Below are positions 1 to 32,000 of a stretch of 32,000 nt of DNA, piece after piece; position 1 is the first letter of the stretch, and the number at the start of each line of letters is the position of its first letter. The translations under genes were made by a program, and so were the position numbers. This stretch comes from Ruminococcus albus 7 = DSM 20455. GTDB lineage: Bacteria; Bacillota; Clostridia; Oscillospirales; Ruminococcaceae. The stretch covers positions 720,001-752,000 of the forward strand of contig NC_014833.1 in NCBI RefSeq assembly GCF_000179635.2, in the 5' to 3' direction. The notes beneath the pieces were generated by a model, which had not been told where the DNA came from, did not search any database, and saw only the letters and a list, made by a program, of their open reading frames with translations.

Positions 1-1210
1 TGGCGATGACCTTCTGTCCGCGGACGAGTTCATGATGTGCCTCTCTGTAAAGAGGGATGGGCTTTGTGCTGCGGTTTATTTTCAGCAGTGCCATATCATG
101 GACATTGTTGTACTTTACTATCTGGACAGGATAGGCTGTCCTGTCGTTCTCAAAGCGCACAAGGAAGTAGCTGCCATTGGATATGACGTGGTAGTTGGTG
201 AGAATATACCCATTGTGGTTTATGGCAATACCCGAGGCACTGCCTGTCATATCACCGTATTTATCGCATATAGTTATCATGACTACGGACTCGGCAAGTC
301 TTGCTATCTCCTCTGAGGAAAGCTCACGGCGGGCAGTATAGGTCTGCGGGGCAGTAGTGCTTCTCTTCCAGGGGTCGGACGGGTATTTTGTATCTACCTC
401 CGGTATATCGCTGTGGGTATCGAATGCGATATTTTGAGCGGTAGCAGTGTTTGTCTGCCTTGGTACGTTTGTATTGCCCTTGCTGCGCTGACGGGGCGGT
501 ATCTTTACTTTGATATTGCCCTCATCGCCGCGGATGGGCGCATTTGGACGGGGACCGTTCCTGCGCTCACGGGGAGGTATGGCAACACGGATATTATCCG
601 TATGCTGAGGACGCTGAGCCGGACGGGTATATGACTGCTGTGAAGCTGCAGGCTGTCTTACCGGAGGGGGTGGTGCAGGTCTTGGCGGAACGTATGGGGG
701 GATATCTGCTGAATATGGCATACCCAGTGTGATAAGCTCGGACTTATCTGTAAGCACAGGTGAAAGCTTGCCTTCTCCCTCAGGCATCAGCATAAGGACA
801 CGCCAGCCTTTCATATAAGCAAGGTAGCAGAAGAGGTATTCCTTATAGCCTGTTTTTCCGCAGTACACAAGTACACCGCCTGTACGGCTGCCCATGAGCC
901 TGCTCCAATGGAGAAGGCTTATTATAAGGTTGGTTTCGATGGATGTATTGATGCCTGTCACGCTTTCGCGGTAGAGTGCAAGCAGTCTTGCGCCCTCAAA
1001 GCTTTCGGCGAAATCAGCAGATCCCCTCCTGAGCCTTTCCACTTCATCCGTACTCTGTGGTGTATCCAGTTTATCAAGGCGCAGATAGCCCTCGCCGCCA
1101 AAACGGCGGTCAAGCTCCAGTATATCATTGATATAGGTGTCAGATACGCCTACGCAGCGTAAAAAACAGCCTCCGCCTGAATTCTCAAGTCTGTCAGTCA
1201 TGATCGACAT
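1..1210 (-). CDS. Trypsin-like (S1C/HtrA-type) serine protease with an N-terminal domain of unknown function and a Pro/Arg-rich linker. The 3' end is outside the window.
   Basis: Absent from the ORF track because it runs off the window edge. The reverse-strand reading from ATG (1210-1208) stays open to position 1: MSIMTDRLENSGGGCF... The linker has a duplicated NI(R/K)V.IPPR(E/Q)R. The C-terminal part, GSASGIAINHNGYILTNYHV...NVHDMALLKI...GQKVIA, matches the His and Asp regions of chymotrypsin-fold proteases. The catalytic Ser would lie beyond the window. Translated by hand. Confidence 0.7.
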   Translation of the reverse strand, partial: MSIMTDRLENSGGGCFLRCVGVSDTYINDILELDRRFGGEGYLRLDKLDTPQSTDEVERLRRGSADFAESFEGARLLALYRESVTGINTSIETNLIISLLHWSRLMGSRTGGVLVYCGKTGYKEYLFCYLAYMKGWRVLMLMPEGEGKLSPVLTDKSELITLGMPYSADIPPYVPPRPAPPPPVRQPAASQQSYTRPAQRPQHTDNIRVAIPPRERRNGPRPNAPIRGDEGNIKVKIPPRQRSKGNTNVPRQTNTATAQNIAFDTHSDIPEVDTKYPSDPWKRSTTAPQTYTARRELSSEEIARLAESVVMITICDKYGDMTGSASGIAINHNGYILTNYHVISNGSYFLVRFENDRTAYPVQIVKYNNVHDMALLKINRSTKPIPLYREAHHELVRGQKVIA

Positions 1211-1263
1211 ATCATCACCTCAGATTTATTTTATCATGCCCGCGGGACTTTGTCAATATGAAC

Positions 1264-1293
1264 TGAAAAAAGCCCGCGGAAAACATCCGCGGG
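1264..1293 (-). terminator. Rho-independent terminator downstream of the small membrane protein gene
   Basis: On the minus strand: GCCCGCGG-ATGTTTT-CCGCGGGC, a perfect 8-bp GC stem (1272-1279 / 1286-1293), followed by TTTTTT. Confidence 0.55.
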
Positions 1294-1312
1294 CAGTAAA
1301 GACACAGTTGTA

Positions 1313-1603
1313 TCAGCTGTTATATTTCATGTATTGCAACAGGATATGCCCCATGCCTATGAGCGCATAGATCGCAACAACAACACCTATGAATCTGAAC
1401 AGCCAGCCAATGTAGGGTATCGCACCGAGTAAAACAAAAAACAGAGCGCAGAAAATCAAAGCGGCAAGATAGATGCCGATGAAGAATATGACACTCCTGA
1501 TATCACGGATGTCACACTTCTTGTTCTGCGGGAAGAGGTCACTGAATTCCATGTATGCTAATTTATCACGCCATTTTTGTATAAAAGCCTTGATCGGTTC
1601 CAT
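1313..1603 (-). CDS. Small hypothetical membrane protein (about 96 aa, 2 predicted TM helices)
   Basis: Start moved to MEPIKAFIQKW (ATG 1603-1601), which has GGGGGA 7 nt upstream. The predicted promoter -10 (1643-1648) lies downstream of the ORF-track start at 1654. Hydrophobic stretches: VIFFIGIYLAALIFCALFFVLLGAI and FRFIGVVVAIYALIGMGHILL. Confidence 0.55.
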   Translation of the reverse strand: MEPIKAFIQKWRDKLAYMEFSDLFPQNKKCDIRDIRSVIFFIGIYLAALIFCALFFVLLGAIPYIGWLFRFIGVVVAIYALIGMGHILLQYMKYNS

Positions 1604-1642
1604 AAAATATCCCCCTGTTTCATAAAATGATTTAATGATATA

Positions 1643-1671
1643 ATTATAACTCATTGTGACGGCTATTTCAA
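1643..1671 (-). promoter_or_regulatory. Sigma-A-type promoter (TTGAAA-17-TATAAT) for the 1313..1603 gene
   Basis: Minus strand reads TTGAAA (1671-1666), a 17-nt spacer, then TATAAT (1648-1643). Confidence 0.45.
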
Positions 1672-1729
1672 TATTTTCTTAATAATTTCAGCGGTTTGCA
1701 TAAATAACTGTAATTTGTGTTGTCTGATT

Positions 1730-2203
1730 TTACTTCTTATCTTTTTCGGGTGGGTTTTCGCTTATATATCTGTCCAGTATCTCAGCAGCTGTTTTGACGA
1801 ATTTGATACACGGACGCACCTTGTAATACTTTTCGGTGCGTTGTTCCGGAATGGGATCTGATGTAACTTTCAGTCCTTGCAGAAGTTCGCGGCAGACGAT
1901 CGTTCCGTGTTTTTCCTTGAACTGCTCAGCTGCTGCCTGTATGCGCTTATAGTGGTCTGCTTTGTCATCAAAGGTGAAGTTCTCGCCGGTGCCGTAAAGA
2001 ATGCTCAGCACCATGAACATAGCTGAGCAGGTGCCGCATACCTCGCGAAGCCTGCCCATGCCGCCGCCGAAGCCTGATGAAAGTTTAAGGGCAGCCTCTT
2101 TATCCATGCCTGTGACATCTGAAAAGGCAGCGAATACGGACTGTGCACAATTGAAGCCGCCTGCGAAAAGTTCACAGGCTTTATCGGAATGATCTGTTGA
2201 CAT
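1730..2203 (-). CDS. C_GCAxxG_C_C family (putative redox-active) protein
   Basis: MSTDHSDKACELFAGGFNCAQSVFAAF...GGGMG...CGTCSAMFMVL...RPCIKFV carries the family-defining C-x-GxxCAQS / CG-C / C pattern. Start chosen at ATG 2203-2201 with AAAGGAG 7 nt upstream. The longer ORF-track start (2290) lies upstream of the predicted promoter. Confidence 0.75.
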   Translation of the reverse strand: MSTDHSDKACELFAGGFNCAQSVFAAFSDVTGMDKEAALKLSSGFGGGMGRLREVCGTCSAMFMVLSILYGTGENFTFDDKADHYKRIQAAAEQFKEKHGTIVCRELLQGLKVTSDPIPEQRTEKYYKVRPCIKFVKTAAEILDRYISENPPEKDKK

Positions 2204-2254
2204 AATCAAGCTCCTTTTGGGTGGTATAGTACCGTGTGTTTTTTTGCGGTATAT

Positions 2255-2283
2255 ATTATACACCATTTTGAATACAATTGCAA
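2255..2283 (-). promoter_or_regulatory. Sigma-A-type promoter with extended -10 (TTGCAA-17-TATAAT, TG at -15/-14)
   Basis: Minus strand reads TTGCAA (2283-2278), the spacer TTGTATTCAAAATGGTG, then TATAAT (2260-2255). Confidence 0.5.
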
Positions 2284-2397
2284 TAGCCAAAACGGAGTTA
2301 GGATGTACTAATCTAACTTTGCCCGAAAAGCTTATAAATCGGGGCTCGGGGGCAGGTGAGAAAATTATCGGTAAATTAAAAATTTTTGTAAAAAGAC

Positions 2398-2426
2398 TTG
2401 AATTGTGAGAGAAAATGTAGTATTAT
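2398..2426 (+). promoter_or_regulatory. Candidate promoter for the NifU-like/GGGtGRT pair (TTGAAT-17-TATTAT)
   Basis: TTGAAT 2398-2403, 17-nt spacer, TATTAT 2421-2426. AAAGGAG lies 9 nt before ATG 2476. Confidence 0.4.
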
Positions 2427-2475
2427 ATTATAGAGGCAGCATGGTCTGCCAAATAACCGAAAGGAGTTATTATCA

Positions 2476-3168
2476 ATGATCTATTCGCACGAAGTTGAAA
2501 CAATGTGCCCTATCGCACAGGGCGTTGCTCACGGCGCTGCTCCTATCCCTGAGGAGGCTAAGTGGGTCAAGGCAAAGGAGATAAAGGATATCTCGGGCTT
2601 TACACACGGCATCGGCTGGTGTGCTCCCCAGCAGGGTACCTGCAAGCTCACCCTGAATGTTAAGGAGGGCGTTATACAGGAGGCTCTCGTTGAGACTATC
2701 GGCTGCTCCGGTATGACACATTCCGCAGCTATGGCTTCCGAGATCCTGCCCGGCAGAACAATTCTGGAGGCTCTGAATACAGACCTCGTTTGTGACGCTA
2801 TCAACACCGCTATGAGAGAGCTGTTCCTGCAGATCGTTTACGGTCGTTCGCAGTCTGCATTCTCCGAGGACGGTCTGCCAATCGGTGCAGGTCTGGAGGA
2901 TCTGGGTAAGGGTCTGCGTTCTCAGGTTGGTACAATGTACGGTACACTGGCTAAGGGTCCTCGTTACCTGGAGATGACCGACGGTTATGTTACTGATATC
3001 GCTCTGAATGCTGACGATGAGATCATCGGCTACAAGTTCGTAAACTTTGGCAAGATGATGGACTTCATCAAGGCAGGCGACGACGCTAATACAGCTTTTG
3101 AGAAGGCTAAGGGTCAGTACGGCAGAGTTGCTGATGCCGTTAAGTTCGTTGACCCCAGAAAGGCATAA
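2476..3168 (+). CDS. NifU/IscU-like iron-sulfur cluster scaffold-domain protein
   Basis: Cys-containing segments MCPIAQG, GWCAPQQGTCKLTL and ETIGCSGMTHSAAMASE..L.G.T..EAL resemble the IscU/NifU N-terminal scaffold fold. Strong RBS. Codon usage is biased toward CTG/GGT/GCT, typical of well-expressed genes. Confidence 0.65.
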   Translation: MIYSHEVETMCPIAQGVAHGAAPIPEEAKWVKAKEIKDISGFTHGIGWCAPQQGTCKLTLNVKEGVIQEALVETIGCSGMTHSAAMASEILPGRTILEALNTDLVCDAINTAMRELFLQIVYGRSQSAFSEDGLPIGAGLEDLGKGLRSQVGTMYGTLAKGPRYLEMTDGYVTDIALNADDEIIGYKFVNFGKMMDFIKAGDDANTAFEKAKGQYGRVADAVKFVDPRKA

Positions 3169-3182
3169 GGAGGATCAGTATC

Positions 3183-4181
3183 ATGGCATTATTTGAATCT
3201 TATGAGAGAAGAGAAAAGCAGATCCTGGCTGTTATAAAGGAATACGGCATCAACTCTATCGAGGAGTGCGCTGATGTATGTAAGGCTAAGGGTCTGGATA
3301 TATACAAGCTCGTTGAGGGCATCCAGCCTATCTGCTTCGAGAACGCTAAGTGGGCTTACACTGTAGGCTGCGCTATCGCTATCAAGAAGGGCTGCACAAG
3401 AGCTGCTGACGCTGCTGCTGCTATCGGCGAGGGTCTTCAGGCTTTCTGCATCCCCGGTTCTGTTGCTGACCAGCGTAAGGTTGGTCTGGGTCACGGCAAC
3501 CTGGGCAAGATGCTTCTGGAAGAGGATACCGAGTGCTTCGCATTCCTGGCAGGTCACGAGTCTTTCGCTGCTGCTGAGGGCGCTATCGGTATAGCTGAGA
3601 AGGCTAACAAGGTTAGACAGAAGCCTCTGAGAGTTATCCTGAACGGTCTGGGCAAGGACGCTGCACAGATCATCGCTCGTATCAACGGCTTTACTTATGT
3701 TGAGACCGAGATGGATTATCACACCGGCGAGGTTAAGGAAGTATTCCGCAAGGCTTACTCCGAGGGCCTGAGAGCTAAGGTTAACTGCTACGGTGCTAAC
3801 GATGTTACCGAAGGCGTTGCTATCATGTGGAAGGAGAACGTTGACGTTTCCATCACAGGTAACTCCACCAATCCTACCAGATTCCAGCACCCTGTTGCAG
3901 GTACTTACAAGAAGGAAAGAACAGACGCAGGCAAGAAGTACTTCTCTGTTGCTTCCGGCGGCGGTACCGGCAGAACTCTGCACCCCGACAACATGGCAGC
4001 AGGCCCTGCTTCCTATGGTATGACTGATACTATGGGTCGTATGCACTCTGACGCTCAGTTCGCAGGTTCTTCTTCTGTTCCTGCACACGTTGAGATGATG
4101 GGTCTTATCGGCATGGGCAACAACCCCATGGTTGGTGCAACAGTTGCTTGCGCAGTTGCTGTTGAAGAGGCTATGAAGTAA
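3183..4181 (+). CDS. GGGtGRT family protein (function unknown)
   Basis: Contains the literal family signature FSVASGGGTGRTLHPDN. RBS AAGGAGG is 8 nt upstream. Separated from the NifU-like gene by 14 nt. Confidence 0.8.
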   Translation: MALFESYERREKQILAVIKEYGINSIEECADVCKAKGLDIYKLVEGIQPICFENAKWAYTVGCAIAIKKGCTRAADAAAAIGEGLQAFCIPGSVADQRKVGLGHGNLGKMLLEEDTECFAFLAGHESFAAAEGAIGIAEKANKVRQKPLRVILNGLGKDAAQIIARINGFTYVETEMDYHTGEVKEVFRKAYSEGLRAKVNCYGANDVTEGVAIMWKENVDVSITGNSTNPTRFQHPVAGTYKKERTDAGKKYFSVASGGGTGRTLHPDNMAAGPASYGMTDTMGRMHSDAQFAGSSSVPAHVEMMGLIGMGNNPMVGATVACAVAVEEAMK

Positions 4182-4212
4182 TAGCTAAACGGCTATAAAT
4201 CGCATAAAAACG

Positions 4213-4257
4213 AAATCCTGACAGGTTTTACGACTTGTCAGGATTTTACTTTTTTTA
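4213..4257. terminator. Bidirectional rho-independent terminator
   Basis: AAATCCTGACA (4213-4223) pairs with TGTCAGGATTT (4236-4246), followed by TACTTTTTTT on the + strand. On the minus strand the hairpin is followed by TTTCGTTTTTAT. It sits between convergent genes. Confidence 0.65.
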
Positions 4258-4291
4258 AGACGATAATGTGTATTGTCACCCATTTGTCACC

Positions 4292-4933
4292 CTAACCGAT
4301 ACGGGCGATCGTTCCTGCCTTATCGAAAATGAAAGTGAAATAGAACCGCATCAGGTTATCCACGATCTCATAGAACTGCTTTTTCTTGTCGTTTCGTCGG
4401 TTGATCGGGTCGGTCTTTTGAATGATCTCCATGTCGAGCAGTTCCTTCATCACTGTGATATATGAATCGCAGAGCACCAGTTTGACATTTTCAGGCAGTC
4501 TGTCGATGACCGCCTGCATATACGAATCTACTTCGTTCTTCTTTTTGGTCTGCTTGAGGTAGGGGTATTCGTCGATGATGAGAAGTATCTTTTTGTCAAG
4601 CGTTTTCAGGTGATCCATAATCTCAAAGAGATCGCCGAAGCGGATATTCGGCAGTCCGAGCCCCTCCGAAACGCTCCGGTAGATCAGCTCCATATTGCCC
4701 TCAAAGGAGCTTGTCACGCACATATGGTTGATGACAACACCCTCAAAGCGCTTTGCAGCTTCGCTCAAAAGCGTGGATTTTCCGACTCTGCACTTGCCGT
4801 AGACCAGCACCGCCGTCCTGCGTTTCCATGAGGAAAGCTCGGCGTTTAACTGCCTGAGTTCTTTTTCTCTGCCGGATATTATGCTACAGTGCTTTGCTGT
4901 TGTTAAGTTTCTGAATAAAAATTCAGTGAAAAG
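4292..4933 (-). pseudogene. Truncated AAA+ ATP-binding protein (ATPase fragment)
   Basis: Walker A VLVYGKCRVGKSTLL and Walker B-like KILLIIDEYPYL are present. The conserved upstream segment ISGREKELRQLNAELSSWKRRTAV is in frame (open to the TAA at 4936-4934), but it has no ATG/GTG/TTG before the GTG at 4810. The product is far shorter than I recall for relatives with this N-terminal architecture. This suggests decay at both ends. Confidence 0.5.
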
Positions 4934-5202
4934 TTATTCAGAAAGCAATAGCTTTGATTTGATGACCTGTTATTAATAGTATGCCACAGGTAAGCGATAC
5001 TATCACTCACGTTATTTTGCACCGGGGAAAGTGTTGGTATTGCTGCGCTTTTTACAGGAATAGTTACGGATCTTTACAGAGCTGGAATATTGTTGCCTTA
5101 TCATCTATAATGGAGTCATATATAATATAGGACTGGGAGAGGCGAGCAAAATACGATCGTATTGATCAAAAAATTGCGGTTTCTGAGATGATTTCGTAAA
5201 AT

Positions 5203-5224
5203 ATATACATTTATAAATGTATAT
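5203..5224. repeat. Perfect 22-bp palindrome ATATACATTTA|TAAATGTATAT in the AT-rich spacer
   Basis: Read directly: the reverse complement of 5203-5213 equals 5214-5224. It lies about 200 bp upstream of the locus promoter. Function unknown; possibly a dimeric regulator site. Confidence 0.8.
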
Positions 5225-5423
5225 TGAAGTAAGTTTATGAGGTGTTAAATAGACAGAAAAGTTTGTAAAAATCGATGCAATTAATTGATAAAGAAAATTA
5301 ACATAAAATTAAGGCATGATTTTGAATGCGTACCTGCGTGCTTTACTCAAATGAATTGTACTTTACGATAAAAGTTTTAAGGGGTTAAGAAGGTTTTTTG
5401 TAAAAAAAACAGTAAATAAGGTA

Positions 5424-5452
5424 TTGACAAGAATTCACCGAAATGGTATAAT
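5424..5452 (+). promoter_or_regulatory. Consensus sigma-A promoter (TTGACA-17-TATAAT) at the head of the T7SS-like locus
   Basis: TTGACA 5424-5429, exactly 17-nt spacer, TATAAT 5447-5452. About 100-nt leader to ATG 5560. Confidence 0.6.
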
Positions 5453-5559
5453 CAAAAATGGAGAAAAATATATTTTGTAAAATAATTGTAATAATATCCA
5501 ATTGCAGTGCGTGCAAATTTGACACGTTGCTGTAAAGTTTGAAGAAGGGAGAGTTGCTA

Positions 5560-6213
5560 ATGACTTCGGGTGAAGCACACAGCTGTTATTTGAACGCTAA
5601 GTCAAAGTATGAAGATGCGATCGCAGAGAAAAATGCCTGCAGTGACAGCAAATACAGGCAGGAGATACTCAAAAGAGAAGCACAGGTAAGGCTTAATGAT
5701 TTTACAGCTGACAAGACACGTTTTACCACTGCTAAGGATGCCCTTGTAAAGACAAATATCCGTGATAAGGTAGACGATGATCTTAAAAGTGTTCATACAG
5801 AAATGGACGATGCTACCGAATATTTCAAGACGCTGGGTGAATCCAGCACAGGCACTATCGACCTCACCAAGCACATAATGAATGAGGACGACAAGACACA
5901 CAGAAAATCGGTAGTAAACAGGATATTCACTAATCTTGACAATGCAAAGAAAAAGGTGGATGACAAGATTACTGAGCTGGAAGCGAGCATCAAGAAGACA
6001 AACACAGAGATAGATGACGCTGAGGCAGAGATCAGGAGGCTTGAAAACCAGATAAGCTACTGGGACGGTGTCAAGAACGACAAGGCTAATGAGATGGAGA
6101 TGTATCTGTCACTTGAACGCAGGCTTGCTGCGGAGGAAGAAGAAGCCCGCAGAAAGGCTGAGAGAGAGGCTGCTGAAGCAGCCGCTGCTGCAGCCGCTGC
6201 AAACGCAGGGTGA
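5560..6213 (+). CDS. Coiled-coil protein with an Ala/Glu-rich tail; candidate T7SS accessory or helper protein
   Basis: Start moved to ATG 5560 (GAAGGGAGAG upstream). The sequence is heptad-like and highly charged (KKVDDKITELEASIKKTNTEIDDAEAEIRRLENQISYW). It ends AAEEEEARRKAEREAAEAAAAAAAANAG. No TM helix or signal peptide. Confidence 0.65.
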   Translation: MTSGEAHSCYLNAKSKYEDAIAEKNACSDSKYRQEILKREAQVRLNDFTADKTRFTTAKDALVKTNIRDKVDDDLKSVHTEMDDATEYFKTLGESSTGTIDLTKHIMNEDDKTHRKSVVNRIFTNLDNAKKKVDDKITELEASIKKTNTEIDDAEAEIRRLENQISYWDGVKNDKANEMEMYLSLERRLAAEEEEARRKAEREAAEAAAAAAAANAG

Positions 6214-6265
6214 GAACGGATACTGAGATCTGCATATCTCAGAGAATAAATTTGGAGGCGATAAC

Positions 6266-7951
6266 ATGGCTAGTACTATAACGCTTCACAAGACGAAATT
6301 CGACGGTCTGGGAAGTGTACTTGACAAGCTTTGTTCGTGTTTTGGAAACTATGACTCTACTATGAAAGAACTCAAACGTTCTGCAAGCGGTGTTGACAGC
6401 ACGACCTGCGACCTTGAAGCAGTGATTGATGATATTTCCAACTCTGAAGAAAGCAAAGAAGAAAAGGTCAAGAGGGCAAAAGAGTTAAAATCCAAGCTGG
6501 ATACTTTTGTAAAATCTGCAGTACAGCATGAAAAAGATGCGGCTGATGAGATAGTAAAGAAGAAAAAAGATTTCTATAAGAAATACGATTATCTAAGACC
6601 TGACTCGGAAAAGAGCAGATGGGAGAGATTTAAAGAAAAGATCTCAGGTGTAGCAAAAGCTATCAAACAATGGATGTACGAACACCTTGATATGATCATA
6701 GCTGCACTTATAGTGATAGCTGCGATAGTCATCGTGATAGTGTGTCCTGCGGCTGTATGTGCTATACTTTCAATAATAGTAGGTGTTGCATCTGCGCTTA
6801 TGGGTATAGCAGATCTGGTTTGCCTTGCTGCTACGGGTAAAGATGTTGCAACATGGATGGATGAAGACATGGGATGGCATACAGCTAGCAAGATTTGGAA
6901 AGGCGTTGGATTAGGTCTTGATATAGCGAGCGTAATTTTGCCGATCGGTGCCTTGCCGTCTGCGGGAGCGAACGCATATAAAACAACGTTCAAAGAATTA
7001 ATAAGACATCCAATCAAATCACTCAAGGGACTTGGAAACAATATGGCGGTCAAGAATTTCGGAAATATGCTCAGACATCCGATAACGTCCCTCAAGGGAT
7101 TAGGAAAAGCAGGACTTAATACTGTTAAAGAAGCTTTTAAAGACGGTGCTCTAAAGGGCTTTAAAAACCTTGGAGCAGGCGGCTTGAAAATGTTGACAGG
7201 CTATGATGATCTGAAGAAAGGTAAGGCGCTGTTCAACGCATGGAAGAGTGGGCAGCCTGTGGGTGAAACGGCGATCAAATTACTTGGATTGGACAATATT
7301 GCAAGACTTGCCGGTTCATCAAATATGGAACGCTATGATAATATGCTGAACTCAAATAGTGATACCCTTGCTGAAGCAGTGTCGGGCAACAATATTGCTA
7401 CAGATTCGTTTACCCAAATGAAAGTAGATGTCACTACCGGTTCGGGTAATTCCGGTGATGCTTTATTCAATACTCTTAACGGCAATGATGAACTTTCAAG
7501 ACAACTGCTGGACAGCACTGGCGTTGATATGAGAAATGTTTCAAATGGAGATGATCTCTGGGATGCACTGAGAAATAACGGCTTTACGCTTGATACCAGT
7601 GCCGGTGGAGCGGCAGGAACTTCTAATGTATCTGTTGTTCCGTCATGGGCATACAGGGCTACTGACGGCGGAAGTGGTTCATTGCAGCTCATGACTCACA
7701 ACATCAGCGGCGTTAATCATGATTTCCGCCATAGCGTAATGCAGGACTATACAAGCTATATGAATACTATGAATAACATATTCCAGAATTCCTTTGCGAA
7801 CAATTGTGCAGATAATATGTTCAAAAAAGGAATGGAACATTTAATGGATGATGGGATCTTTGGTAATTTAGCCCCTAAACCACATAACCGTGTAGACGAT
7901 ATTATTCAAAGGACGTTCTTCAAAACTGTGGAAGCACCATGGCTTGGATGA
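6266..7951 (+). CDS. LXG-like helical N-terminus + 3 TM segments + variable C-terminal domain; candidate T7SS substrate or membrane toxin
   Basis: RBS GGAGG is 8 nt upstream. Residues 1-140 are helical and charged. TM stretches: IIAALIVIAAIVIVIVCPAAVCAILSIIVGVASALMGIADLVCLAA and a glycine-zipper-like GVGLGLDIASVILPIGALPSAGA. There is a duplicated (I/L)RHPI(K/T)SLKGLG. The Gly/Asn/Ser-rich C-terminal domain has a His-rich patch LMTHNISGVNHDFRHS. Confidence 0.6.
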   Translation: MASTITLHKTKFDGLGSVLDKLCSCFGNYDSTMKELKRSASGVDSTTCDLEAVIDDISNSEESKEEKVKRAKELKSKLDTFVKSAVQHEKDAADEIVKKKKDFYKKYDYLRPDSEKSRWERFKEKISGVAKAIKQWMYEHLDMIIAALIVIAAIVIVIVCPAAVCAILSIIVGVASALMGIADLVCLAATGKDVATWMDEDMGWHTASKIWKGVGLGLDIASVILPIGALPSAGANAYKTTFKELIRHPIKSLKGLGNNMAVKNFGNMLRHPITSLKGLGKAGLNTVKEAFKDGALKGFKNLGAGGLKMLTGYDDLKKGKALFNAWKSGQPVGETAIKLLGLDNIARLAGSSNMERYDNMLNSNSDTLAEAVSGNNIATDSFTQMKVDVTTGSGNSGDALFNTLNGNDELSRQLLDSTGVDMRNVSNGDDLWDALRNNGFTLDTSAGGAAGTSNVSVVPSWAYRATDGGSGSLQLMTHNISGVNHDFRHSVMQDYTSYMNTMNNIFQNSFANNCADNMFKKGMEHLMDDGIFGNLAPKPHNRVDDIIQRTFFKTVEAPWLG

Positions 7952-7991
7952 TCCTTAATATAAAAAAACAGAACAACAGGAAGGTGATAAA

Positions 7992-9518
7992 TTGGATTTT
8001 GATGAGTTGATGGCGGTCGGAAAAAATGCCTTTGTTACGGCAGATTTCAAAACGGCTGCTGAATATGGCGTTGAGGGACATAAGCTCAGACCTAAAGATC
8101 CCGAACCGCTTGAATTGGCAGCTAAAGCCTATCAGGCTATGGAAAACAGCAAAGAAGCTATATTCTACTTTCAGAAGGCTGCACAATGTGATATCGACAA
8201 CGGCGACAGATATGTGGAGCTTGGTGTAGCTTACGGCAGTAACGGAGATACCATGAAGGCACTGGAGGCTTTTGCGGAAGCTGAAAGGCATGAGATATCT
8301 GAGGATCACCTGAGCGGTATGTACAGGACACTTGCTATGGTGGATCAGGAGCTGGGAAGGTATGAGGATGCTATTGTAAATTTCACTAAGGCTCAGGAAT
8401 CCGGCACGATAGATATTGAACTGCTTATGTACAAGACTGTAGCTTGCTCGATGGCAGGAAAATACGGTGAGGCGCTCAGAACAGCCAACATGATCAAGCA
8501 GCTTGCTCCGACTTCGTATGACGGTTACGAACTGGCTTACACGATACTGGTCAATTTTGAACAATACGAGGAAGCCAACAAAGAACTGCTCAGAGCGAAG
8601 AAGTACGTCAAGGAACTCCCGATGGAATACTATTTCAGTGTTTCGGACTACGAGATGGAGATGTACAAGAACGACAAGGAAAATGATCATCTTGTGGCTG
8701 CACTGTGTATGCTGGATATGGGTCTTAAAGAAACAAAGCCTGATGTCGGAGAAGTTGTGAATGCTTATATAAAAAGCGCTGATATCTGTTTACAGGCAGG
8801 AAAATATGAGGAGGCACTGCAGATGCTGCAGGCTGCCGATCAGCCTGTGCAGTCTTTCAACGGCGGATTCTCGGTACTGCCTTGGGTAGAACCTCCCGAA
8901 TTTGATTCACCGCTGAGTGATGCTTATTTTGCGGCGAATTCGGCTAAGTATGACGGCATGAGTTCTGAGGAACTGAACAGGGAAGCCGAGGCTATGGCGG
9001 CAAAGGCGATGCAGGAGAGTGAAGAACCTGTAGATCCCGATATGCTGACACCTATACCCGAGGACAAGCCTGAGGAGTACAAACTCCCCAATGAGCCGAG
9101 AGAGCTCAGTGAAGAAGTAAAGGACAGGATGAATCTGCTTTATGTTACCGCGTACACAGCTCTCAATAAATATGACAGAGTACTTGAATACGCTATAAAA
9201 CTTCAGAGCAGCAAGGAAGCGACTCTGGTGAATACAGCGAGATACCTGGAAACAAAGGCACGTATCGACATGGGAGTGTCAGAACCCGAGAGGCTGTATG
9301 ATGAGCTCATAAGGTATTACAACAGGCAGATAATCAAGGATCCTTCTGATATATCCGTACTTGGATACAAGGTTCAGTGCTATATAGATCAGGAAAAGTA
9401 TGATGAGGCTATAAGCTACTGCAGAACGCTTTCCAATAACGTAAAAGAGCCGCTTATGAAACAGATAAGGGATGCTCAGAAGAAGTCTGAGGAGGGAGCA
9501 GAGGATGGCACGACTTAA
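7992..9518 (+). CDS. Cytoplasmic TPR-repeat protein
   Basis: TTG start 7992 (GGAAGGTG upstream), or ATG 8010. Repeated 34-aa helical-hairpin patterns are present (LELAAKAYQAMENSKEAIFYFQKAAQCDIDNGDRYVELGVAYGSNGDTMKALEAFAEA; again near the C-terminus EKYDEAISYCRTL). There is an acidic Pro-rich insert in the middle. No TM helix. Confidence 0.75.
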   Translation: MDFDELMAVGKNAFVTADFKTAAEYGVEGHKLRPKDPEPLELAAKAYQAMENSKEAIFYFQKAAQCDIDNGDRYVELGVAYGSNGDTMKALEAFAEAERHEISEDHLSGMYRTLAMVDQELGRYEDAIVNFTKAQESGTIDIELLMYKTVACSMAGKYGEALRTANMIKQLAPTSYDGYELAYTILVNFEQYEEANKELLRAKKYVKELPMEYYFSVSDYEMEMYKNDKENDHLVAALCMLDMGLKETKPDVGEVVNAYIKSADICLQAGKYEEALQMLQAADQPVQSFNGGFSVLPWVEPPEFDSPLSDAYFAANSAKYDGMSSEELNREAEAMAAKAMQESEEPVDPDMLTPIPEDKPEEYKLPNEPRELSEEVKDRMNLLYVTAYTALNKYDRVLEYAIKLQSSKEATLVNTARYLETKARIDMGVSEPERLYDELIRYYNRQIIKDPSDISVLGYKVQCYIDQEKYDEAISYCRTLSNNVKEPLMKQIRDAQKKSEEGAEDGTT

Positions 9519-9825
9519 AAAAGATGTTACGATAAATGATGAGGCTTTTGATAAAGCTGAGGATGAGCTGAATAAACTCATCACTCGTGCAGATCAGTTG
9601 AAAACTGATTTTAAAGATCTTTACGATGGATTTGCTAATGCACTTTTGTGCGAAACTGGCGACGAACTGAAGATCACCGGTGAGGAAGTAGTACTTAAAC
9701 CCATCGAGAATCTGGGCCTTGTTCTCAAGCAAGTACATGATACCCTTGAACTCATAAAGGGTGGCGGTTATTACAAGGATATATTCGATGATTTCGAGAA
9801 TTTGCAGAAAGGCATCACACCATAA
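9505..9825 (+). CDS. Small (106 aa) helical protein of WXG100 / Lap-like size class
   Basis: ATG 9505 with GGAGGGAG upstream, overlapping the TPR gene stop by 14 nt. The sequence MARLKKDVTINDEAFDKAEDELNKL... suggests two helical halves around CETGDEL. There is no true WXG. Confidence 0.5.
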   Translation: MARLKKDVTINDEAFDKAEDELNKLITRADQLKTDFKDLYDGFANALLCETGDELKITGEEVVLKPIENLGLVLKQVHDTLELIKGGGYYKDIFDDFENLQKGITP

Positions 9826-9834
9826 GTGTGGTGA

Positions 9835-9863
9835 TAGACAAGTTATTATTGCAGGAATATAAA
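9835..9863 (+). promoter_or_regulatory. Possible internal promoter for the esx-like pair (TAGACA-17-TATAAA)
   Basis: TAGACA 9835-9840, 17-nt spacer, TATAAA 9858-9863, in the 111-bp gap before ATG 9937. Confidence 0.3.
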
Positions 9864-9936
9864 TACCTGCGATCAAATAAAAAACACAGCCGCTTATGCG
9901 GCAGAACAATGAGAGTTTTCAAGGAGGTATTTGAAA

Positions 9937-10290
9937 ATGGCTGAAACAATTCAGGATGTAGGAACAATGGGTACTCAGGGTACTGTGAACATGTCAACTC
10001 AGATGATGACAGATGCGCTGAAGGCTATCGAAGCATACAAGGGAGCTATCGAAACTGCATTTAATAATCTGAACACACAGTACGCTAACGTTACATCAAA
10101 CTTTACAGGTGATGCTGCTAACGGTCTGCAGGAATTCTATACAAACAAGATAGAGGCTATGCTGAAGCAGGAGGACGGCAGCGTATATCAGCTGCTGAAC
10201 GCTCTGAAGGGCTTCTGTGAAGCTGCACGCGATCAGATCCCCGGCGAGACAGGCGTAGACAATGAGCTTGGTAAAGTCAACAGACAGTGA
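9937..10290 (+). CDS. WXG100-family-like protein with a degenerate motif (F-T-G)
   Basis: 117 aa. Very strong RBS AAGGAGG 9 nt upstream. Helix-turn-helix layout, with NFTGDAANGLQEFY at the position and context of W-x-G-x-A. C-terminal tail GVDNELGKVNRQ. Confidence 0.7.
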   Translation: MAETIQDVGTMGTQGTVNMSTQMMTDALKAIEAYKGAIETAFNNLNTQYANVTSNFTGDAANGLQEFYTNKIEAMLKQEDGSVYQLLNALKGFCEAARDQIPGETGVDNELGKVNRQ

Positions 10291-10314
10291 TATAACGGAA
10301 AGGAGAAATATACT

Positions 10315-10629
10315 ATGGATTGTATGATCAAAAATGCTGAGGTCAAGGACGCAGCTAACACTATCAAGACTACTATAAAGGATGAGTTTGCAACTGCAGG
10401 TTCTGCTCTCGTTACTTCTTTCAATGCAGCTATCGCTGATATGAAGGGTGAGACTAAGGACGCTCTGGAAGAGTTCTTCAATACCAATATCCGTGATCTC
10501 GTAAGCAGCGAGGAGAGCGGTATACCCGCAATGGTAATGGGATTTGGCGATCTGATCGAATCTAACCGTGTACAGTTCGCTTCTGTAGACCATACCATAG
10601 CTGAGAGCATCAAGGGCGGCGCACAGTAA
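10315..10629 (+). CDS. WXG100-like partner protein (M-K-G in place of W-x-G)
   Basis: 104 aa. AAAGGAG RBS. Lies 24 nt after the previous gene. The central turn DMKGETKDALEEFF matches the EsxB-type partner layout. Confidence 0.6.
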   Translation: MDCMIKNAEVKDAANTIKTTIKDEFATAGSALVTSFNAAIADMKGETKDALEEFFNTNIRDLVSSEESGIPAMVMGFGDLIESNRVQFASVDHTIAESIKGGAQ

Positions 10630-10697
10630 TATCCTTTTCGGATCTTTAAAGCATTCTTCCGCAGTATTGCGGGGACAGTGCTGAATTGAGCTGGTAA

Positions 10698-10742
10698 GCA
10701 GCAGGTATGTCCTGTGGACATACTGCTGCATACTGCTTTTCA
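10698..10742 (+). terminator. Hairpin plus short T-tract after the esx-like pair (terminator/attenuator)
   Basis: GCAGCAGGTATGTCC (10698-10712), loop TGTG, GGACATACTGCTGC (10717-10729; one bulged base), then ATACTGCTTTT. Confidence 0.45.
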
Positions 10743-10880
10743 ATTATATATGGCAGTAATTTGTCTGATAGCTTTGAAGTTGTTCTGTTTTGTAAGCGGT
10801 GCTTTGTATTCATTAAAGTTATCAGTTTTTTAGTTTTTTGGATAGTATTTCTGTGTAGGCAAATAAATGAGGTGGAATTA

Positions 10881-12044
10881 ATGGCTTTTCGGGTATTGAG
10901 TGAAGAAGAGATAGAGAGATTGACTCCCGATCAGAGAGATATCTATGAATACAATTTAGATATGTATCTTAAAAGAGTACGCTTTGTAGAGAATCTTGAG
11001 AGGTTGGCTAAAGTCAAGTTTGGCGAGATAAAACTGGATCTCAAGCCTATTCCGAAAACGCTCAAGCCGGCTGAAGTTAACTTCAAGGAGATCGAAAAGA
11101 AGCCTGTTGCTGCACCGAAAGTACCGGTACCGCAGGTGAGATCGGGAGAATATAAAGTGCCCGAAATGAAGAAACCCGAGGGTTACAAGGTGTTTGTGCC
11201 TTCTGTCGGTGCACATAAGTATATTGCACCGGAACCTGTAAAGGTCAAGGGCTTCAAGGTAGTGACTCCGGAAGTAAACAAGGGTGAGTATAAAAAGCCC
11301 GAGATGCCTGTGATCGGGGAGATAAAGAAGGTAGTACCCGAAGTAAGCAAGGTAGAATTCAAAAAGCCTGAGATGCCTGCTATCGGGGAGATAAAGAAGG
11401 TAGTACCCGAAGTAAGCAAGGTAGAGTTCAAAAAGCCTGAGATGCCTGCTATCGGGGAGATAAAGAAGGTAGTACCCGAAGTAAGCAAGGTCGAATTCAA
11501 AAAGCCTGAGATGCCTGCTATCGGGGAGATAAAGAAGGTAGTACCCGAAGTAAGCAAGGTCGAATTCAAAAAGCCTGAGATGCCTGCTATCGGGGAGATA
11601 AAGAAGGTAGTACCCGAAGTAAACAAGGTAGAATTCAAAAAGCCCGAGATGCCTGCTATCGGGGAGATAAAGAAGGTAGTACCCGAAGTAAGCAAGGTAG
11701 AGTTCAAAAAGCCTGAGATGCCTGCTATCAGGGAAGTAAAGACGGTAGTGCCCGAGGTAAGCAAGGTTGAATTCAAAAAGCCTGTTAGGGCGGCTGTGCC
11801 TCATGTTAAGGTGGTCGTACCCGAAATATCTCTCGGTGAGGCAGGCAAGATAGCGAGAATGCCTTCGGTACCAGCAGTAGAACCTGTAGTACCCGAAGTG
11901 GCATCGGTAAACTTTGTTAAGCCCGAGATAGCAAAACCGGTGGGCGTAAAAGTAGTAGTGCCAAAGATAAGCGCCGATATCGAGTCGGAAGCTGCAGAGA
12001 TCCTGAAAAAATTGCGGAGTGAGTTAGCGAATGAAAAACAATGA
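10881..12044 (+). CDS. Pro/Glu/Val/Lys-rich tandem-repeat protein (387 aa), translationally coupled to essC
   Basis: Start moved to ATG 10881 (GAGGTGG upstream). The ORF-track start at 10707 would read through the terminator hairpin. There is an about 60-aa helical N-terminal domain, and the rest is 23-aa KKPEMPAIGEIKKVVPEVSKVEF-type repeats. No signal peptide or TM helix. The stop overlaps the essC ATG by 14 nt. Confidence 0.7.
   Translation: MAFRVLSEEEIERLTPDQRDIYEYNLDMYLKRVRFVENLERLAKVKFGEIKLDLKPIPKTLKPAEVNFKEIEKKPVAAPKVPVPQVRSGEYKVPEMKKPEGYKVFVPSVGAHKYIAPEPVKVKGFKVVTPEVNKGEYKKPEMPVIGEIKKVVPEVSKVEFKKPEMPAIGEIKKVVPEVSKVEFKKPEMPAIGEIKKVVPEVSKVEFKKPEMPAIGEIKKVVPEVSKVEFKKPEMPAIGEIKKVVPEVNKVEFKKPEMPAIGEIKKVVPEVSKVEFKKPEMPAIREVKTVVPEVSKVEFKKPVRAAVPHVKVVVPEISLGEAGKIARMPSVPAVEPVVPEVASVNFVKPEIAKPVGVKVVVPKISADIESEAAEILKKLRSELANEKQ
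11292..11774 (+). repeat. Seven near-identical in-frame 69-bp tandem repeats
   Basis: Unit starts at 11292, 11361, 11430, 11499, 11568, 11637 and 11706. Copies differ by a handful of mostly synonymous changes (GTA/GTC, GAA/GAG, CCT/CCC), one Ser/Asn change, and diverged first and last units. Degenerate copies extend to roughly 11150 and 11960. Confidence 0.95.
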
Positions 12045-15000
12045 GATAATGGTTTCGGCACGATTTTCAAAGAAAGACGGAGATGCTTTTGTAAAGTCGC
12101 GCGAGCTGACATTTCTTGTATTGAAAAGCATAACCCTGCGTGAGCTGACAGAGGGAATATTCTACGGTCTGAGGAAAAAAGCCAAAAGTGGTTTCGACTT
12201 CGGTGATGTTGAGCTTTCAATGACTGAGTGCTATGAGATAATGAAGGAGTATTTGCAGAAATATCCTTTTATCAATATTAAGTACAAGTCCATAGGATTT
12301 ACTGATTGCAAGGATATCAAGCAGGAGCTGATCACGGAAAGCTGTATTGATTTCAACAGGATCATCGCAGATTATGACGGCGAGGAGAATGTTAAGATAT
12401 ACGATCTTACGCTGGAAGAACTTGGTATAGTTACGGCTTCGGTGCTTGATTTCAGGCTTGATGCTGTTAAAGCGGCAGGACCATATATATTTACAGACAG
12501 TGATGATAAGCAAATGACATCGCCGTCTTATGTTGTAAAGGAGAAGAATCTGGAATACAACATAAGTACACGTGATATAAACGTTGTTGAGCCTTCGGTG
12601 ATAGAGATAGCACCTGCGGGAGAATATCCCAAGATAGAGGGCGGCGCGCTGGGCGGTTCGATGCTTACATCTATGATATCCATTATGATGGGTGTCGGTA
12701 TGCGTGTCGGTATGCGCTATATGGGCGGAAACTCTATGGCAACAATGGGTAATTCCATGATAATCATGTCGGTGGGAATGGGTCTTGTATCCGCCACGAC
12801 CATGCTTGTAAACGGCATAAGCCAGCGAAGGAAGTCCATACGCAACGCTGATGACTGGGTGAGCAACTACGAATCTTACGTACTGAAAAAACTCAAGCAG
12901 ATAGAGGATTATCAAAGACAGGATATACAGTACATGAAAACTGTATACCCAAATGTGGACAAGCTATTTGACGGTGTGCGAAATGCTTCGGATGCTATAT
13001 TCTCACGTTCGCACAATGATGATGACTATCTTATGATATCCCTTGGACAGTCAAGGCAGATAGAGCCTATGTTCACTATAAGTGCAGAGAAAAAAGATGA
13101 GGGTCTTTCTGAGCCTATAACTTACAGGCTGGAACAGATCGTAAATCCGACGAACGATACTCACTTTGTTTTCAGGATAGATCAGCCCGATGAAAAGGCA
13201 AGGACGAAACTGCGCAAGACACAGCGAAAGCTGCGCAAAAAGGATAAGAAAAAGGGTACGACGGAGCTTAAAAACATCGTTGATGTCAATAACTCTGACG
13301 AGCTGCTGCTTTCGGAGCTGGCTTATGATCTGGCGCACAATGATCCTGCGGACATAAGCACTACGGATAACAGCGCCAACACAAGAAACAGGGTAGGTTT
13401 CAGATATCTGAGGGATTACAGGAATCCCAAGAATCTGCCTCCACTGCTTTTTGAGATGAAAAACTGCGGTGCACTTGGCGTTATATATGATCCTGTCAGC
13501 GAAGAAACGGTGAAGAACGAAGGCGATCCTGCGCTTAATTTTATACGTCATGTGGTGTTTGAACTTTCGTATTATCATTCGCCTGAGAATCTGCAGTTCG
13601 TATTCTTTTTCAAGCGCACGAACGATATTGACGAGCGTGACCGCACTATCGAGAACTACAAGTACCTTCCGCATACAAACGAGTTGTTTGGAAATTCCCT
13701 TTCGCAGTTCGTATTCGATAAGAAGAGCGCCGGTGATGTGTACAGTGCGCTGTTCGGAATAATGAACGAGAGAAGCGGAAGCATAAAGACTGGTGATGAT
13801 AACGGTGACGGCGGCGATGAAAAATCCGAGGATCCGAATTTCACGCAGATAGTCTGCATAATGTTTGACGACTACGATATCAAGGAAACGGTGTTTTCAA
13901 GATTTCTGCCCGAACCCCCGAAGCAGGGTGAGGATTTCAAGAACAAACTGGGATTGTCTTTTATATTCCTGAAAGACAAGAAGGGTATGCTGCCTAAATA
14001 CTGCAGCAGTCTGATAGAGCTTTGCACAGGTCCGAGAGGTGAGCTGACAAGGCGCTACAACGTACTCTCCCGTGAAACACTGGCACACAACAGTAATGCT
14101 GCAGATACAAGCAGTATGGTGGATAAAAAGAGATTTGAGAGCGATTACCTTTTCAAGGATCATTTTCAGTATCTTGATCATAACAACAATACCTGCAGGG
14201 TCGATGTCAAGAAAGATTTCGGCACTGCTTACAGGCAGCTGAGTTCGCTGTACTACAAGCGTATAGCTGAAAACGGCAAGGTGCCTGATGTGGTATCACT
14301 TTTTGAGATATGGGGGATAGACCAGGAGGCTGTCACGGATGACCCTGCACAGAGCAAGGTGTACACTATGATAAAGGACTACTGGGATTCTCCGCAGAAC
14401 GATATCACCAAGGGGCTCAGTGTGCCAATAGGCAAGAACGAGCATGGCGTCACTTATCTGGATATGCACCAGAACGGTGACGGACCTCACGGGCTTGTTG
14501 CGGGTACTACAGGTTCAGGTAAGTCAGAGACACTGATAACCTATGTTATCGGCTGCTGTATGAAATACAGGCCAGATGAGCTGAACTTCATGCTGGTAGA
14601 TATGAAGGGCGGCGGCTTTTCTGACAGACTTGGCAATCTGCCGCATCTGGTCGGCGCTGTTACCAATACCACAGGTGAGGCTGAGGGTATCGCGCCCGAG
14701 TATATGCTGAAGCGATTCCTGGAAACGCTGAATGCCGAGATAAAGAGGCGCGAAGTAGTTCTGAAAGAACTTGATACGGATAATATAGATTCGTATATGA
14801 GGACTAGAAAGACCGTCCTGAAATACCGCGAGGAGATACAGAACGGTACAAGGACGCTGACCTCGATAAAGAAAGAATTCATAAACAAAGATAACAGGAT
14901 AAAAGCTTGTGATCCCGAAAACCCCGAACCCAAACCGCTTTCACATTTGCTTTTGATAGTGGACGAGTTTACGGAGCTGAAAAGATTTTCAAGCGAGAGC

Positions 15001-15561
15001 AACGATATAGATTTTATCAAGGATATAACCACCATCGCCCGTGTGGGCAGAACTCTGGGATTCCATATCATACTGGTGTCACAGAACATTGAGGGTGCTA
15101 TAACCGAAGATATACGTGTAAACTCCAAGGCGAGGATATGTCTGAAGGTGGCTACTAAGAGTGCATCAAAGGACATGATAGGTACGCCCGATGCGGCTGC
15201 GGCAACTATGCCGGGACATGGCAGAGCGTACATACTGGTAGGTACGGGAAGCAGATACGAGTATTTCCAGTCTGCATACACCGGTGCCAACAGGAACCTG
15301 TCCATCAAGGGAGATGTCAATATGACATTAGTGCCTGAATGCGGCGGATTTGATGACAGTTTCTATAATTCCAAAAAGGACAATATCAGAATGGCAAGAC
15401 AGAACAAGAATGTCAATGAGGATGACAATCAGCTCAACTACATCATCAACACGATAAATGCGCTGAAAGATGATTATGAGCCGTCAATACAACTGTTCCT
15501 CAATCCGCTGAAGGCTGATGTTGATTCGGTGATGGACAAGACAGAATGGGAGGGTATCTGA
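12031..15561 (+). CDS. essC: T7SS FtsK/SpoIIIE-family ATPase, EssC/EccC-like, part a (N-domain, 2 TM, degenerate ATPase-like region, first canonical P-loop domain)
   Basis: Gly/Met-rich TM pair: GGALGGSMLTSMISIMMGVGM...IIMSVGMGLVSATTMLV. Walker A: PHGLVAGTTGSGKSETL. Walker B: HLLLIVDEFTELK. Also ARVGRTLGFHIILVSQ and GHGRAYILVG, typical of FtsK/SpoIIIE translocase domains. RBS GGAGTGAG. Confidence 0.85.
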   Translation: MKNNEIMVSARFSKKDGDAFVKSRELTFLVLKSITLRELTEGIFYGLRKKAKSGFDFGDVELSMTECYEIMKEYLQKYPFINIKYKSIGFTDCKDIKQELITESCIDFNRIIADYDGEENVKIYDLTLEELGIVTASVLDFRLDAVKAAGPYIFTDSDDKQMTSPSYVVKEKNLEYNISTRDINVVEPSVIEIAPAGEYPKIEGGALGGSMLTSMISIMMGVGMRVGMRYMGGNSMATMGNSMIIMSVGMGLVSATTMLVNGISQRRKSIRNADDWVSNYESYVLKKLKQIEDYQRQDIQYMKTVYPNVDKLFDGVRNASDAIFSRSHNDDDYLMISLGQSRQIEPMFTISAEKKDEGLSEPITYRLEQIVNPTNDTHFVFRIDQPDEKARTKLRKTQRKLRKKDKKKGTTELKNIVDVNNSDELLLSELAYDLAHNDPADISTTDNSANTRNRVGFRYLRDYRNPKNLPPLLFEMKNCGALGVIYDPVSEETVKNEGDPALNFIRHVVFELSYYHSPENLQFVFFFKRTNDIDERDRTIENYKYLPHTNELFGNSLSQFVFDKKSAGDVYSALFGIMNERSGSIKTGDDNGDGGDEKSEDPNFTQIVCIMFDDYDIKETVFSRFLPEPPKQGEDFKNKLGLSFIFLKDKKGMLPKYCSSLIELCTGPRGELTRRYNVLSRETLAHNSNAADTSSMVDKKRFESDYLFKDHFQYLDHNNNTCRVDVKKDFGTAYRQLSSLYYKRIAENGKVPDVVSLFEIWGIDQEAVTDDPAQSKVYTMIKDYWDSPQNDITKGLSVPIGKNEHGVTYLDMHQNGDGPHGLVAGTTGSGKSETLITYVIGCCMKYRPDELNFMLVDMKGGGFSDRLGNLPHLVGAVTNTTGEAEGIAPEYMLKRFLETLNAEIKRREVVLKELDTDNIDSYMRTRKTVLKYREEIQNGTRTLTSIKKEFINKDNRIKACDPENPEPKPLSHLLLIVDEFTELKRFSSESNDIDFIKDITTIARVGRTLGFHIILVSQNIEGAITEDIRVNSKARICLKVATKSASKDMIGTPDAAAATMPGHGRAYILVGTGSRYEYFQSAYTGANRNLSIKGDVNMTLVPECGGFDDSFYNSKKDNIRMARQNKNVNEDDNQLNYIINTINALKDDYEPSIQLFLNPLKADVDSVMDKTEWEGI

Positions 15562-15564
15562 CAG

Positions 15565-17439
15565 ATGACGGAAAGCATCATAGTTCAACTTGGAAAATAC
15601 GATGTTCCCATTCTGCAGAAGCAGCCTGATTTTGAGGTCGATCTGCTGAAGTCGAACATACTCCTGTTCGGTTCACCCCAGAGCGGCAAAACTAATCTTA
15701 TAAGGCTGATAATCAATATCCTTCACAAGAAGATGAATGTAGAGGACGAGCAGATATTCATACTCGATTTCGGCGGCGCACTGGCTGATTATCAGACTAT
15801 GCCGCTGGTATCAGCGTATTTTGACAATTCCAATGAGGAGTACGTAAAGCGTGTTTTCAAGATACTGGAAACCAAGCTGAAAGAAAACACAAGGGCTTTG
15901 CAGGGTGTGGGATTTGCTGCTAAAAAGGAAGGTCAGCCAAGGCATATAACTTTTTTTATAGACAACTTCAATTCATTCCTTGATGAACCGAGATATCAGG
16001 GCTATCAGGAAAAGTTTGCAAGACTTTGCCGTGACGGTCTGTCGAAAGGTATCTCCGTAGTGGTGACTGCATCGGAGAACAAGGGAATGACTTCATACAT
16101 CAATAACCTTGGGCAGAAGATCGCTCTCAACCTTTCTGATGACAGGTACGGTGAGATCTTCGGCGGAAAGGTATCAAGCATAGGAAACATACCCGGACGC
16201 GGTTTTGCGAATATTACCATGAGACTTCGCGAAAAGGACCGCAAGGGGAAGTATCACGAGATAACGGGTACCTACAACATAAACTCGCCCTATGAGATAC
16301 ACTGCAGCTTCGCAGAGGATATAAACAAGGGTGATTTCAGGATAAATCTCCACAAGAAATTTCAGTACGATGCAGATAAGAAGTGCTTCGGTAAAGAGGT
16401 GGAGAAGTACAAGATATTCCCGCAGACCTTCGGTGTGGCTGAATACTATCATCAGCTGGAGGGCGAACAGGATATAACCGATCCGCAGTATGAAGTTGCT
16501 GTTGGGCTGGACTATGTAGATTTCAAGCCTGTTGTGGTCAATTTCAAGGATTCACGTTTTCTGGCGGTATACGCTAAGCGAGGTGCCGGACAGGATCAGC
16601 TTCTGGACAGGATCGTTACTAACCTGATGGAACATGACACAAGAAAGCTTGTACTCTTTGATGACGGACGCGGTCAGCTGAAGATGCTCAAAGATAAGTT
16701 CCCGGCGGCAACGTACATATCACAATATGTGGCTAGGAGCGAGCTGGAGAAGGAAAAGCCGAAAGAGCCCGAACCTGTGGTGTCCGCGGCATCAGCTATG
16801 ATGGGTGGTAGGACATCGGCAGGCGGAAGCTTTTTCAGCGGGCAGAAGGCTGAGCCGAGATTCGCGAAGCCCCCCGAGATAAGCAAGCCTGTGATACCTC
16901 AGGGATCAAAGCTTTCACCTATGCAGCAGCTTATAAAATACATACACGAGGAATGCGTGGATGTGGGCAACTTTGCGAGCCTGCTTTACACGGGCAAGGA
17001 GTATCTTTCCATGCTGGAGAGAAATCCGAATGTGCCTATAGGGTGCCTGGATACTTTCCGTGACCCGACGGTATTCGTGCTGCACAGCAAGCTGGTATAC
17101 AGCTCGGTGCGGGAAAACAAGCAGTTCCTTGAATACATCATGCCGATACTTTCCGATATGGCGGAGGAAAGAGATTACATATTCATATTCTCAGACGTAA
17201 GGAAAATGTCGGACATCGAGATGAATGATAAGTTCAATACTCTGGTACACACGGCATTCGTGCTTGATAATATCGCGGAGTTCGTATCGGAGAAAGGACA
17301 GAAGACCATATTCGGTGATCTCGATGTAAAGATGCTGAAAGCAGATTACGCGCTCTGTGAAAAGGGCGATGGTTATTATTATGACGTAGAGGCGGACAGC
17401 CTGAAAAAGTTTAAGATGATACAAGAGGAGGATTTCTGA
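15565..17439 (+). CDS. essC: EssC/EccC-like ATPase, part b (one canonical and one degenerate nucleotide-binding domain)
   Basis: Walker A NILLFGSPQSGKTNLI with ITFFIDNFNSF. The second domain has a degenerate P-loop FLAVYAKRGAGQDQLL (no Lys-Ser/Thr). It is in the same reading frame as part a, separated only by TGA-CAG. GGGAGGG lies 10 nt upstream of ATG 15565. Confidence 0.8.
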   Translation: MTESIIVQLGKYDVPILQKQPDFEVDLLKSNILLFGSPQSGKTNLIRLIINILHKKMNVEDEQIFILDFGGALADYQTMPLVSAYFDNSNEEYVKRVFKILETKLKENTRALQGVGFAAKKEGQPRHITFFIDNFNSFLDEPRYQGYQEKFARLCRDGLSKGISVVVTASENKGMTSYINNLGQKIALNLSDDRYGEIFGGKVSSIGNIPGRGFANITMRLREKDRKGKYHEITGTYNINSPYEIHCSFAEDINKGDFRINLHKKFQYDADKKCFGKEVEKYKIFPQTFGVAEYYHQLEGEQDITDPQYEVAVGLDYVDFKPVVVNFKDSRFLAVYAKRGAGQDQLLDRIVTNLMEHDTRKLVLFDDGRGQLKMLKDKFPAATYISQYVARSELEKEKPKEPEPVVSAASAMMGGRTSAGGSFFSGQKAEPRFAKPPEISKPVIPQGSKLSPMQQLIKYIHEECVDVGNFASLLYTGKEYLSMLERNPNVPIGCLDTFRDPTVFVLHSKLVYSSVRENKQFLEYIMPILSDMAEERDYIFIFSDVRKMSDIEMNDKFNTLVHTAFVLDNIAEFVSEKGQKTIFGDLDVKMLKADYALCEKGDGYYYDVEADSLKKFKMIQEEDF

Positions 17440-17777
17440 TGGCAGACGAGTTTGTAGTAGATGACAGCGTATTCAAGTCCGTTGATATAACTAAAATTGC
17501 AGCTTTTATAAATAAAGCACCGGGGCTTGTAGATGAGTTTGAAAAGATCAAAGAAGACTTCAATAATGTCAATAGTGAGCTGCTGGCTATCTGGGTAGGC
17601 GAAGGCGCTGATGAGTACAAGCAGGAAACAGATCATATCCTTGAAAAGATAGGTGACCTGAAAACTACGATAGAAGCGATCAATTCGACTACTCTCGCGG
17701 ATATAAGAAAGCAGTTCAGCGACGCTGACGATGAGCTTGGCAAGTTCAATAGGCAACAAGCCAGTGACGGGGAATAA
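17439..17777 (+). CDS. WXG100 family protein (canonical W-V-G)
   Basis: 112 aa with LLAIWVGEGADEYKQ in the central turn. The ATG overlaps the essC-b stop (TGATG). C-terminal DADDELGKFNRQQASDGE. Confidence 0.8.
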   Translation: MADEFVVDDSVFKSVDITKIAAFINKAPGLVDEFEKIKEDFNNVNSELLAIWVGEGADEYKQETDHILEKIGDLKTTIEAINSTTLADIRKQFSDADDELGKFNRQQASDGE

Positions 17778-17786
17778 CATTCTGTT

Positions 17787-17957
17787 ATGGCAAATGGTTT
17801 TGTGAACAGCACTGACAATTTTCAGCAGGAAGAGGAATTCGACCCGCAGGAAAAAGTTGTACAGGTGCAGAATAAGAAGTATGAGACCGAAAAGAAAGTC
17901 GAAGAGAAATTTCAGGTCAATATATTTGATCTGCTCGGATTTATAGACGAAGACTGA
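17787..17957 (+). CDS. Possible small acidic protein (56 aa), below the ORF-track cutoff
   Basis: MANGFVNSTDNFQQEEEFDPQEKVVQVQNKKYETEKKVEEKFQVNIFDLLGFIDED. It fills the otherwise empty 185-bp gap between the WXG100 gene and the kinase gene. Only a weak GGGGAA lies 12 nt upstream. Confidence 0.3.
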   Translation: MANGFVNSTDNFQQEEEFDPQEKVVQVQNKKYETEKKVEEKFQVNIFDLLGFIDED

Positions 17958-17962
17958 TCGGA

Positions 17963-19900
17963 TTGGAGCATCGCAGCTTTATGCAGATACACGGCACTAA
18001 ATTCACTTACACGATAGATACCAGCTATGAAGATCTGTACAGATACGGCGATGGTTTTATCGCACGCGGTACAGAGAGTATAGTATACAAAGGCATAAGA
18101 GCGGCGGAGGGTATCTCCAGCGAGAACATCCGCATGAGCTGTGTGCTCAAATTCAAGCGCAGAGGTATCAATGACAGGATACTAAGGCGTTTCAAAAGCA
18201 AGGATCTGAAGATATTCAATGATCTTCAGGGCTGCCGTTCGGTCGTAAGGATATACGATCTTATAGAGGATCTTGGTGATTTTTCTATCAGGTTTGAACA
18301 CGTGGCTGAGGGTGAGGAAGAATTCTACATAGACCGTCACGGATTTTTCTGTGTGGTCGAGGAATTTATCGAGGGCAAAACTCTTGAAGAATTCTGTCTG
18401 GAATACGGTGAGTTCCCTCTGGTCATGAGAACAAAGACGGCTGTTACGGGGTATGATGATTACAGCGATGAAAACAAGGAACGTACAAGAAAGTATGTTA
18501 CGGACAATGATTTCTGTCTGCGCTTTCAGAGTGTGATATACAACTTCGCTGTAAAGCTGTGTGATGTGCTGGATTATATGCACAGGAACAGGATACTCCA
18601 CATGGATATAAAGCCCGATAATATCATGATAACAAATGCGGGCGATGAGGTAGTGCTTATTGACTTCGGCAGGGCGAGCTACATGGATTACGGCAAGGAT
18701 TACGTAACGGTGCAGTTCGGCGGAGAAAGTGCCGAGGAGTACGGTACAGTGGGATATGCAGCGCCTGAGGCGTATAATCCCGTGATGGTCCCTCATGCAC
18801 ACTTTACCTCTGAAAATATGAACGGTGAGCTGGAGAATGGCTGTCGTCTGACAGTGGAGAGCGATATCTTTTCACTTGGCGCGACGCTGTGGGAATGCAT
18901 GAATATATTTGTACTCTACATGAACAATACAGAGTACCGCAAGAAATTCTCAAACGGTTATCACTATCAGCGTTTTTTTGATACACCGGCGATGCTTAAT
19001 GAGGATGCATACTGCAACCGTGATCTTTCGCTGGCTTCGGTGCATTTTTATGAAAAACTGGAGCAGATAATCAAAAAGGCGACAAGATCCAGGACCCATG
19101 ATTATTATGACAAGGACAACAAGAATTATTATCACGACTACGCATCGCTGAGGGATGATATAATAGATGCAAAGGAACGTTCACCTGCGGTGCTGAGGAC
19201 TGATGATATAAAGGTGCGTAATTCCTTTACTGTCAGTGCAGTCTTTATGGGGCTGCTGACGACACTTCTGTGTTTTCTCGGATTTTTGTATTTCTTCGGC
19301 GGCTATTTTGCAGAGAAGAAGATAGATACCATTATGGAAAGCTATCAGGTCTCAAAGCATGATGCGCTGAGAAAGGCTGCAAAGGAGCAGATGAAGGCGA
19401 CAGATCCTGAGGGCAGGAAGGGTATTTACGAGAAAATATACGATTTTTATTATAATGAAAATGACGGTGCTGATACAAAGGGCATGAGTGCTGAGGAGGC
19501 TGAGGATCTGGCACAGCTGCTGGATCTGATACCTGACAAGAGGTATTCACGGGAGAAGTTCGATGAGCTTCTTGGCAATACCGACAGGCAGGTACTCATG
19601 GTATTCTCGGAATATGCTGCAGCTGCAGATCTTGATATCAAGGATGACAGCGAATGTATCAGCTATGAGATACTGGAGAAGATATACGAGTCAAGACAGC
19701 CGCGATATGCAAATGATTGCTATGAGGTGCTTGTAAAGTACGGTGACAGGAATGAGTACCGCAATTTACTGGTATACCTTGCGAAGCAGCTGAATACTGA
19801 CGAAAAGATCGACAAGATAGTTGAACAGCAGGAAAGTGACGAGCCTGATGCTATCGTCAGACGTGCTGTCAGGGATAATCTTGAAAGCTTTGAGGAATGA
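17963..19900 (+). CDS. Membrane-anchored Hanks-type Ser/Thr protein kinase (non-RD) with a C-terminal helical domain
   Basis: Kinase subdomains are readable: RGTESIVYKG (G-loop-like), CVLKFK (Lys), VVEEFIEGKTLEEF, ILHMDIKPDNIMI (HxDxKxxN), LIDFGRA (DFG), GTVGYAAPEA (APE) and ESDIFSLGATLWE. Single TM helix VSAVFMGLLTTLLCFLGFLYFFGGYF at about residues 425-450. TTG start at 17963, or ATG at 17981. Confidence 0.8.
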   Translation: MEHRSFMQIHGTKFTYTIDTSYEDLYRYGDGFIARGTESIVYKGIRAAEGISSENIRMSCVLKFKRRGINDRILRRFKSKDLKIFNDLQGCRSVVRIYDLIEDLGDFSIRFEHVAEGEEEFYIDRHGFFCVVEEFIEGKTLEEFCLEYGEFPLVMRTKTAVTGYDDYSDENKERTRKYVTDNDFCLRFQSVIYNFAVKLCDVLDYMHRNRILHMDIKPDNIMITNAGDEVVLIDFGRASYMDYGKDYVTVQFGGESAEEYGTVGYAAPEAYNPVMVPHAHFTSENMNGELENGCRLTVESDIFSLGATLWECMNIFVLYMNNTEYRKKFSNGYHYQRFFDTPAMLNEDAYCNRDLSLASVHFYEKLEQIIKKATRSRTHDYYDKDNKNYYHDYASLRDDIIDAKERSPAVLRTDDIKVRNSFTVSAVFMGLLTTLLCFLGFLYFFGGYFAEKKIDTIMESYQVSKHDALRKAAKEQMKATDPEGRKGIYEKIYDFYYNENDGADTKGMSAEEAEDLAQLLDLIPDKRYSREKFDELLGNTDRQVLMVFSEYAAAADLDIKDDSECISYEILEKIYESRQPRYANDCYEVLVKYGDRNEYRNLLVYLAKQLNTDEKIDKIVEQQESDEPDAIVRRAVRDNLESFEE

Positions 19901-19913
19901 GAGGTGTGATAAA

Positions 19914-20273
19914 TTGAGATTGGGTCTGTTATCGAAGCTGGCAGAACTGCTTGGAGCATATTTTAAGCATGGCAGGAAGCCGTTCCTGATAACGGTGGGC
20001 ATTTCGATGTTCCTGCTCGGTTCGGCAATAGCTGCGTTAAGGTTCACAGGTAAACTTGAACGTATCATAAACGAATGGGATATTCGTTATAATTCCGCTG
20101 CATTGATATTGATGGTGAAGATATTCATCGGTGCGGCAGTTGTGTTTTTCTTGTATGCGGTGTACATCGGCTTGAAAAAGTACAGGAGGTATTCTTCTGT
20201 TGGCAAGCCTTACATGAAAGGCACATCTTACAAGGCATTCAGTAATATATTGTTCAATGAGAATAAAAATTGA
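19914..20273 (+). CDS. Small 2-TM membrane protein (119 aa)
   Basis: TTG 19914 with GAGAGGTG 7 nt upstream. The ORF-track start at 19821 would overlap the kinase gene. TM helices: FLITVGISMFLLGSAIAAL and ALILMVKIFIGAAVVFFLYAVYIGL. Confidence 0.5.
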   Translation: MRLGLLSKLAELLGAYFKHGRKPFLITVGISMFLLGSAIAALRFTGKLERIINEWDIRYNSAALILMVKIFIGAAVVFFLYAVYIGLKKYRRYSSVGKPYMKGTSYKAFSNILFNENKN

Positions 20274-20290
20274 AGGAGAGGGGAAGATAT

Positions 20291-23200
20291 ATGACTATCG
20301 CCAAGCGGATATTATCGATGGTGGCAGCACTTTCGATAATTTCTAACAACAGCATCCCTATGGGGCTGATCAACTCAAGCGGTGAAAATTCGTCGAACAG
20401 GGGATCGGTGGAGAATAACAACAGATTTGAATCTGATGAACTGACTACATCAGACGAGGTGACTACGGACGAACAGACTCGCAGTAAGTCTGTGCACCAA
20501 AACGCTCCTAAGTTCTATTGTACGCCCCATGTTTCGAGCAACTGGGTAAAGAAACTCTCTGGCTGGGAGATGTTAAAGACCGATGATGGTGCAAGTATTT
20601 ATTTCAGACTGTCGGATGAATCTTTTTCGCCTGATGCATCTGATATAAGAACAGGTCTGGCAGCATCTTACAGCGACACTTCTAATCTTCAGCAGGGCAA
20701 TAAGTACGTATGCTTTTATGCCAAGTGGAATGATACTGAAGATGAGAGCAAAATAGCGATATCACCTGTATTGAACTATAAGCTGGATAAAGATCCGCCT
20801 GACGAATTCAGAATCGGATACGGTACTATCGGATATTGGCCATATATCATGCCGATTATCAGAAATGGCTCGCCTATCAAAGATCAGGTTTCGGATATCG
20901 ACAAGATCTATTATTCTGTAGGAACCAAATATGAAAAGGATAATGATATACAGGATCCGAAAAAAACCAAGCTTCTTGATAAGCACAATGCAGAAGGCGG
21001 CGGATATGATATCTGCATACCATGTACTTCGGATATCCTTTTCAAGAATGTATATGTCTATGCTTATGACATGAGCGGTAATCTTACCACTTCGGAAGTA
21101 TTATTTGTTAATGATATTGACAACCCTGTTGTGGAATATAAGGGCGCTTGCAATATAATCAAAAAGACAGAAGATAAAGAAGAGTATACAGAAGAGGAAC
21201 CCTTCAGACATGAGTACGGTGATGACAGGGTAAAGGATAACAAGCACACCGATTATACCTATGTCAGTGGTGTTTCCTACTTAAAGGTAAAGGTCACCGA
21301 TTCAAACAGAGATAATTGCAAGGTGACAGTCAAATGGGGTTCAAAGGACGATGAGTTCAAAAAATTCAACATATCCGAACTTCATGTGCCCAAAGATATA
21401 GAGCCTGAAAAGGACGTGGTATACATACCGTTCTCAGAGCTGGGTCTGGAAGATTCCGCGAAGCATGGCATTTATCAGTTCACTATAGAGGCAAGTGACG
21501 GATGCTATCCCGCAGAACCTTGTCACACCGATGCGGATGTATTCTTCTGGTACTCAAAGTCAAATGACGGTGATGTTATCTCCACATTTAATATCCCGGG
21601 TGAACATAAAATAAGACCTTATGATTTTGAATCCAAACTTGAAGACAGTGTAACAGCATACCTTTTTGACAAGACCGAAACAGGCAACAAGCTGATATTT
21701 ACTCTTAAAGATGATGTGGGTATCGCTGAGTATTCTGCACATATTACTAAAGATGGTAAGGAGTTTATGCCTGAGCGCCGGGTCGATCTGAGAGATGGTA
21801 TTGTTACGAAGGGCGAAGACGAAACTACCGGTGAAGTTGTATATTACTCAGTGCCCAAAACTGAAATAAGATCGGAAGCGATCGATGTAGATCAAAACGG
21901 CACTTATGCGGTGCATATAGAACTTCTCGATTTTGAAGGAAACAAACAGACATACGATCACAGATTTATAGTAGATACAGAAGCGCCTGTGATTAAGGGT
22001 AATGATTACACTGCAAACAAGGAACTGAATTATACTAAAGACGGTATCTACGCAAACAATGAGTTCGATCTGACTATAGTGCCTGAAAATGATCTGAGCG
22101 GTATAGATCCTTCTAAGGTATTGCTCAAAATAGATGACATCACCAAGAGAACGGCAGAATTAGAAGAAGGCAATCTGGTATTCAAGGGAATAAAAGATGA
22201 TTGCTGCGGTGAGATATCTATCGTTATCCCGGATAAGGTGGGTAATAAGAACACTTATTATTTTAAGACAGTTGATAATAATAAGACTGTGATGACCGGT
22301 GAAAAGCTTTCATTGAATGTTCCTACAGGTGTAGTTCTTCAGGTCGATAGTACTGCGCCTCAGCTGATCCGTAAAGCAGTGGGTGAAAAAGTAGAAATAG
22401 TTGATGGAGAAGATGGTTCAGAGATACCGTACTTTGGTGCCGGAGAGGGCAATTATTTTGAATTCACATTCAAGGAAGATAAGGGACTCAGATCACACAA
22501 TATAGTTTTCCATAATGATGACGGCAGTGAGATAGATGGTCATGGTGATTCGGAAGACTATACCAATGAGGAAAAATATCCATCTCCTGTCATGGAGGCA
22601 GGTCCTGTGAAGATACCTGTTGATATGGAATCAGGCAGATATACCATAGACGGAAGTGTGACCAATCTGGCAGGTGCAACTGTTAATCTGAACAACGGAG
22701 GAACCAACAGCAAAGAAGTATTTGAATTCTATGTTGATAAGATTGCACCTCAGATCGAAAGTGTGGATTTCAGATCAAGTGATCAAGACGAAAATAAGAA
22801 AAGCCTGATGAATTTTACCAGGTTTGGTATTTTCGGCAAAGAAAAAGTCGATCTGGTAATAAATGCTAAGGATAATCCTTATGGTATAGGTGTTGATAGT
22901 GCTACGCTTATGTGGGGCGAGACCCTTGAAAGCAAAGATAAGGGCTATACTGTCAAAGCTGACAATAACGGCGTAATAGTATTTAAAGATCTTGCACCTA
23001 TAAGAACAGGTGTACCTCATCTGGTAGTCAGAGATAGACTGGGTAATGAGAACAACTACTATTTCACAGCTAACTCATTAAACAAAGATCCGGGTAAGAT
23101 CATAATGGAGGACCCTGAAAATGCTGAAGAGCATCTTTCCATGACACTTGAAAATGGTGCTCCTTTTGTAGATCTTATAGTTGAAAATAAAGAAGCCGTG

Positions 23201-26155
23201 AAGATCGGTAAAAAGATCTGGTACGTCGATAAAGCAGACTGTAAGGTGAAAGCTTATGACAAGGGCACACTTATGTCCGGTCTGAAGAGAGTAAAAATCC
23301 TTAACGGCGACAAAGAGCTTCTTAATGAAGATGAATATAATGGCAAGAAATTTAATGAAAGCAAATACACTGACAGTGACCCCGTATATTCATACAGTAT
23401 AAAAGAAGAGGGCGAGTATAATCTGAAAGCTGTAGCAGAAGACAATGCGGGCAATACCGGCGAAGACTCTAAACATTTCTATGTTGATAACAAAGCACCA
23501 GAGATACTCAATTTCAATATCGGTGATAATAATGAAGAGGCGCCCTTTGTACGTGATGATAATTACGGCTACTTCTTCAAGGATGACGTTACAGCTATAG
23601 TATATGTAAAGGACCCCGGCTTTGCATCGGGCATATCACACGTTGATCTTTGTCTTAATGAGGCAGACGGAAACGAAACTACATGGTCTGTTGATGCTTC
23701 ACTGCTGAATGATGAGGGAGACGGTGTCTATTCTGTTAATTTCCCGATACGCAAGGGATTCAAGGGATATATCACTGCTAAGGCATATGATAAGGTCGGC
23801 CATGATTCAGGCAATCAAACGCCTGACGGCGCTATTATCGAGGACGAGGCTCTCCATTCGGAGCACGCTTCTATCACGATAACACCTCTTGGTACTGAGA
23901 AGAACGGATTCTATAATCATGCACTCACACTGAATGTTTCTGTAAAGGATACATTCTCAGGTATATCCGATATAAGCTGGTCAGTAGGCAAGGATAACAA
24001 GAACGGTCATCTGACAGCTTCAACAGCAGATATGTCACTGTACAGCGACTATGATGTTGAACAGCAGATAGTAAACACTGATGCTAACCTTATCACCGAG
24101 GTATCATTCAAGATACAGGTGGAGAGTGATGTCAGCGACAACCCTGTTGAAGTAATAATGACAGACAATGCAGGCAATACCATACAGAGCTCTGCAGTAT
24201 ACTCCCTTGACCTGACAGCTCCGGAACTGAGTACAGGACTTGGAAATACAGATGCCAGAAACGGTATGTATTATGATAAGGATCAGTCTGTAAACCTTTC
24301 GATAGTTGAGCACAACTTTGATCCTAATGATGCAAAGGTGCTTGTAAACGGTGAGGAGCAGAAGGTATCATGGTCAGGTCAGGAAGGCAACGGCGATGTT
24401 CACACTGCAACTGTAAATCTGACTAAGGACGGCGATTATACTGTAAGTCTTGAATACAGTGACCTTGCAGGCAACCCCGGAACATACACACCTGATCAGC
24501 ACTTTATTATAGACAAGACCAAGCCTGTGATAACCAACAACTTTGCAGATTTCAAGACAGGTACAGCTGATGATATCAGCGGAAGCACAGAGCTTTATCT
24601 GAACAATCAGGACGACAGAAAAGCAGCTTTTGAGGTAAACGTAAAAGATAAGAACTTCAATGAGGAGGATCTTAACATAAGGGTACTGACAAAGCAGCCC
24701 GGAAGCGCTCATGAAGATAAGGATGGGGAAGAATGGTACGAGAGCCGTCCTGATTACAACTGGATCCACGATACTTCAAAGGACAGCCACACACTGAATT
24801 TTGAACTGGATGAGGACAGTGTATACAGGATAGAGATAACACCTGTTGACCGTGCAGGAAATACGGGAGATATCGCAGAAGGTTCTGAGAGCAGTACAGA
24901 TATATTCGAGGTAGATACAACTGTGCCTGTACTGGGTTCACGCAGCGAAGGCGATTATGCTGAGCTGACAGAGGACAAGTACAAAGCACTGGCTGTGTAT
25001 GACATCGACAGATTTGAAGATGAAGCACCATTCGTTGAATTCAACGATCTGAACCTTTACAGACTTGATTATGAGCTTACATCCTTCAATCCCGTATACA
25101 GCGACGGCAGGGAAATAGGTAAGATAGAGCCTGTTGAGAAGAAGTCTGAAGAAGATTACAGCGACTACGCTAAGGACAAGTCACTGAAGATACAGAAAAC
25201 TGAGTCGGCTATGTCACAGGATACTATCAGATACACGCTGCCTGAATTTGAAGATGACGGCGTATATTCAGTAAAGCTGTACGCAGTGGATCTGGCAGGC
25301 AACAAGAGTGAGATAAGCGAGAATACCTATGTACGTATGATGAACACTTCCATGCTTGCTTATATAGAAAACAGCAGCAAGGAGGAGGGCACCGGATGGT
25401 ACTCCTTTGAGGATGATGAATATGGTCCTATCTCTAAACAGCCCACAAGCTTCAAGGATCTTGACATAGTAATGTTCTCTAAGGAAGGTACATCACCTAA
25501 GCTGCTTCTGGTCGATAAGGATACTGATGCTGAAACAGATACCTATGCTACAACTGTCAGTGAGAAGGTCATTGATAATGATATGTACATGGTGAACGCT
25601 GAAAGGTACAAGCTTACGGGTGATTATTTCGCTACCAACTTCACTGAGGATACTGATACAAGACTTTATCTGAGAGCGGAGAATGAGGGCGAATATGTTG
25701 ATCTGGGCGAGATGTATATCGACAATACCAAGCCTGAGTGTGCAGTTCCGGATTACCTGAAAAACTGGGGCTGGCTCAAGGGCTCGGGTGAGCAGACCAT
25801 TACATTCTCTAACATAAGTGAAGTGCTTGATGACGGTGAAACAGTGGTATACGTCAACGGCAAGGAGATAACAGCGAATGGTCTGAGCACTGAGGTAGAT
25901 GGCAAGATCATCAGTGCAGCTTACAGCGTTAAGGATGATGAGCTTACAGTTACTCTGCCAAACGGAAGCTATTCCATTGGTGCAAAGCTGGTAGATAAGG
26001 CGGGCAATACACGCATAATCACTGAAGTTGAACACTTCTCTGTGGGCAACTCCAGGATCTGGATCGGTGCCGGCGGAGCTGCAAGTCTTATCATCGCGGT
26101 AGGCGGAATATCTCTGGTAGCAAGGAGCAAGCGCCGCAGAGCATCGGGAAACTGA
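20291..26155 (+). CDS. Giant (1954 aa) cell-surface protein: signal peptide, about 12 Ig-like repeat modules, C-terminal TM anchor
   Basis: ATG 20291 (GGAGAGGGG upstream). Signal peptide MTIAKRILSMVAALSIIS. A recurring module end x-D-x-(A/V/L)-G-N ... (V/I)D-x-T/K-x-P occurs repeatedly (YDMSGN, LDFEGN..VDTEAPVI, PDKVGN..VDSTAPQL, VDKIAPQI, RDRLGN, EDNAGN..VDNKAPEI, TDNAGN..LDLTAPEL, SDLAGN..IDKTKPVI, VDRAGN..VDTTVPVL, VDLAGN, IDNTKPEC, VDKAGN). C-terminus IGAGGAASLIIAVGGISLVARSKRRRASGN, with no LPXTG. Confidence 0.85.
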   Translation: MTIAKRILSMVAALSIISNNSIPMGLINSSGENSSNRGSVENNNRFESDELTTSDEVTTDEQTRSKSVHQNAPKFYCTPHVSSNWVKKLSGWEMLKTDDGASIYFRLSDESFSPDASDIRTGLAASYSDTSNLQQGNKYVCFYAKWNDTEDESKIAISPVLNYKLDKDPPDEFRIGYGTIGYWPYIMPIIRNGSPIKDQVSDIDKIYYSVGTKYEKDNDIQDPKKTKLLDKHNAEGGGYDICIPCTSDILFKNVYVYAYDMSGNLTTSEVLFVNDIDNPVVEYKGACNIIKKTEDKEEYTEEEPFRHEYGDDRVKDNKHTDYTYVSGVSYLKVKVTDSNRDNCKVTVKWGSKDDEFKKFNISELHVPKDIEPEKDVVYIPFSELGLEDSAKHGIYQFTIEASDGCYPAEPCHTDADVFFWYSKSNDGDVISTFNIPGEHKIRPYDFESKLEDSVTAYLFDKTETGNKLIFTLKDDVGIAEYSAHITKDGKEFMPERRVDLRDGIVTKGEDETTGEVVYYSVPKTEIRSEAIDVDQNGTYAVHIELLDFEGNKQTYDHRFIVDTEAPVIKGNDYTANKELNYTKDGIYANNEFDLTIVPENDLSGIDPSKVLLKIDDITKRTAELEEGNLVFKGIKDDCCGEISIVIPDKVGNKNTYYFKTVDNNKTVMTGEKLSLNVPTGVVLQVDSTAPQLIRKAVGEKVEIVDGEDGSEIPYFGAGEGNYFEFTFKEDKGLRSHNIVFHNDDGSEIDGHGDSEDYTNEEKYPSPVMEAGPVKIPVDMESGRYTIDGSVTNLAGATVNLNNGGTNSKEVFEFYVDKIAPQIESVDFRSSDQDENKKSLMNFTRFGIFGKEKVDLVINAKDNPYGIGVDSATLMWGETLESKDKGYTVKADNNGVIVFKDLAPIRTGVPHLVVRDRLGNENNYYFTANSLNKDPGKIIMEDPENAEEHLSMTLENGAPFVDLIVENKEAVKIGKKIWYVDKADCKVKAYDKGTLMSGLKRVKILNGDKELLNEDEYNGKKFNESKYTDSDPVYSYSIKEEGEYNLKAVAEDNAGNTGEDSKHFYVDNKAPEILNFNIGDNNEEAPFVRDDNYGYFFKDDVTAIVYVKDPGFASGISHVDLCLNEADGNETTWSVDASLLNDEGDGVYSVNFPIRKGFKGYITAKAYDKVGHDSGNQTPDGAIIEDEALHSEHASITITPLGTEKNGFYNHALTLNVSVKDTFSGISDISWSVGKDNKNGHLTASTADMSLYSDYDVEQQIVNTDANLITEVSFKIQVESDVSDNPVEVIMTDNAGNTIQSSAVYSLDLTAPELSTGLGNTDARNGMYYDKDQSVNLSIVEHNFDPNDAKVLVNGEEQKVSWSGQEGNGDVHTATVNLTKDGDYTVSLEYSDLAGNPGTYTPDQHFIIDKTKPVITNNFADFKTGTADDISGSTELYLNNQDDRKAAFEVNVKDKNFNEEDLNIRVLTKQPGSAHEDKDGEEWYESRPDYNWIHDTSKDSHTLNFELDEDSVYRIEITPVDRAGNTGDIAEGSESSTDIFEVDTTVPVLGSRSEGDYAELTEDKYKALAVYDIDRFEDEAPFVEFNDLNLYRLDYELTSFNPVYSDGREIGKIEPVEKKSEEDYSDYAKDKSLKIQKTESAMSQDTIRYTLPEFEDDGVYSVKLYAVDLAGNKSEISENTYVRMMNTSMLAYIENSSKEEGTGWYSFEDDEYGPISKQPTSFKDLDIVMFSKEGTSPKLLLVDKDTDAETDTYATTVSEKVIDNDMYMVNAERYKLTGDYFATNFTEDTDTRLYLRAENEGEYVDLGEMYIDNTKPECAVPDYLKNWGWLKGSGEQTITFSNISEVLDDGETVVYVNGKEITANGLSTEVDGKIISAAYSVKDDELTVTLPNGSYSIGAKLVDKAGNTRIITEVEHFSVGNSRIWIGAGGAASLIIAVGGISLVARSKRRRASGN

Positions 26156-26184
26156 TGCAATAGTATGGCATAATAACAAATAAC

Positions 26185-26222
26185 AAGACCTTCCGAGGCA
26201 TTAGCTGAGGAAGGTCTTTTAT
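26185..26222 (+). terminator. Rho-independent terminator ending the T7SS-like locus
   Basis: AAGACCTTCC (26185-26194) pairs with GGAAGGTCTT (26209-26218), a perfect 10-bp stem, followed by TTTTAT. Confidence 0.7.
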
Positions 26223-26280
26223 GTTATGAAAATGAATGTGAAATAGTTTTACGACAGATGTAAACAAATTTACATCCGTA

Positions 26281-26309
26281 TTGACTTTTGTGATAAAAAG
26301 TGATAATAT
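26281..26309 (+). promoter_or_regulatory. Promoter of the LacI-family regulator gene (TTGACT-17-TAATAT with TG extension)
   Basis: TTGACT 26281-26286, 17-nt spacer ending TGA, TAATAT 26304-26309. Confidence 0.45.
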
Positions 26310-26328
26310 ATATGAAACCGATATCATA
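26309..26328. promoter_or_regulatory. LacI-family/cre-type operator ATATGAAACCGATATCATAT
   Basis: The core TGAAACCGATATCA fits TGNAANCGNTNNCA. It overlaps the transcription start region of the regulator promoter. A near-copy lies at 27458-27479. Confidence 0.4.
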
Positions 26329-26354
26329 TAGTTTTTCATAACAGGAGGTGCGGT

Positions 26355-27347
26355 ATGAATATTTCTGAATTTGCAAAGGAAGCAGGAGTTTCGGTATCTG
26401 CTGTCAGCAGGTATTTCAATGACGGCTATCTTTCGGAGGATAAACGTGCCAGGATCGAAGAAGCACTTGAGAGAACGGGATACGTGCCAAGTTATTCAGC
26501 AAGGACAGTTCGCTCGAAGGTGACAAAGCTGGTGGGCGTTATAATACCTAAGCTTTCAAGTGAGAGTACGGCAAGGGTGACCGAGGGGATCGGTGAGGTG
26601 CTGGGAGAAGAAGGCTTTGAATTGCTGCTGGTAAACACGTCCAATGACAATAAGCGGGAGATAAGTTCTCTGGAGCTGTTCAGGCAGAACCGTGTGGATG
26701 GTGTCATACTCCTTGCAGGTGTTATCACCGATCTTCATCGTTCACTGCTTGCAAAAATGCGTGTGCCTACGATAATAGTCGGTCAGAGGCTGAAGGGATT
26801 CAACTGTGTATGTCATAATGATCTGGGGGCGGCATACAGTATGACAAAGCTGATGATCGACAAGGGCGCGAAACGTCCTGCATTCATAGGTGCGAACCCT
26901 GAAGACATGGCGGCAGGAAAAGACCGCAGGATAGGCTTTGAAAACGCTGTGCGCGATGCGGGGCTGATTCTTGAACCGAAGTTCTGTGAAATAGCCAGGT
27001 TCAGTATGGAATCGGGCTACGAAAAGGCAAAGCATCTGTTTTCGGGAAGGATCAAGCCGGATTGTCTTTTCTGTGCCACGGATAATATTGCTGTGGGTGC
27101 GATGCAGTACTGCCGTGAAAACGGGATACGCATTCCCGATGACCTTATGGTGGGCGCTGTTGGAGATTCGCGTATAGCTAATGTGCTGTATGTACCTCTT
27201 TCGTCGGTACATCTTCATTACAAGACTGCCGGCAGAGAAAGTGCGAATATGCTGTTGAACGAAATGAAGAAGGGCAGCGAGGTGCACCGTATAGTGCAGC
27301 TGGAGTATGATATTATAGAAAGAGAGTCAACCGGACGCATTGGATAA
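26355..27347 (+). CDS. scrR: LacI-family transcriptional regulator (sucrose operon repressor by context)
   Basis: N-terminal HTH MNISEFAKEAGVSVSAVSRYFNDGYLSEDKRARIEEALERTGYVPSYSARTVRSK, followed by a periplasmic-binding-protein-type sugar-binding core. RBS AGGAGGTG. The symbol is assigned by genomic context only. Confidence 0.8.
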   Translation: MNISEFAKEAGVSVSAVSRYFNDGYLSEDKRARIEEALERTGYVPSYSARTVRSKVTKLVGVIIPKLSSESTARVTEGIGEVLGEEGFELLLVNTSNDNKREISSLELFRQNRVDGVILLAGVITDLHRSLLAKMRVPTIIVGQRLKGFNCVCHNDLGAAYSMTKLMIDKGAKRPAFIGANPEDMAAGKDRRIGFENAVRDAGLILEPKFCEIARFSMESGYEKAKHLFSGRIKPDCLFCATDNIAVGAMQYCRENGIRIPDDLMVGAVGDSRIANVLYVPLSSVHLHYKTAGRESANMLLNEMKKGSEVHRIVQLEYDIIERESTGRIG

Positions 27348-27419
27348 ATTGTACAAAGAAGAGTGTGAAACTGTGTGAAATAAACCGAAAAGGAATCCGG
27401 AATTCTTATTATATGCCAA

Positions 27420-27448
27420 TAGACAAGAAATGCAAACTATGATATAAT
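27420..27448 (+). promoter_or_regulatory. Promoter of the sucrose PTS operon (TAGACA-17-TATAAT)
   Basis: TAGACA 27420-27425, 17-nt spacer, TATAAT 27443-27448. Confidence 0.45.
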
Positions 27449-27457
27449 GATGGTACA

Positions 27458-27479
27458 ATATGAAAACGGTATCACATAT
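27458..27479. promoter_or_regulatory. LacI-family/cre-type operator ATATGAAAACGGTATCACATAT
   Basis: ATGAAAACGGTATCA fits both the LacI-family core TGNAANCGNTNNCA and the CcpA cre consensus WTGNAANCGNWNNCW. It sits immediately downstream of the -10 element. Confidence 0.45.
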
Positions 27480-27536
27480 TATTGTGATAAACTTTCAGCA
27501 AAAAAATGGTGATAAATTTATGAAAGGGTGGGTTCT

Positions 27537-29370
27537 ATGGATTATAATAAGATCGCAGCTGAGATACTTGATGCGATAGGCGGAAAAGCGAACCTTGCAA
27601 GTGCAGCACACTGCGCTACACGTTTAAGGCTGGTGATAGCTGACAACAGCAAGGTAGAAAAATCTGTGCTGGAAGGCATTGAAGGTGTGAAGGGTGTTTT
27701 CGAGGCATCGGGACAGCTTCAGATAATCCTGGGAACAGGTACTGTTAATAAGGTGTATGCCGAATTCATACAGCTTGCAGGAATAGAAGCTGCTTCAAAG
27801 GAAGATGTGAAGAAAGCGGCAGCTGCAAAGTCTCCCTGGTATAAGAGGGGTATCAAGACACTTGGTGATGTATTCGTACCTATCATACCTGCGATAGTTG
27901 CAACAGGTCTGCTGTGCGGACTGTTTGGCGGTCTTTCAAGAGCGTTCCCGAGTATGGCGGACAGCCACCTGTATACACTGCTGGATATGTTCTCAAATGC
28001 AACGCTGACATTCCTGCCTATACTTATAGCTGTAAGTGCTGCAAAGGTATTCGGTGCAAACATCTATCTGGGTGCGGTCATAGGTATGATAATGATACAC
28101 CCGAGTCTTGTAAATGCATGGGATTCAGTCAATCTGAAGACACTTTGGTCGTGGGGATTCTGGAAAATCAACAATTCAGGTTACCAGGGTCACGTTATAC
28201 CCGTAGTCATCGCGATACTTCTTCTGTCAGTCATTGAAAAATGGCTGCACAAGCACGTACCCGAGATGTTCGATCTCTTCGTTACACCTCTGGTATCCGT
28301 TCTTGTAACAGGATTCCTTACAATGACCGTTATAGGCCCTGTATTTGCTCAGGTCGAATCTTGGGTACTTACCGGTGCACAGTGGCTCATCGCTCTGCCT
28401 TTCGGTATCGGTTCGTTCATTATGGGTGCTGTGTATGCTCCAACTGTAGTAGCAGGCGTTCACCATATGTACAACGCTATCGAGCTTTCCATGCTGGCTG
28501 ACAGCGCCAAAAACATCTGGGATGCCAATCGCTACCGCTGCAAACGTAGCACAGGGTGCTGCTGCACTGGCGGTAGCAGTCAAGACTCAGAACAAGAAGC
28601 TCAAGTCTATGGCTCTCCCTGCATCTCTTTCCGCATTCATGGGTATTACCGAACCTGCTATCTTCGGTGTCAATGTACGTTTCGGCAAGCCTCTGGTAGC
28701 AGGTATGGCAGGCGGTGCCTGCGGCGCAGCAGTAGCTTCTATCATGAACGTTTATGCAACCGCAAGCGGCGTTACAGGTATATTCGGATTCCTGATCACT
28801 ACGGATAGCTTCCTTGGTTATCTGCTCACATTTGCAGTAGCGGCAGTTGTAGCATTCGTTCTTTCGTGGATACTCTATGCTCCCACAAAGGAAAAAGTTC
28901 CTGAAAAGAATTACAAAGACAACTGTGTATACTCTCCTATGAGCGGCAGAGCTATCGCTCTGGAAGAAGTTCCCGATAAGACATTTGCATCAGGCACACT
29001 CGGACAGGGCGCAGCCATTGATCCTATGGATGGCAAGGTAGTTGCACCTGCAGACGGCAAGGTATCCACACTCTTTGATTCTCATCACGCTGTTGGCCTT
29101 ACATTGGATAACGGAATGGAACTGTTTGTACATATCGGTATGAATACTGTTGAACTCGGTGGTGAAGGCTTTGATGCTTTTGTTAAGGAGGGTGACAGGG
29201 TAAAACGCGGAGATACCCTCATAACCTTTGATATCCAGACTCTGAAGAACAAGGGATACAGCGTCATAAGCCCTGTTATCATAACAAATTCCGAGAAATA
29301 CAAGGATATCCGCAGAACAACTGACGGCGGAATAAACTACTTTGATGAACTGCTTGAAACAACCAAGTGA
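27537..29370 (+). pseudogene. scrA: PTS sucrose/beta-glucoside-family EIIBCA, interrupted by a +1 frameshift near 28519-28521
   Basis: EIIB: ASAAHCATRLRL. EIIC: multi-TM, ...GVHHMYNAIELSMLADSAKNIW. The frame then switches and continues as MPIATAANVAQGAAALAV...ITEPAIFGVN. C-terminal EIIA(Glc)-type: DKTFASGTLGQGAAIDP...HAVGLTLDNGMELFVHIGMNTVEL. Removing one G from GGG (28519-28521) gives a seamless NIWMPIATAAN. Confidence 0.8.
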
Positions 29371-29399
29371 TATATCCACACGGACGGTGATATCATTAT

Positions 29400-30740
29400 A
29401 TGAAAAACAATTTCAGACAGAAGCTTCATCTTGAAGCTGAAAGCGGCTGGATAAACGACCCAAACGGCCTTTGCTACTTCAATGGCGAATACCATGTATA
29501 TTTTCAGTATTCGCCTGACAGCCCGATCGGGGAAGGCAGGAAATGCTGGGGACACTGGAAAAGTCCGGATCTTATAAAATGGAGATATGCCGGCATCGTT
29601 TTATATCCTGATACGCCTGAGGACAAGGACGGAGTATATTCGGGCTGCGGATTTGTGAAAGGGGATACTTTGTATCTTTTCTATACAGGCAACGTCAAGG
29701 AAGAAGGCGACCACGATTATGTAACATCGGGGCGCGGTGCAAATGTGATACTTGTTACCACGAAGAACGGACAGGATATGAGTCCGAAGAAGGTGCTTCT
29801 GCGTAATTGTGACTATCCAGCAGACTGCTCGTGCCATGTGCGTGACCCTAAGGTATGGGAAGAACACGGTAAATACTATATGGTGCTTGGGGCAAGGACT
29901 TTGCAGGACAAGGGCTGTGTACTGAAGTACGGATCAGATGATCTTGAACATTGGGCATAAATCGGAAGATATTCGGCTGAGGATATGGGTTATATGTGGG
30001 AATGTCCCGATGAGTTCACTATCGGGAAGAACAGGTTCCTGGGGTTATCTCCGCAGGGACTGGTACATAGTAAGTATATCCATCAGAATGTATACAGCTC
30101 CGGATATTTCAGTCTGGCGAACGGTAGAACAGAAAATTTCCGCGAATGGGACAAGGGATTTGATATTTATGCCCCACAGACCTTTGAAGCCCCTGACGGC
30201 AGAAGGATATTTATCGGCTGGGAAGGTATTGGTGATATACCTTACAGCAATCCGACTGTAGGATGCGGCTGGCAGCACTGCCTGACTCTTCCGCGGGAAC
30301 TGACAGTAGATGATAATGGAGATATCCTTCAGAATCCTGTAAGGGAACTGGAGACTCTCCGAAGAAAAGAAAAAGAGATAAACAGCGGTGACAGTATACA
30401 GACAATTCTTCCGTTTGAACTCAAAGGGCGTACAGATAAGGAATTCAAAGTCACTCTTGAAGGCATACTAACTCTGGAATACAAGAACGGTGAGGTCATG
30501 CTTAGCTTTATTTCGGAAAATGCAGGCTGCGGAAGATATGTGAGGTATGCACAACTTGAAAGCTGCAGGGATATACGCCTGATAGCTGACACCTCATCGG
30601 CGGAGGTGTATCTTAACGGCGGAAAGATCGTATTTTCAACCAGGATGTATCCGGAGGATACCGATATATCCCTTTTGGTGGAAGGTGTAAGCGGTTCGGT
30701 GTATGAACTTGAGGGGATAGAGGTGATAAACGATGAATGA
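29400..30740 (+). pseudogene. scrB: GH32 sucrose-6-phosphate hydrolase interrupted by an in-frame TAA (29958-29960)
   Basis: GH32 motifs WINDPNG, RDPKV and MWECPD are present. The two ORF-track pieces (29400..29960 and 29985..30740) are in the same frame: ...DLEHWA*IGRYSAEDMGYMWECPD. Confidence 0.8.
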
Positions 30741-31695
30741 TGTGCTTGCTGCCATAGGTGAGGCACTTATAGACTTCATACCGGATAAGAGCGGCTGCGG
30801 TTTCGGTGAGGTATCGGCGTTCTCACCGAAAATAGGCGGTGCGCCTGCAAATGTATGTGCAGCGTTCTCAAAGCTGGGCGGAAGGTCGAGGATGATAACT
30901 CAGCTTGGTGATGATCCTTTCGGGCATAAGATAATAGATGAGCTCAACGCGGCTGATGTTGATACAAGCTGTATCACTCTTACAGACAAGGCAAACACAG
31001 CACTGGCTTTTGTATCACTTGATAAGGACGGCGGCAGGACATTCTCCTTTTACCGCAAACCCTCGGCAGATATGCTGCTTGATGAAGACGGCATAAAGGA
31101 GGATCACTTTGATGATGTTTTCGCACTTCATTTCTGCAGCGTGGATATCGGTGATTTTCCCATGAAGCGTGCTCACATCAAGGCTATAGATACAGTAAGG
31201 CGAAAAGGCGGCGTGATAAGCTTTGACCCGAATCTTCGCTTTGCCCTGTGGGACAGCAGGGAAGCTCTGAGATCGGCTGTAAGTGAGTTCATACCTCTGA
31301 GCGATATAGTAAAGATATCCGATGAGGAACTGGAGTTTGTGACAGGCTATGATGATGCGGATACAGGTATAAAGGCTATCCTTGCAGAAGGCGTGAAGCT
31401 TGTGCTGTATACCTGTGGAAGCAGGGGCGCTTACGCATTCACTGAAAATGCAAAGGTATACGCATCGTCGATCAATGTCAAGGCTGTTGATACAACAGGG
31501 GCGGGCGACGGATTTGCAGGTGCATTTCTTTGGAAATTAAAAGCTATGAGTTCGGGCGATGATCTGCTCGCACAGCTGACGGAGGATAAGCTGAAGGAAT
31601 GTCTGGAATTCGCAAACAGATTCTGTGCGCTGAGCGTTCAGCGTAAAGGTGCTATAGCATCCTATCCAACACTTGAAGAAATACCCGAGATATGA
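30733..31695 (+). CDS. scrK: PfkB-family fructokinase
   Basis: GEALIDF....GGAPANVCAAFSKLGG and the C-terminal DTTGAGDGFAGAF are ribokinase/PfkB signatures. It overlaps the scrB end by 8 nt. Sucrose-operon context. Confidence 0.85.
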   Translation: MNDVLAAIGEALIDFIPDKSGCGFGEVSAFSPKIGGAPANVCAAFSKLGGRSRMITQLGDDPFGHKIIDELNAADVDTSCITLTDKANTALAFVSLDKDGGRTFSFYRKPSADMLLDEDGIKEDHFDDVFALHFCSVDIGDFPMKRAHIKAIDTVRRKGGVISFDPNLRFALWDSREALRSAVSEFIPLSDIVKISDEELEFVTGYDDADTGIKAILAEGVKLVLYTCGSRGAYAFTENAKVYASSINVKAVDTTGAGDGFAGAFLWKLKAMSSGDDLLAQLTEDKLKECLEFANRFCALSVQRKGAIASYPTLEEIPEI

Positions 31696-31709
31696 AAGGA
31701 AGATGAAGC

Positions 31710-31970
31710 ATGAAAGAATTCAGTTATACTATCAAGGATGAGATCGGTATCCATGCAAGACCTGCAGGAAATCTAGTAAAGCTGATAAAGAGCTTTATGA
31801 GTACTGTAACTATTGAAAAAGAAGGTAAAGAGCCGATAAACGGCACAGCACTCATGAAGCTGATGAGTCTTGGGGTCAAGCGCGGTGATACTGTCAGGTT
31901 CACTGTTGAAGGTGATGACGAAGATGCAGCAGTAAAGGGCATTGAAGAATTCATGAAAGAAAACCTTTAG
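31710..31970 (+). CDS. ptsH: HPr-family phosphocarrier protein
   Basis: 86 aa, with the active-site His motif EIGIHARPAG and LMKLMSLGV. RBS GGAAG upstream. Confidence 0.85.
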   Translation: MKEFSYTIKDEIGIHARPAGNLVKLIKSFMSTVTIEKEGKEPINGTALMKLMSLGVKRGDTVRFTVEGDDEDAAVKGIEEFMKENL

Positions 31971-32000
31971 TATGCGAAAGGTCGGTGAGAAATATGACAG

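What the first reader, a model, noticed from the sequence alone, without database searches (positions are those of the whole stretch)
12031..17439. EssC is divided by a single in-frame TGA at the D1/D2 boundary, as in mycobacterial EccCa/EccCb
ORFs 12031..15561 and 15565..17439 share a reading frame and are separated only by TGA-CAG before an ATG. The break falls after the first canonical P-loop domain (GTTGSGKSETL / LIVDEFTELK). It falls before the next one (GSPQSGKTNL). This is the same position as the natural split of EccCa1/EccCb1 in mycobacterial ESX-1.

A GGGAGGG lies 10 nt upstream of the second ATG, which favours a genuine two-subunit enzyme made by coupled re-initiation. A recent nonsense mutation or stop-codon readthrough would give the same sequence. 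The window holds two other clearly broken genes (scrA, scrB), so decay must be considered.

The last domain has a degenerate P-loop (AKRGAGQDQ). That is consistent with a substrate-binding, non-catalytic D3.
Basis: partly seen in the sequence, partly recalled or inferred. Interest (0 to 1): 0.7.

Follow-up and report, generated by a model that had tools for sequence, protein, structure and literature searches.

The report
Conserved two-gene type VII secretion ATPase
The motor ATPase of a type VII protein-secretion system in this Ruminococcus albus-like genome is really encoded as two adjacent, translationally linked genes; the split is old and shared by dozens of gut and rumen Clostridia lineages, and it arose independently of the similar split in tuberculosis bacteria.

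Summary
ORF 12031..15561 (1176 aa) and ORF 15565..17439 (624 aa) share a frame and are separated by TGA-CAG. GGGAGGG lies 10 nt before the second ATG.

It is not a nonsense mutation, a sequencing error or decay. In 85 of 86 related loci (54 lineages after dereplication) the D1-containing gene ends and a separate D2-D3 gene starts at this point. The gap ranges from -11 to +18 nt. In 46 of the 54 lineages the two genes are in different frames, so the shared frame here is incidental.

GGAGG lies 7-11 nt before the second start in 40 of 54 lineages, against 1% background. It is written into the last codons of gene A as W-E-G or W-R.

All 120 best homologues of each half are stand-alone proteins of the matching size. 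The model of B matches EccC/EssC "ATPases 2 and 3" structures.

The break lies in the same D1-D2 linker as mycobacterial EccCa1/EccCb1, but 35-90 residues further downstream. It is therefore an independent fission.

The D3 P-loop is degenerate only in the R. albus subclade. The ATPase has no FHA domains, and its N-terminus looks ubiquitin-like.

I found no published description of this split system.

The parts
12031..15561 (+). Gene A (EssCa/TsxCa-like, 1176 aa). It holds an N-terminal beta-grasp-like domain, two TM segments, a degenerate ATPase-like region, catalytic domain D1 and a linker tail.
   Evidence: ORF. Pfam FtsK_SpoIIIE E=1e-24 at residues 807-1019. NCBIfam EssC model positions 221-761 and EccCa model. 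PDB sequence hits to YukB, EccC and EccC5 D1. All 120 best homologues are 1071-1212 aa.
12031..12465 (+). N-terminal cytoplasmic domain of A (about residues 1-145). Predicted beta-grasp/ubiquitin-like fold. No FHA domain.
   Evidence: AF2 model: mean pLDDT 72 over the whole 203-residue model, most 10-residue blocks of residues 1-150 at 78-95, two at 69 and 47. Foldseek PDB hits are all beta-grasp or Ubl domains, with weak scores (E about 1e-3). No Pfam or PDB sequence hit.
12640..12819 (+). Two hydrophobic segments (A residues 204-231 and 239-263), taken as the membrane anchor.
   Evidence: Kyte-Doolittle scan: the only windows above 1.3 in A; B has none.
14503..14535 (+). D1 Walker A, GTTGSGKSETL.
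   Evidence: Aligned to the D1 P-loop of YukB.
14953..14982 (+). D1 Walker B, LIVDEFTELK, with the catalytic D-E pair.
15541..15558 (+). C-terminal tail of A, T-E-W-E-G-I. The W-E-G or W-R motif is conserved in split relatives and absent in fused ones.
   Evidence: T. curvata EccC has WEWRG at the aligned linker position.
15548..15554 (+). Shine-Dalgarno sequence GGGAGGG for gene B, embedded in the W-E-G codons of A.
   Evidence: GGAGG lies within -20..-4 of the B start in 40 of 54 lineages, against 1% of 17-nt windows inside A coding sequence. The spacer is mostly 7-11 nt.
15559..15564 (+). TGA stop of A plus the 3-nt spacer CAG.
   Evidence: The same TGA-NNN-ATG junction occurs in R. albus AR67 and in other assemblies with 83-96% identity (L005-L012).
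15565..17439 (+). Gene B (EssCb/TsxCb-like, 624 aa). A soluble D2-D3 module.
   Evidence: ORF. NCBIfam EssC model positions 784-1154 and EccCb model. All 120 best homologues are 569-641 aa and cover about 99% of B. The AF2 model matches 4n1a (EccC ATPases 2 and 3, E=1e-24) and 4lya (EssC ATPases 2 and 3).
15670..15699 (+). D2 Walker A, GSPQSGKTNL.
   Evidence: G41 and K42 are invariant in alignment A1.
15946..15978 (+). D2 Walker B-like ITFFIDNFNSF. It reads D-N, not D-E, so it probably binds ATP without hydrolysing it.
   Evidence: D133 and N134 are invariant. T. curvata D2 aligns with vvDNw at this position.
16573..16599 (+). Degenerate D3 P-loop, AKRGAGQDQ.
   Evidence: This alignment column reads YGKKEFGKT in most relatives. 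It is degenerate only in the window's subclade.
16783..16908 (+). Subclade-specific low-complexity insertion in D3 (B residues about 393-448).
   Evidence: Alignment gaps in the other relatives. pLDDT below 50 at residues 393-442.
10707..12044 (+). Conserved upstream 445-aa gene. It overlaps the start of A by 14 nt.
   Evidence: The same gene order occurs in L001, L002 and L005.
17439..17777 (+). WXG100-like 112-aa gene. Its ATG overlaps the TGA of B by 1 nt (TGATG), and its SD (GAGGAGGA) lies in the last codons of B.
9931..10290 (+). WXG100-family gene of the cluster.
   Evidence: Pfam PF06013 E=7.6e-06, 26.5 bits against a cut-off of 27.3. Relatives carry the same weak WXG100 flag.
17963..19900 (+). 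Ser/Thr protein kinase gene, conserved in the cluster.
   Evidence: Pfam Pkinase E=6.5e-21. Conserved position in L001, L003, L005 and L007.
20270..26155 (+). Giant protein of 1961 aa with Ig-like domains, conserved in the cluster.
   Evidence: Pfam Big_13, Big_3_4 and Big_3_2. Conserved position in relatives.

Best explanation
This is a genuine, anciently split type VII secretion motor ATPase.

Gene A encodes the membrane-anchored half. It has a ubiquitin-like N-terminal domain, two TM helices, a degenerate ATPase-like region, the catalytic D1 with intact Walker A and B, and most of the D1-D2 linker. Gene B encodes a soluble D2-D3 module. D2 has an intact P-loop but a D-N Walker B. D3 is the presumed substrate-receptor domain and has lost its P-loop lysine in the R. 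albus subclade.

The two genes are co-transcribed. Ribosomes finishing A, or recruited by the GGAGG written into A's last codons, start B 3 nt downstream, which would give roughly matched amounts of the two halves. The halves are inferred to assemble non-covalently into an EccCa/EccCb-like functional unit that drives export of the neighbouring WXG100-like proteins.

Shown here: the two-gene architecture, its conservation, the conserved SD and the domain content. Inferred: translational coupling, physical assembly, the division of labour between catalytic D1 and receptor D2-D3, and the substrates.
For: 1. Junction survey. 85 of 86 loci have a stop after D1 and a restart before D2. These loci come from Ruminococcus, other Oscillospiraceae, Lachnospiraceae, Mediterraneibacter, Ruminiclostridium and Eubacterium. 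Acetivibrio was also found in the scan, but its locus starts at the contig end, so its junction could not be scored. After dereplication there are 54 lineages with gaps from -11 to +18 nt. 46 have the genes in different frames and 8 in the same frame. All three stop codons are used (TGA 31, TAA 18, TAG 5).
2. GGAGG lies within -20..-4 of the B start in 40 of 54 lineages, against 1% background. It is encoded either as W-E-G (TGG GAG GG) or as W-R (TGG AGG), so the nucleotide motif is kept across different peptide readings.
3. The 120 best homologues of B are all 569-641 aa with about 99% coverage, down to 43% identity. The 120 best homologues of A are all 1071-1212 aa.
4. An exhaustive search of 50%-identity cluster representatives finds stand-alone proteins of 500-650 aa as the dominant form among the nearest clusters. 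Canonical EssC of about 1500 aa appears only near E=1e-25. A rough NJ tree puts the stand-alone forms in one clade, sister to canonical fused EssC, with a few fused forms nested inside it.
5. Close relatives from independent assemblies carry the identical TGA-NNN-ATG junction. These include R. albus AR67 and MAGs and metagenome contigs at 83-96% identity.
6. The AF2 model of B matches EccC and EssC "ATPases 2 and 3" structures over its full length: 4n1a E=1e-24 with TM 0.55-0.60, and 4lya E=8e-24.
7. Neighbouring junctions in the operon are coupled in the same way: a 14-nt overlap upstream of A and a TGATG overlap after B, with the SD in B's last codons.
8. Precedent: ESX-1 EccC is split between ATPase1 and ATPase2, and the two products form a functional unit (PMC6954902, PMC2763215).
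Against: - There are no expression, proteomic or interaction data, so coupling and assembly are inferred.
- In the window's own subclade the genes are in frame, and TGA-C is regarded as a weak termination context (from general knowledge, not tested here). Low-level readthrough to an 1801-aa product cannot be excluded for this strain.
- B start codons in relatives were chosen by proximity to the alignment start.
- The NJ tree is crude, with no support values.
- Many loci come from MAGs.
- Both halves score below the curated cut-offs of the EssC and EccC NCBIfam models, so this is a divergent member of the family.
- The same window does contain decayed genes (scrA, scrB).
Confidence: 0.9

Rival explanations
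1. A recent strain-specific nonsense mutation inactivated a single-chain EssC, so the downstream part is an untranslated, decaying remnant.
For: The two ORFs share a frame and are separated by a single TGA. scrA and scrB in the same window are broken.
Against: The stop plus restart is present in 85 of 86 relatives, down to about 43% identity. Most have the genes in different frames or overlapping, which a point nonsense mutation cannot produce. B is full length, and its P-loop and many other residues are invariant across the family. Its homologues are all stand-alone proteins.
Confidence: 0.01
2. A sequencing or assembly error created the stop codon.
For: A single-base difference would be enough. 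The window has other frameshifted genes.
Against: The A protein is found with 100% identity in an independent ENA cluster of 24 member sequences (P0270). The same TGA-NNN-ATG junction is found in R. albus AR67 and in at least five other independent assemblies (L005-L012).
Confidence: 0.01
3. Programmed stop-codon readthrough (or recoding of TGA) makes a single 1801-aa EssC the main functional product, with the stop acting as a regulatory attenuator.
For: The genes are in frame in the R. albus subclade with only one codon between stop and ATG. Here TGA is followed by C, which is regarded as a weak termination context (general knowledge).
Against: The in-frame arrangement occurs in only 8 of 54 lineages, below the one-third expected by chance. 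Close relatives have TGA-T (L007) or a double stop TAA-TAA (L013, L014). Others use TAA or TAG. TGA also terminates B and the upstream gene in this window, so TGA is an ordinary stop here. A strong SD and an ATG are conserved at the restart.
Confidence: 0.03
4. The split is real, but B is not a stoichiometric subunit. It acts as a free cytosolic substrate-receptor or chaperone-like ATPase that docks on A only transiently, or that works with other partners.
For: B has no TM segment. Its first 25 residues are modelled with low confidence. The split has arisen independently in ESX-1, where EccCb1 is a separate protein from the membrane-bound EccCa1 and its C-terminal region binds the substrate signal (PMC6954902).
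Against: The tight gene adjacency and the conserved coupling signals suggest co-production in matched amounts. Occasional re-fusions (L044, P0136, P0139, P0141) show that the two halves can work as one chain.
Confidence: 0.25

Closest known systems
Mycobacterial ESX-1 EccCa1/EccCb1 (T7SSa split ATPase)
   Same: The FtsK/SpoIIIE-type T7SS motor is divided between ATPase domains D1 and D2 into a membrane-bound half (TM, degenerate domain, D1) and a soluble D2-D3 half, encoded by adjacent genes (PMC6954902, PMC2763215). B aligns with EccCb1 D2 by sequence and by fold.
   Different: The break point is not homologous. The EccCa model ends near A residue 1088, and EccCb model positions 7-45 align with the last 34 or so residues of A. 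EccCb1 residue 55 aligns with B residue 9. The phylum differs (Bacillota, Clostridia), and so does the accessory gene set: no EccB, EccD, EccE or MycP was seen in the window. A carries a ubiquitin-like N-terminal domain. Scores fall below the curated cut-offs of TIGR03924 and TIGR03925.
T7SSb EssC/YukB of Bacillota (single-chain, FHA-containing)
   Same: It is the best sequence match for D1 (YukB 9qks, E=3e-51). The match to NCBIfam TIGR03928 is colinear. It is associated with WXG100 genes. The D2-D3 fold matches Geobacillus EssC.
   Different: EssC is a single polypeptide of about 1500 aa with two N-terminal FHA domains. Here there are two genes, no FHA hit, a beta-grasp-like N-terminus and a total of 1800 aa. 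The bit scores are 388 and 130 against a cut-off of 778. In the rough tree the canonical EssC clade is sister to the stand-alone clade.
T7SSc-T7SSj variants (Garrett, Higginson and Palmer 2024, PMC11217815)
   Same: These are Bacillota T7SS gene clusters with a TsxC ATPase, WXG100 proteins, a membrane Ser/Thr kinase (TsxD) and, in T7SSd, e and j, a very large Ig-like protein (TsxI). Some TsxC proteins lack FHA domains (T7SSc, g, h). The window has a kinase and a 1961-aa Ig-like protein in matching positions.
   Different: The paper describes no split ATPase, and neither its main text nor its supplements held as text mention Ruminococcus, Lachnospiraceae, Ruminiclostridium or Mediterraneibacter. 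The subtypes with kinase plus TsxI have FHA-containing ATPases, whereas this one has none. Here the ubiquitin-like module appears fused to the ATPase instead of being a separate TsxB. Correspondence of the accessory genes was judged from the paper's descriptions only and was not tested by sequence.

Membership tests
T7SS EssC/EccC-type (TsxC) FtsK/SpoIIIE ATPase | Tandem FtsK/SpoIIIE P-loop ATPase domains D1-D2-D3, colinear with EssC/EccC | tested here: met
   A covers EssC model positions 221-761 and B covers 784-1154. Pfam FtsK_SpoIIIE hits both halves. The model of B matches EccC and EssC ATPases 2 and 3 over its full length.
T7SS EssC/EccC-type (TsxC) FtsK/SpoIIIE ATPase | Score above the curated equivalog cut-off of TIGR03928 (778.4 bits) | tested here: not met
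   387.9 bits for A and 129.8 bits for B. This is a divergent relative, not an equivalog by NCBI's criterion.
T7SS EssC/EccC-type (TsxC) FtsK/SpoIIIE ATPase | N-terminal membrane anchor (two TM helices) before the ATPase domains | tested here: met
   Two hydrophobic segments at A residues 204-231 and 239-263 by hydropathy scan; none in B. No dedicated TM predictor was available.
T7SS EssC/EccC-type (TsxC) FtsK/SpoIIIE ATPase | Genomic linkage to WXG100-family genes | tested here: inconclusive
   ORF 9931-10290 hits PF06013 with E=7.6e-06 but 26.5 bits, just under the 27.3 cut-off. ORF 17439-17777 hits with E=0.007. The same small genes are conserved beside the ATPase in relatives.
T7SSb EssC (Bacillota, canonical) | Two N-terminal FHA domains | tested here: not met
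   No FHA family in the Pfam scan of A or of 17 N-terminal segments. The AF2 model gives a beta-grasp-like fold.
T7SSb EssC (Bacillota, canonical) | Single polypeptide carrying D1-D3 | tested here: not met
   Two genes in 85 of 86 loci.
Split EccCa/EccCb-type T7SS ATPase | Gene break between D1 and D2, with both halves kept as separate conserved genes | tested here: met
Split EccCa/EccCb-type T7SS ATPase | Break at the same (homologous) linker position as actinobacterial EccCa/EccCb, implying common descent of the split | tested here: not met
   The EccCa model ends near A residue 1088. EccCb model positions 7-45 align to the last 34 or so residues of A. EccCb1 residue 55 equals B residue 9. 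The offset is 35-90 residues.
Split EccCa/EccCb-type T7SS ATPase | The two products interact and act as one functional unit | not testable with these tools
   This needs co-purification or genetics. The only indirect support is the tight gene coupling and the occasional re-fusions.
Split EccCa/EccCb-type T7SS ATPase | Scores above the curated cut-offs of TIGR03924 (509) and TIGR03925 (346.6) | tested here: not met
   214.5 and 105.2 bits.

The most novel reading that the evidence does not exclude
The window belongs to an uncatalogued T7SS subtype that is widespread in rumen and gut Clostridia (Oscillospiraceae, Lachnospiraceae and relatives). Its hallmarks are:
- an ATPase split into a Ubl-fused, FHA-less membrane half and a detachable D2-D3 half;
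- a TPR protein;
- two WXG100-like proteins;
- a Ser/Thr kinase;
- a giant Ig-like envelope protein.

The D1|D2 fission arose independently of ESX-1. That would point to a general functional advantage in making the D2-D3 substrate receptor a separate subunit, for example cytosolic cargo capture before docking on the motor.
Probability: 0.45. Interest if true: 0.65.

Novelty: new variant of a known kind. Interest (0 to 1): 0.5.

Why it matters
Split EccC was known from mycobacterial ESX-1, and nothing in the searched literature treats it as more than a peculiarity of that system. This result shows a second, independent fission in the same inter-domain linker. It is fixed across a large and diverse clade of commensal Clostridia, and a ribosome-binding site has been selected inside the last codons of the upstream gene. 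The D1/D2 joint therefore looks like a natural module boundary of T7SS motors.

The result also supports models in which D2-D3 acts as a separable substrate receptor. It gives an experimentally tractable natural comparison, because the same clade holds split forms and rare re-fused forms.

In practice it tells annotators not to flag these gene pairs as pseudogenes. It also points to a T7SS gene-cluster type in rumen and gut bacteria that the current T7SSa-j catalogue does not appear to include.

Tried and rejected
- Nonsense mutation, sequencing error and decay: rejected on comparative grounds.
- Stop-codon readthrough or TGA recoding: rejected as the conserved mechanism. The frame relation is not conserved, TAA, TAG and double stops occur in relatives, and TGA ends neighbouring genes.
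- Homology of the split with ESX-1: rejected, because the break point is offset by 35-90 residues.
- An internal promoter or terminator at the junction: the consensus scan found nothing near 15500-15600, and overall counts were at chance level.
- Sequence-level identification of the N-terminal domain of A (FHA or YukD): no Pfam or PDB sequence hit. Only weak fold-level similarity to beta-grasp domains was found.
- Literature searches for a described split EssC in Clostridia or Ruminococcus found nothing relevant. A first search attempt failed on a syntax error.
- The metagenome contigs and viral-contig scans, and the phage, plasmid and E. coli collections, were not used. They were not needed.


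Full report
**1. Observation**

The ORF table lists 12031..15561 (+, 1176 aa) and 15565..17439 (+, 624 aa). The junction reads GAA TGG GAG GGT ATC TGA CAG ATG ACG. TGA is at 15559-15561, followed by one codon (CAG) and then ATG at 15565. GGGAGGG sits at 15548-15554, 10 nt before the ATG. Translating 12031-17439 in one frame gives a single internal stop.

**2. What the two ORFs encode**

- A matches Pfam FtsK_SpoIIIE at residues 807-1019 (E=1e-24), and B matches it at residues 23-122.
- Against NCBIfam, A covers positions 221-761 of the 1296-position EssC model TIGR03928 (E=1e-115). B covers positions 784-1154 (E=7e-38). A also hits the EccCa model and B the EccCb model. All these scores are below the curated cut-offs.
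- In the PDB, D1 of A is closest to B. subtilis YukB (E=3e-51), then to T. curvata EccC and EccC5.
- B residues 9-215 align with D2 of T. curvata EccC, Geobacillus EssC and Mtb EccCb1.
- An AlphaFold2 model of B (mean pLDDT 71) matches "EccC (ATPases 2 and 3)" 4n1a at E=1e-24 with TM 0.55-0.60. It matches "EssC (ATPases 2 and 3)" 4lya at E=8e-24, both over the full length.
- A has two hydrophobic segments at residues 204-231 and 239-263. B has none.

So A holds the N-terminal domain, the membrane anchor, a degenerate region and catalytic D1 (Walker A GTTGSGKS, Walker B VDEF). B is a soluble D2-D3 module. The Walker B of D2 reads IDN, which is invariant in the family and mirrors the D-N of T. 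curvata D2.

**3. Is the split real or an accident?**

- The 120 best database homologues of B, from 96% down to 43% identity, are all 569-641 aa and cover about 99% of B.
- The 120 best homologues of A are all 1071-1212 aa.
- Gene neighbourhoods of distant relatives show the same pair side by side. In a Ruminococcus sp. genome (L001, whole-protein identity of B 45%) the genes are 1084 aa and 577 aa and overlap by 4 nt in different frames. In L003 (62% identity) there is an 18-nt spacer.
- A scan of one genome per species returned 79 loci. They come from Ruminococcus (including R. albus AR67 at 96-99% identity, which identifies the window's organism), other Oscillospiraceae, Lachnospiraceae, Mediterraneibacter, Eubacterium, Ruminiclostridium hungatei and Acetivibrio straminisolvens.
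- I located the end of the D1 gene and the start of the D2 gene in every fetched locus that contains both. 85 of 86 have a stop between them, and only L044 is a continuous ORF.
- After dereplication at 90% identity there are 54 lineages. The gaps run from -11 to +18 nt. The commonest forms are a 4-nt ATGA/GTGA/TTGA overlap (14 lineages) and a +1 gap (9 lineages).
- The frames differ in 46 lineages and coincide in 8. All three stop codons are used.

A point nonsense mutation cannot create overlapping out-of-frame genes. The in-frame arrangement of the R. albus subclade is therefore incidental. Independent assemblies of close relatives carry the identical TGA-NNN-ATG junction (L005-L012), and the A protein exists with 100% identity in an independent ENA cluster. 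This excludes a sequencing error.

**4. Translational coupling signal**

GGAGG occurs within -20..-4 of the B start in 40 of 54 lineages, against 73 of 7097 (1%) 17-nt windows inside A coding sequence. The spacer is mostly 7-11 nt. The motif lies in the last codons of A, either as W-E-G (TGG GAG GG, 18 lineages) or as W-R (TGG AGG, 20 lineages). The nucleotide motif persists while the peptide reading changes, which points to selection at the RNA level.

Fused relatives (L044, P0136, P0139, P0141, P0194) mostly lack the motif at the aligned position; only P0136 keeps a tryptophan there. One caveat: single-chain T. curvata EccC has WEWRG at the aligned linker position, so the tryptophan may also have a structural role.

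The neighbouring junctions in this operon are built the same way. The upstream 445-aa gene overlaps A by 14 nt, with GGAG 11 nt before A's ATG. The WXG100-like gene after B starts at a TGATG overlap, with GAGGAGGA in B's last codons. No promoter-like or terminator-like site stands out at the junction.

**5. Evolutionary extent**

- An exhaustive HMMER search of 1.84 billion cluster representatives found 96 proteins at E<=1e-30. Most are stand-alone proteins of 500-650 aa.
- A few are fused forms of 1577-1837 aa, and some are giant multi-ATPase proteins.
- Canonical EssC of about 1500 aa appears only around E=1e-25.
- A rough NJ tree of the D2-D3 region places the stand-alone forms in one large clade, sister to canonical EssC. 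The fused forms (P0136, P0139, P0141, P0149, L044) are nested inside that clade.
- L044 sits beside a stand-alone protein on a short branch, which suggests a secondary re-fusion. Its junction has neither the W-E-G motif nor an SD.

The simplest reading is one ancient fission followed by rare re-fusions. The tree has no support values, so this part is provisional.

**6. Comparison with ESX-1**

The literature states that ESX-1 EccC is split between ATPase1 and ATPase2 into EccCa1 and EccCb1 (PMC6954902), and that such split genes form a functional unit (PMC2763215). The domain-level analogy therefore holds. The break site does not.

- The EccCa model ends at about A residue 1088.
- With an artificially joined junction sequence, EccCb model positions 7-45 align to the last 34 or so residues of A.
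- Mtb EccCb1 residue 55 aligns with B residue 9.

The actinobacterial boundary thus lies 35-90 residues upstream of this one. Together with the phylogenetic distance and the sister relation to single-chain EssC, this indicates an independent, convergent fission in the same linker.

**7. D3**

Only the window's subclade (P0003, P0005, P0009, P0012, P0013) has lost the G-K-T. That subclade also carries an insertion of about 45 residues, modelled as disordered at residues 393-442. The position expected for the D3 Walker B reads VFV(I/L)(Q/H)S in the whole family, with no acidic pair. D3 is thus probably non-catalytic everywhere and has lost nucleotide binding in R. albus. This last step is an inference.

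**8. Other features of the system**

- A has no FHA domain. Its first 145 or so residues model confidently (most 10-residue blocks at pLDDT 78-95). They match only beta-grasp or ubiquitin-like domains in the PDB, and weakly (E about 1e-3). This suggests a YukD/EsaB-like module fused to the ATPase, but it remains inconclusive.
- The conserved cluster comprises a TPR protein, small proteins including two WXG100-like ones, a 445-aa protein, A, B, a Ser/Thr kinase and an Ig-like protein of about 1950 aa.
- The catalogue of T7SSc-j (PMC11217815) describes kinases and giant Ig-like TsxI proteins in T7SSd, e and j. Those subtypes have FHA-bearing, single-chain ATPases. The paper mentions neither a split ATPase nor these genera. 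Further literature searches found no description of this system.

**9. Verdict**

This is a two-gene, translationally coupled T7SS ATPase, not a pseudogene. The idea of a split EccC is known from ESX-1. What is new is an independent fission at a different linker site, its fixation across a broad clade of Clostridia, and the FHA-less, possibly Ubl-fused architecture in an apparently uncatalogued type of gene cluster. Interest is moderate (0.5). Novelty: new variant of a known kind.

Noticed in passing
window 27528-29370 and 29400-30740: scrA-like PTS gene is broken into 27528..28808 (EIIB plus most of EIIC) and an overlapping out-of-frame ORF 28522..29370 (end of EIIC plus EIIA). The GH32 sucrose-6-phosphate hydrolase gene is broken into 29400..29960 and 29985..30740. 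A LacI regulator (26355-27347) and a PfkB kinase (30733-31695) are intact. So there is a decaying or mis-sequenced sucrose operon next to the T7SS cluster.
   Followed up: partly
window 12031-12465: The ATPase has no FHA domains. Its N-terminal 145 or so residues (the conserved start is MKNNEI, followed by an FLVLKDITL-type motif and an LGIVTSS-type motif) are predicted to form a beta-grasp/ubiquitin-like fold. This may be a YukD/EsaB-type module fused to the motor instead of being a separate protein.
   Followed up: partly
window 16573-16599 and 16783-16908: The D3 Walker A is canonical (GKKEFGKT) in most of the family. It is degenerate only in the R. albus subclade, which also gained a disordered low-complexity insertion of about 45 residues in D3.
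   Followed up: partly
window 5539-26155; L001, L003, L005, L007: A conserved gene cluster surrounds the ATPase: a 561-aa protein, a TPR protein, small proteins including two WXG100-like ones, a 445-aa protein, a Ser/Thr kinase and an Ig-like protein of about 1950 aa. It does not match T7SSb. It resembles T7SSd, e and j only in having the kinase and the giant Ig-like protein. It may be an uncatalogued T7SS subtype.
   Followed up: partly
L044 2632-7818: One Ruminococcus sp. MAG (RUI288) has the two halves fused into a single 1728-aa ORF with no W-E-G/SD motif at the junction. It sits next to stand-alone forms in the rough tree, so it is probably a secondary re-fusion, or else an assembly artefact.
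   Followed up: partly
proteins P0183, P0190, P0192, P0198, P0203, P0207, P0210, P0211, P0225, P0269: Distant homologues of 2200-3075 aa match the D2-D3 query in four to eight separate stretches. In the two of these I checked (P0183, P0190), five or six FtsK-like P-loops (GxxGxGK[ST]) are present. They appear to be giant multi-ATPase relatives of EssC with unknown context.
   Followed up: no
L037, L063, L078 (Coriobacteriia MAGs); L071, L077 (an 'Alistipes' MAG): The same split-ATPase system appears on contigs binned as Coriobacteriia and Alistipes. This is either binning contamination or horizontal transfer outside the Clostridia.
   Followed up: no
window 15541-15558 versus T. curvata EccC (4nh0) linker: The T-E-W-E-G tail at the end of gene A aligns with 'dgWEWrG' in the D1-D2 linker of single-chain T. 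curvata EccC. The tryptophan may therefore be an ancient structural linker residue whose codon context was co-opted as a Shine-Dalgarno sequence.
   Followed up: no
window 4292-4810 (-): A 171-aa ORF matches the ATPase_2/AAA_22 profiles only from profile position 24 onward, so it looks N-terminally truncated. Next to it are a GGGtGRT-family gene (3183-4181) and a C_GCAxxG_C_C gene (1730-2290, minus strand).
   Followed up: no

Follow-up and report, generated by a model that had tools for sequence, protein, structure and literature searches.

Genes and features of the locus

The stretch of DNA analysed here (the window) spans 32,000 nucleotides of Ruminococcus albus 7 = DSM 20455 (contig NC_014833.1, positions 720,001 to 752,000) and carries a type VII secretion system (T7SS) cluster that includes, on the plus strand, a gene for a 387-residue repeat protein (10881–12044, stop included). 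The corresponding open reading frame (ORF) extends over 10707–12044 (+ strand), and translation was taken to start at the ATG at 10881, the point (MAF...) at which all homologues begin. A ribosome-binding site read from the sequence, GAGGTGG (10869–10875, + strand), lies 5 nt before this codon, and AAATGAGGTG is without variation there across an alignment of the leader. The plus frame is backed by the homologues and by purifying selection acting in that frame on the repeat units (pN/pS, below); two minus-strand ORFs over the array (282 and 197 residues) were dismissed as shadows of the repeats. Pro, Glu, Val and Lys together make up 59.7% of the product, which has a net charge of +16 and contains no Trp. 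No signal peptide was found in it, and its peak 19-residue Kyte-Doolittle mean of 0.91 indicates that it has no transmembrane (TM) segment.

The stop codon of this gene (12042–12044) falls 14 nt within essC, so that the two genes overlap at 12031–12044 (+ strand). A preliminary description of the locus had proposed such an overlap, and the essC start at 12031 is correct because the encoded MKNNEIM corresponds to a conserved EssC N-terminus, MKNNEI[MLIV], present in 11 of 14 related loci. Elsewhere, the two genes overlap by 4 nt (ATGA; L006, L008 and L010) or are separated by 1–22 nt (L011, L001 and L007), and junctions this tight favour co-expression with essC. The essC gene itself is split into two ORFs, here as in every related locus. 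The first (12031–15561, + strand; 1176 residues) encodes the N-domain, the membrane region and the first FtsK-type ATPase, and matches PF01580 (1.1e-24) and TIGR03928 EssC (9.7e-116, under the curated cut-off); its residues 1–240 gave no FHA or other Pfam match, even at E ≤ 10. The second (15565–17439, + strand; 624 residues) encodes further ATPase domains and matches positions 784–1154 of TIGR03928 (7.4e-38) as well as TIGR03925 EccCb (2.6e-30).

The cluster runs from a TPR gene through three small WXG-like genes, the repeat-protein gene and the two parts of essC to another WXG-like gene, followed by an ORF of ~50 residues, a kinase and a giant Ig-like protein. In the window, the TPR protein is encoded at 7992–9518, small cluster proteins at 9472–9825, 9931–10290, 10315–10629 and 17439–17777, and the protein with Ig-like domains at 20270–26155. 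The repeat-protein gene was found in such a cluster in the window and in 10 other lineages examined, and the order is kept down to ~20% identity in rumen, termite gut and other metagenomes. Of the 11 lineages whose downstream DNA was readable, 10 have the gene directly upstream of split essC, which bears out the T7SS linkage postulated in the preliminary description, and homologues of only 20–25% identity still adjoin essC on its upstream side. The exception is L014 (P0004 subfamily), where the gene for a giant secreted Ig-like protein comes next instead of essC.

The repeat-protein gene is preceded by a conserved and structured 5' leader (10630–10880, + strand), seen both by alignment and by RNA folding. 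Its mean column identity to L001, L002 and L003 is 81%, above the ~76% blastn identity to L001 and L003 of window segment 9902–11068, which comprises two WXG-like genes, the leader and the 5' end of the repeat-protein gene. The predicted RNA fold has a z-score of −3.5, and the consensus structure contains 8 pairs with compensatory changes, its outer helix pairing a conserved AUCUU to the GAGGU of the ribosome-binding site. No Rfam family matched the leader or any other part of the window, and we regard the leader as a candidate cis-regulatory RNA. Around the repeat-protein gene, sigma-70 promoter-like sites were no more numerous than in shuffled sequence, and terminator-like sites were about as many as shuffled sequence gives.

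The repeat array and selection on its units

Tandem Repeats Finder reported a repeat with a period of 69 bp at 11256–11784 (7.6 copies, 93% matches, 0% indels, score 877). Together with a table of the units, this established the seven near-identical 69-bp (23-residue) units of the preliminary description, which in the KKPEM register occupy 11292–11774 and in the F-register, [YF]KKPEMPAIGEIKKVVPEVSKVE, residues 137–297 (11289–11771, + strand). There is no difference between units 3 and 4; units 1–6 differ from one another by 0–4 nt and 0–2 residues, and unit 7 is 7–10 nt away from the remaining units. A register listing anchored on [FY]xxP placed three degenerate units before the seven (residues 68–136; 11082–11288, + strand) and three behind them (residues 298–366; 11772–11978, + strand), the last of which slips by one residue, and hence residues 68–366 comprise 13 units of 23 residues. 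Diverged flanking copies had been recognised from about residue 90 to about residue 360; the flanks are thus real, and their extent is slightly wider.

What the preliminary description had overlooked, along with a conserved C-terminal helix, is that the period of 23 is strict throughout the protein family to which the repeat protein belongs and holds also where the resemblance between units is loose. Family-wide, the centre comprises 7–21 units with the consensus F-x-K-P-E-x3-P-x-L-P-x3-K-P-x-V, and the distance between successive [FYW]xxP motifs is exactly 23 in 73 of ~160 gaps, compared to ~0.5 expected.

We next compared the units with one another. Within the window array, pS between units is 0.14–0.20 and pN 0.012–0.026, and in the relative L002 the values are 0.46 and 0.07, respectively. 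The resulting pN/pS of 0.09–0.15 implies that the encoded peptide is under selection: purifying selection keeps the units similar in protein sequence, despite substantial synonymous divergence. For the middle units, the preliminary description had already noted mostly synonymous differences. Its further suggestion of recent expansion or copy-number variability stands in part. Copy number differs by one among close relatives (2 units in P0003, 3 in P0001 and P0002), and independent homogenisation is seen in arrays of differing unit sequence; recent expansion is an incomplete account, since the synonymous divergence makes the units less young than their DNA-level identity implies. Within the species no copy-number polymorphism was seen, with seven units in 3 of 3 assemblies.

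Arrays of this kind invite the suspicion of a short-read assembly artefact, or of low-complexity sequence that has expanded without function in what is otherwise a small helical protein. Units of 69 bp are hard for short-read assemblers, contig L003 breaks off inside its own array, and near-identical alleles differ by 3.3–3.7% in the array vs 0–0.6% outside it, part of which could be explained by mis-phasing; the reshuffling of synonymous variants seen there may reflect gene conversion or such mis-phasing. However, the same in-frame seven-unit array is present in three assemblies, namely the window and two metagenome contigs (L004 and L005; 98.9–99.3% identical overall), all full-length family members have long centres with 23-residue periodicity, and the pN/pS between units speaks for selection on the peptide. 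We thus consider this explanation very improbable, and the artefact named in the preliminary description as a possible undoing of its interpretation is not evident.

A conserved family with two terminal helices

At E ≤ 1e-3, HMMER retrieved 61 cluster representatives, in nearly all of which the match starts at residue 1, and the family amounts to ~60 clusters at 50% identity; the only name that its members carry in databases is "hypothetical protein [Ruminococcus sp.]". We define the family by an N-terminal helix of the form MAF[RK][IV]L...Y22...Y29..R32..F35, a centre with a 23-residue period and a C-terminal [VI]P[DE]...L-hydrophobic helix, all three of which the window protein has, and, second, by a gene encoded within a TPR / WXG-like / split-essC / kinase cluster, as is the case here.

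The N-terminal domain (residues 1–67; 10881–11081, + strand) was delimited from an AlphaFold2 model and from conservation among 24 diverse members. The model has a short helix (8–12) and a long one (16–44), followed by a conserved KP-rich tail, with a pLDDT of 91–98 across residues 1–40 when a 50-sequence alignment was used. Among the 24 members, M1, F3, L6, Y22, Y29 and R32 do not vary, and L14 and F35 hardly do. At the other end, a conserved VVVPK/[VI]P[DE] element precedes an amphipathic helix (residues 367–387; 11979–12041, + strand), modelled at 365–385 with a block pLDDT of up to 84; the pattern [VI]P[DE]x4[DE]-hydrophobic-xxL-hydrophobic recurs throughout the family. Confidence is limited to these two isolated helices. 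Residues 50–363 have no predicted secondary structure with 50 sequences, at a pLDDT of ~45–60 that does not by itself prove disorder. To see whether a beta-solenoid or other fold lies behind the strict period, AlphaFold2 was run with 4 sequences and then with 50, and neither run gave secondary structure for this region. Across the family, both termini are conserved, and centres differ in sequence as well as in length. These models and the hydropathy profile agree with the short helical N-terminus, unstructured centre and lack of a signal peptide or TM segment given in the preliminary description.

That description had allowed for a known repeat family as an alternative identity, and none was matched in profile searches of Pfam, NCBIfam and PDB. 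Pfam gave nothing above noise for the window protein or for any of 42 members, no NCBIfam family was matched by the window protein, and profiles built from full-length and N-terminal alignments found nothing significant among PDB chain sequences. Sub-threshold matches across these three collections (PHA02142 OB-fold, CDT1, a designed HeliScrew protein and an HMG box) were discarded as noise. A word-indexed search with the N-terminal 72 residues returned no match and also missed known relatives, which reflects a limit of the index and not absence. In the literature we found nothing specific on a T7SS-linked disordered repeat protein or on Ruminococcus T7SS. Judged by sequence comparison, the repeat protein represents a real, conserved and previously unannotated family.

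The likeness to the PEVK region of titin proposed in the preliminary description holds for composition and fails for family identity. Titin PPAK units are 26–28 residues long and belong to a eukaryotic muscle protein. The two share a composition dominated by P, E, V and K, tandem repeats and the absence of predicted stable secondary structure, whereas the repeat protein has a period of exactly 23, carries an F-x-K-P-E ... L-P ... K-P motif and matches no Pfam family.

Relation to known T7SS components

Several T7SS components could be set apart from the repeat protein. It has no PF06013 or TIGR03930 match, and its AlphaFold2 model contains a single long N-terminal helix and no hairpin, unlike a WXG100 protein. 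The residue at +4 is Leu after Y22 and Val after Y29, both in the window protein and in a 42-sequence consensus, so that no YxxxD/E motif is present. With no NCBIfam or Pfam match to EsaA, EssA, EssB or EsaB/YukD, and no TM segment, it does not resemble the T7SSb core either.

The cluster as a whole was compared to the eight T7SS variants added from RefSeq genomes in a 2024 survey by Garrett, Higginson and Palmer, among which T7SSd/e/j have the TsxD kinase, the giant Ig-like protein TsxI and the small membrane proteins TsxH/K (PMC11217815). Similarly, the window cluster has a membrane Ser/Thr kinase, an Ig-like protein of ~2000 residues, small membrane proteins and several WXG100-like genes. 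However, TsxC has N-terminal FHA domains, whereas EssC in the window has no detectable FHA domain and is split into two genes, and no cytoplasmic proline-rich repeat protein is among the components listed (PMC11217815). Ruminococcus is not mentioned in that paper or in the supplements searched. As described, none of the eight variants accommodates the Ruminococcus-type cluster, with its FHA-less, split essC and additional conserved gene.

Possible functions of the repeat protein

The repeat protein is probably a new accessory part of the Ruminococcus-type T7SS machine. For its location, partners and role, we infer that it works in the cytoplasm, at EssC, as an EspK-like tether with two ends or as an array for multivalent docking, with a probability of roughly 0.45. 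It would be a conserved cytoplasmic component accessory to a distinct Ruminococcus-type T7SS and made along with EssC. The N-terminal helical module and the C-terminal amphipathic helix would serve as docking sites at the two ends of the tether, one probably on EssC and the other on a substrate, a chaperone or a second component of the machine. Between them lies the extended array of 7–21 proline-rich units (13 in the window, seven of them near-identical), in which a short motif, F-x-K-P-E ... L-P ... K-P-x-V, recurs. The array may act as a flexible spacer and also offer many docking sites to identical partners, such as WXG-like dimers or the TPR protein of the cluster, which it would gather at the ATPase. 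Conserved termini around a variable centre are the pattern expected of two docking modules and a spacer, and units that stay alike in protein despite synonymous divergence fit the same kind of partner binding to each. The lack of a signal peptide, TM segment, WXG100 match and YxxxD/E motif also favours the tether, as do the conserved position of the gene, its tight junctions with essC and an AlphaFold2 model that is confident in the two terminal helices only. Against it, a plain tether needs no exact 23-residue unit; the strict spacing points to a templated or folded state, which the tether explains only loosely. The L014 gene, which adjoins that of the giant secreted protein and not essC, likewise speaks against it.

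The closest parallel to the proposed tether is EspK (Rv3879c) of mycobacterial ESX-1, which is proposed to rope EspB to the EccC ATPase (EccCb1) by a long low-complexity linker (PMC9811218). Both proteins are T7SS-associated, have N- and C-terminal modules with a long unstructured linker between them and are encoded inside the secretion locus. Where EspK has globular domains, the repeat protein has single helices of ~20–45 residues as its terminal modules; its linker repeats strictly every 23 residues and carries a conserved motif, instead of being generically Pro/Ala-rich, and the system is a Firmicute T7SS variant. Profile searches of PDB chains, a set expected to include the EspK C-domain (PMC9811218), revealed no homology to EspK. 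We also considered the unit as a PxLxxP motif of the kind bound by TPR-type type III secretion system (T3SS) chaperones; some units fit it (PVLAKP in L002 and PELSRP in P0053), the window sequence PEMPAI does not, and we retain it as a lead only.

Alternatively, the repeat protein may itself be exported by the T7SS and function beyond the membrane, be it as an extended spacer, as an element that spans the wall or as a ruler of length. Its terminal helices would pair with each other, or with small WXG-like proteins, into a helical bundle recognised by the machine, and the count of 23-residue units would set a distance. A unit of strict length, in numbers (7–21) that are specific to the lineage, suits a protein that measures or templates; the gene is surrounded by three to four small WXG-like genes, and in L014 it adjoins a gene for a secreted protein. 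Repeats rich in lysine, glutamate and proline are typical of wall-spanning segments in Gram-positive surface proteins, and no conduit is known by which a T7SS crosses the wall. Export is also compatible with the synteny, because EsxA-type substrates are likewise conserved in position. On the other hand, neither the window protein nor the family consensus has a WXG or YxxxD/E motif, there is no wall anchor, and the C-terminus lacks the D[ND]ELGK[VF]NRQ tail common to two WXG-like proteins of the locus. Moreover, effector genes of these loci vary by strain (the 561-residue protein encoded at 6266–7951 is replaced in L005 past its first ~115 residues), whereas the repeat-protein gene is fixed in place. 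Altogether, we consider export unlikely.

Length is known to matter in proteins of similar layout: the TonB proline-rich spacer and the T3SS rulers YscP and FliK have an extended, partly repetitive centre between end modules, and its length sets a distance. The repeat protein shares this architecture, an extended or disordered and partly repetitive central region flanked by end modules, but has no TM anchor, TonB C-domain or T3S4 domain and belongs to another secretion system, and we offer a ruler role as a hypothesis. A stronger version, to which we assign a low likelihood, is that each 23-residue unit binds one subunit of a repeating partner, so that unit number sets the length or stoichiometry of a T7SS structure, much as nebulin units and phage tape-measure proteins provide one unit per partner subunit. 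Candidate partners are EssC protomers, WXG-like dimers in a stack or filament, and the Ig-like domains that the giant protein carries in tandem. Unit number would then be tuned through homogenisation and the gain or loss of units, and the measured structure would possibly be the missing conduit through the Gram-positive wall.

Finally, the array might be a regulatory phospho-scaffold, its units phosphorylated by the membrane Ser/Thr kinase of the cluster (17963–19900; Pkinase 6.5e-21) to switch the assembly or activity of EssC. This Hanks-type kinase, which has a membrane segment, is kept across related clusters, and kinases recur in the newly described T7SS variants (PMC11217815). Ser or Thr occurs in most units, with Ser ~1.9-fold enriched three residues past the motif proline. 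Yet the 23-column unit profile has no conserved Ser or Thr (at most 21%, for Ser in column 23), the seven core units of the window have one Ser each, replaced by Asn in one unit, and no FHA or other phospho-reader was detected among the cluster proteins scanned. This makes a phospho-scaffold rather improbable.

Implications

Knowledge of type VII secretion in Firmicutes comes mostly from Staphylococcus and Bacillus. In the Ruminococcus-type system, the repeat protein would represent a novel T7SS component that defines a family of its own and, if its units do template a structure, the first known ruler or template protein of any type VII system. For annotation, it matters that the family is labelled "hypothetical protein" everywhere and that short-read assemblies break inside its array. 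The centre of the protein, where sequence identity is low, every unit is exactly 23 residues long, purifying selection acts at the protein level and homogenisation has occurred repeatedly and independently, may offer a handle on how EssC gathers its substrates or how distances are set.

Gene boundaries and the junction with essC

The repeat-protein gene upstream of essC occupies 10881-12044 on the forward strand, exactly as in the preliminary description, and encodes 387 aa. The frame is open from 10707 to 12044; we place the true start at ATG 10881 because this codon lies five bases 3' of a GAGGTGG and because the residues MAF open every relative of the protein. Pro, Glu, Val and Lys together make up 59.7% of the product, which has a net charge of +16; the resemblance to the PEVK region of titin suggested earlier is one of composition only. 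Hydropathy averaged over 19 residues peaks at 0.91, and the protein therefore contains no membrane segment. Its stop codon falls 14 nt into essC, in line with the coupling initially proposed, and an MKNNEI[MLIV] N-terminus shared by 11 of 14 retrieved related loci confirms 12031 as the essC start. At these loci the junction is either a 4-nt overlap (L006, L008 and L010) or a gap of 1-22 nt (L011, L001 and L007).

The 250-nt leader (10630-10880) shows 81% column identity to the related loci L001, L002 and L003, higher than the ~76% blastn identity of the region around it (9902-11068). It folds more stably than shuffled sequence (z = -3.5) and contains a hairpin with compensatory changes, and in its predicted outer helix the ribosome-binding site (GAGGU) is paired with a conserved AUCUU. 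Rfam returned no match for this leader, which is a candidate cis-regulatory RNA that would control translation of the repeat-protein gene and essC. The distant loci L006, L008 and L011 have only ~75-80 nt at this position.

A recurrent type VII secretion setting

The gene lies in a cluster that runs from a TPR protein gene (7992-9518) through three genes for small helical proteins (9472-9825, 9931-10290 and 10315-10629), one of which weakly matches WXG100, to the repeat-protein gene, essC in two ORFs (12031-15561 and 15565-17439), a WXG-like gene (17439-17777), a 56-aa ORF (17787-17957), a membrane Ser/Thr kinase gene (17963-19900) and genes for a small membrane protein (19821-20273) and a 1961-aa Ig-like protein (20270-26155). 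This order recurs around relatives down to ~20% identity (L001, L006, L007, L008/L009, L010, L011 and L013), and on the short contigs L002 and L012 essC lies directly downstream of the repeat-protein gene. The proposed link to type VII secretion (T7SS) is thus strongly supported. The exception is L014, a locus of the P0004 subfamily, where the gene (5003-6202) is followed by that of a giant secreted Ig-like protein (6225 onward); this arrangement in the P0004/P0007 subfamily hints at a functional link between the two proteins, or at a rearranged cluster. L007 additionally carries PT-HINT toxin and Imm33-like genes, consistent with the antibacterial role that T7SS usually has in Firmicutes.

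Several neighbours deserve description in their own right. In every related locus, as in the window, essC is split after the first ATPase domain, resembling EccCa/EccCb of mycobacterial ESX-1. The first 240 EssC residues match no FHA or other Pfam domain yet are well conserved (MKNNEIM.SARF...LSFLVLKDI.L), in a pattern that hints at a ubiquitin-like YukD fold. The WXG100-like proteins of 9931-10290 and 17439-17777 share a C-terminal motif (VDNELGKVNRQ and ADDELGKFNRQ), which may be an EssC recognition signal and is absent from the repeat protein. The acidic 56-aa ORF is likely a real small gene, since ORFs of 49-58 aa occupy the equivalent site in L001, L007, L008, L011 and L013. In the kinase, the catalytic-loop motif (HMDIKPDN) is intact and a DFG motif is present, and the 1961-aa protein contains several bacterial Ig-like domains.

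Upstream of the TPR gene, the first ~115 codons of a 561-aa protein gene (6266-7951) lie in a segment 95% identical in DNA to metagenome contig L005, where the 621-aa ORF at 3075-4940 is unrelated beyond ~115 residues in a strain otherwise 99% identical. Such an exchange is what would be expected of a polymorphic T7SS effector whose C-terminal region can be swapped. The 561-aa protein also has hydrophobic segments near residues 140-200. Outside the T7SS cluster, 3183-4181 encodes a GGGtGRT family protein (PF14057, E = 7e-192). Two ORFs (27528-28808 and 28522-29370) that overlap by ~290 nt in different frames jointly encode a PTS EIIB-EIIC-EIIA protein, the EIIC match being divided between them; the pair may reflect a frameshift, which would mark either a pseudogene or an error in the sequence.

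Among the variants T7SSc to T7SSj of Garrett, Higginson and Palmer (PMC11217815), T7SSd/e/j include the kinase TsxD, the giant Ig-like protein TsxI and small membrane proteins. The window's kinase and Ig-like protein resemble TsxD and TsxI. However, T7SSd/e/j ATPases carry N-terminal FHA domains, unlike the split EssC found here, and the component lists of these systems include no soluble proline-rich repeat protein. Neither that article nor the supplementary files examined mention Ruminococcus. From these features, which set the cluster apart from T7SSc-T7SSj, we infer that it may represent a new T7SS subtype.

Unit turnover and selection in the array

Tandem Repeats Finder reported a 69-bp period at 11256-11784 (7.6 copies, 93% matches, 0 indels), and the seven units originally counted were recovered in the register beginning KKPEM (11292-11774). 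Pairwise differences among units 1-6 are 0-4 nt, with none between units 3 and 4, and rise to 7-10 nt in comparisons with unit 7. When anchored on the aromatic residue, residues 68-366 form 13 consecutive 23-residue units, with three degenerate units on either side of the seven near-identical ones. Two independent metagenome contigs, which match the window at 98.9% and 99.3% identity over 2.7 kb and 14 kb, also carry the array, in frame and with seven units. Differences among the three alleles amount to 3.3-3.7% inside the array versus 0-0.6% in the remaining gene, and the metagenome contigs L004 and L005 differ at 16 sites within the array and at none outside it. Many differences fall at a few recurring, mostly third-codon unit positions (0-based 8, 62 and 65), whose states are spread over the units differently in each allele. 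Such reshuffling is characteristic of gene conversion or of unequal exchange between units, although short-read mis-phasing could imitate part of it. Given this, and because the related contig L003 ends within its own array, copy number from short reads is provisional.

Between the seven units, pS is 0.14-0.20 and pN 0.012-0.026 (pN/pS 0.09-0.13). In the L002 relative, whose nine clear 23-residue units are quite different (GKAEYEAPVLAKPDVAAVTTPVV), pS is 0.46 and pN 0.068 (pN/pS 0.15). Thus, of the recent expansion first proposed, the near-identity at the DNA level stands, but the units are not merely young copies, and selection keeps the unit peptide sequence uniform. Near-identical arrays on differing unit sequences (the window, L002 and the family proteins P0001-P0003, P0006, P0031 and P0042) show that homogenisation and expansion took place repeatedly, in several branches. 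That the array is an assembly artefact or junk expansion is very improbable given three concordant assemblies, these pN/pS values and a 23-residue periodicity that is family-wide.

An unannotated family with conserved ends and a periodic centre

A word-indexed search retrieved only P0001-P0003 (44-45% identical, 252-274 aa), which have two or three copies of a 22-residue unit; close relatives therefore differ by exactly one unit, the variation in unit number anticipated earlier. When 1.84 billion cluster representatives were scanned exhaustively with HMMER, 61 proteins scored at E ≤ 1e-3, nearly all aligned from residue 1, and a second profile search enlarged the family further. The gene is present in two species-level genome bins labelled uncultured Ruminococcus, one a rumen RUG bin, and metagenomes, among them termite gut ones, supplied further members. 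The sole name in any source is "hypothetical protein [Ruminococcus sp.]". No member matched Pfam above noise, NCBIfam gave no match for the repeat protein, and nothing significant was found in the PDB with profiles of the whole protein or of the N-terminal domain. By these searches, the protein defines an unannotated family.

Across 24 diverse members, the N-terminal module of ~60 residues has invariant M1, F3, L6, Y22, Y29 and R32 and nearly invariant L14 and F35; the AlphaFold2 model has a short helix at 8-12 and a long one at 16-44, with pLDDT of 91-98 at residues 1-40. Most full-length members also carry a recognisable C-terminal element, [VI]P[DE]-x4-[DE]-hydrophobic-x-x-L-hydrophobic, for which an amphipathic helix is predicted (365-385; block pLDDT up to 84). 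The length of the centre, estimated at 7 to 21 units (median 14), differs among members, as do its sequence and composition; for residues 50-363, AlphaFold2 gave no secondary structure from either 4 or 50 sequences (pLDDT ~45-60).

Family-wide, the spacing from one [FYW]xxP to the next is exactly 23 in 73 of ~160 gaps and 46 in another 18, against about 0.5 per bin expected from shuffled sequence. Protein by protein, autocorrelation is highest at 23 or 46 for most of the family, and P0053, P0019, P0021 and P0070 keep this period though their units are only loosely alike. The consensus of 106 non-redundant units from 27 proteins has F (72%; Y 18%) at position 1, P (81%) at 4, E (48%) at 5, P (28%) at 9, L (46%) at 11, P (40%) at 12, K (34%) at 16, P (41%) at 17 and V or I (53%) at 19. 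The centre is not generic low-complexity sequence: folded repeats, or modules that bind a periodic partner, typically keep a fixed unit length at low identity, and entropic linkers typically do not. A kinase-regulated phospho-scaffold is improbable, as neither a conserved Ser/Thr column nor a phospho-reader domain was found.

A possible role beside EssC

We favour, with a probability of about 0.45, a cytoplasmic, co-expressed T7SS accessory component. One conserved end would dock to EssC and the other to a second partner, with the periodic centre both serving as a spacer and offering identical partners a multivalent track. This reading draws on the fixed position beside essC, the conservation of both termini, the uniformity of the units at the protein level and the precedent of EspK of ESX-1, the closest functional analogue, to which the protein bears no sequence relation. 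The lack of export signatures likewise points to a cytoplasmic tether, and an exported spacer, ruler or template seems to us unlikely, if less so than the phospho-scaffold. Against the tether, such a protein needs no exact unit length, and L014 has an Ig-like protein gene next to it rather than essC. The repeat itself is unusual, strictly periodic and under selective maintenance.

Follow-up and report, generated by a model that had tools for sequence, protein, structure and literature searches.

Among type VII secretion systems (T7SSs), T7SSb encodes a kinase-like membrane protein, EssB/YukC. This is a pseudokinase (PDB 4ANO, 2YNQ and 6Z0F; PMC3526858, PMC3694306, PMC9600267) whose three catalytic motifs are all degraded, reading LDMR, Ytfvlapd and TRG (PMC12599244). 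A 32,000-nt stretch of the Ruminococcus albus genome (hereafter, the window) raises the question of what a kinase with an apparently intact active site does beside an EssC-type ATPase. The initial annotation saw in it either an ancestral-like, enzymatically active EssB or a sign that secretion is regulated by phosphorylation. Our analysis leads to a related but different answer: the protein is probably a bitopic Hanks-type Ser/Thr kinase of the TsxD type and a conserved component of a variant T7SS-like cluster.

The kinase gene has two possible starts. An in-frame TTG at position 17,963 opens an ORF of 645 aa (17963..19900, + strand), and an ATG follows at 17,981. Because a 639-aa database protein (P0001) matches the shorter reading at 100% identity, the ATG is the likely start, and residues below are numbered from it unless stated otherwise. 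The protein matches Pfam Pkinase PF00069 (E = 6.5e-21, 75 bits against a cut-off of 31.7) and the PK_Tyr_Ser-Thr profile (E = 5e-12). An AF2 model of the whole protein (pLDDT 83.3) found M. tuberculosis PknB as its best Foldseek match in the PDB (5u94, E = 1.4e-9, target TM-score 0.76), and the leading matches are active kinases. One segment, and only one, has the hydrophobicity of a TM helix (Kyte–Doolittle mean of 2.25 over 19 residues); it falls inside a long modelled helix spanning residues 387–453. The bitopic topology read from the letters alone is borne out, with this helix (424–442 in 645-aa numbering) followed by an all-helical C-terminus of 203 residues.

The extracytoplasmic domain was modelled with higher confidence than the whole (pLDDT 92.6, pTM 0.84). 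Searched against the PDB with Foldseek, this model returned no match at E ≤ 1e-3; among the 50 matches listed, 14-3-3 and designed helical repeats ranked best, and no TM-score exceeded 0.34. Its sequence likewise had no match among PDB sequences. Carriers of the domain are confined to 61 cluster representatives among 1.84 billion proteins, and a Pkinase domain lies N-terminal to it in all nine full-length carriers scanned. These searches indicate that the helical-repeat ectodomain is specific to this kinase family. The predicted architecture is that of a bitopic, Hanks-type kinase with a cytoplasmic non-RD domain (approximately residues 1–375), one TM helix and an extracytoplasmic helical domain of ~200 aa.

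All five Hanks motifs named by the initial annotation are present in the protein, namely CVLKFK, HMDIKPDN, DFG, GYAAPE and DIFSLG (the last at residues 295–300), and the Lys of the HMDIKPDN catalytic loop is of the Ser/Thr-kinase type. We assessed their conservation in 116 homologues with 35–87% identity (Table 1); D295 of DIFSLG is also invariant in this set, and conservation at T256 reaches at least 90%. Of the 90 kinase copies recovered from loci, 84 preserve a ten-residue catalytic signature in full, and three of the remaining six are only truncated. K57 is present in 87 of these copies, the other three being truncated before its column, and across the 79 species-level loci, each copy that is complete has its catalytic residues intact. 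The active site is strongly conserved and under selection, and the non-RD (HMD) form of the catalytic loop is compatible with kinase activity. One relative has taken a different course: in P0159 (28% identical), HLN...H and GFD replace HxD...N and DFG, and this pseudokinase sits in a fully syntenic locus (L089).

Table 1. Features of the kinase and of the surrounding gene cluster, in window coordinates.
Feature	Position	Strand	Evidence and remarks
Cytoplasmic TPR protein, 508 aa, first conserved cluster gene	7992..9518	+	Pfam TPR families
Small protein, 117 aa, conserved	9472..9825	+	tblastn matches at same position in most loci; no Pfam match
Second WXG100-like small protein	9931..10290	+	Pfam WXG100 E = 7.6e-6, 26.5 bits (cut-off 27.3); position conserved
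Small protein, 104 aa, conserved	10315..10629	+	tblastn 35–51% identity, same position; no Pfam match
Repeat protein directly 5' of ATPase, overlapping ATPase gene	10881..12044	+	probable start M59 of ORF 10707–12044
EssC/EccC-type ATPase, first gene, 1176 aa	12031..15561	+	TIGR03928 E = 1e-115 (388 bits); Pfam FtsK_SpoIIIE 1e-24
EssC/EccC-type ATPase, second gene, 624 aa	15565..17439	+	TIGR03928 E = 7e-38; TIGR03925 EccCb 2.6e-30
WXG100-family small protein, 112 aa, WVG motif	17439..17777	+	TIGR03930 E = 6e-5; Pfam WXG100 0.0067
Small acidic protein, 56 aa, conserved, between WXG100 gene and kinase	17787..17957	+	ORF; no Pfam match
Membrane Ser/Thr protein kinase	17981..19900	+	639 aa; Pfam Pkinase PF00069; AF2 model
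Glycine-rich (ATP-binding) loop GFIARGTESIVYKG, family-specific variant	18053..18094	+	invariant G25, A28, G30, E32, S33, V35
Beta-3 lysine K57 inside CVLKFK (residues 54–59)	18149..18151	+	invariant in 116 homologues
Catalytic loop HMDIKPDN (residues 207–214), non-RD	18599..18622	+	invariant H207, D209, K211, P212, N214
DFG motif, Mg-binding Asp (residues 228–230)	18662..18670	+	D228, F229, G230 invariant
GYAAPE (residues 258–263), activation segment end, P+1 loop	18752..18769	+	G258, P262, E263 invariant
Single TM helix VSAVFMGLLTTLLCFLGFL	19232..19288	+	residues 418–436 (639-aa numbering) = 424–442 (645-aa numbering)
Extracytoplasmic helical-repeat domain, 203 aa, 12 helices	19289..19897	+	AF2 model
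Small membrane protein, ~119 aa from TTG 19914, two hydrophobic segments, TsxH-like slot	19914..20273	+	
Giant surface protein, ~1954 aa, TsxI-like	20291..26155	+	Pfam Big_13 2e-15, Big_3_4, Big_3_2

The kinase gene lies in a cluster that runs, in order, from a TPR gene through small helical and WXG100-like genes, a repeat protein, a two-gene EssC-type ATPase, a WXG100 gene and the 56-aa ORF to the kinase, and then on to a small membrane protein and a giant Ig-like protein. The initial annotation had placed the kinase directly after essC and a WXG100 gene. Both are indeed upstream, but essC is split in two and the 56-aa ORF intervenes before the kinase. In the product of the first ATPase gene, a conserved N-terminal domain of non-FHA type is accompanied by a membrane region and by the first of the FtsK-type ATPase domains, whose Walker A motif (GTTGSGKS) lies at residue 825; the product of the second gene has its Walker A motif (GSPQSGKT) at residue 36 and matches TIGR03928 over model positions 784–1154. 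The split recurs among relatives: the ATPase is called as two separate genes in each of the five gene-annotated loci that cover it, and EssCa stops after 1069–1184 aa in 46 of 47 loci. Pfam FHA has no match in the window ATPase or in the N-terminal region of 36 orthologues (0/36 at E ≤ 10, at the sequence level), and the N-terminal domain gives two weak UAE_UbL matches (E = 0.031).

For the WXG100 gene preceding the kinase, which overlaps the ATPase stop codon by 1 nt, both HMM scores are below the curated cut-offs, and its position is conserved in most loci. Genes of 49–66 aa occupy the slot of the 56-aa ORF in four other loci (L001, L085, L086 and L089). After the kinase, genes of 103–127 aa are found in seven gene-annotated loci and a 119-aa ORF in another (L057); the sequence of this small membrane protein is poorly conserved among loci. 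The giant protein that follows combines an N-terminal signal-peptide-like segment and bacterial Ig-like domains with a C-terminal TM segment (residues 1932–1950) and a basic tail. At the other end of the cluster, the TPR gene keeps its place at the 5' end in loci of several Clostridia families, and the 104-aa protein is conserved in most loci outside R. albus. The repeat protein contains 7.6 copies of a 23-aa unit (TRF period 69, 11256–11784); its homologues in other loci begin MAFRVLSEEE or VAFKILSQEE, and it has no match in Pfam or the other profile libraries tried. PP2C, FHA and DUF6382 domains were absent from the window ORFs scanned and from the Pfam-annotated loci (L001–L003, L085, L086 and L089), and no YukD-like match was found among the small ORFs of the window.

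Relatives of the kinase are encoded in 211 species-level genomes, and linkage to EssC in other genomes, on which the initial annotation had staked its reading, is common. The count is limited to the 54 loci whose sequence extends 7 kb or more upstream. In 40 of them both ATPase genes, recognized as separate EssCa and EssCb matches, precede the kinase on its own strand; in two more an ATPase lies just 3' of the kinase (42/54 linked overall, ~78%). The ATPase ends within 1.2 kb of the kinase start in 28 of the 40. In 62 of 67 loci the kinase gene is followed by a gene for the giant I-like Ig protein, and gene order is identical at ~40% identity in L001–L003, L085 and L086. The named hosts are almost all Clostridia, and the window itself is R. 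albus-like, given 87% identity to a protein of R. albus. Three contigs labelled Coriobacteriia appear to be misbinned; their MAG kinase copies share 70% identity with Clostridia proteins, and no host is named as Olsenella. Polymorphic-toxin cargo (PT-HINT, LHH and Tox-GHH) surrounds the kinase, and insertions of toxin cargo genes often separate the ATPase/WXG block from the kinase block. The synteny suggests that the kinase is a conserved part of a variant T7SS-like cluster in R. albus and many other Clostridia; any dependence of the kinase on the ATPase would be conjectural.

The remaining 12 of the 54 loci lack an ATPase within 10 kb of the kinase gene and the two genes after it, which encode the small membrane protein and its giant Ig-like neighbour; the loci of R. 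albus 8 (L007) and of a MAG of the same species (L090) are among them. Because this trio can stand without a nearby ATPase, it is a separable module, and one might ask whether it serves surface signalling or adhesion independently, often lying beside T7SS-like genes but with no mechanistic part in secretion. The trio alone among unrelated genes in R. albus 8, the R. albus MAG (L090/L091), Acetivibrio (L004/L005) and L057 would fit that reading, as would the I-like protein being more tightly linked to the kinase than the ATPase is and the frequent insertion of toxin cargo between the two blocks. We nevertheless regard it as unlikely: the trio is adjacent to and co-oriented with the ATPase/WXG100 block in ~78% of loci, across several Clostridia families and at 31–41% kinase identity, and the same D-H-I set accompanies TsxC ATPases in the published T7SSd and T7SSe (PMC11217815).

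The idea that the kinase is an EssB/YukC orthologue, either catalytically active or in an ancestral state, draws on real likenesses. Both proteins are bitopic, with a kinase-like cytoplasmic fold, one TM helix and a helical C-terminal segment, encoded in a T7SS locus; a helical fold has been reported for the C-terminal segment of G. thermodenitrificans EssB (PMC3694306). The pseudokinase P0159 adds to the case. Because this derivative holds the same slot in an otherwise intact locus, the change from active kinase into scaffold that has been postulated for EssB does occur. Direct comparisons point the other way. Pfam YukC matches neither the window kinase (E ≤ 0.01) nor any of 24 family members (0/24 at E ≤ 5). 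EssB/YukC is absent from the 50 Foldseek matches listed for the kinase model, which PknB heads, and from the 50 listed for the ectodomain against solved structures, where nothing is significant; the 60 PDB sequence matches listed for the kinase are canonical kinases only. Unlike EssB, the window kinase keeps all its catalytic motifs.

Gene order and partners also separate the two. In S. aureus and B. subtilis, the T7SSb loci carry essB/yukC directly 5' of essC/yukB. The statement that the window kinase occupies the EssB position was loosely worded, because the kinase lies 3' of the ATPase, whereas essB lies 5' of essC; it is the repeat protein, not the kinase, that is found directly upstream of the window ATPase. 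In T7SSb, the EssB pseudokinase domain binds the FHA domains of EssC (PMC11217815), and the ATPase here has no detectable FHA domain. Orthology with EssB, and with it the ancestral-like active EssB of the initial annotation, is thus quite improbable, and the likeness between the two proteins appears to reduce to a shared topology and a generic kinase fold.

The pairing of a Ser/Thr kinase with an FtsK-like ATPase recalls anti-phage defence systems such as MADS: PADLOC mad6 matches the kinase (E = 9.5e-27), mad8 matches both ATPase genes (8e-23 and 8e-18), and NCBIfam antiphage_MADS6 matches the kinase at E = 1.4e-9. These matches are confined to generic kinase and ATPase domains, the MADS6 score is 37 bits against a cut-off of 460, and the ATPase is far better matched by T7SS EssC. 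The surroundings are WXG100-like genes, PT-HINT/LHH/Tox-GHH cargo and a giant Ig protein, no PADLOC model matches the six further window proteins scanned, and methyltransferase or nuclease families are absent from the Pfam scans of the window, all of which makes a defence locus highly improbable. That a housekeeping PASTA-type cell-wall kinase (PknB/Stk1/PrkC) was placed here by chance is scarcely credible: structurally the kinase comes closest to the PknB and Stk1 kinase domains, and PknB_PASTA_kin is the top NCBIfam match, but NF033483 reaches 48 bits where the cut-off is 450 and covers residues 193–270 only, PASTA repeats are absent, the ectodomain is all-helical and family-restricted, and the T7SS-like synteny is conserved.

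Returning to a TsxD-type kinase within a secretion cluster, we propose the following mode of action. The ectodomain may dock on, or sense, an envelope module formed by the two proteins whose genes almost always come next, the small membrane protein and its giant Ig-like neighbour. The cytoplasmic domain would then phosphorylate Ser/Thr residues on itself or on secretion components and in this way gate assembly or export. The protein may also have a structural, EssB-like scaffold role, since P0159, with its active site destroyed, still occupies this position in a cluster that is otherwise intact. Phospho-regulation of secretion stands as a hypothesis because a conserved, intact active site is linked to an EssC-type ATPase and WXG100 genes; it was proposed for T7SS-linked kinases by Garrett et al. 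2024 (PMC11217815). The literature we found contains no experimental test of T7SS-linked kinases of this type, whose catalysis and substrates are inferred. The partners that make a phospho-switch attractive in T7SSd, T7SSe and T7SSj (FHA domains on the ATPase, a PP2C phosphatase and an FHA protein) were not found at this locus. Because the FHA domains and PP2C phosphatase put forward as readers and erasers in other subtypes are absent, the kinase must have a different target or rely on housekeeping partners.

The family offers a clean case for asking what T7SS-linked kinases do. In the P0159 lineage catalysis was lost and the locus kept, which makes a scaffold role separable from an enzymatic one. 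The system is widespread in fibre-degrading Clostridia of the rumen and gut and sits beside polymorphic-toxin cargo, so it likely matters for competition in these communities.

Several known systems help to place the kinase. Like PknB, Stk1 and PrkC, it is a Hanks-type bitopic receptor kinase, and its closest solved structures are 5u94, 1o6y and 9ymt. It differs from them in its non-RD catalytic loop (HMD or HLD), its lack of PASTA repeats, a family-specific glycine loop, large insertions in the N-lobe and activation segment, and a T7SS-linked context rather than a cell-division operon. The gating proposed above would have a parallel in type VI secretion, which in Pseudomonas is under threonine-phosphorylation control (PpkA/PppA/Fha1). 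There too a membrane Hanks-type kinase is encoded in the secretion cluster and is thought to switch on assembly or firing; the machine is different, and the window locus has no FHA reader or dedicated phosphatase, so that the analogy is one of mechanism only. In Agrobacterium, such control of type VI secretion involves phosphorylation of TssL (PMC11217815).

The closest known counterparts are the TsxD kinases. Garrett, Higginson & Palmer 2024 described T7SS variants c, d, e and j that encode such kinases (TscD, TsdD, TseD and TsjD), with EssB-like topology and a conserved active site (PMC11217815). The central idea of an active T7SS-linked kinase with EssB topology is thus already published, and nothing in that general concept is overturned by the R. 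albus locus. Judged by the published descriptions rather than by sequence comparison, the window kinase matches the TsxD type in architecture and context. Its N-terminal Ser/Thr kinase domain is cytoplasmic and has a conserved active site, a single TM helix follows, and the extracytoplasmic C-terminus is helical; the protein is encoded with an EssC-type (TsxC) ATPase and WXG100 genes, the WXG100 calls here resting on sub-threshold HMM scores.

The published subtypes differ in their gene sets. T7SSd, reported only in Actinomycetota, comprises TsdA, C, D, H and I; T7SSe, in Bacillota, adds A2, B, F, J and K, with the PP2C TseF and the DUF6382-FHA protein TseJ at all loci, and has two WXG100 proteins and the ubiquitin-like TseB (PMC11217815). 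TsdC, TseC and TsjC bear FHA domains with pThr-binding motifs, and the D-H-I set recurs with TsxC ATPases in T7SSd and T7SSe (PMC11217815). The window cluster departs from these systems in its host (Clostridia, not Actinomycetota as in T7SSd); in an ATPase that, unlike TsdC, TseC and TsjC, is made of two genes and has an N-terminal domain with no FHA signature; in the absence of the phosphatase (F), FHA protein (J) and recognizable ubiquitin-like protein (B) of T7SSe; and in its extra conserved TPR, repeat and 56-aa proteins. It may form a T7SS subtype outside the published T7SSa–j, spread in rumen and gut Clostridia, with a split non-FHA ATPase (its N-terminus possibly ubiquitin-like), no phosphatase or FHA reader, and an active non-RD kinase with a family-specific helical-repeat ectodomain, tightly coupled to a giant Ig-like envelope protein. 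We put this forward tentatively, as a plausible reading that falls somewhat short of an even chance; if true, the kinase family would be a living example of an active T7SS kinase decaying to an EssB-like scaffold, as in P0159 of L089. In gene content the locus most resembles T7SSd and T7SSe: as in T7SSd, the set A, C, D, H, I is complete and in order, and as in both, the kinase is followed by a small TM protein (H) and then by a very large, C-terminally anchored protein with a Sec signal and Ig-like domains (I).

The kinase gene belongs to a cluster that extends from a TPR protein to a giant Ig-like protein, all of whose genes lie on the forward strand with short gaps or overlaps. The kinase reading frame and all five of its catalytic motifs, as reported in the initial annotation, are present, and translation likely begins at the in-frame ATG. 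The protein matches Pfam families PF00069 (E = 6.5e-21) and PF07714 (E = 5e-12), and its closest named homologue is a Ruminococcus albus protein of 87% identity. A hydropathy scan found exactly one transmembrane-like segment (residues 418–436, or 424–442 in the 645-aa numbering). An AlphaFold2 model derived from 116 homologues (pLDDT 83.3, pTM 0.69) comprises a bilobal kinase domain, a long helix (387–453) that contains this segment and an all-helical C-terminal domain. Both agree with the topology proposed initially, namely a cytoplasmic kinase, one transmembrane helix and a helical C-terminal domain, and that description of the protein is correct.

Features of the kinase cluster (window coordinates; motif positions are residues of the 639-aa kinase)
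Feature	Position	Strand	Details
TPR protein	7992–9518	+	
117-aa protein	9472–9825	+	
WXG100-like protein	9931–10290	+	Pfam E = 7.6e-6
104-aa protein	10315–10629	+	
Repeat protein	about 10881–12044 (ORF 10707–12044; repeats 11256–11784)	+	7.6 copies of 69-bp unit
EssC-type ATPase, gene 1	12031–15561	+	1176 aa; TIGR03928 E = 1e-115
EssC-type ATPase, gene 2	15565–17439	+	624 aa; TIGR03928 E = 7e-38
WXG100 protein, WVG motif	17439–17777	+	
Acidic ORF	17787–17957	+	56 aa
Kinase ORF	17963–19900	+	645 aa counted from TTG
Kinase start, in-frame ATG	17981	+	639 aa, identical to database protein P0001
CVLKFK	residues 54–59		kinase motif
HMDIKPDN	residues 207–214		kinase motif
DFG	residues 228–230		kinase motif
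GYAAPE	residues 258–263		kinase motif
DIFSLG	residues 295–300		kinase motif
Membrane protein	19914–20273	+	about 119 aa; directly after kinase
Giant protein	20291–26155	+	about 1954 aa; signal-peptide-like N-terminus, bacterial Ig-like domains, C-terminal TM helix

Across 116 full-length homologues (35–87% identity), the glycine-loop residues G25, A28, G30, E32, S33 and V35 are invariant, as are K57, H207, D209, K211, P212, N214, D228-F229-G230, P262-E263 and D295. The family has a Ser/Thr-kinase pattern (the K of HxDxKxxN and a GT ahead of APE) and a non-RD catalytic loop (HMD or HLD). When we translated the kinase out of every fetched locus and scored ten catalytic positions, all ten were intact in 84 of the 90 copies; of the six exceptions, three are cut off by a contig end and three belong to the special cases P0159 and P0170, two database proteins discussed below. 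At the sequence level, this conservation marks an enzyme under purifying selection and not a pseudokinase. In EssB, by contrast, all three motifs are degraded (LDMR, Ytfvlapd and TRG; PMC12599244).

We surveyed one genome per species for the kinase, fetched 79 loci and searched these by tblastn with the window proteins. Kinase relatives occur in 211 species-level genomes, and the hosts of the fetched loci include Ruminococcus, Lachnospiraceae, Oscillospiraceae, Acetivibrio and Ruminiclostridium, among others. Among the 54 loci with at least 7 kb of upstream sequence, 40 carry both ATPase genes upstream of the kinase on the same strand, with 1.2 kb or less between ATPase end and kinase start in 28 of these, and two more carry them just downstream. 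The gene order of the window is also found, by gene calls, in relatives at about 40% identity (L001 and L085 among others). Linkage of the kinase to an EssC-type ATPase in other genomes is therefore real, yet not absolute, because 12 of the 54 loci have no ATPase within 10 kb of the kinase. The association with the envelope genes is tighter still: 62 of the 67 loci with enough downstream sequence have a homologue of the giant Ig-like protein after the kinase. The kinase, the small membrane protein and the giant protein could accordingly be an independent surface module that is merely often adjacent to T7SS-like genes, and such trios, surrounded by unrelated genes, do occur on their own in R. 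albus 8 (L007), an R. albus MAG (L090/L091), Acetivibrio (L004/L005) and a 'Coriobacteriia' MAG (L057); among the assemblies with such a trio is GCA_015067065.1. The module reading is possible but disfavoured by the 78% co-localization across diverged families. The kinase, which is bitopic, of Hanks type and conserved in its active site, is inherited together with the T7SS-like ATPase/WXG100 block and still more closely with the genes for the small membrane protein and the giant Ig-like envelope protein.

Genes for polymorphic toxins (PT-HINT, Hint_2, LHH, Tox-GHH and PoNi) and likely immunity proteins flank or interrupt the related clusters of L001–L003 and L086, with some toxin genes lying between the ATPase/WXG100 and kinase blocks; their presence is consistent with a role in interbacterial competition. 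The kinase is also present on three contigs assigned to Coriobacteriia by binning (L050, L052 and L057). Because the kinase of L057, the one queried of the three, is about 70% identical to proteins of Oscillospiraceae, Ruminiclostridium and Acetivibrio, these contigs appear to be misbinned or recently transferred and not to represent an actinobacterial branch of the kinase family. The search from the L057 kinase surfaced no Olsenella protein, and the contigs do not connect the family to the Olsenella kinase TsdD.

The initial annotation interpreted the protein as an ancestral-like, active EssB or as a phospho-regulator of secretion. A kinase with a conserved active site and T7SS linkage is upheld by sequence and synteny, but we found no evidence for kinship with EssB. 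The Pfam YukC model is absent from the window kinase and from all 24 family members scanned at E ≤ 5, and searches of PDB sequences with the kinase and with a family profile gave only canonical kinases and no EssB/YukC among the 60 matches listed, leading us to reject homology by sequence. Homology by structure was rejected as well. The first Foldseek match of the full-length model in the PDB is Mycobacterium tuberculosis PknB (5u94; E = 1.4e-9, target TM-score 0.76), followed by other PknB entries, receptor tyrosine kinases and Staphylococcus aureus Stk1; EssB/YukC is not among the best 50 listed. Modelled alone, the ectodomain (residues 437–639) folds with higher scores (pLDDT 92.6, pTM 0.84) into 12 helices, and its Foldseek search of the PDB returned nothing at E ≤ 1e-3, the best of the 50 matches listed being 14-3-3 proteins, designed helical repeats and a TPR protein with TM-scores of at most 0.34. 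Out of 1.84 billion proteins, an ectodomain profile matched only 61 cluster representatives, and it matched no PDB sequence. Nine full-length bacterial carriers were scanned; each has a Pfam Pkinase domain preceding the ectodomain, and none has YukC. Gene order differs too. In T7SSb, essB directly precedes essC (esaB-essB-essC in S. aureus; yukD-yukC-yukB in Bacillus subtilis), whereas in the window the kinase lies downstream of the ATPase and the repeat protein occupies the upstream slot. No test supports a likeness to EssB beyond topology, and a true EssB orthologue has little support.

An anti-phage defence system of the MADS type is unlikely. PADLOC model mad6 matches the kinase (17981–19900; E = 9.5e-27) and mad8 the ATPase genes (12031–17439; 8e-23 and 8e-18), but we judged these to be generic domain similarities and rejected the defence reading; the NCBIfam MADS6 model scores 37 against a cut-off of 460, compared with 388 bits for EssC. 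It is curious that MADS and the window locus alike pair a kinase with an FtsK-like ATPase. A housekeeping kinase of the PASTA/PknB type is excluded, given that the protein lacks PASTA repeats and scores 48 against the NCBIfam cut-off of 450.

The ectodomain search also surfaced two distant relatives with damaged active sites. P0159 (616 aa, 28% identical; L089:10001–11851) reads LHLNLKPEHIM and LIGFDK where the family reads LHxDIKPxNIM and LIDFGR (window 18599–18670), such that the catalytic Asp, the Mg-binding Asn and the DFG Asp are all lost. Its locus is fully syntenic, encoding a TPR protein, proteins of 104, 115, 102 and 412 aa, ATPases of 1198 and 614 aa, proteins of 112 and 66 aa, P0159 and a 126-aa protein. 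P0170 (L087/L088) reads HLD..H and GFG and lies in an unrelated context. By its motifs, P0159, which fills the kinase slot of a T7SS-like cluster, is a natural pseudokinase, and at least one lineage, represented by one metagenomic contig, appears to have retained the protein, with a non-functional active site, inside an intact cluster. This argues for a structural role of the protein in addition to catalysis. It also suggests, from that single contig, that a T7SS-linked kinase family can undergo the kinase-to-pseudokinase transition postulated for EssB.

In the EssC-type ATPase, the gene boundary falls after the first ATPase domain and before the second (TIGR03928 positions up to 761, then from 784). 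Judging from the gene calls, the split is a conserved feature and not a frameshift, because relatives at about 40% identity have the same two-gene order (1124 + 581 aa in L001; 1176 + 626 aa in L085); each of the five gene-annotated relative loci that include the ATPase has two separate gene calls for it. EccCa/EccCb, which have separate NCBIfam models, are likewise two-gene ATPases. About 200 residues ahead of the membrane segment (window 12031–12630) are strongly conserved among 36 orthologues, with the stretches MKNNEIMIS.RF ... LSFLVLKDITLKAFIEALYYGLKK ... LGFVTSS ... EYNISTRRLNVIEPS. No FHA domain was matched by Pfam in the full protein or in the 36 orthologous N-terminal regions at E ≤ 10, and a profile of the region matched no PDB sequence. 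The 36 regions gave two weak UAE_UbL matches (E = 0.031), and the strand-helix-strand pattern, as seen by eye, could resemble a YukD/EsaB-like ubiquitin fold (beta-grasp). Such a fold could account for the missing gene for TsxB, the ubiquitin-like component.

Several neighbouring genes deserve description. The repeat protein gene directly precedes the ATPase gene and overlaps its start; its 23-aa unit, KVVPEVSKVEFKKPEMPAIGEIK, recurs in tandem with a 69-bp period and 93% matches, and each repeat has one Ser. Because homologues begin MAFRVLSEEE, the first 58 codons of its ORF are probably untranslated. It matched no family, and its slot holds a conserved gene of low sequence identity in other loci. 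Upstream of the cluster, window 5539–7951 holds two genes. One encodes a coiled-coil protein of 224 aa; the product of the other, 561 aa long, has a helical N-terminus, a hydrophobic segment (143–161) and a weaker one (213–231), and no LXG or toxin family was matched. Many related loci have a homologue of the 561-aa protein, frequently inserted between the WXG100 gene and the kinase, which makes this protein a candidate secreted membrane-active effector. Adjacent to the cluster lies a sucrose/fructan-type locus (27528–30740) with a LacI regulator, PTS EIIBC-EIIA, GH32, a PfkB kinase and HPr. Its EIIC is divided over overlapping ORFs (27528–28808 and 28522–29370) and its GH32 hydrolase over 29400–29960 and 29985–30740, which may reflect frameshifts, pseudogenes or sequencing errors.

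For the co-inherited kinase, we propose that the helical-repeat ectodomain would contact or sense the envelope module of small membrane protein and giant Ig-like protein, and that the cytoplasmic domain would autophosphorylate or phosphorylate secretion components, thereby gating assembly or export. The protein may double as a scaffold. Within the locus, the signal might be read or erased by the ATPase N-terminal domain, the repeat protein or the small acidic protein.

The central idea of the initial annotation is already in print, because Garrett, Higginson and Palmer (2024) extended the T7SS by eight arrangements, T7SSc to T7SSj, and a membrane-bound Ser/Thr kinase, TsxD, is part of T7SSc, d, e and j (PMC11217815). 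The T7SSd set consists of a WXG100 protein (TsdA), an ATPase bearing FHA domains (TsdC), a kinase whose C-terminal region is helical (TsdD), a small TM protein (TsdH) and TsdI, whose 1654 residues include a Sec signal, Ig-like domains and a TM helix at the C-terminus; T7SSe has, in addition, another WXG100, a ubiquitin-like protein, a phosphatase of the PP2C family, a DUF6382-FHA protein and one more small TM protein (PMC11217815). Those authors proposed that FHA domains read phosphorylation to control assembly or activity, citing threonine-phosphorylation control of type VI secretion as a parallel (PMC11217815). Searches for literature on a Ruminococcus T7SS, its kinase or later T7SS subtype names found nothing relevant. 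Pfam YukC/EssB, FHA and PP2C matched none of the window ORFs scanned, and no PP2C, FHA protein or recognizable YukD-like gene was found in the window or annotated relatives, so we rejected a phosphatase or FHA partner for the kinase. The window cluster shares the A-C-D-H-I backbone with T7SSd and T7SSe, their TsxD kinases being compared by description. It differs from T7SSd in that its ATPase N-terminal region gives no Pfam FHA match, whereas TsdC carries FHA domains, and from T7SSe in that the PP2C, DUF6382-FHA and ubiquitin-like proteins are not recognized. Relative to both descriptions, its ATPase is encoded by two genes, and it has an extra conserved TPR protein, repeat protein and 49–66-aa protein. 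Its hosts are Clostridia, whereas T7SSd is reported only from Actinomycetota. The kinase is a known kind of protein, and its locus is a distinct variant of that kind.
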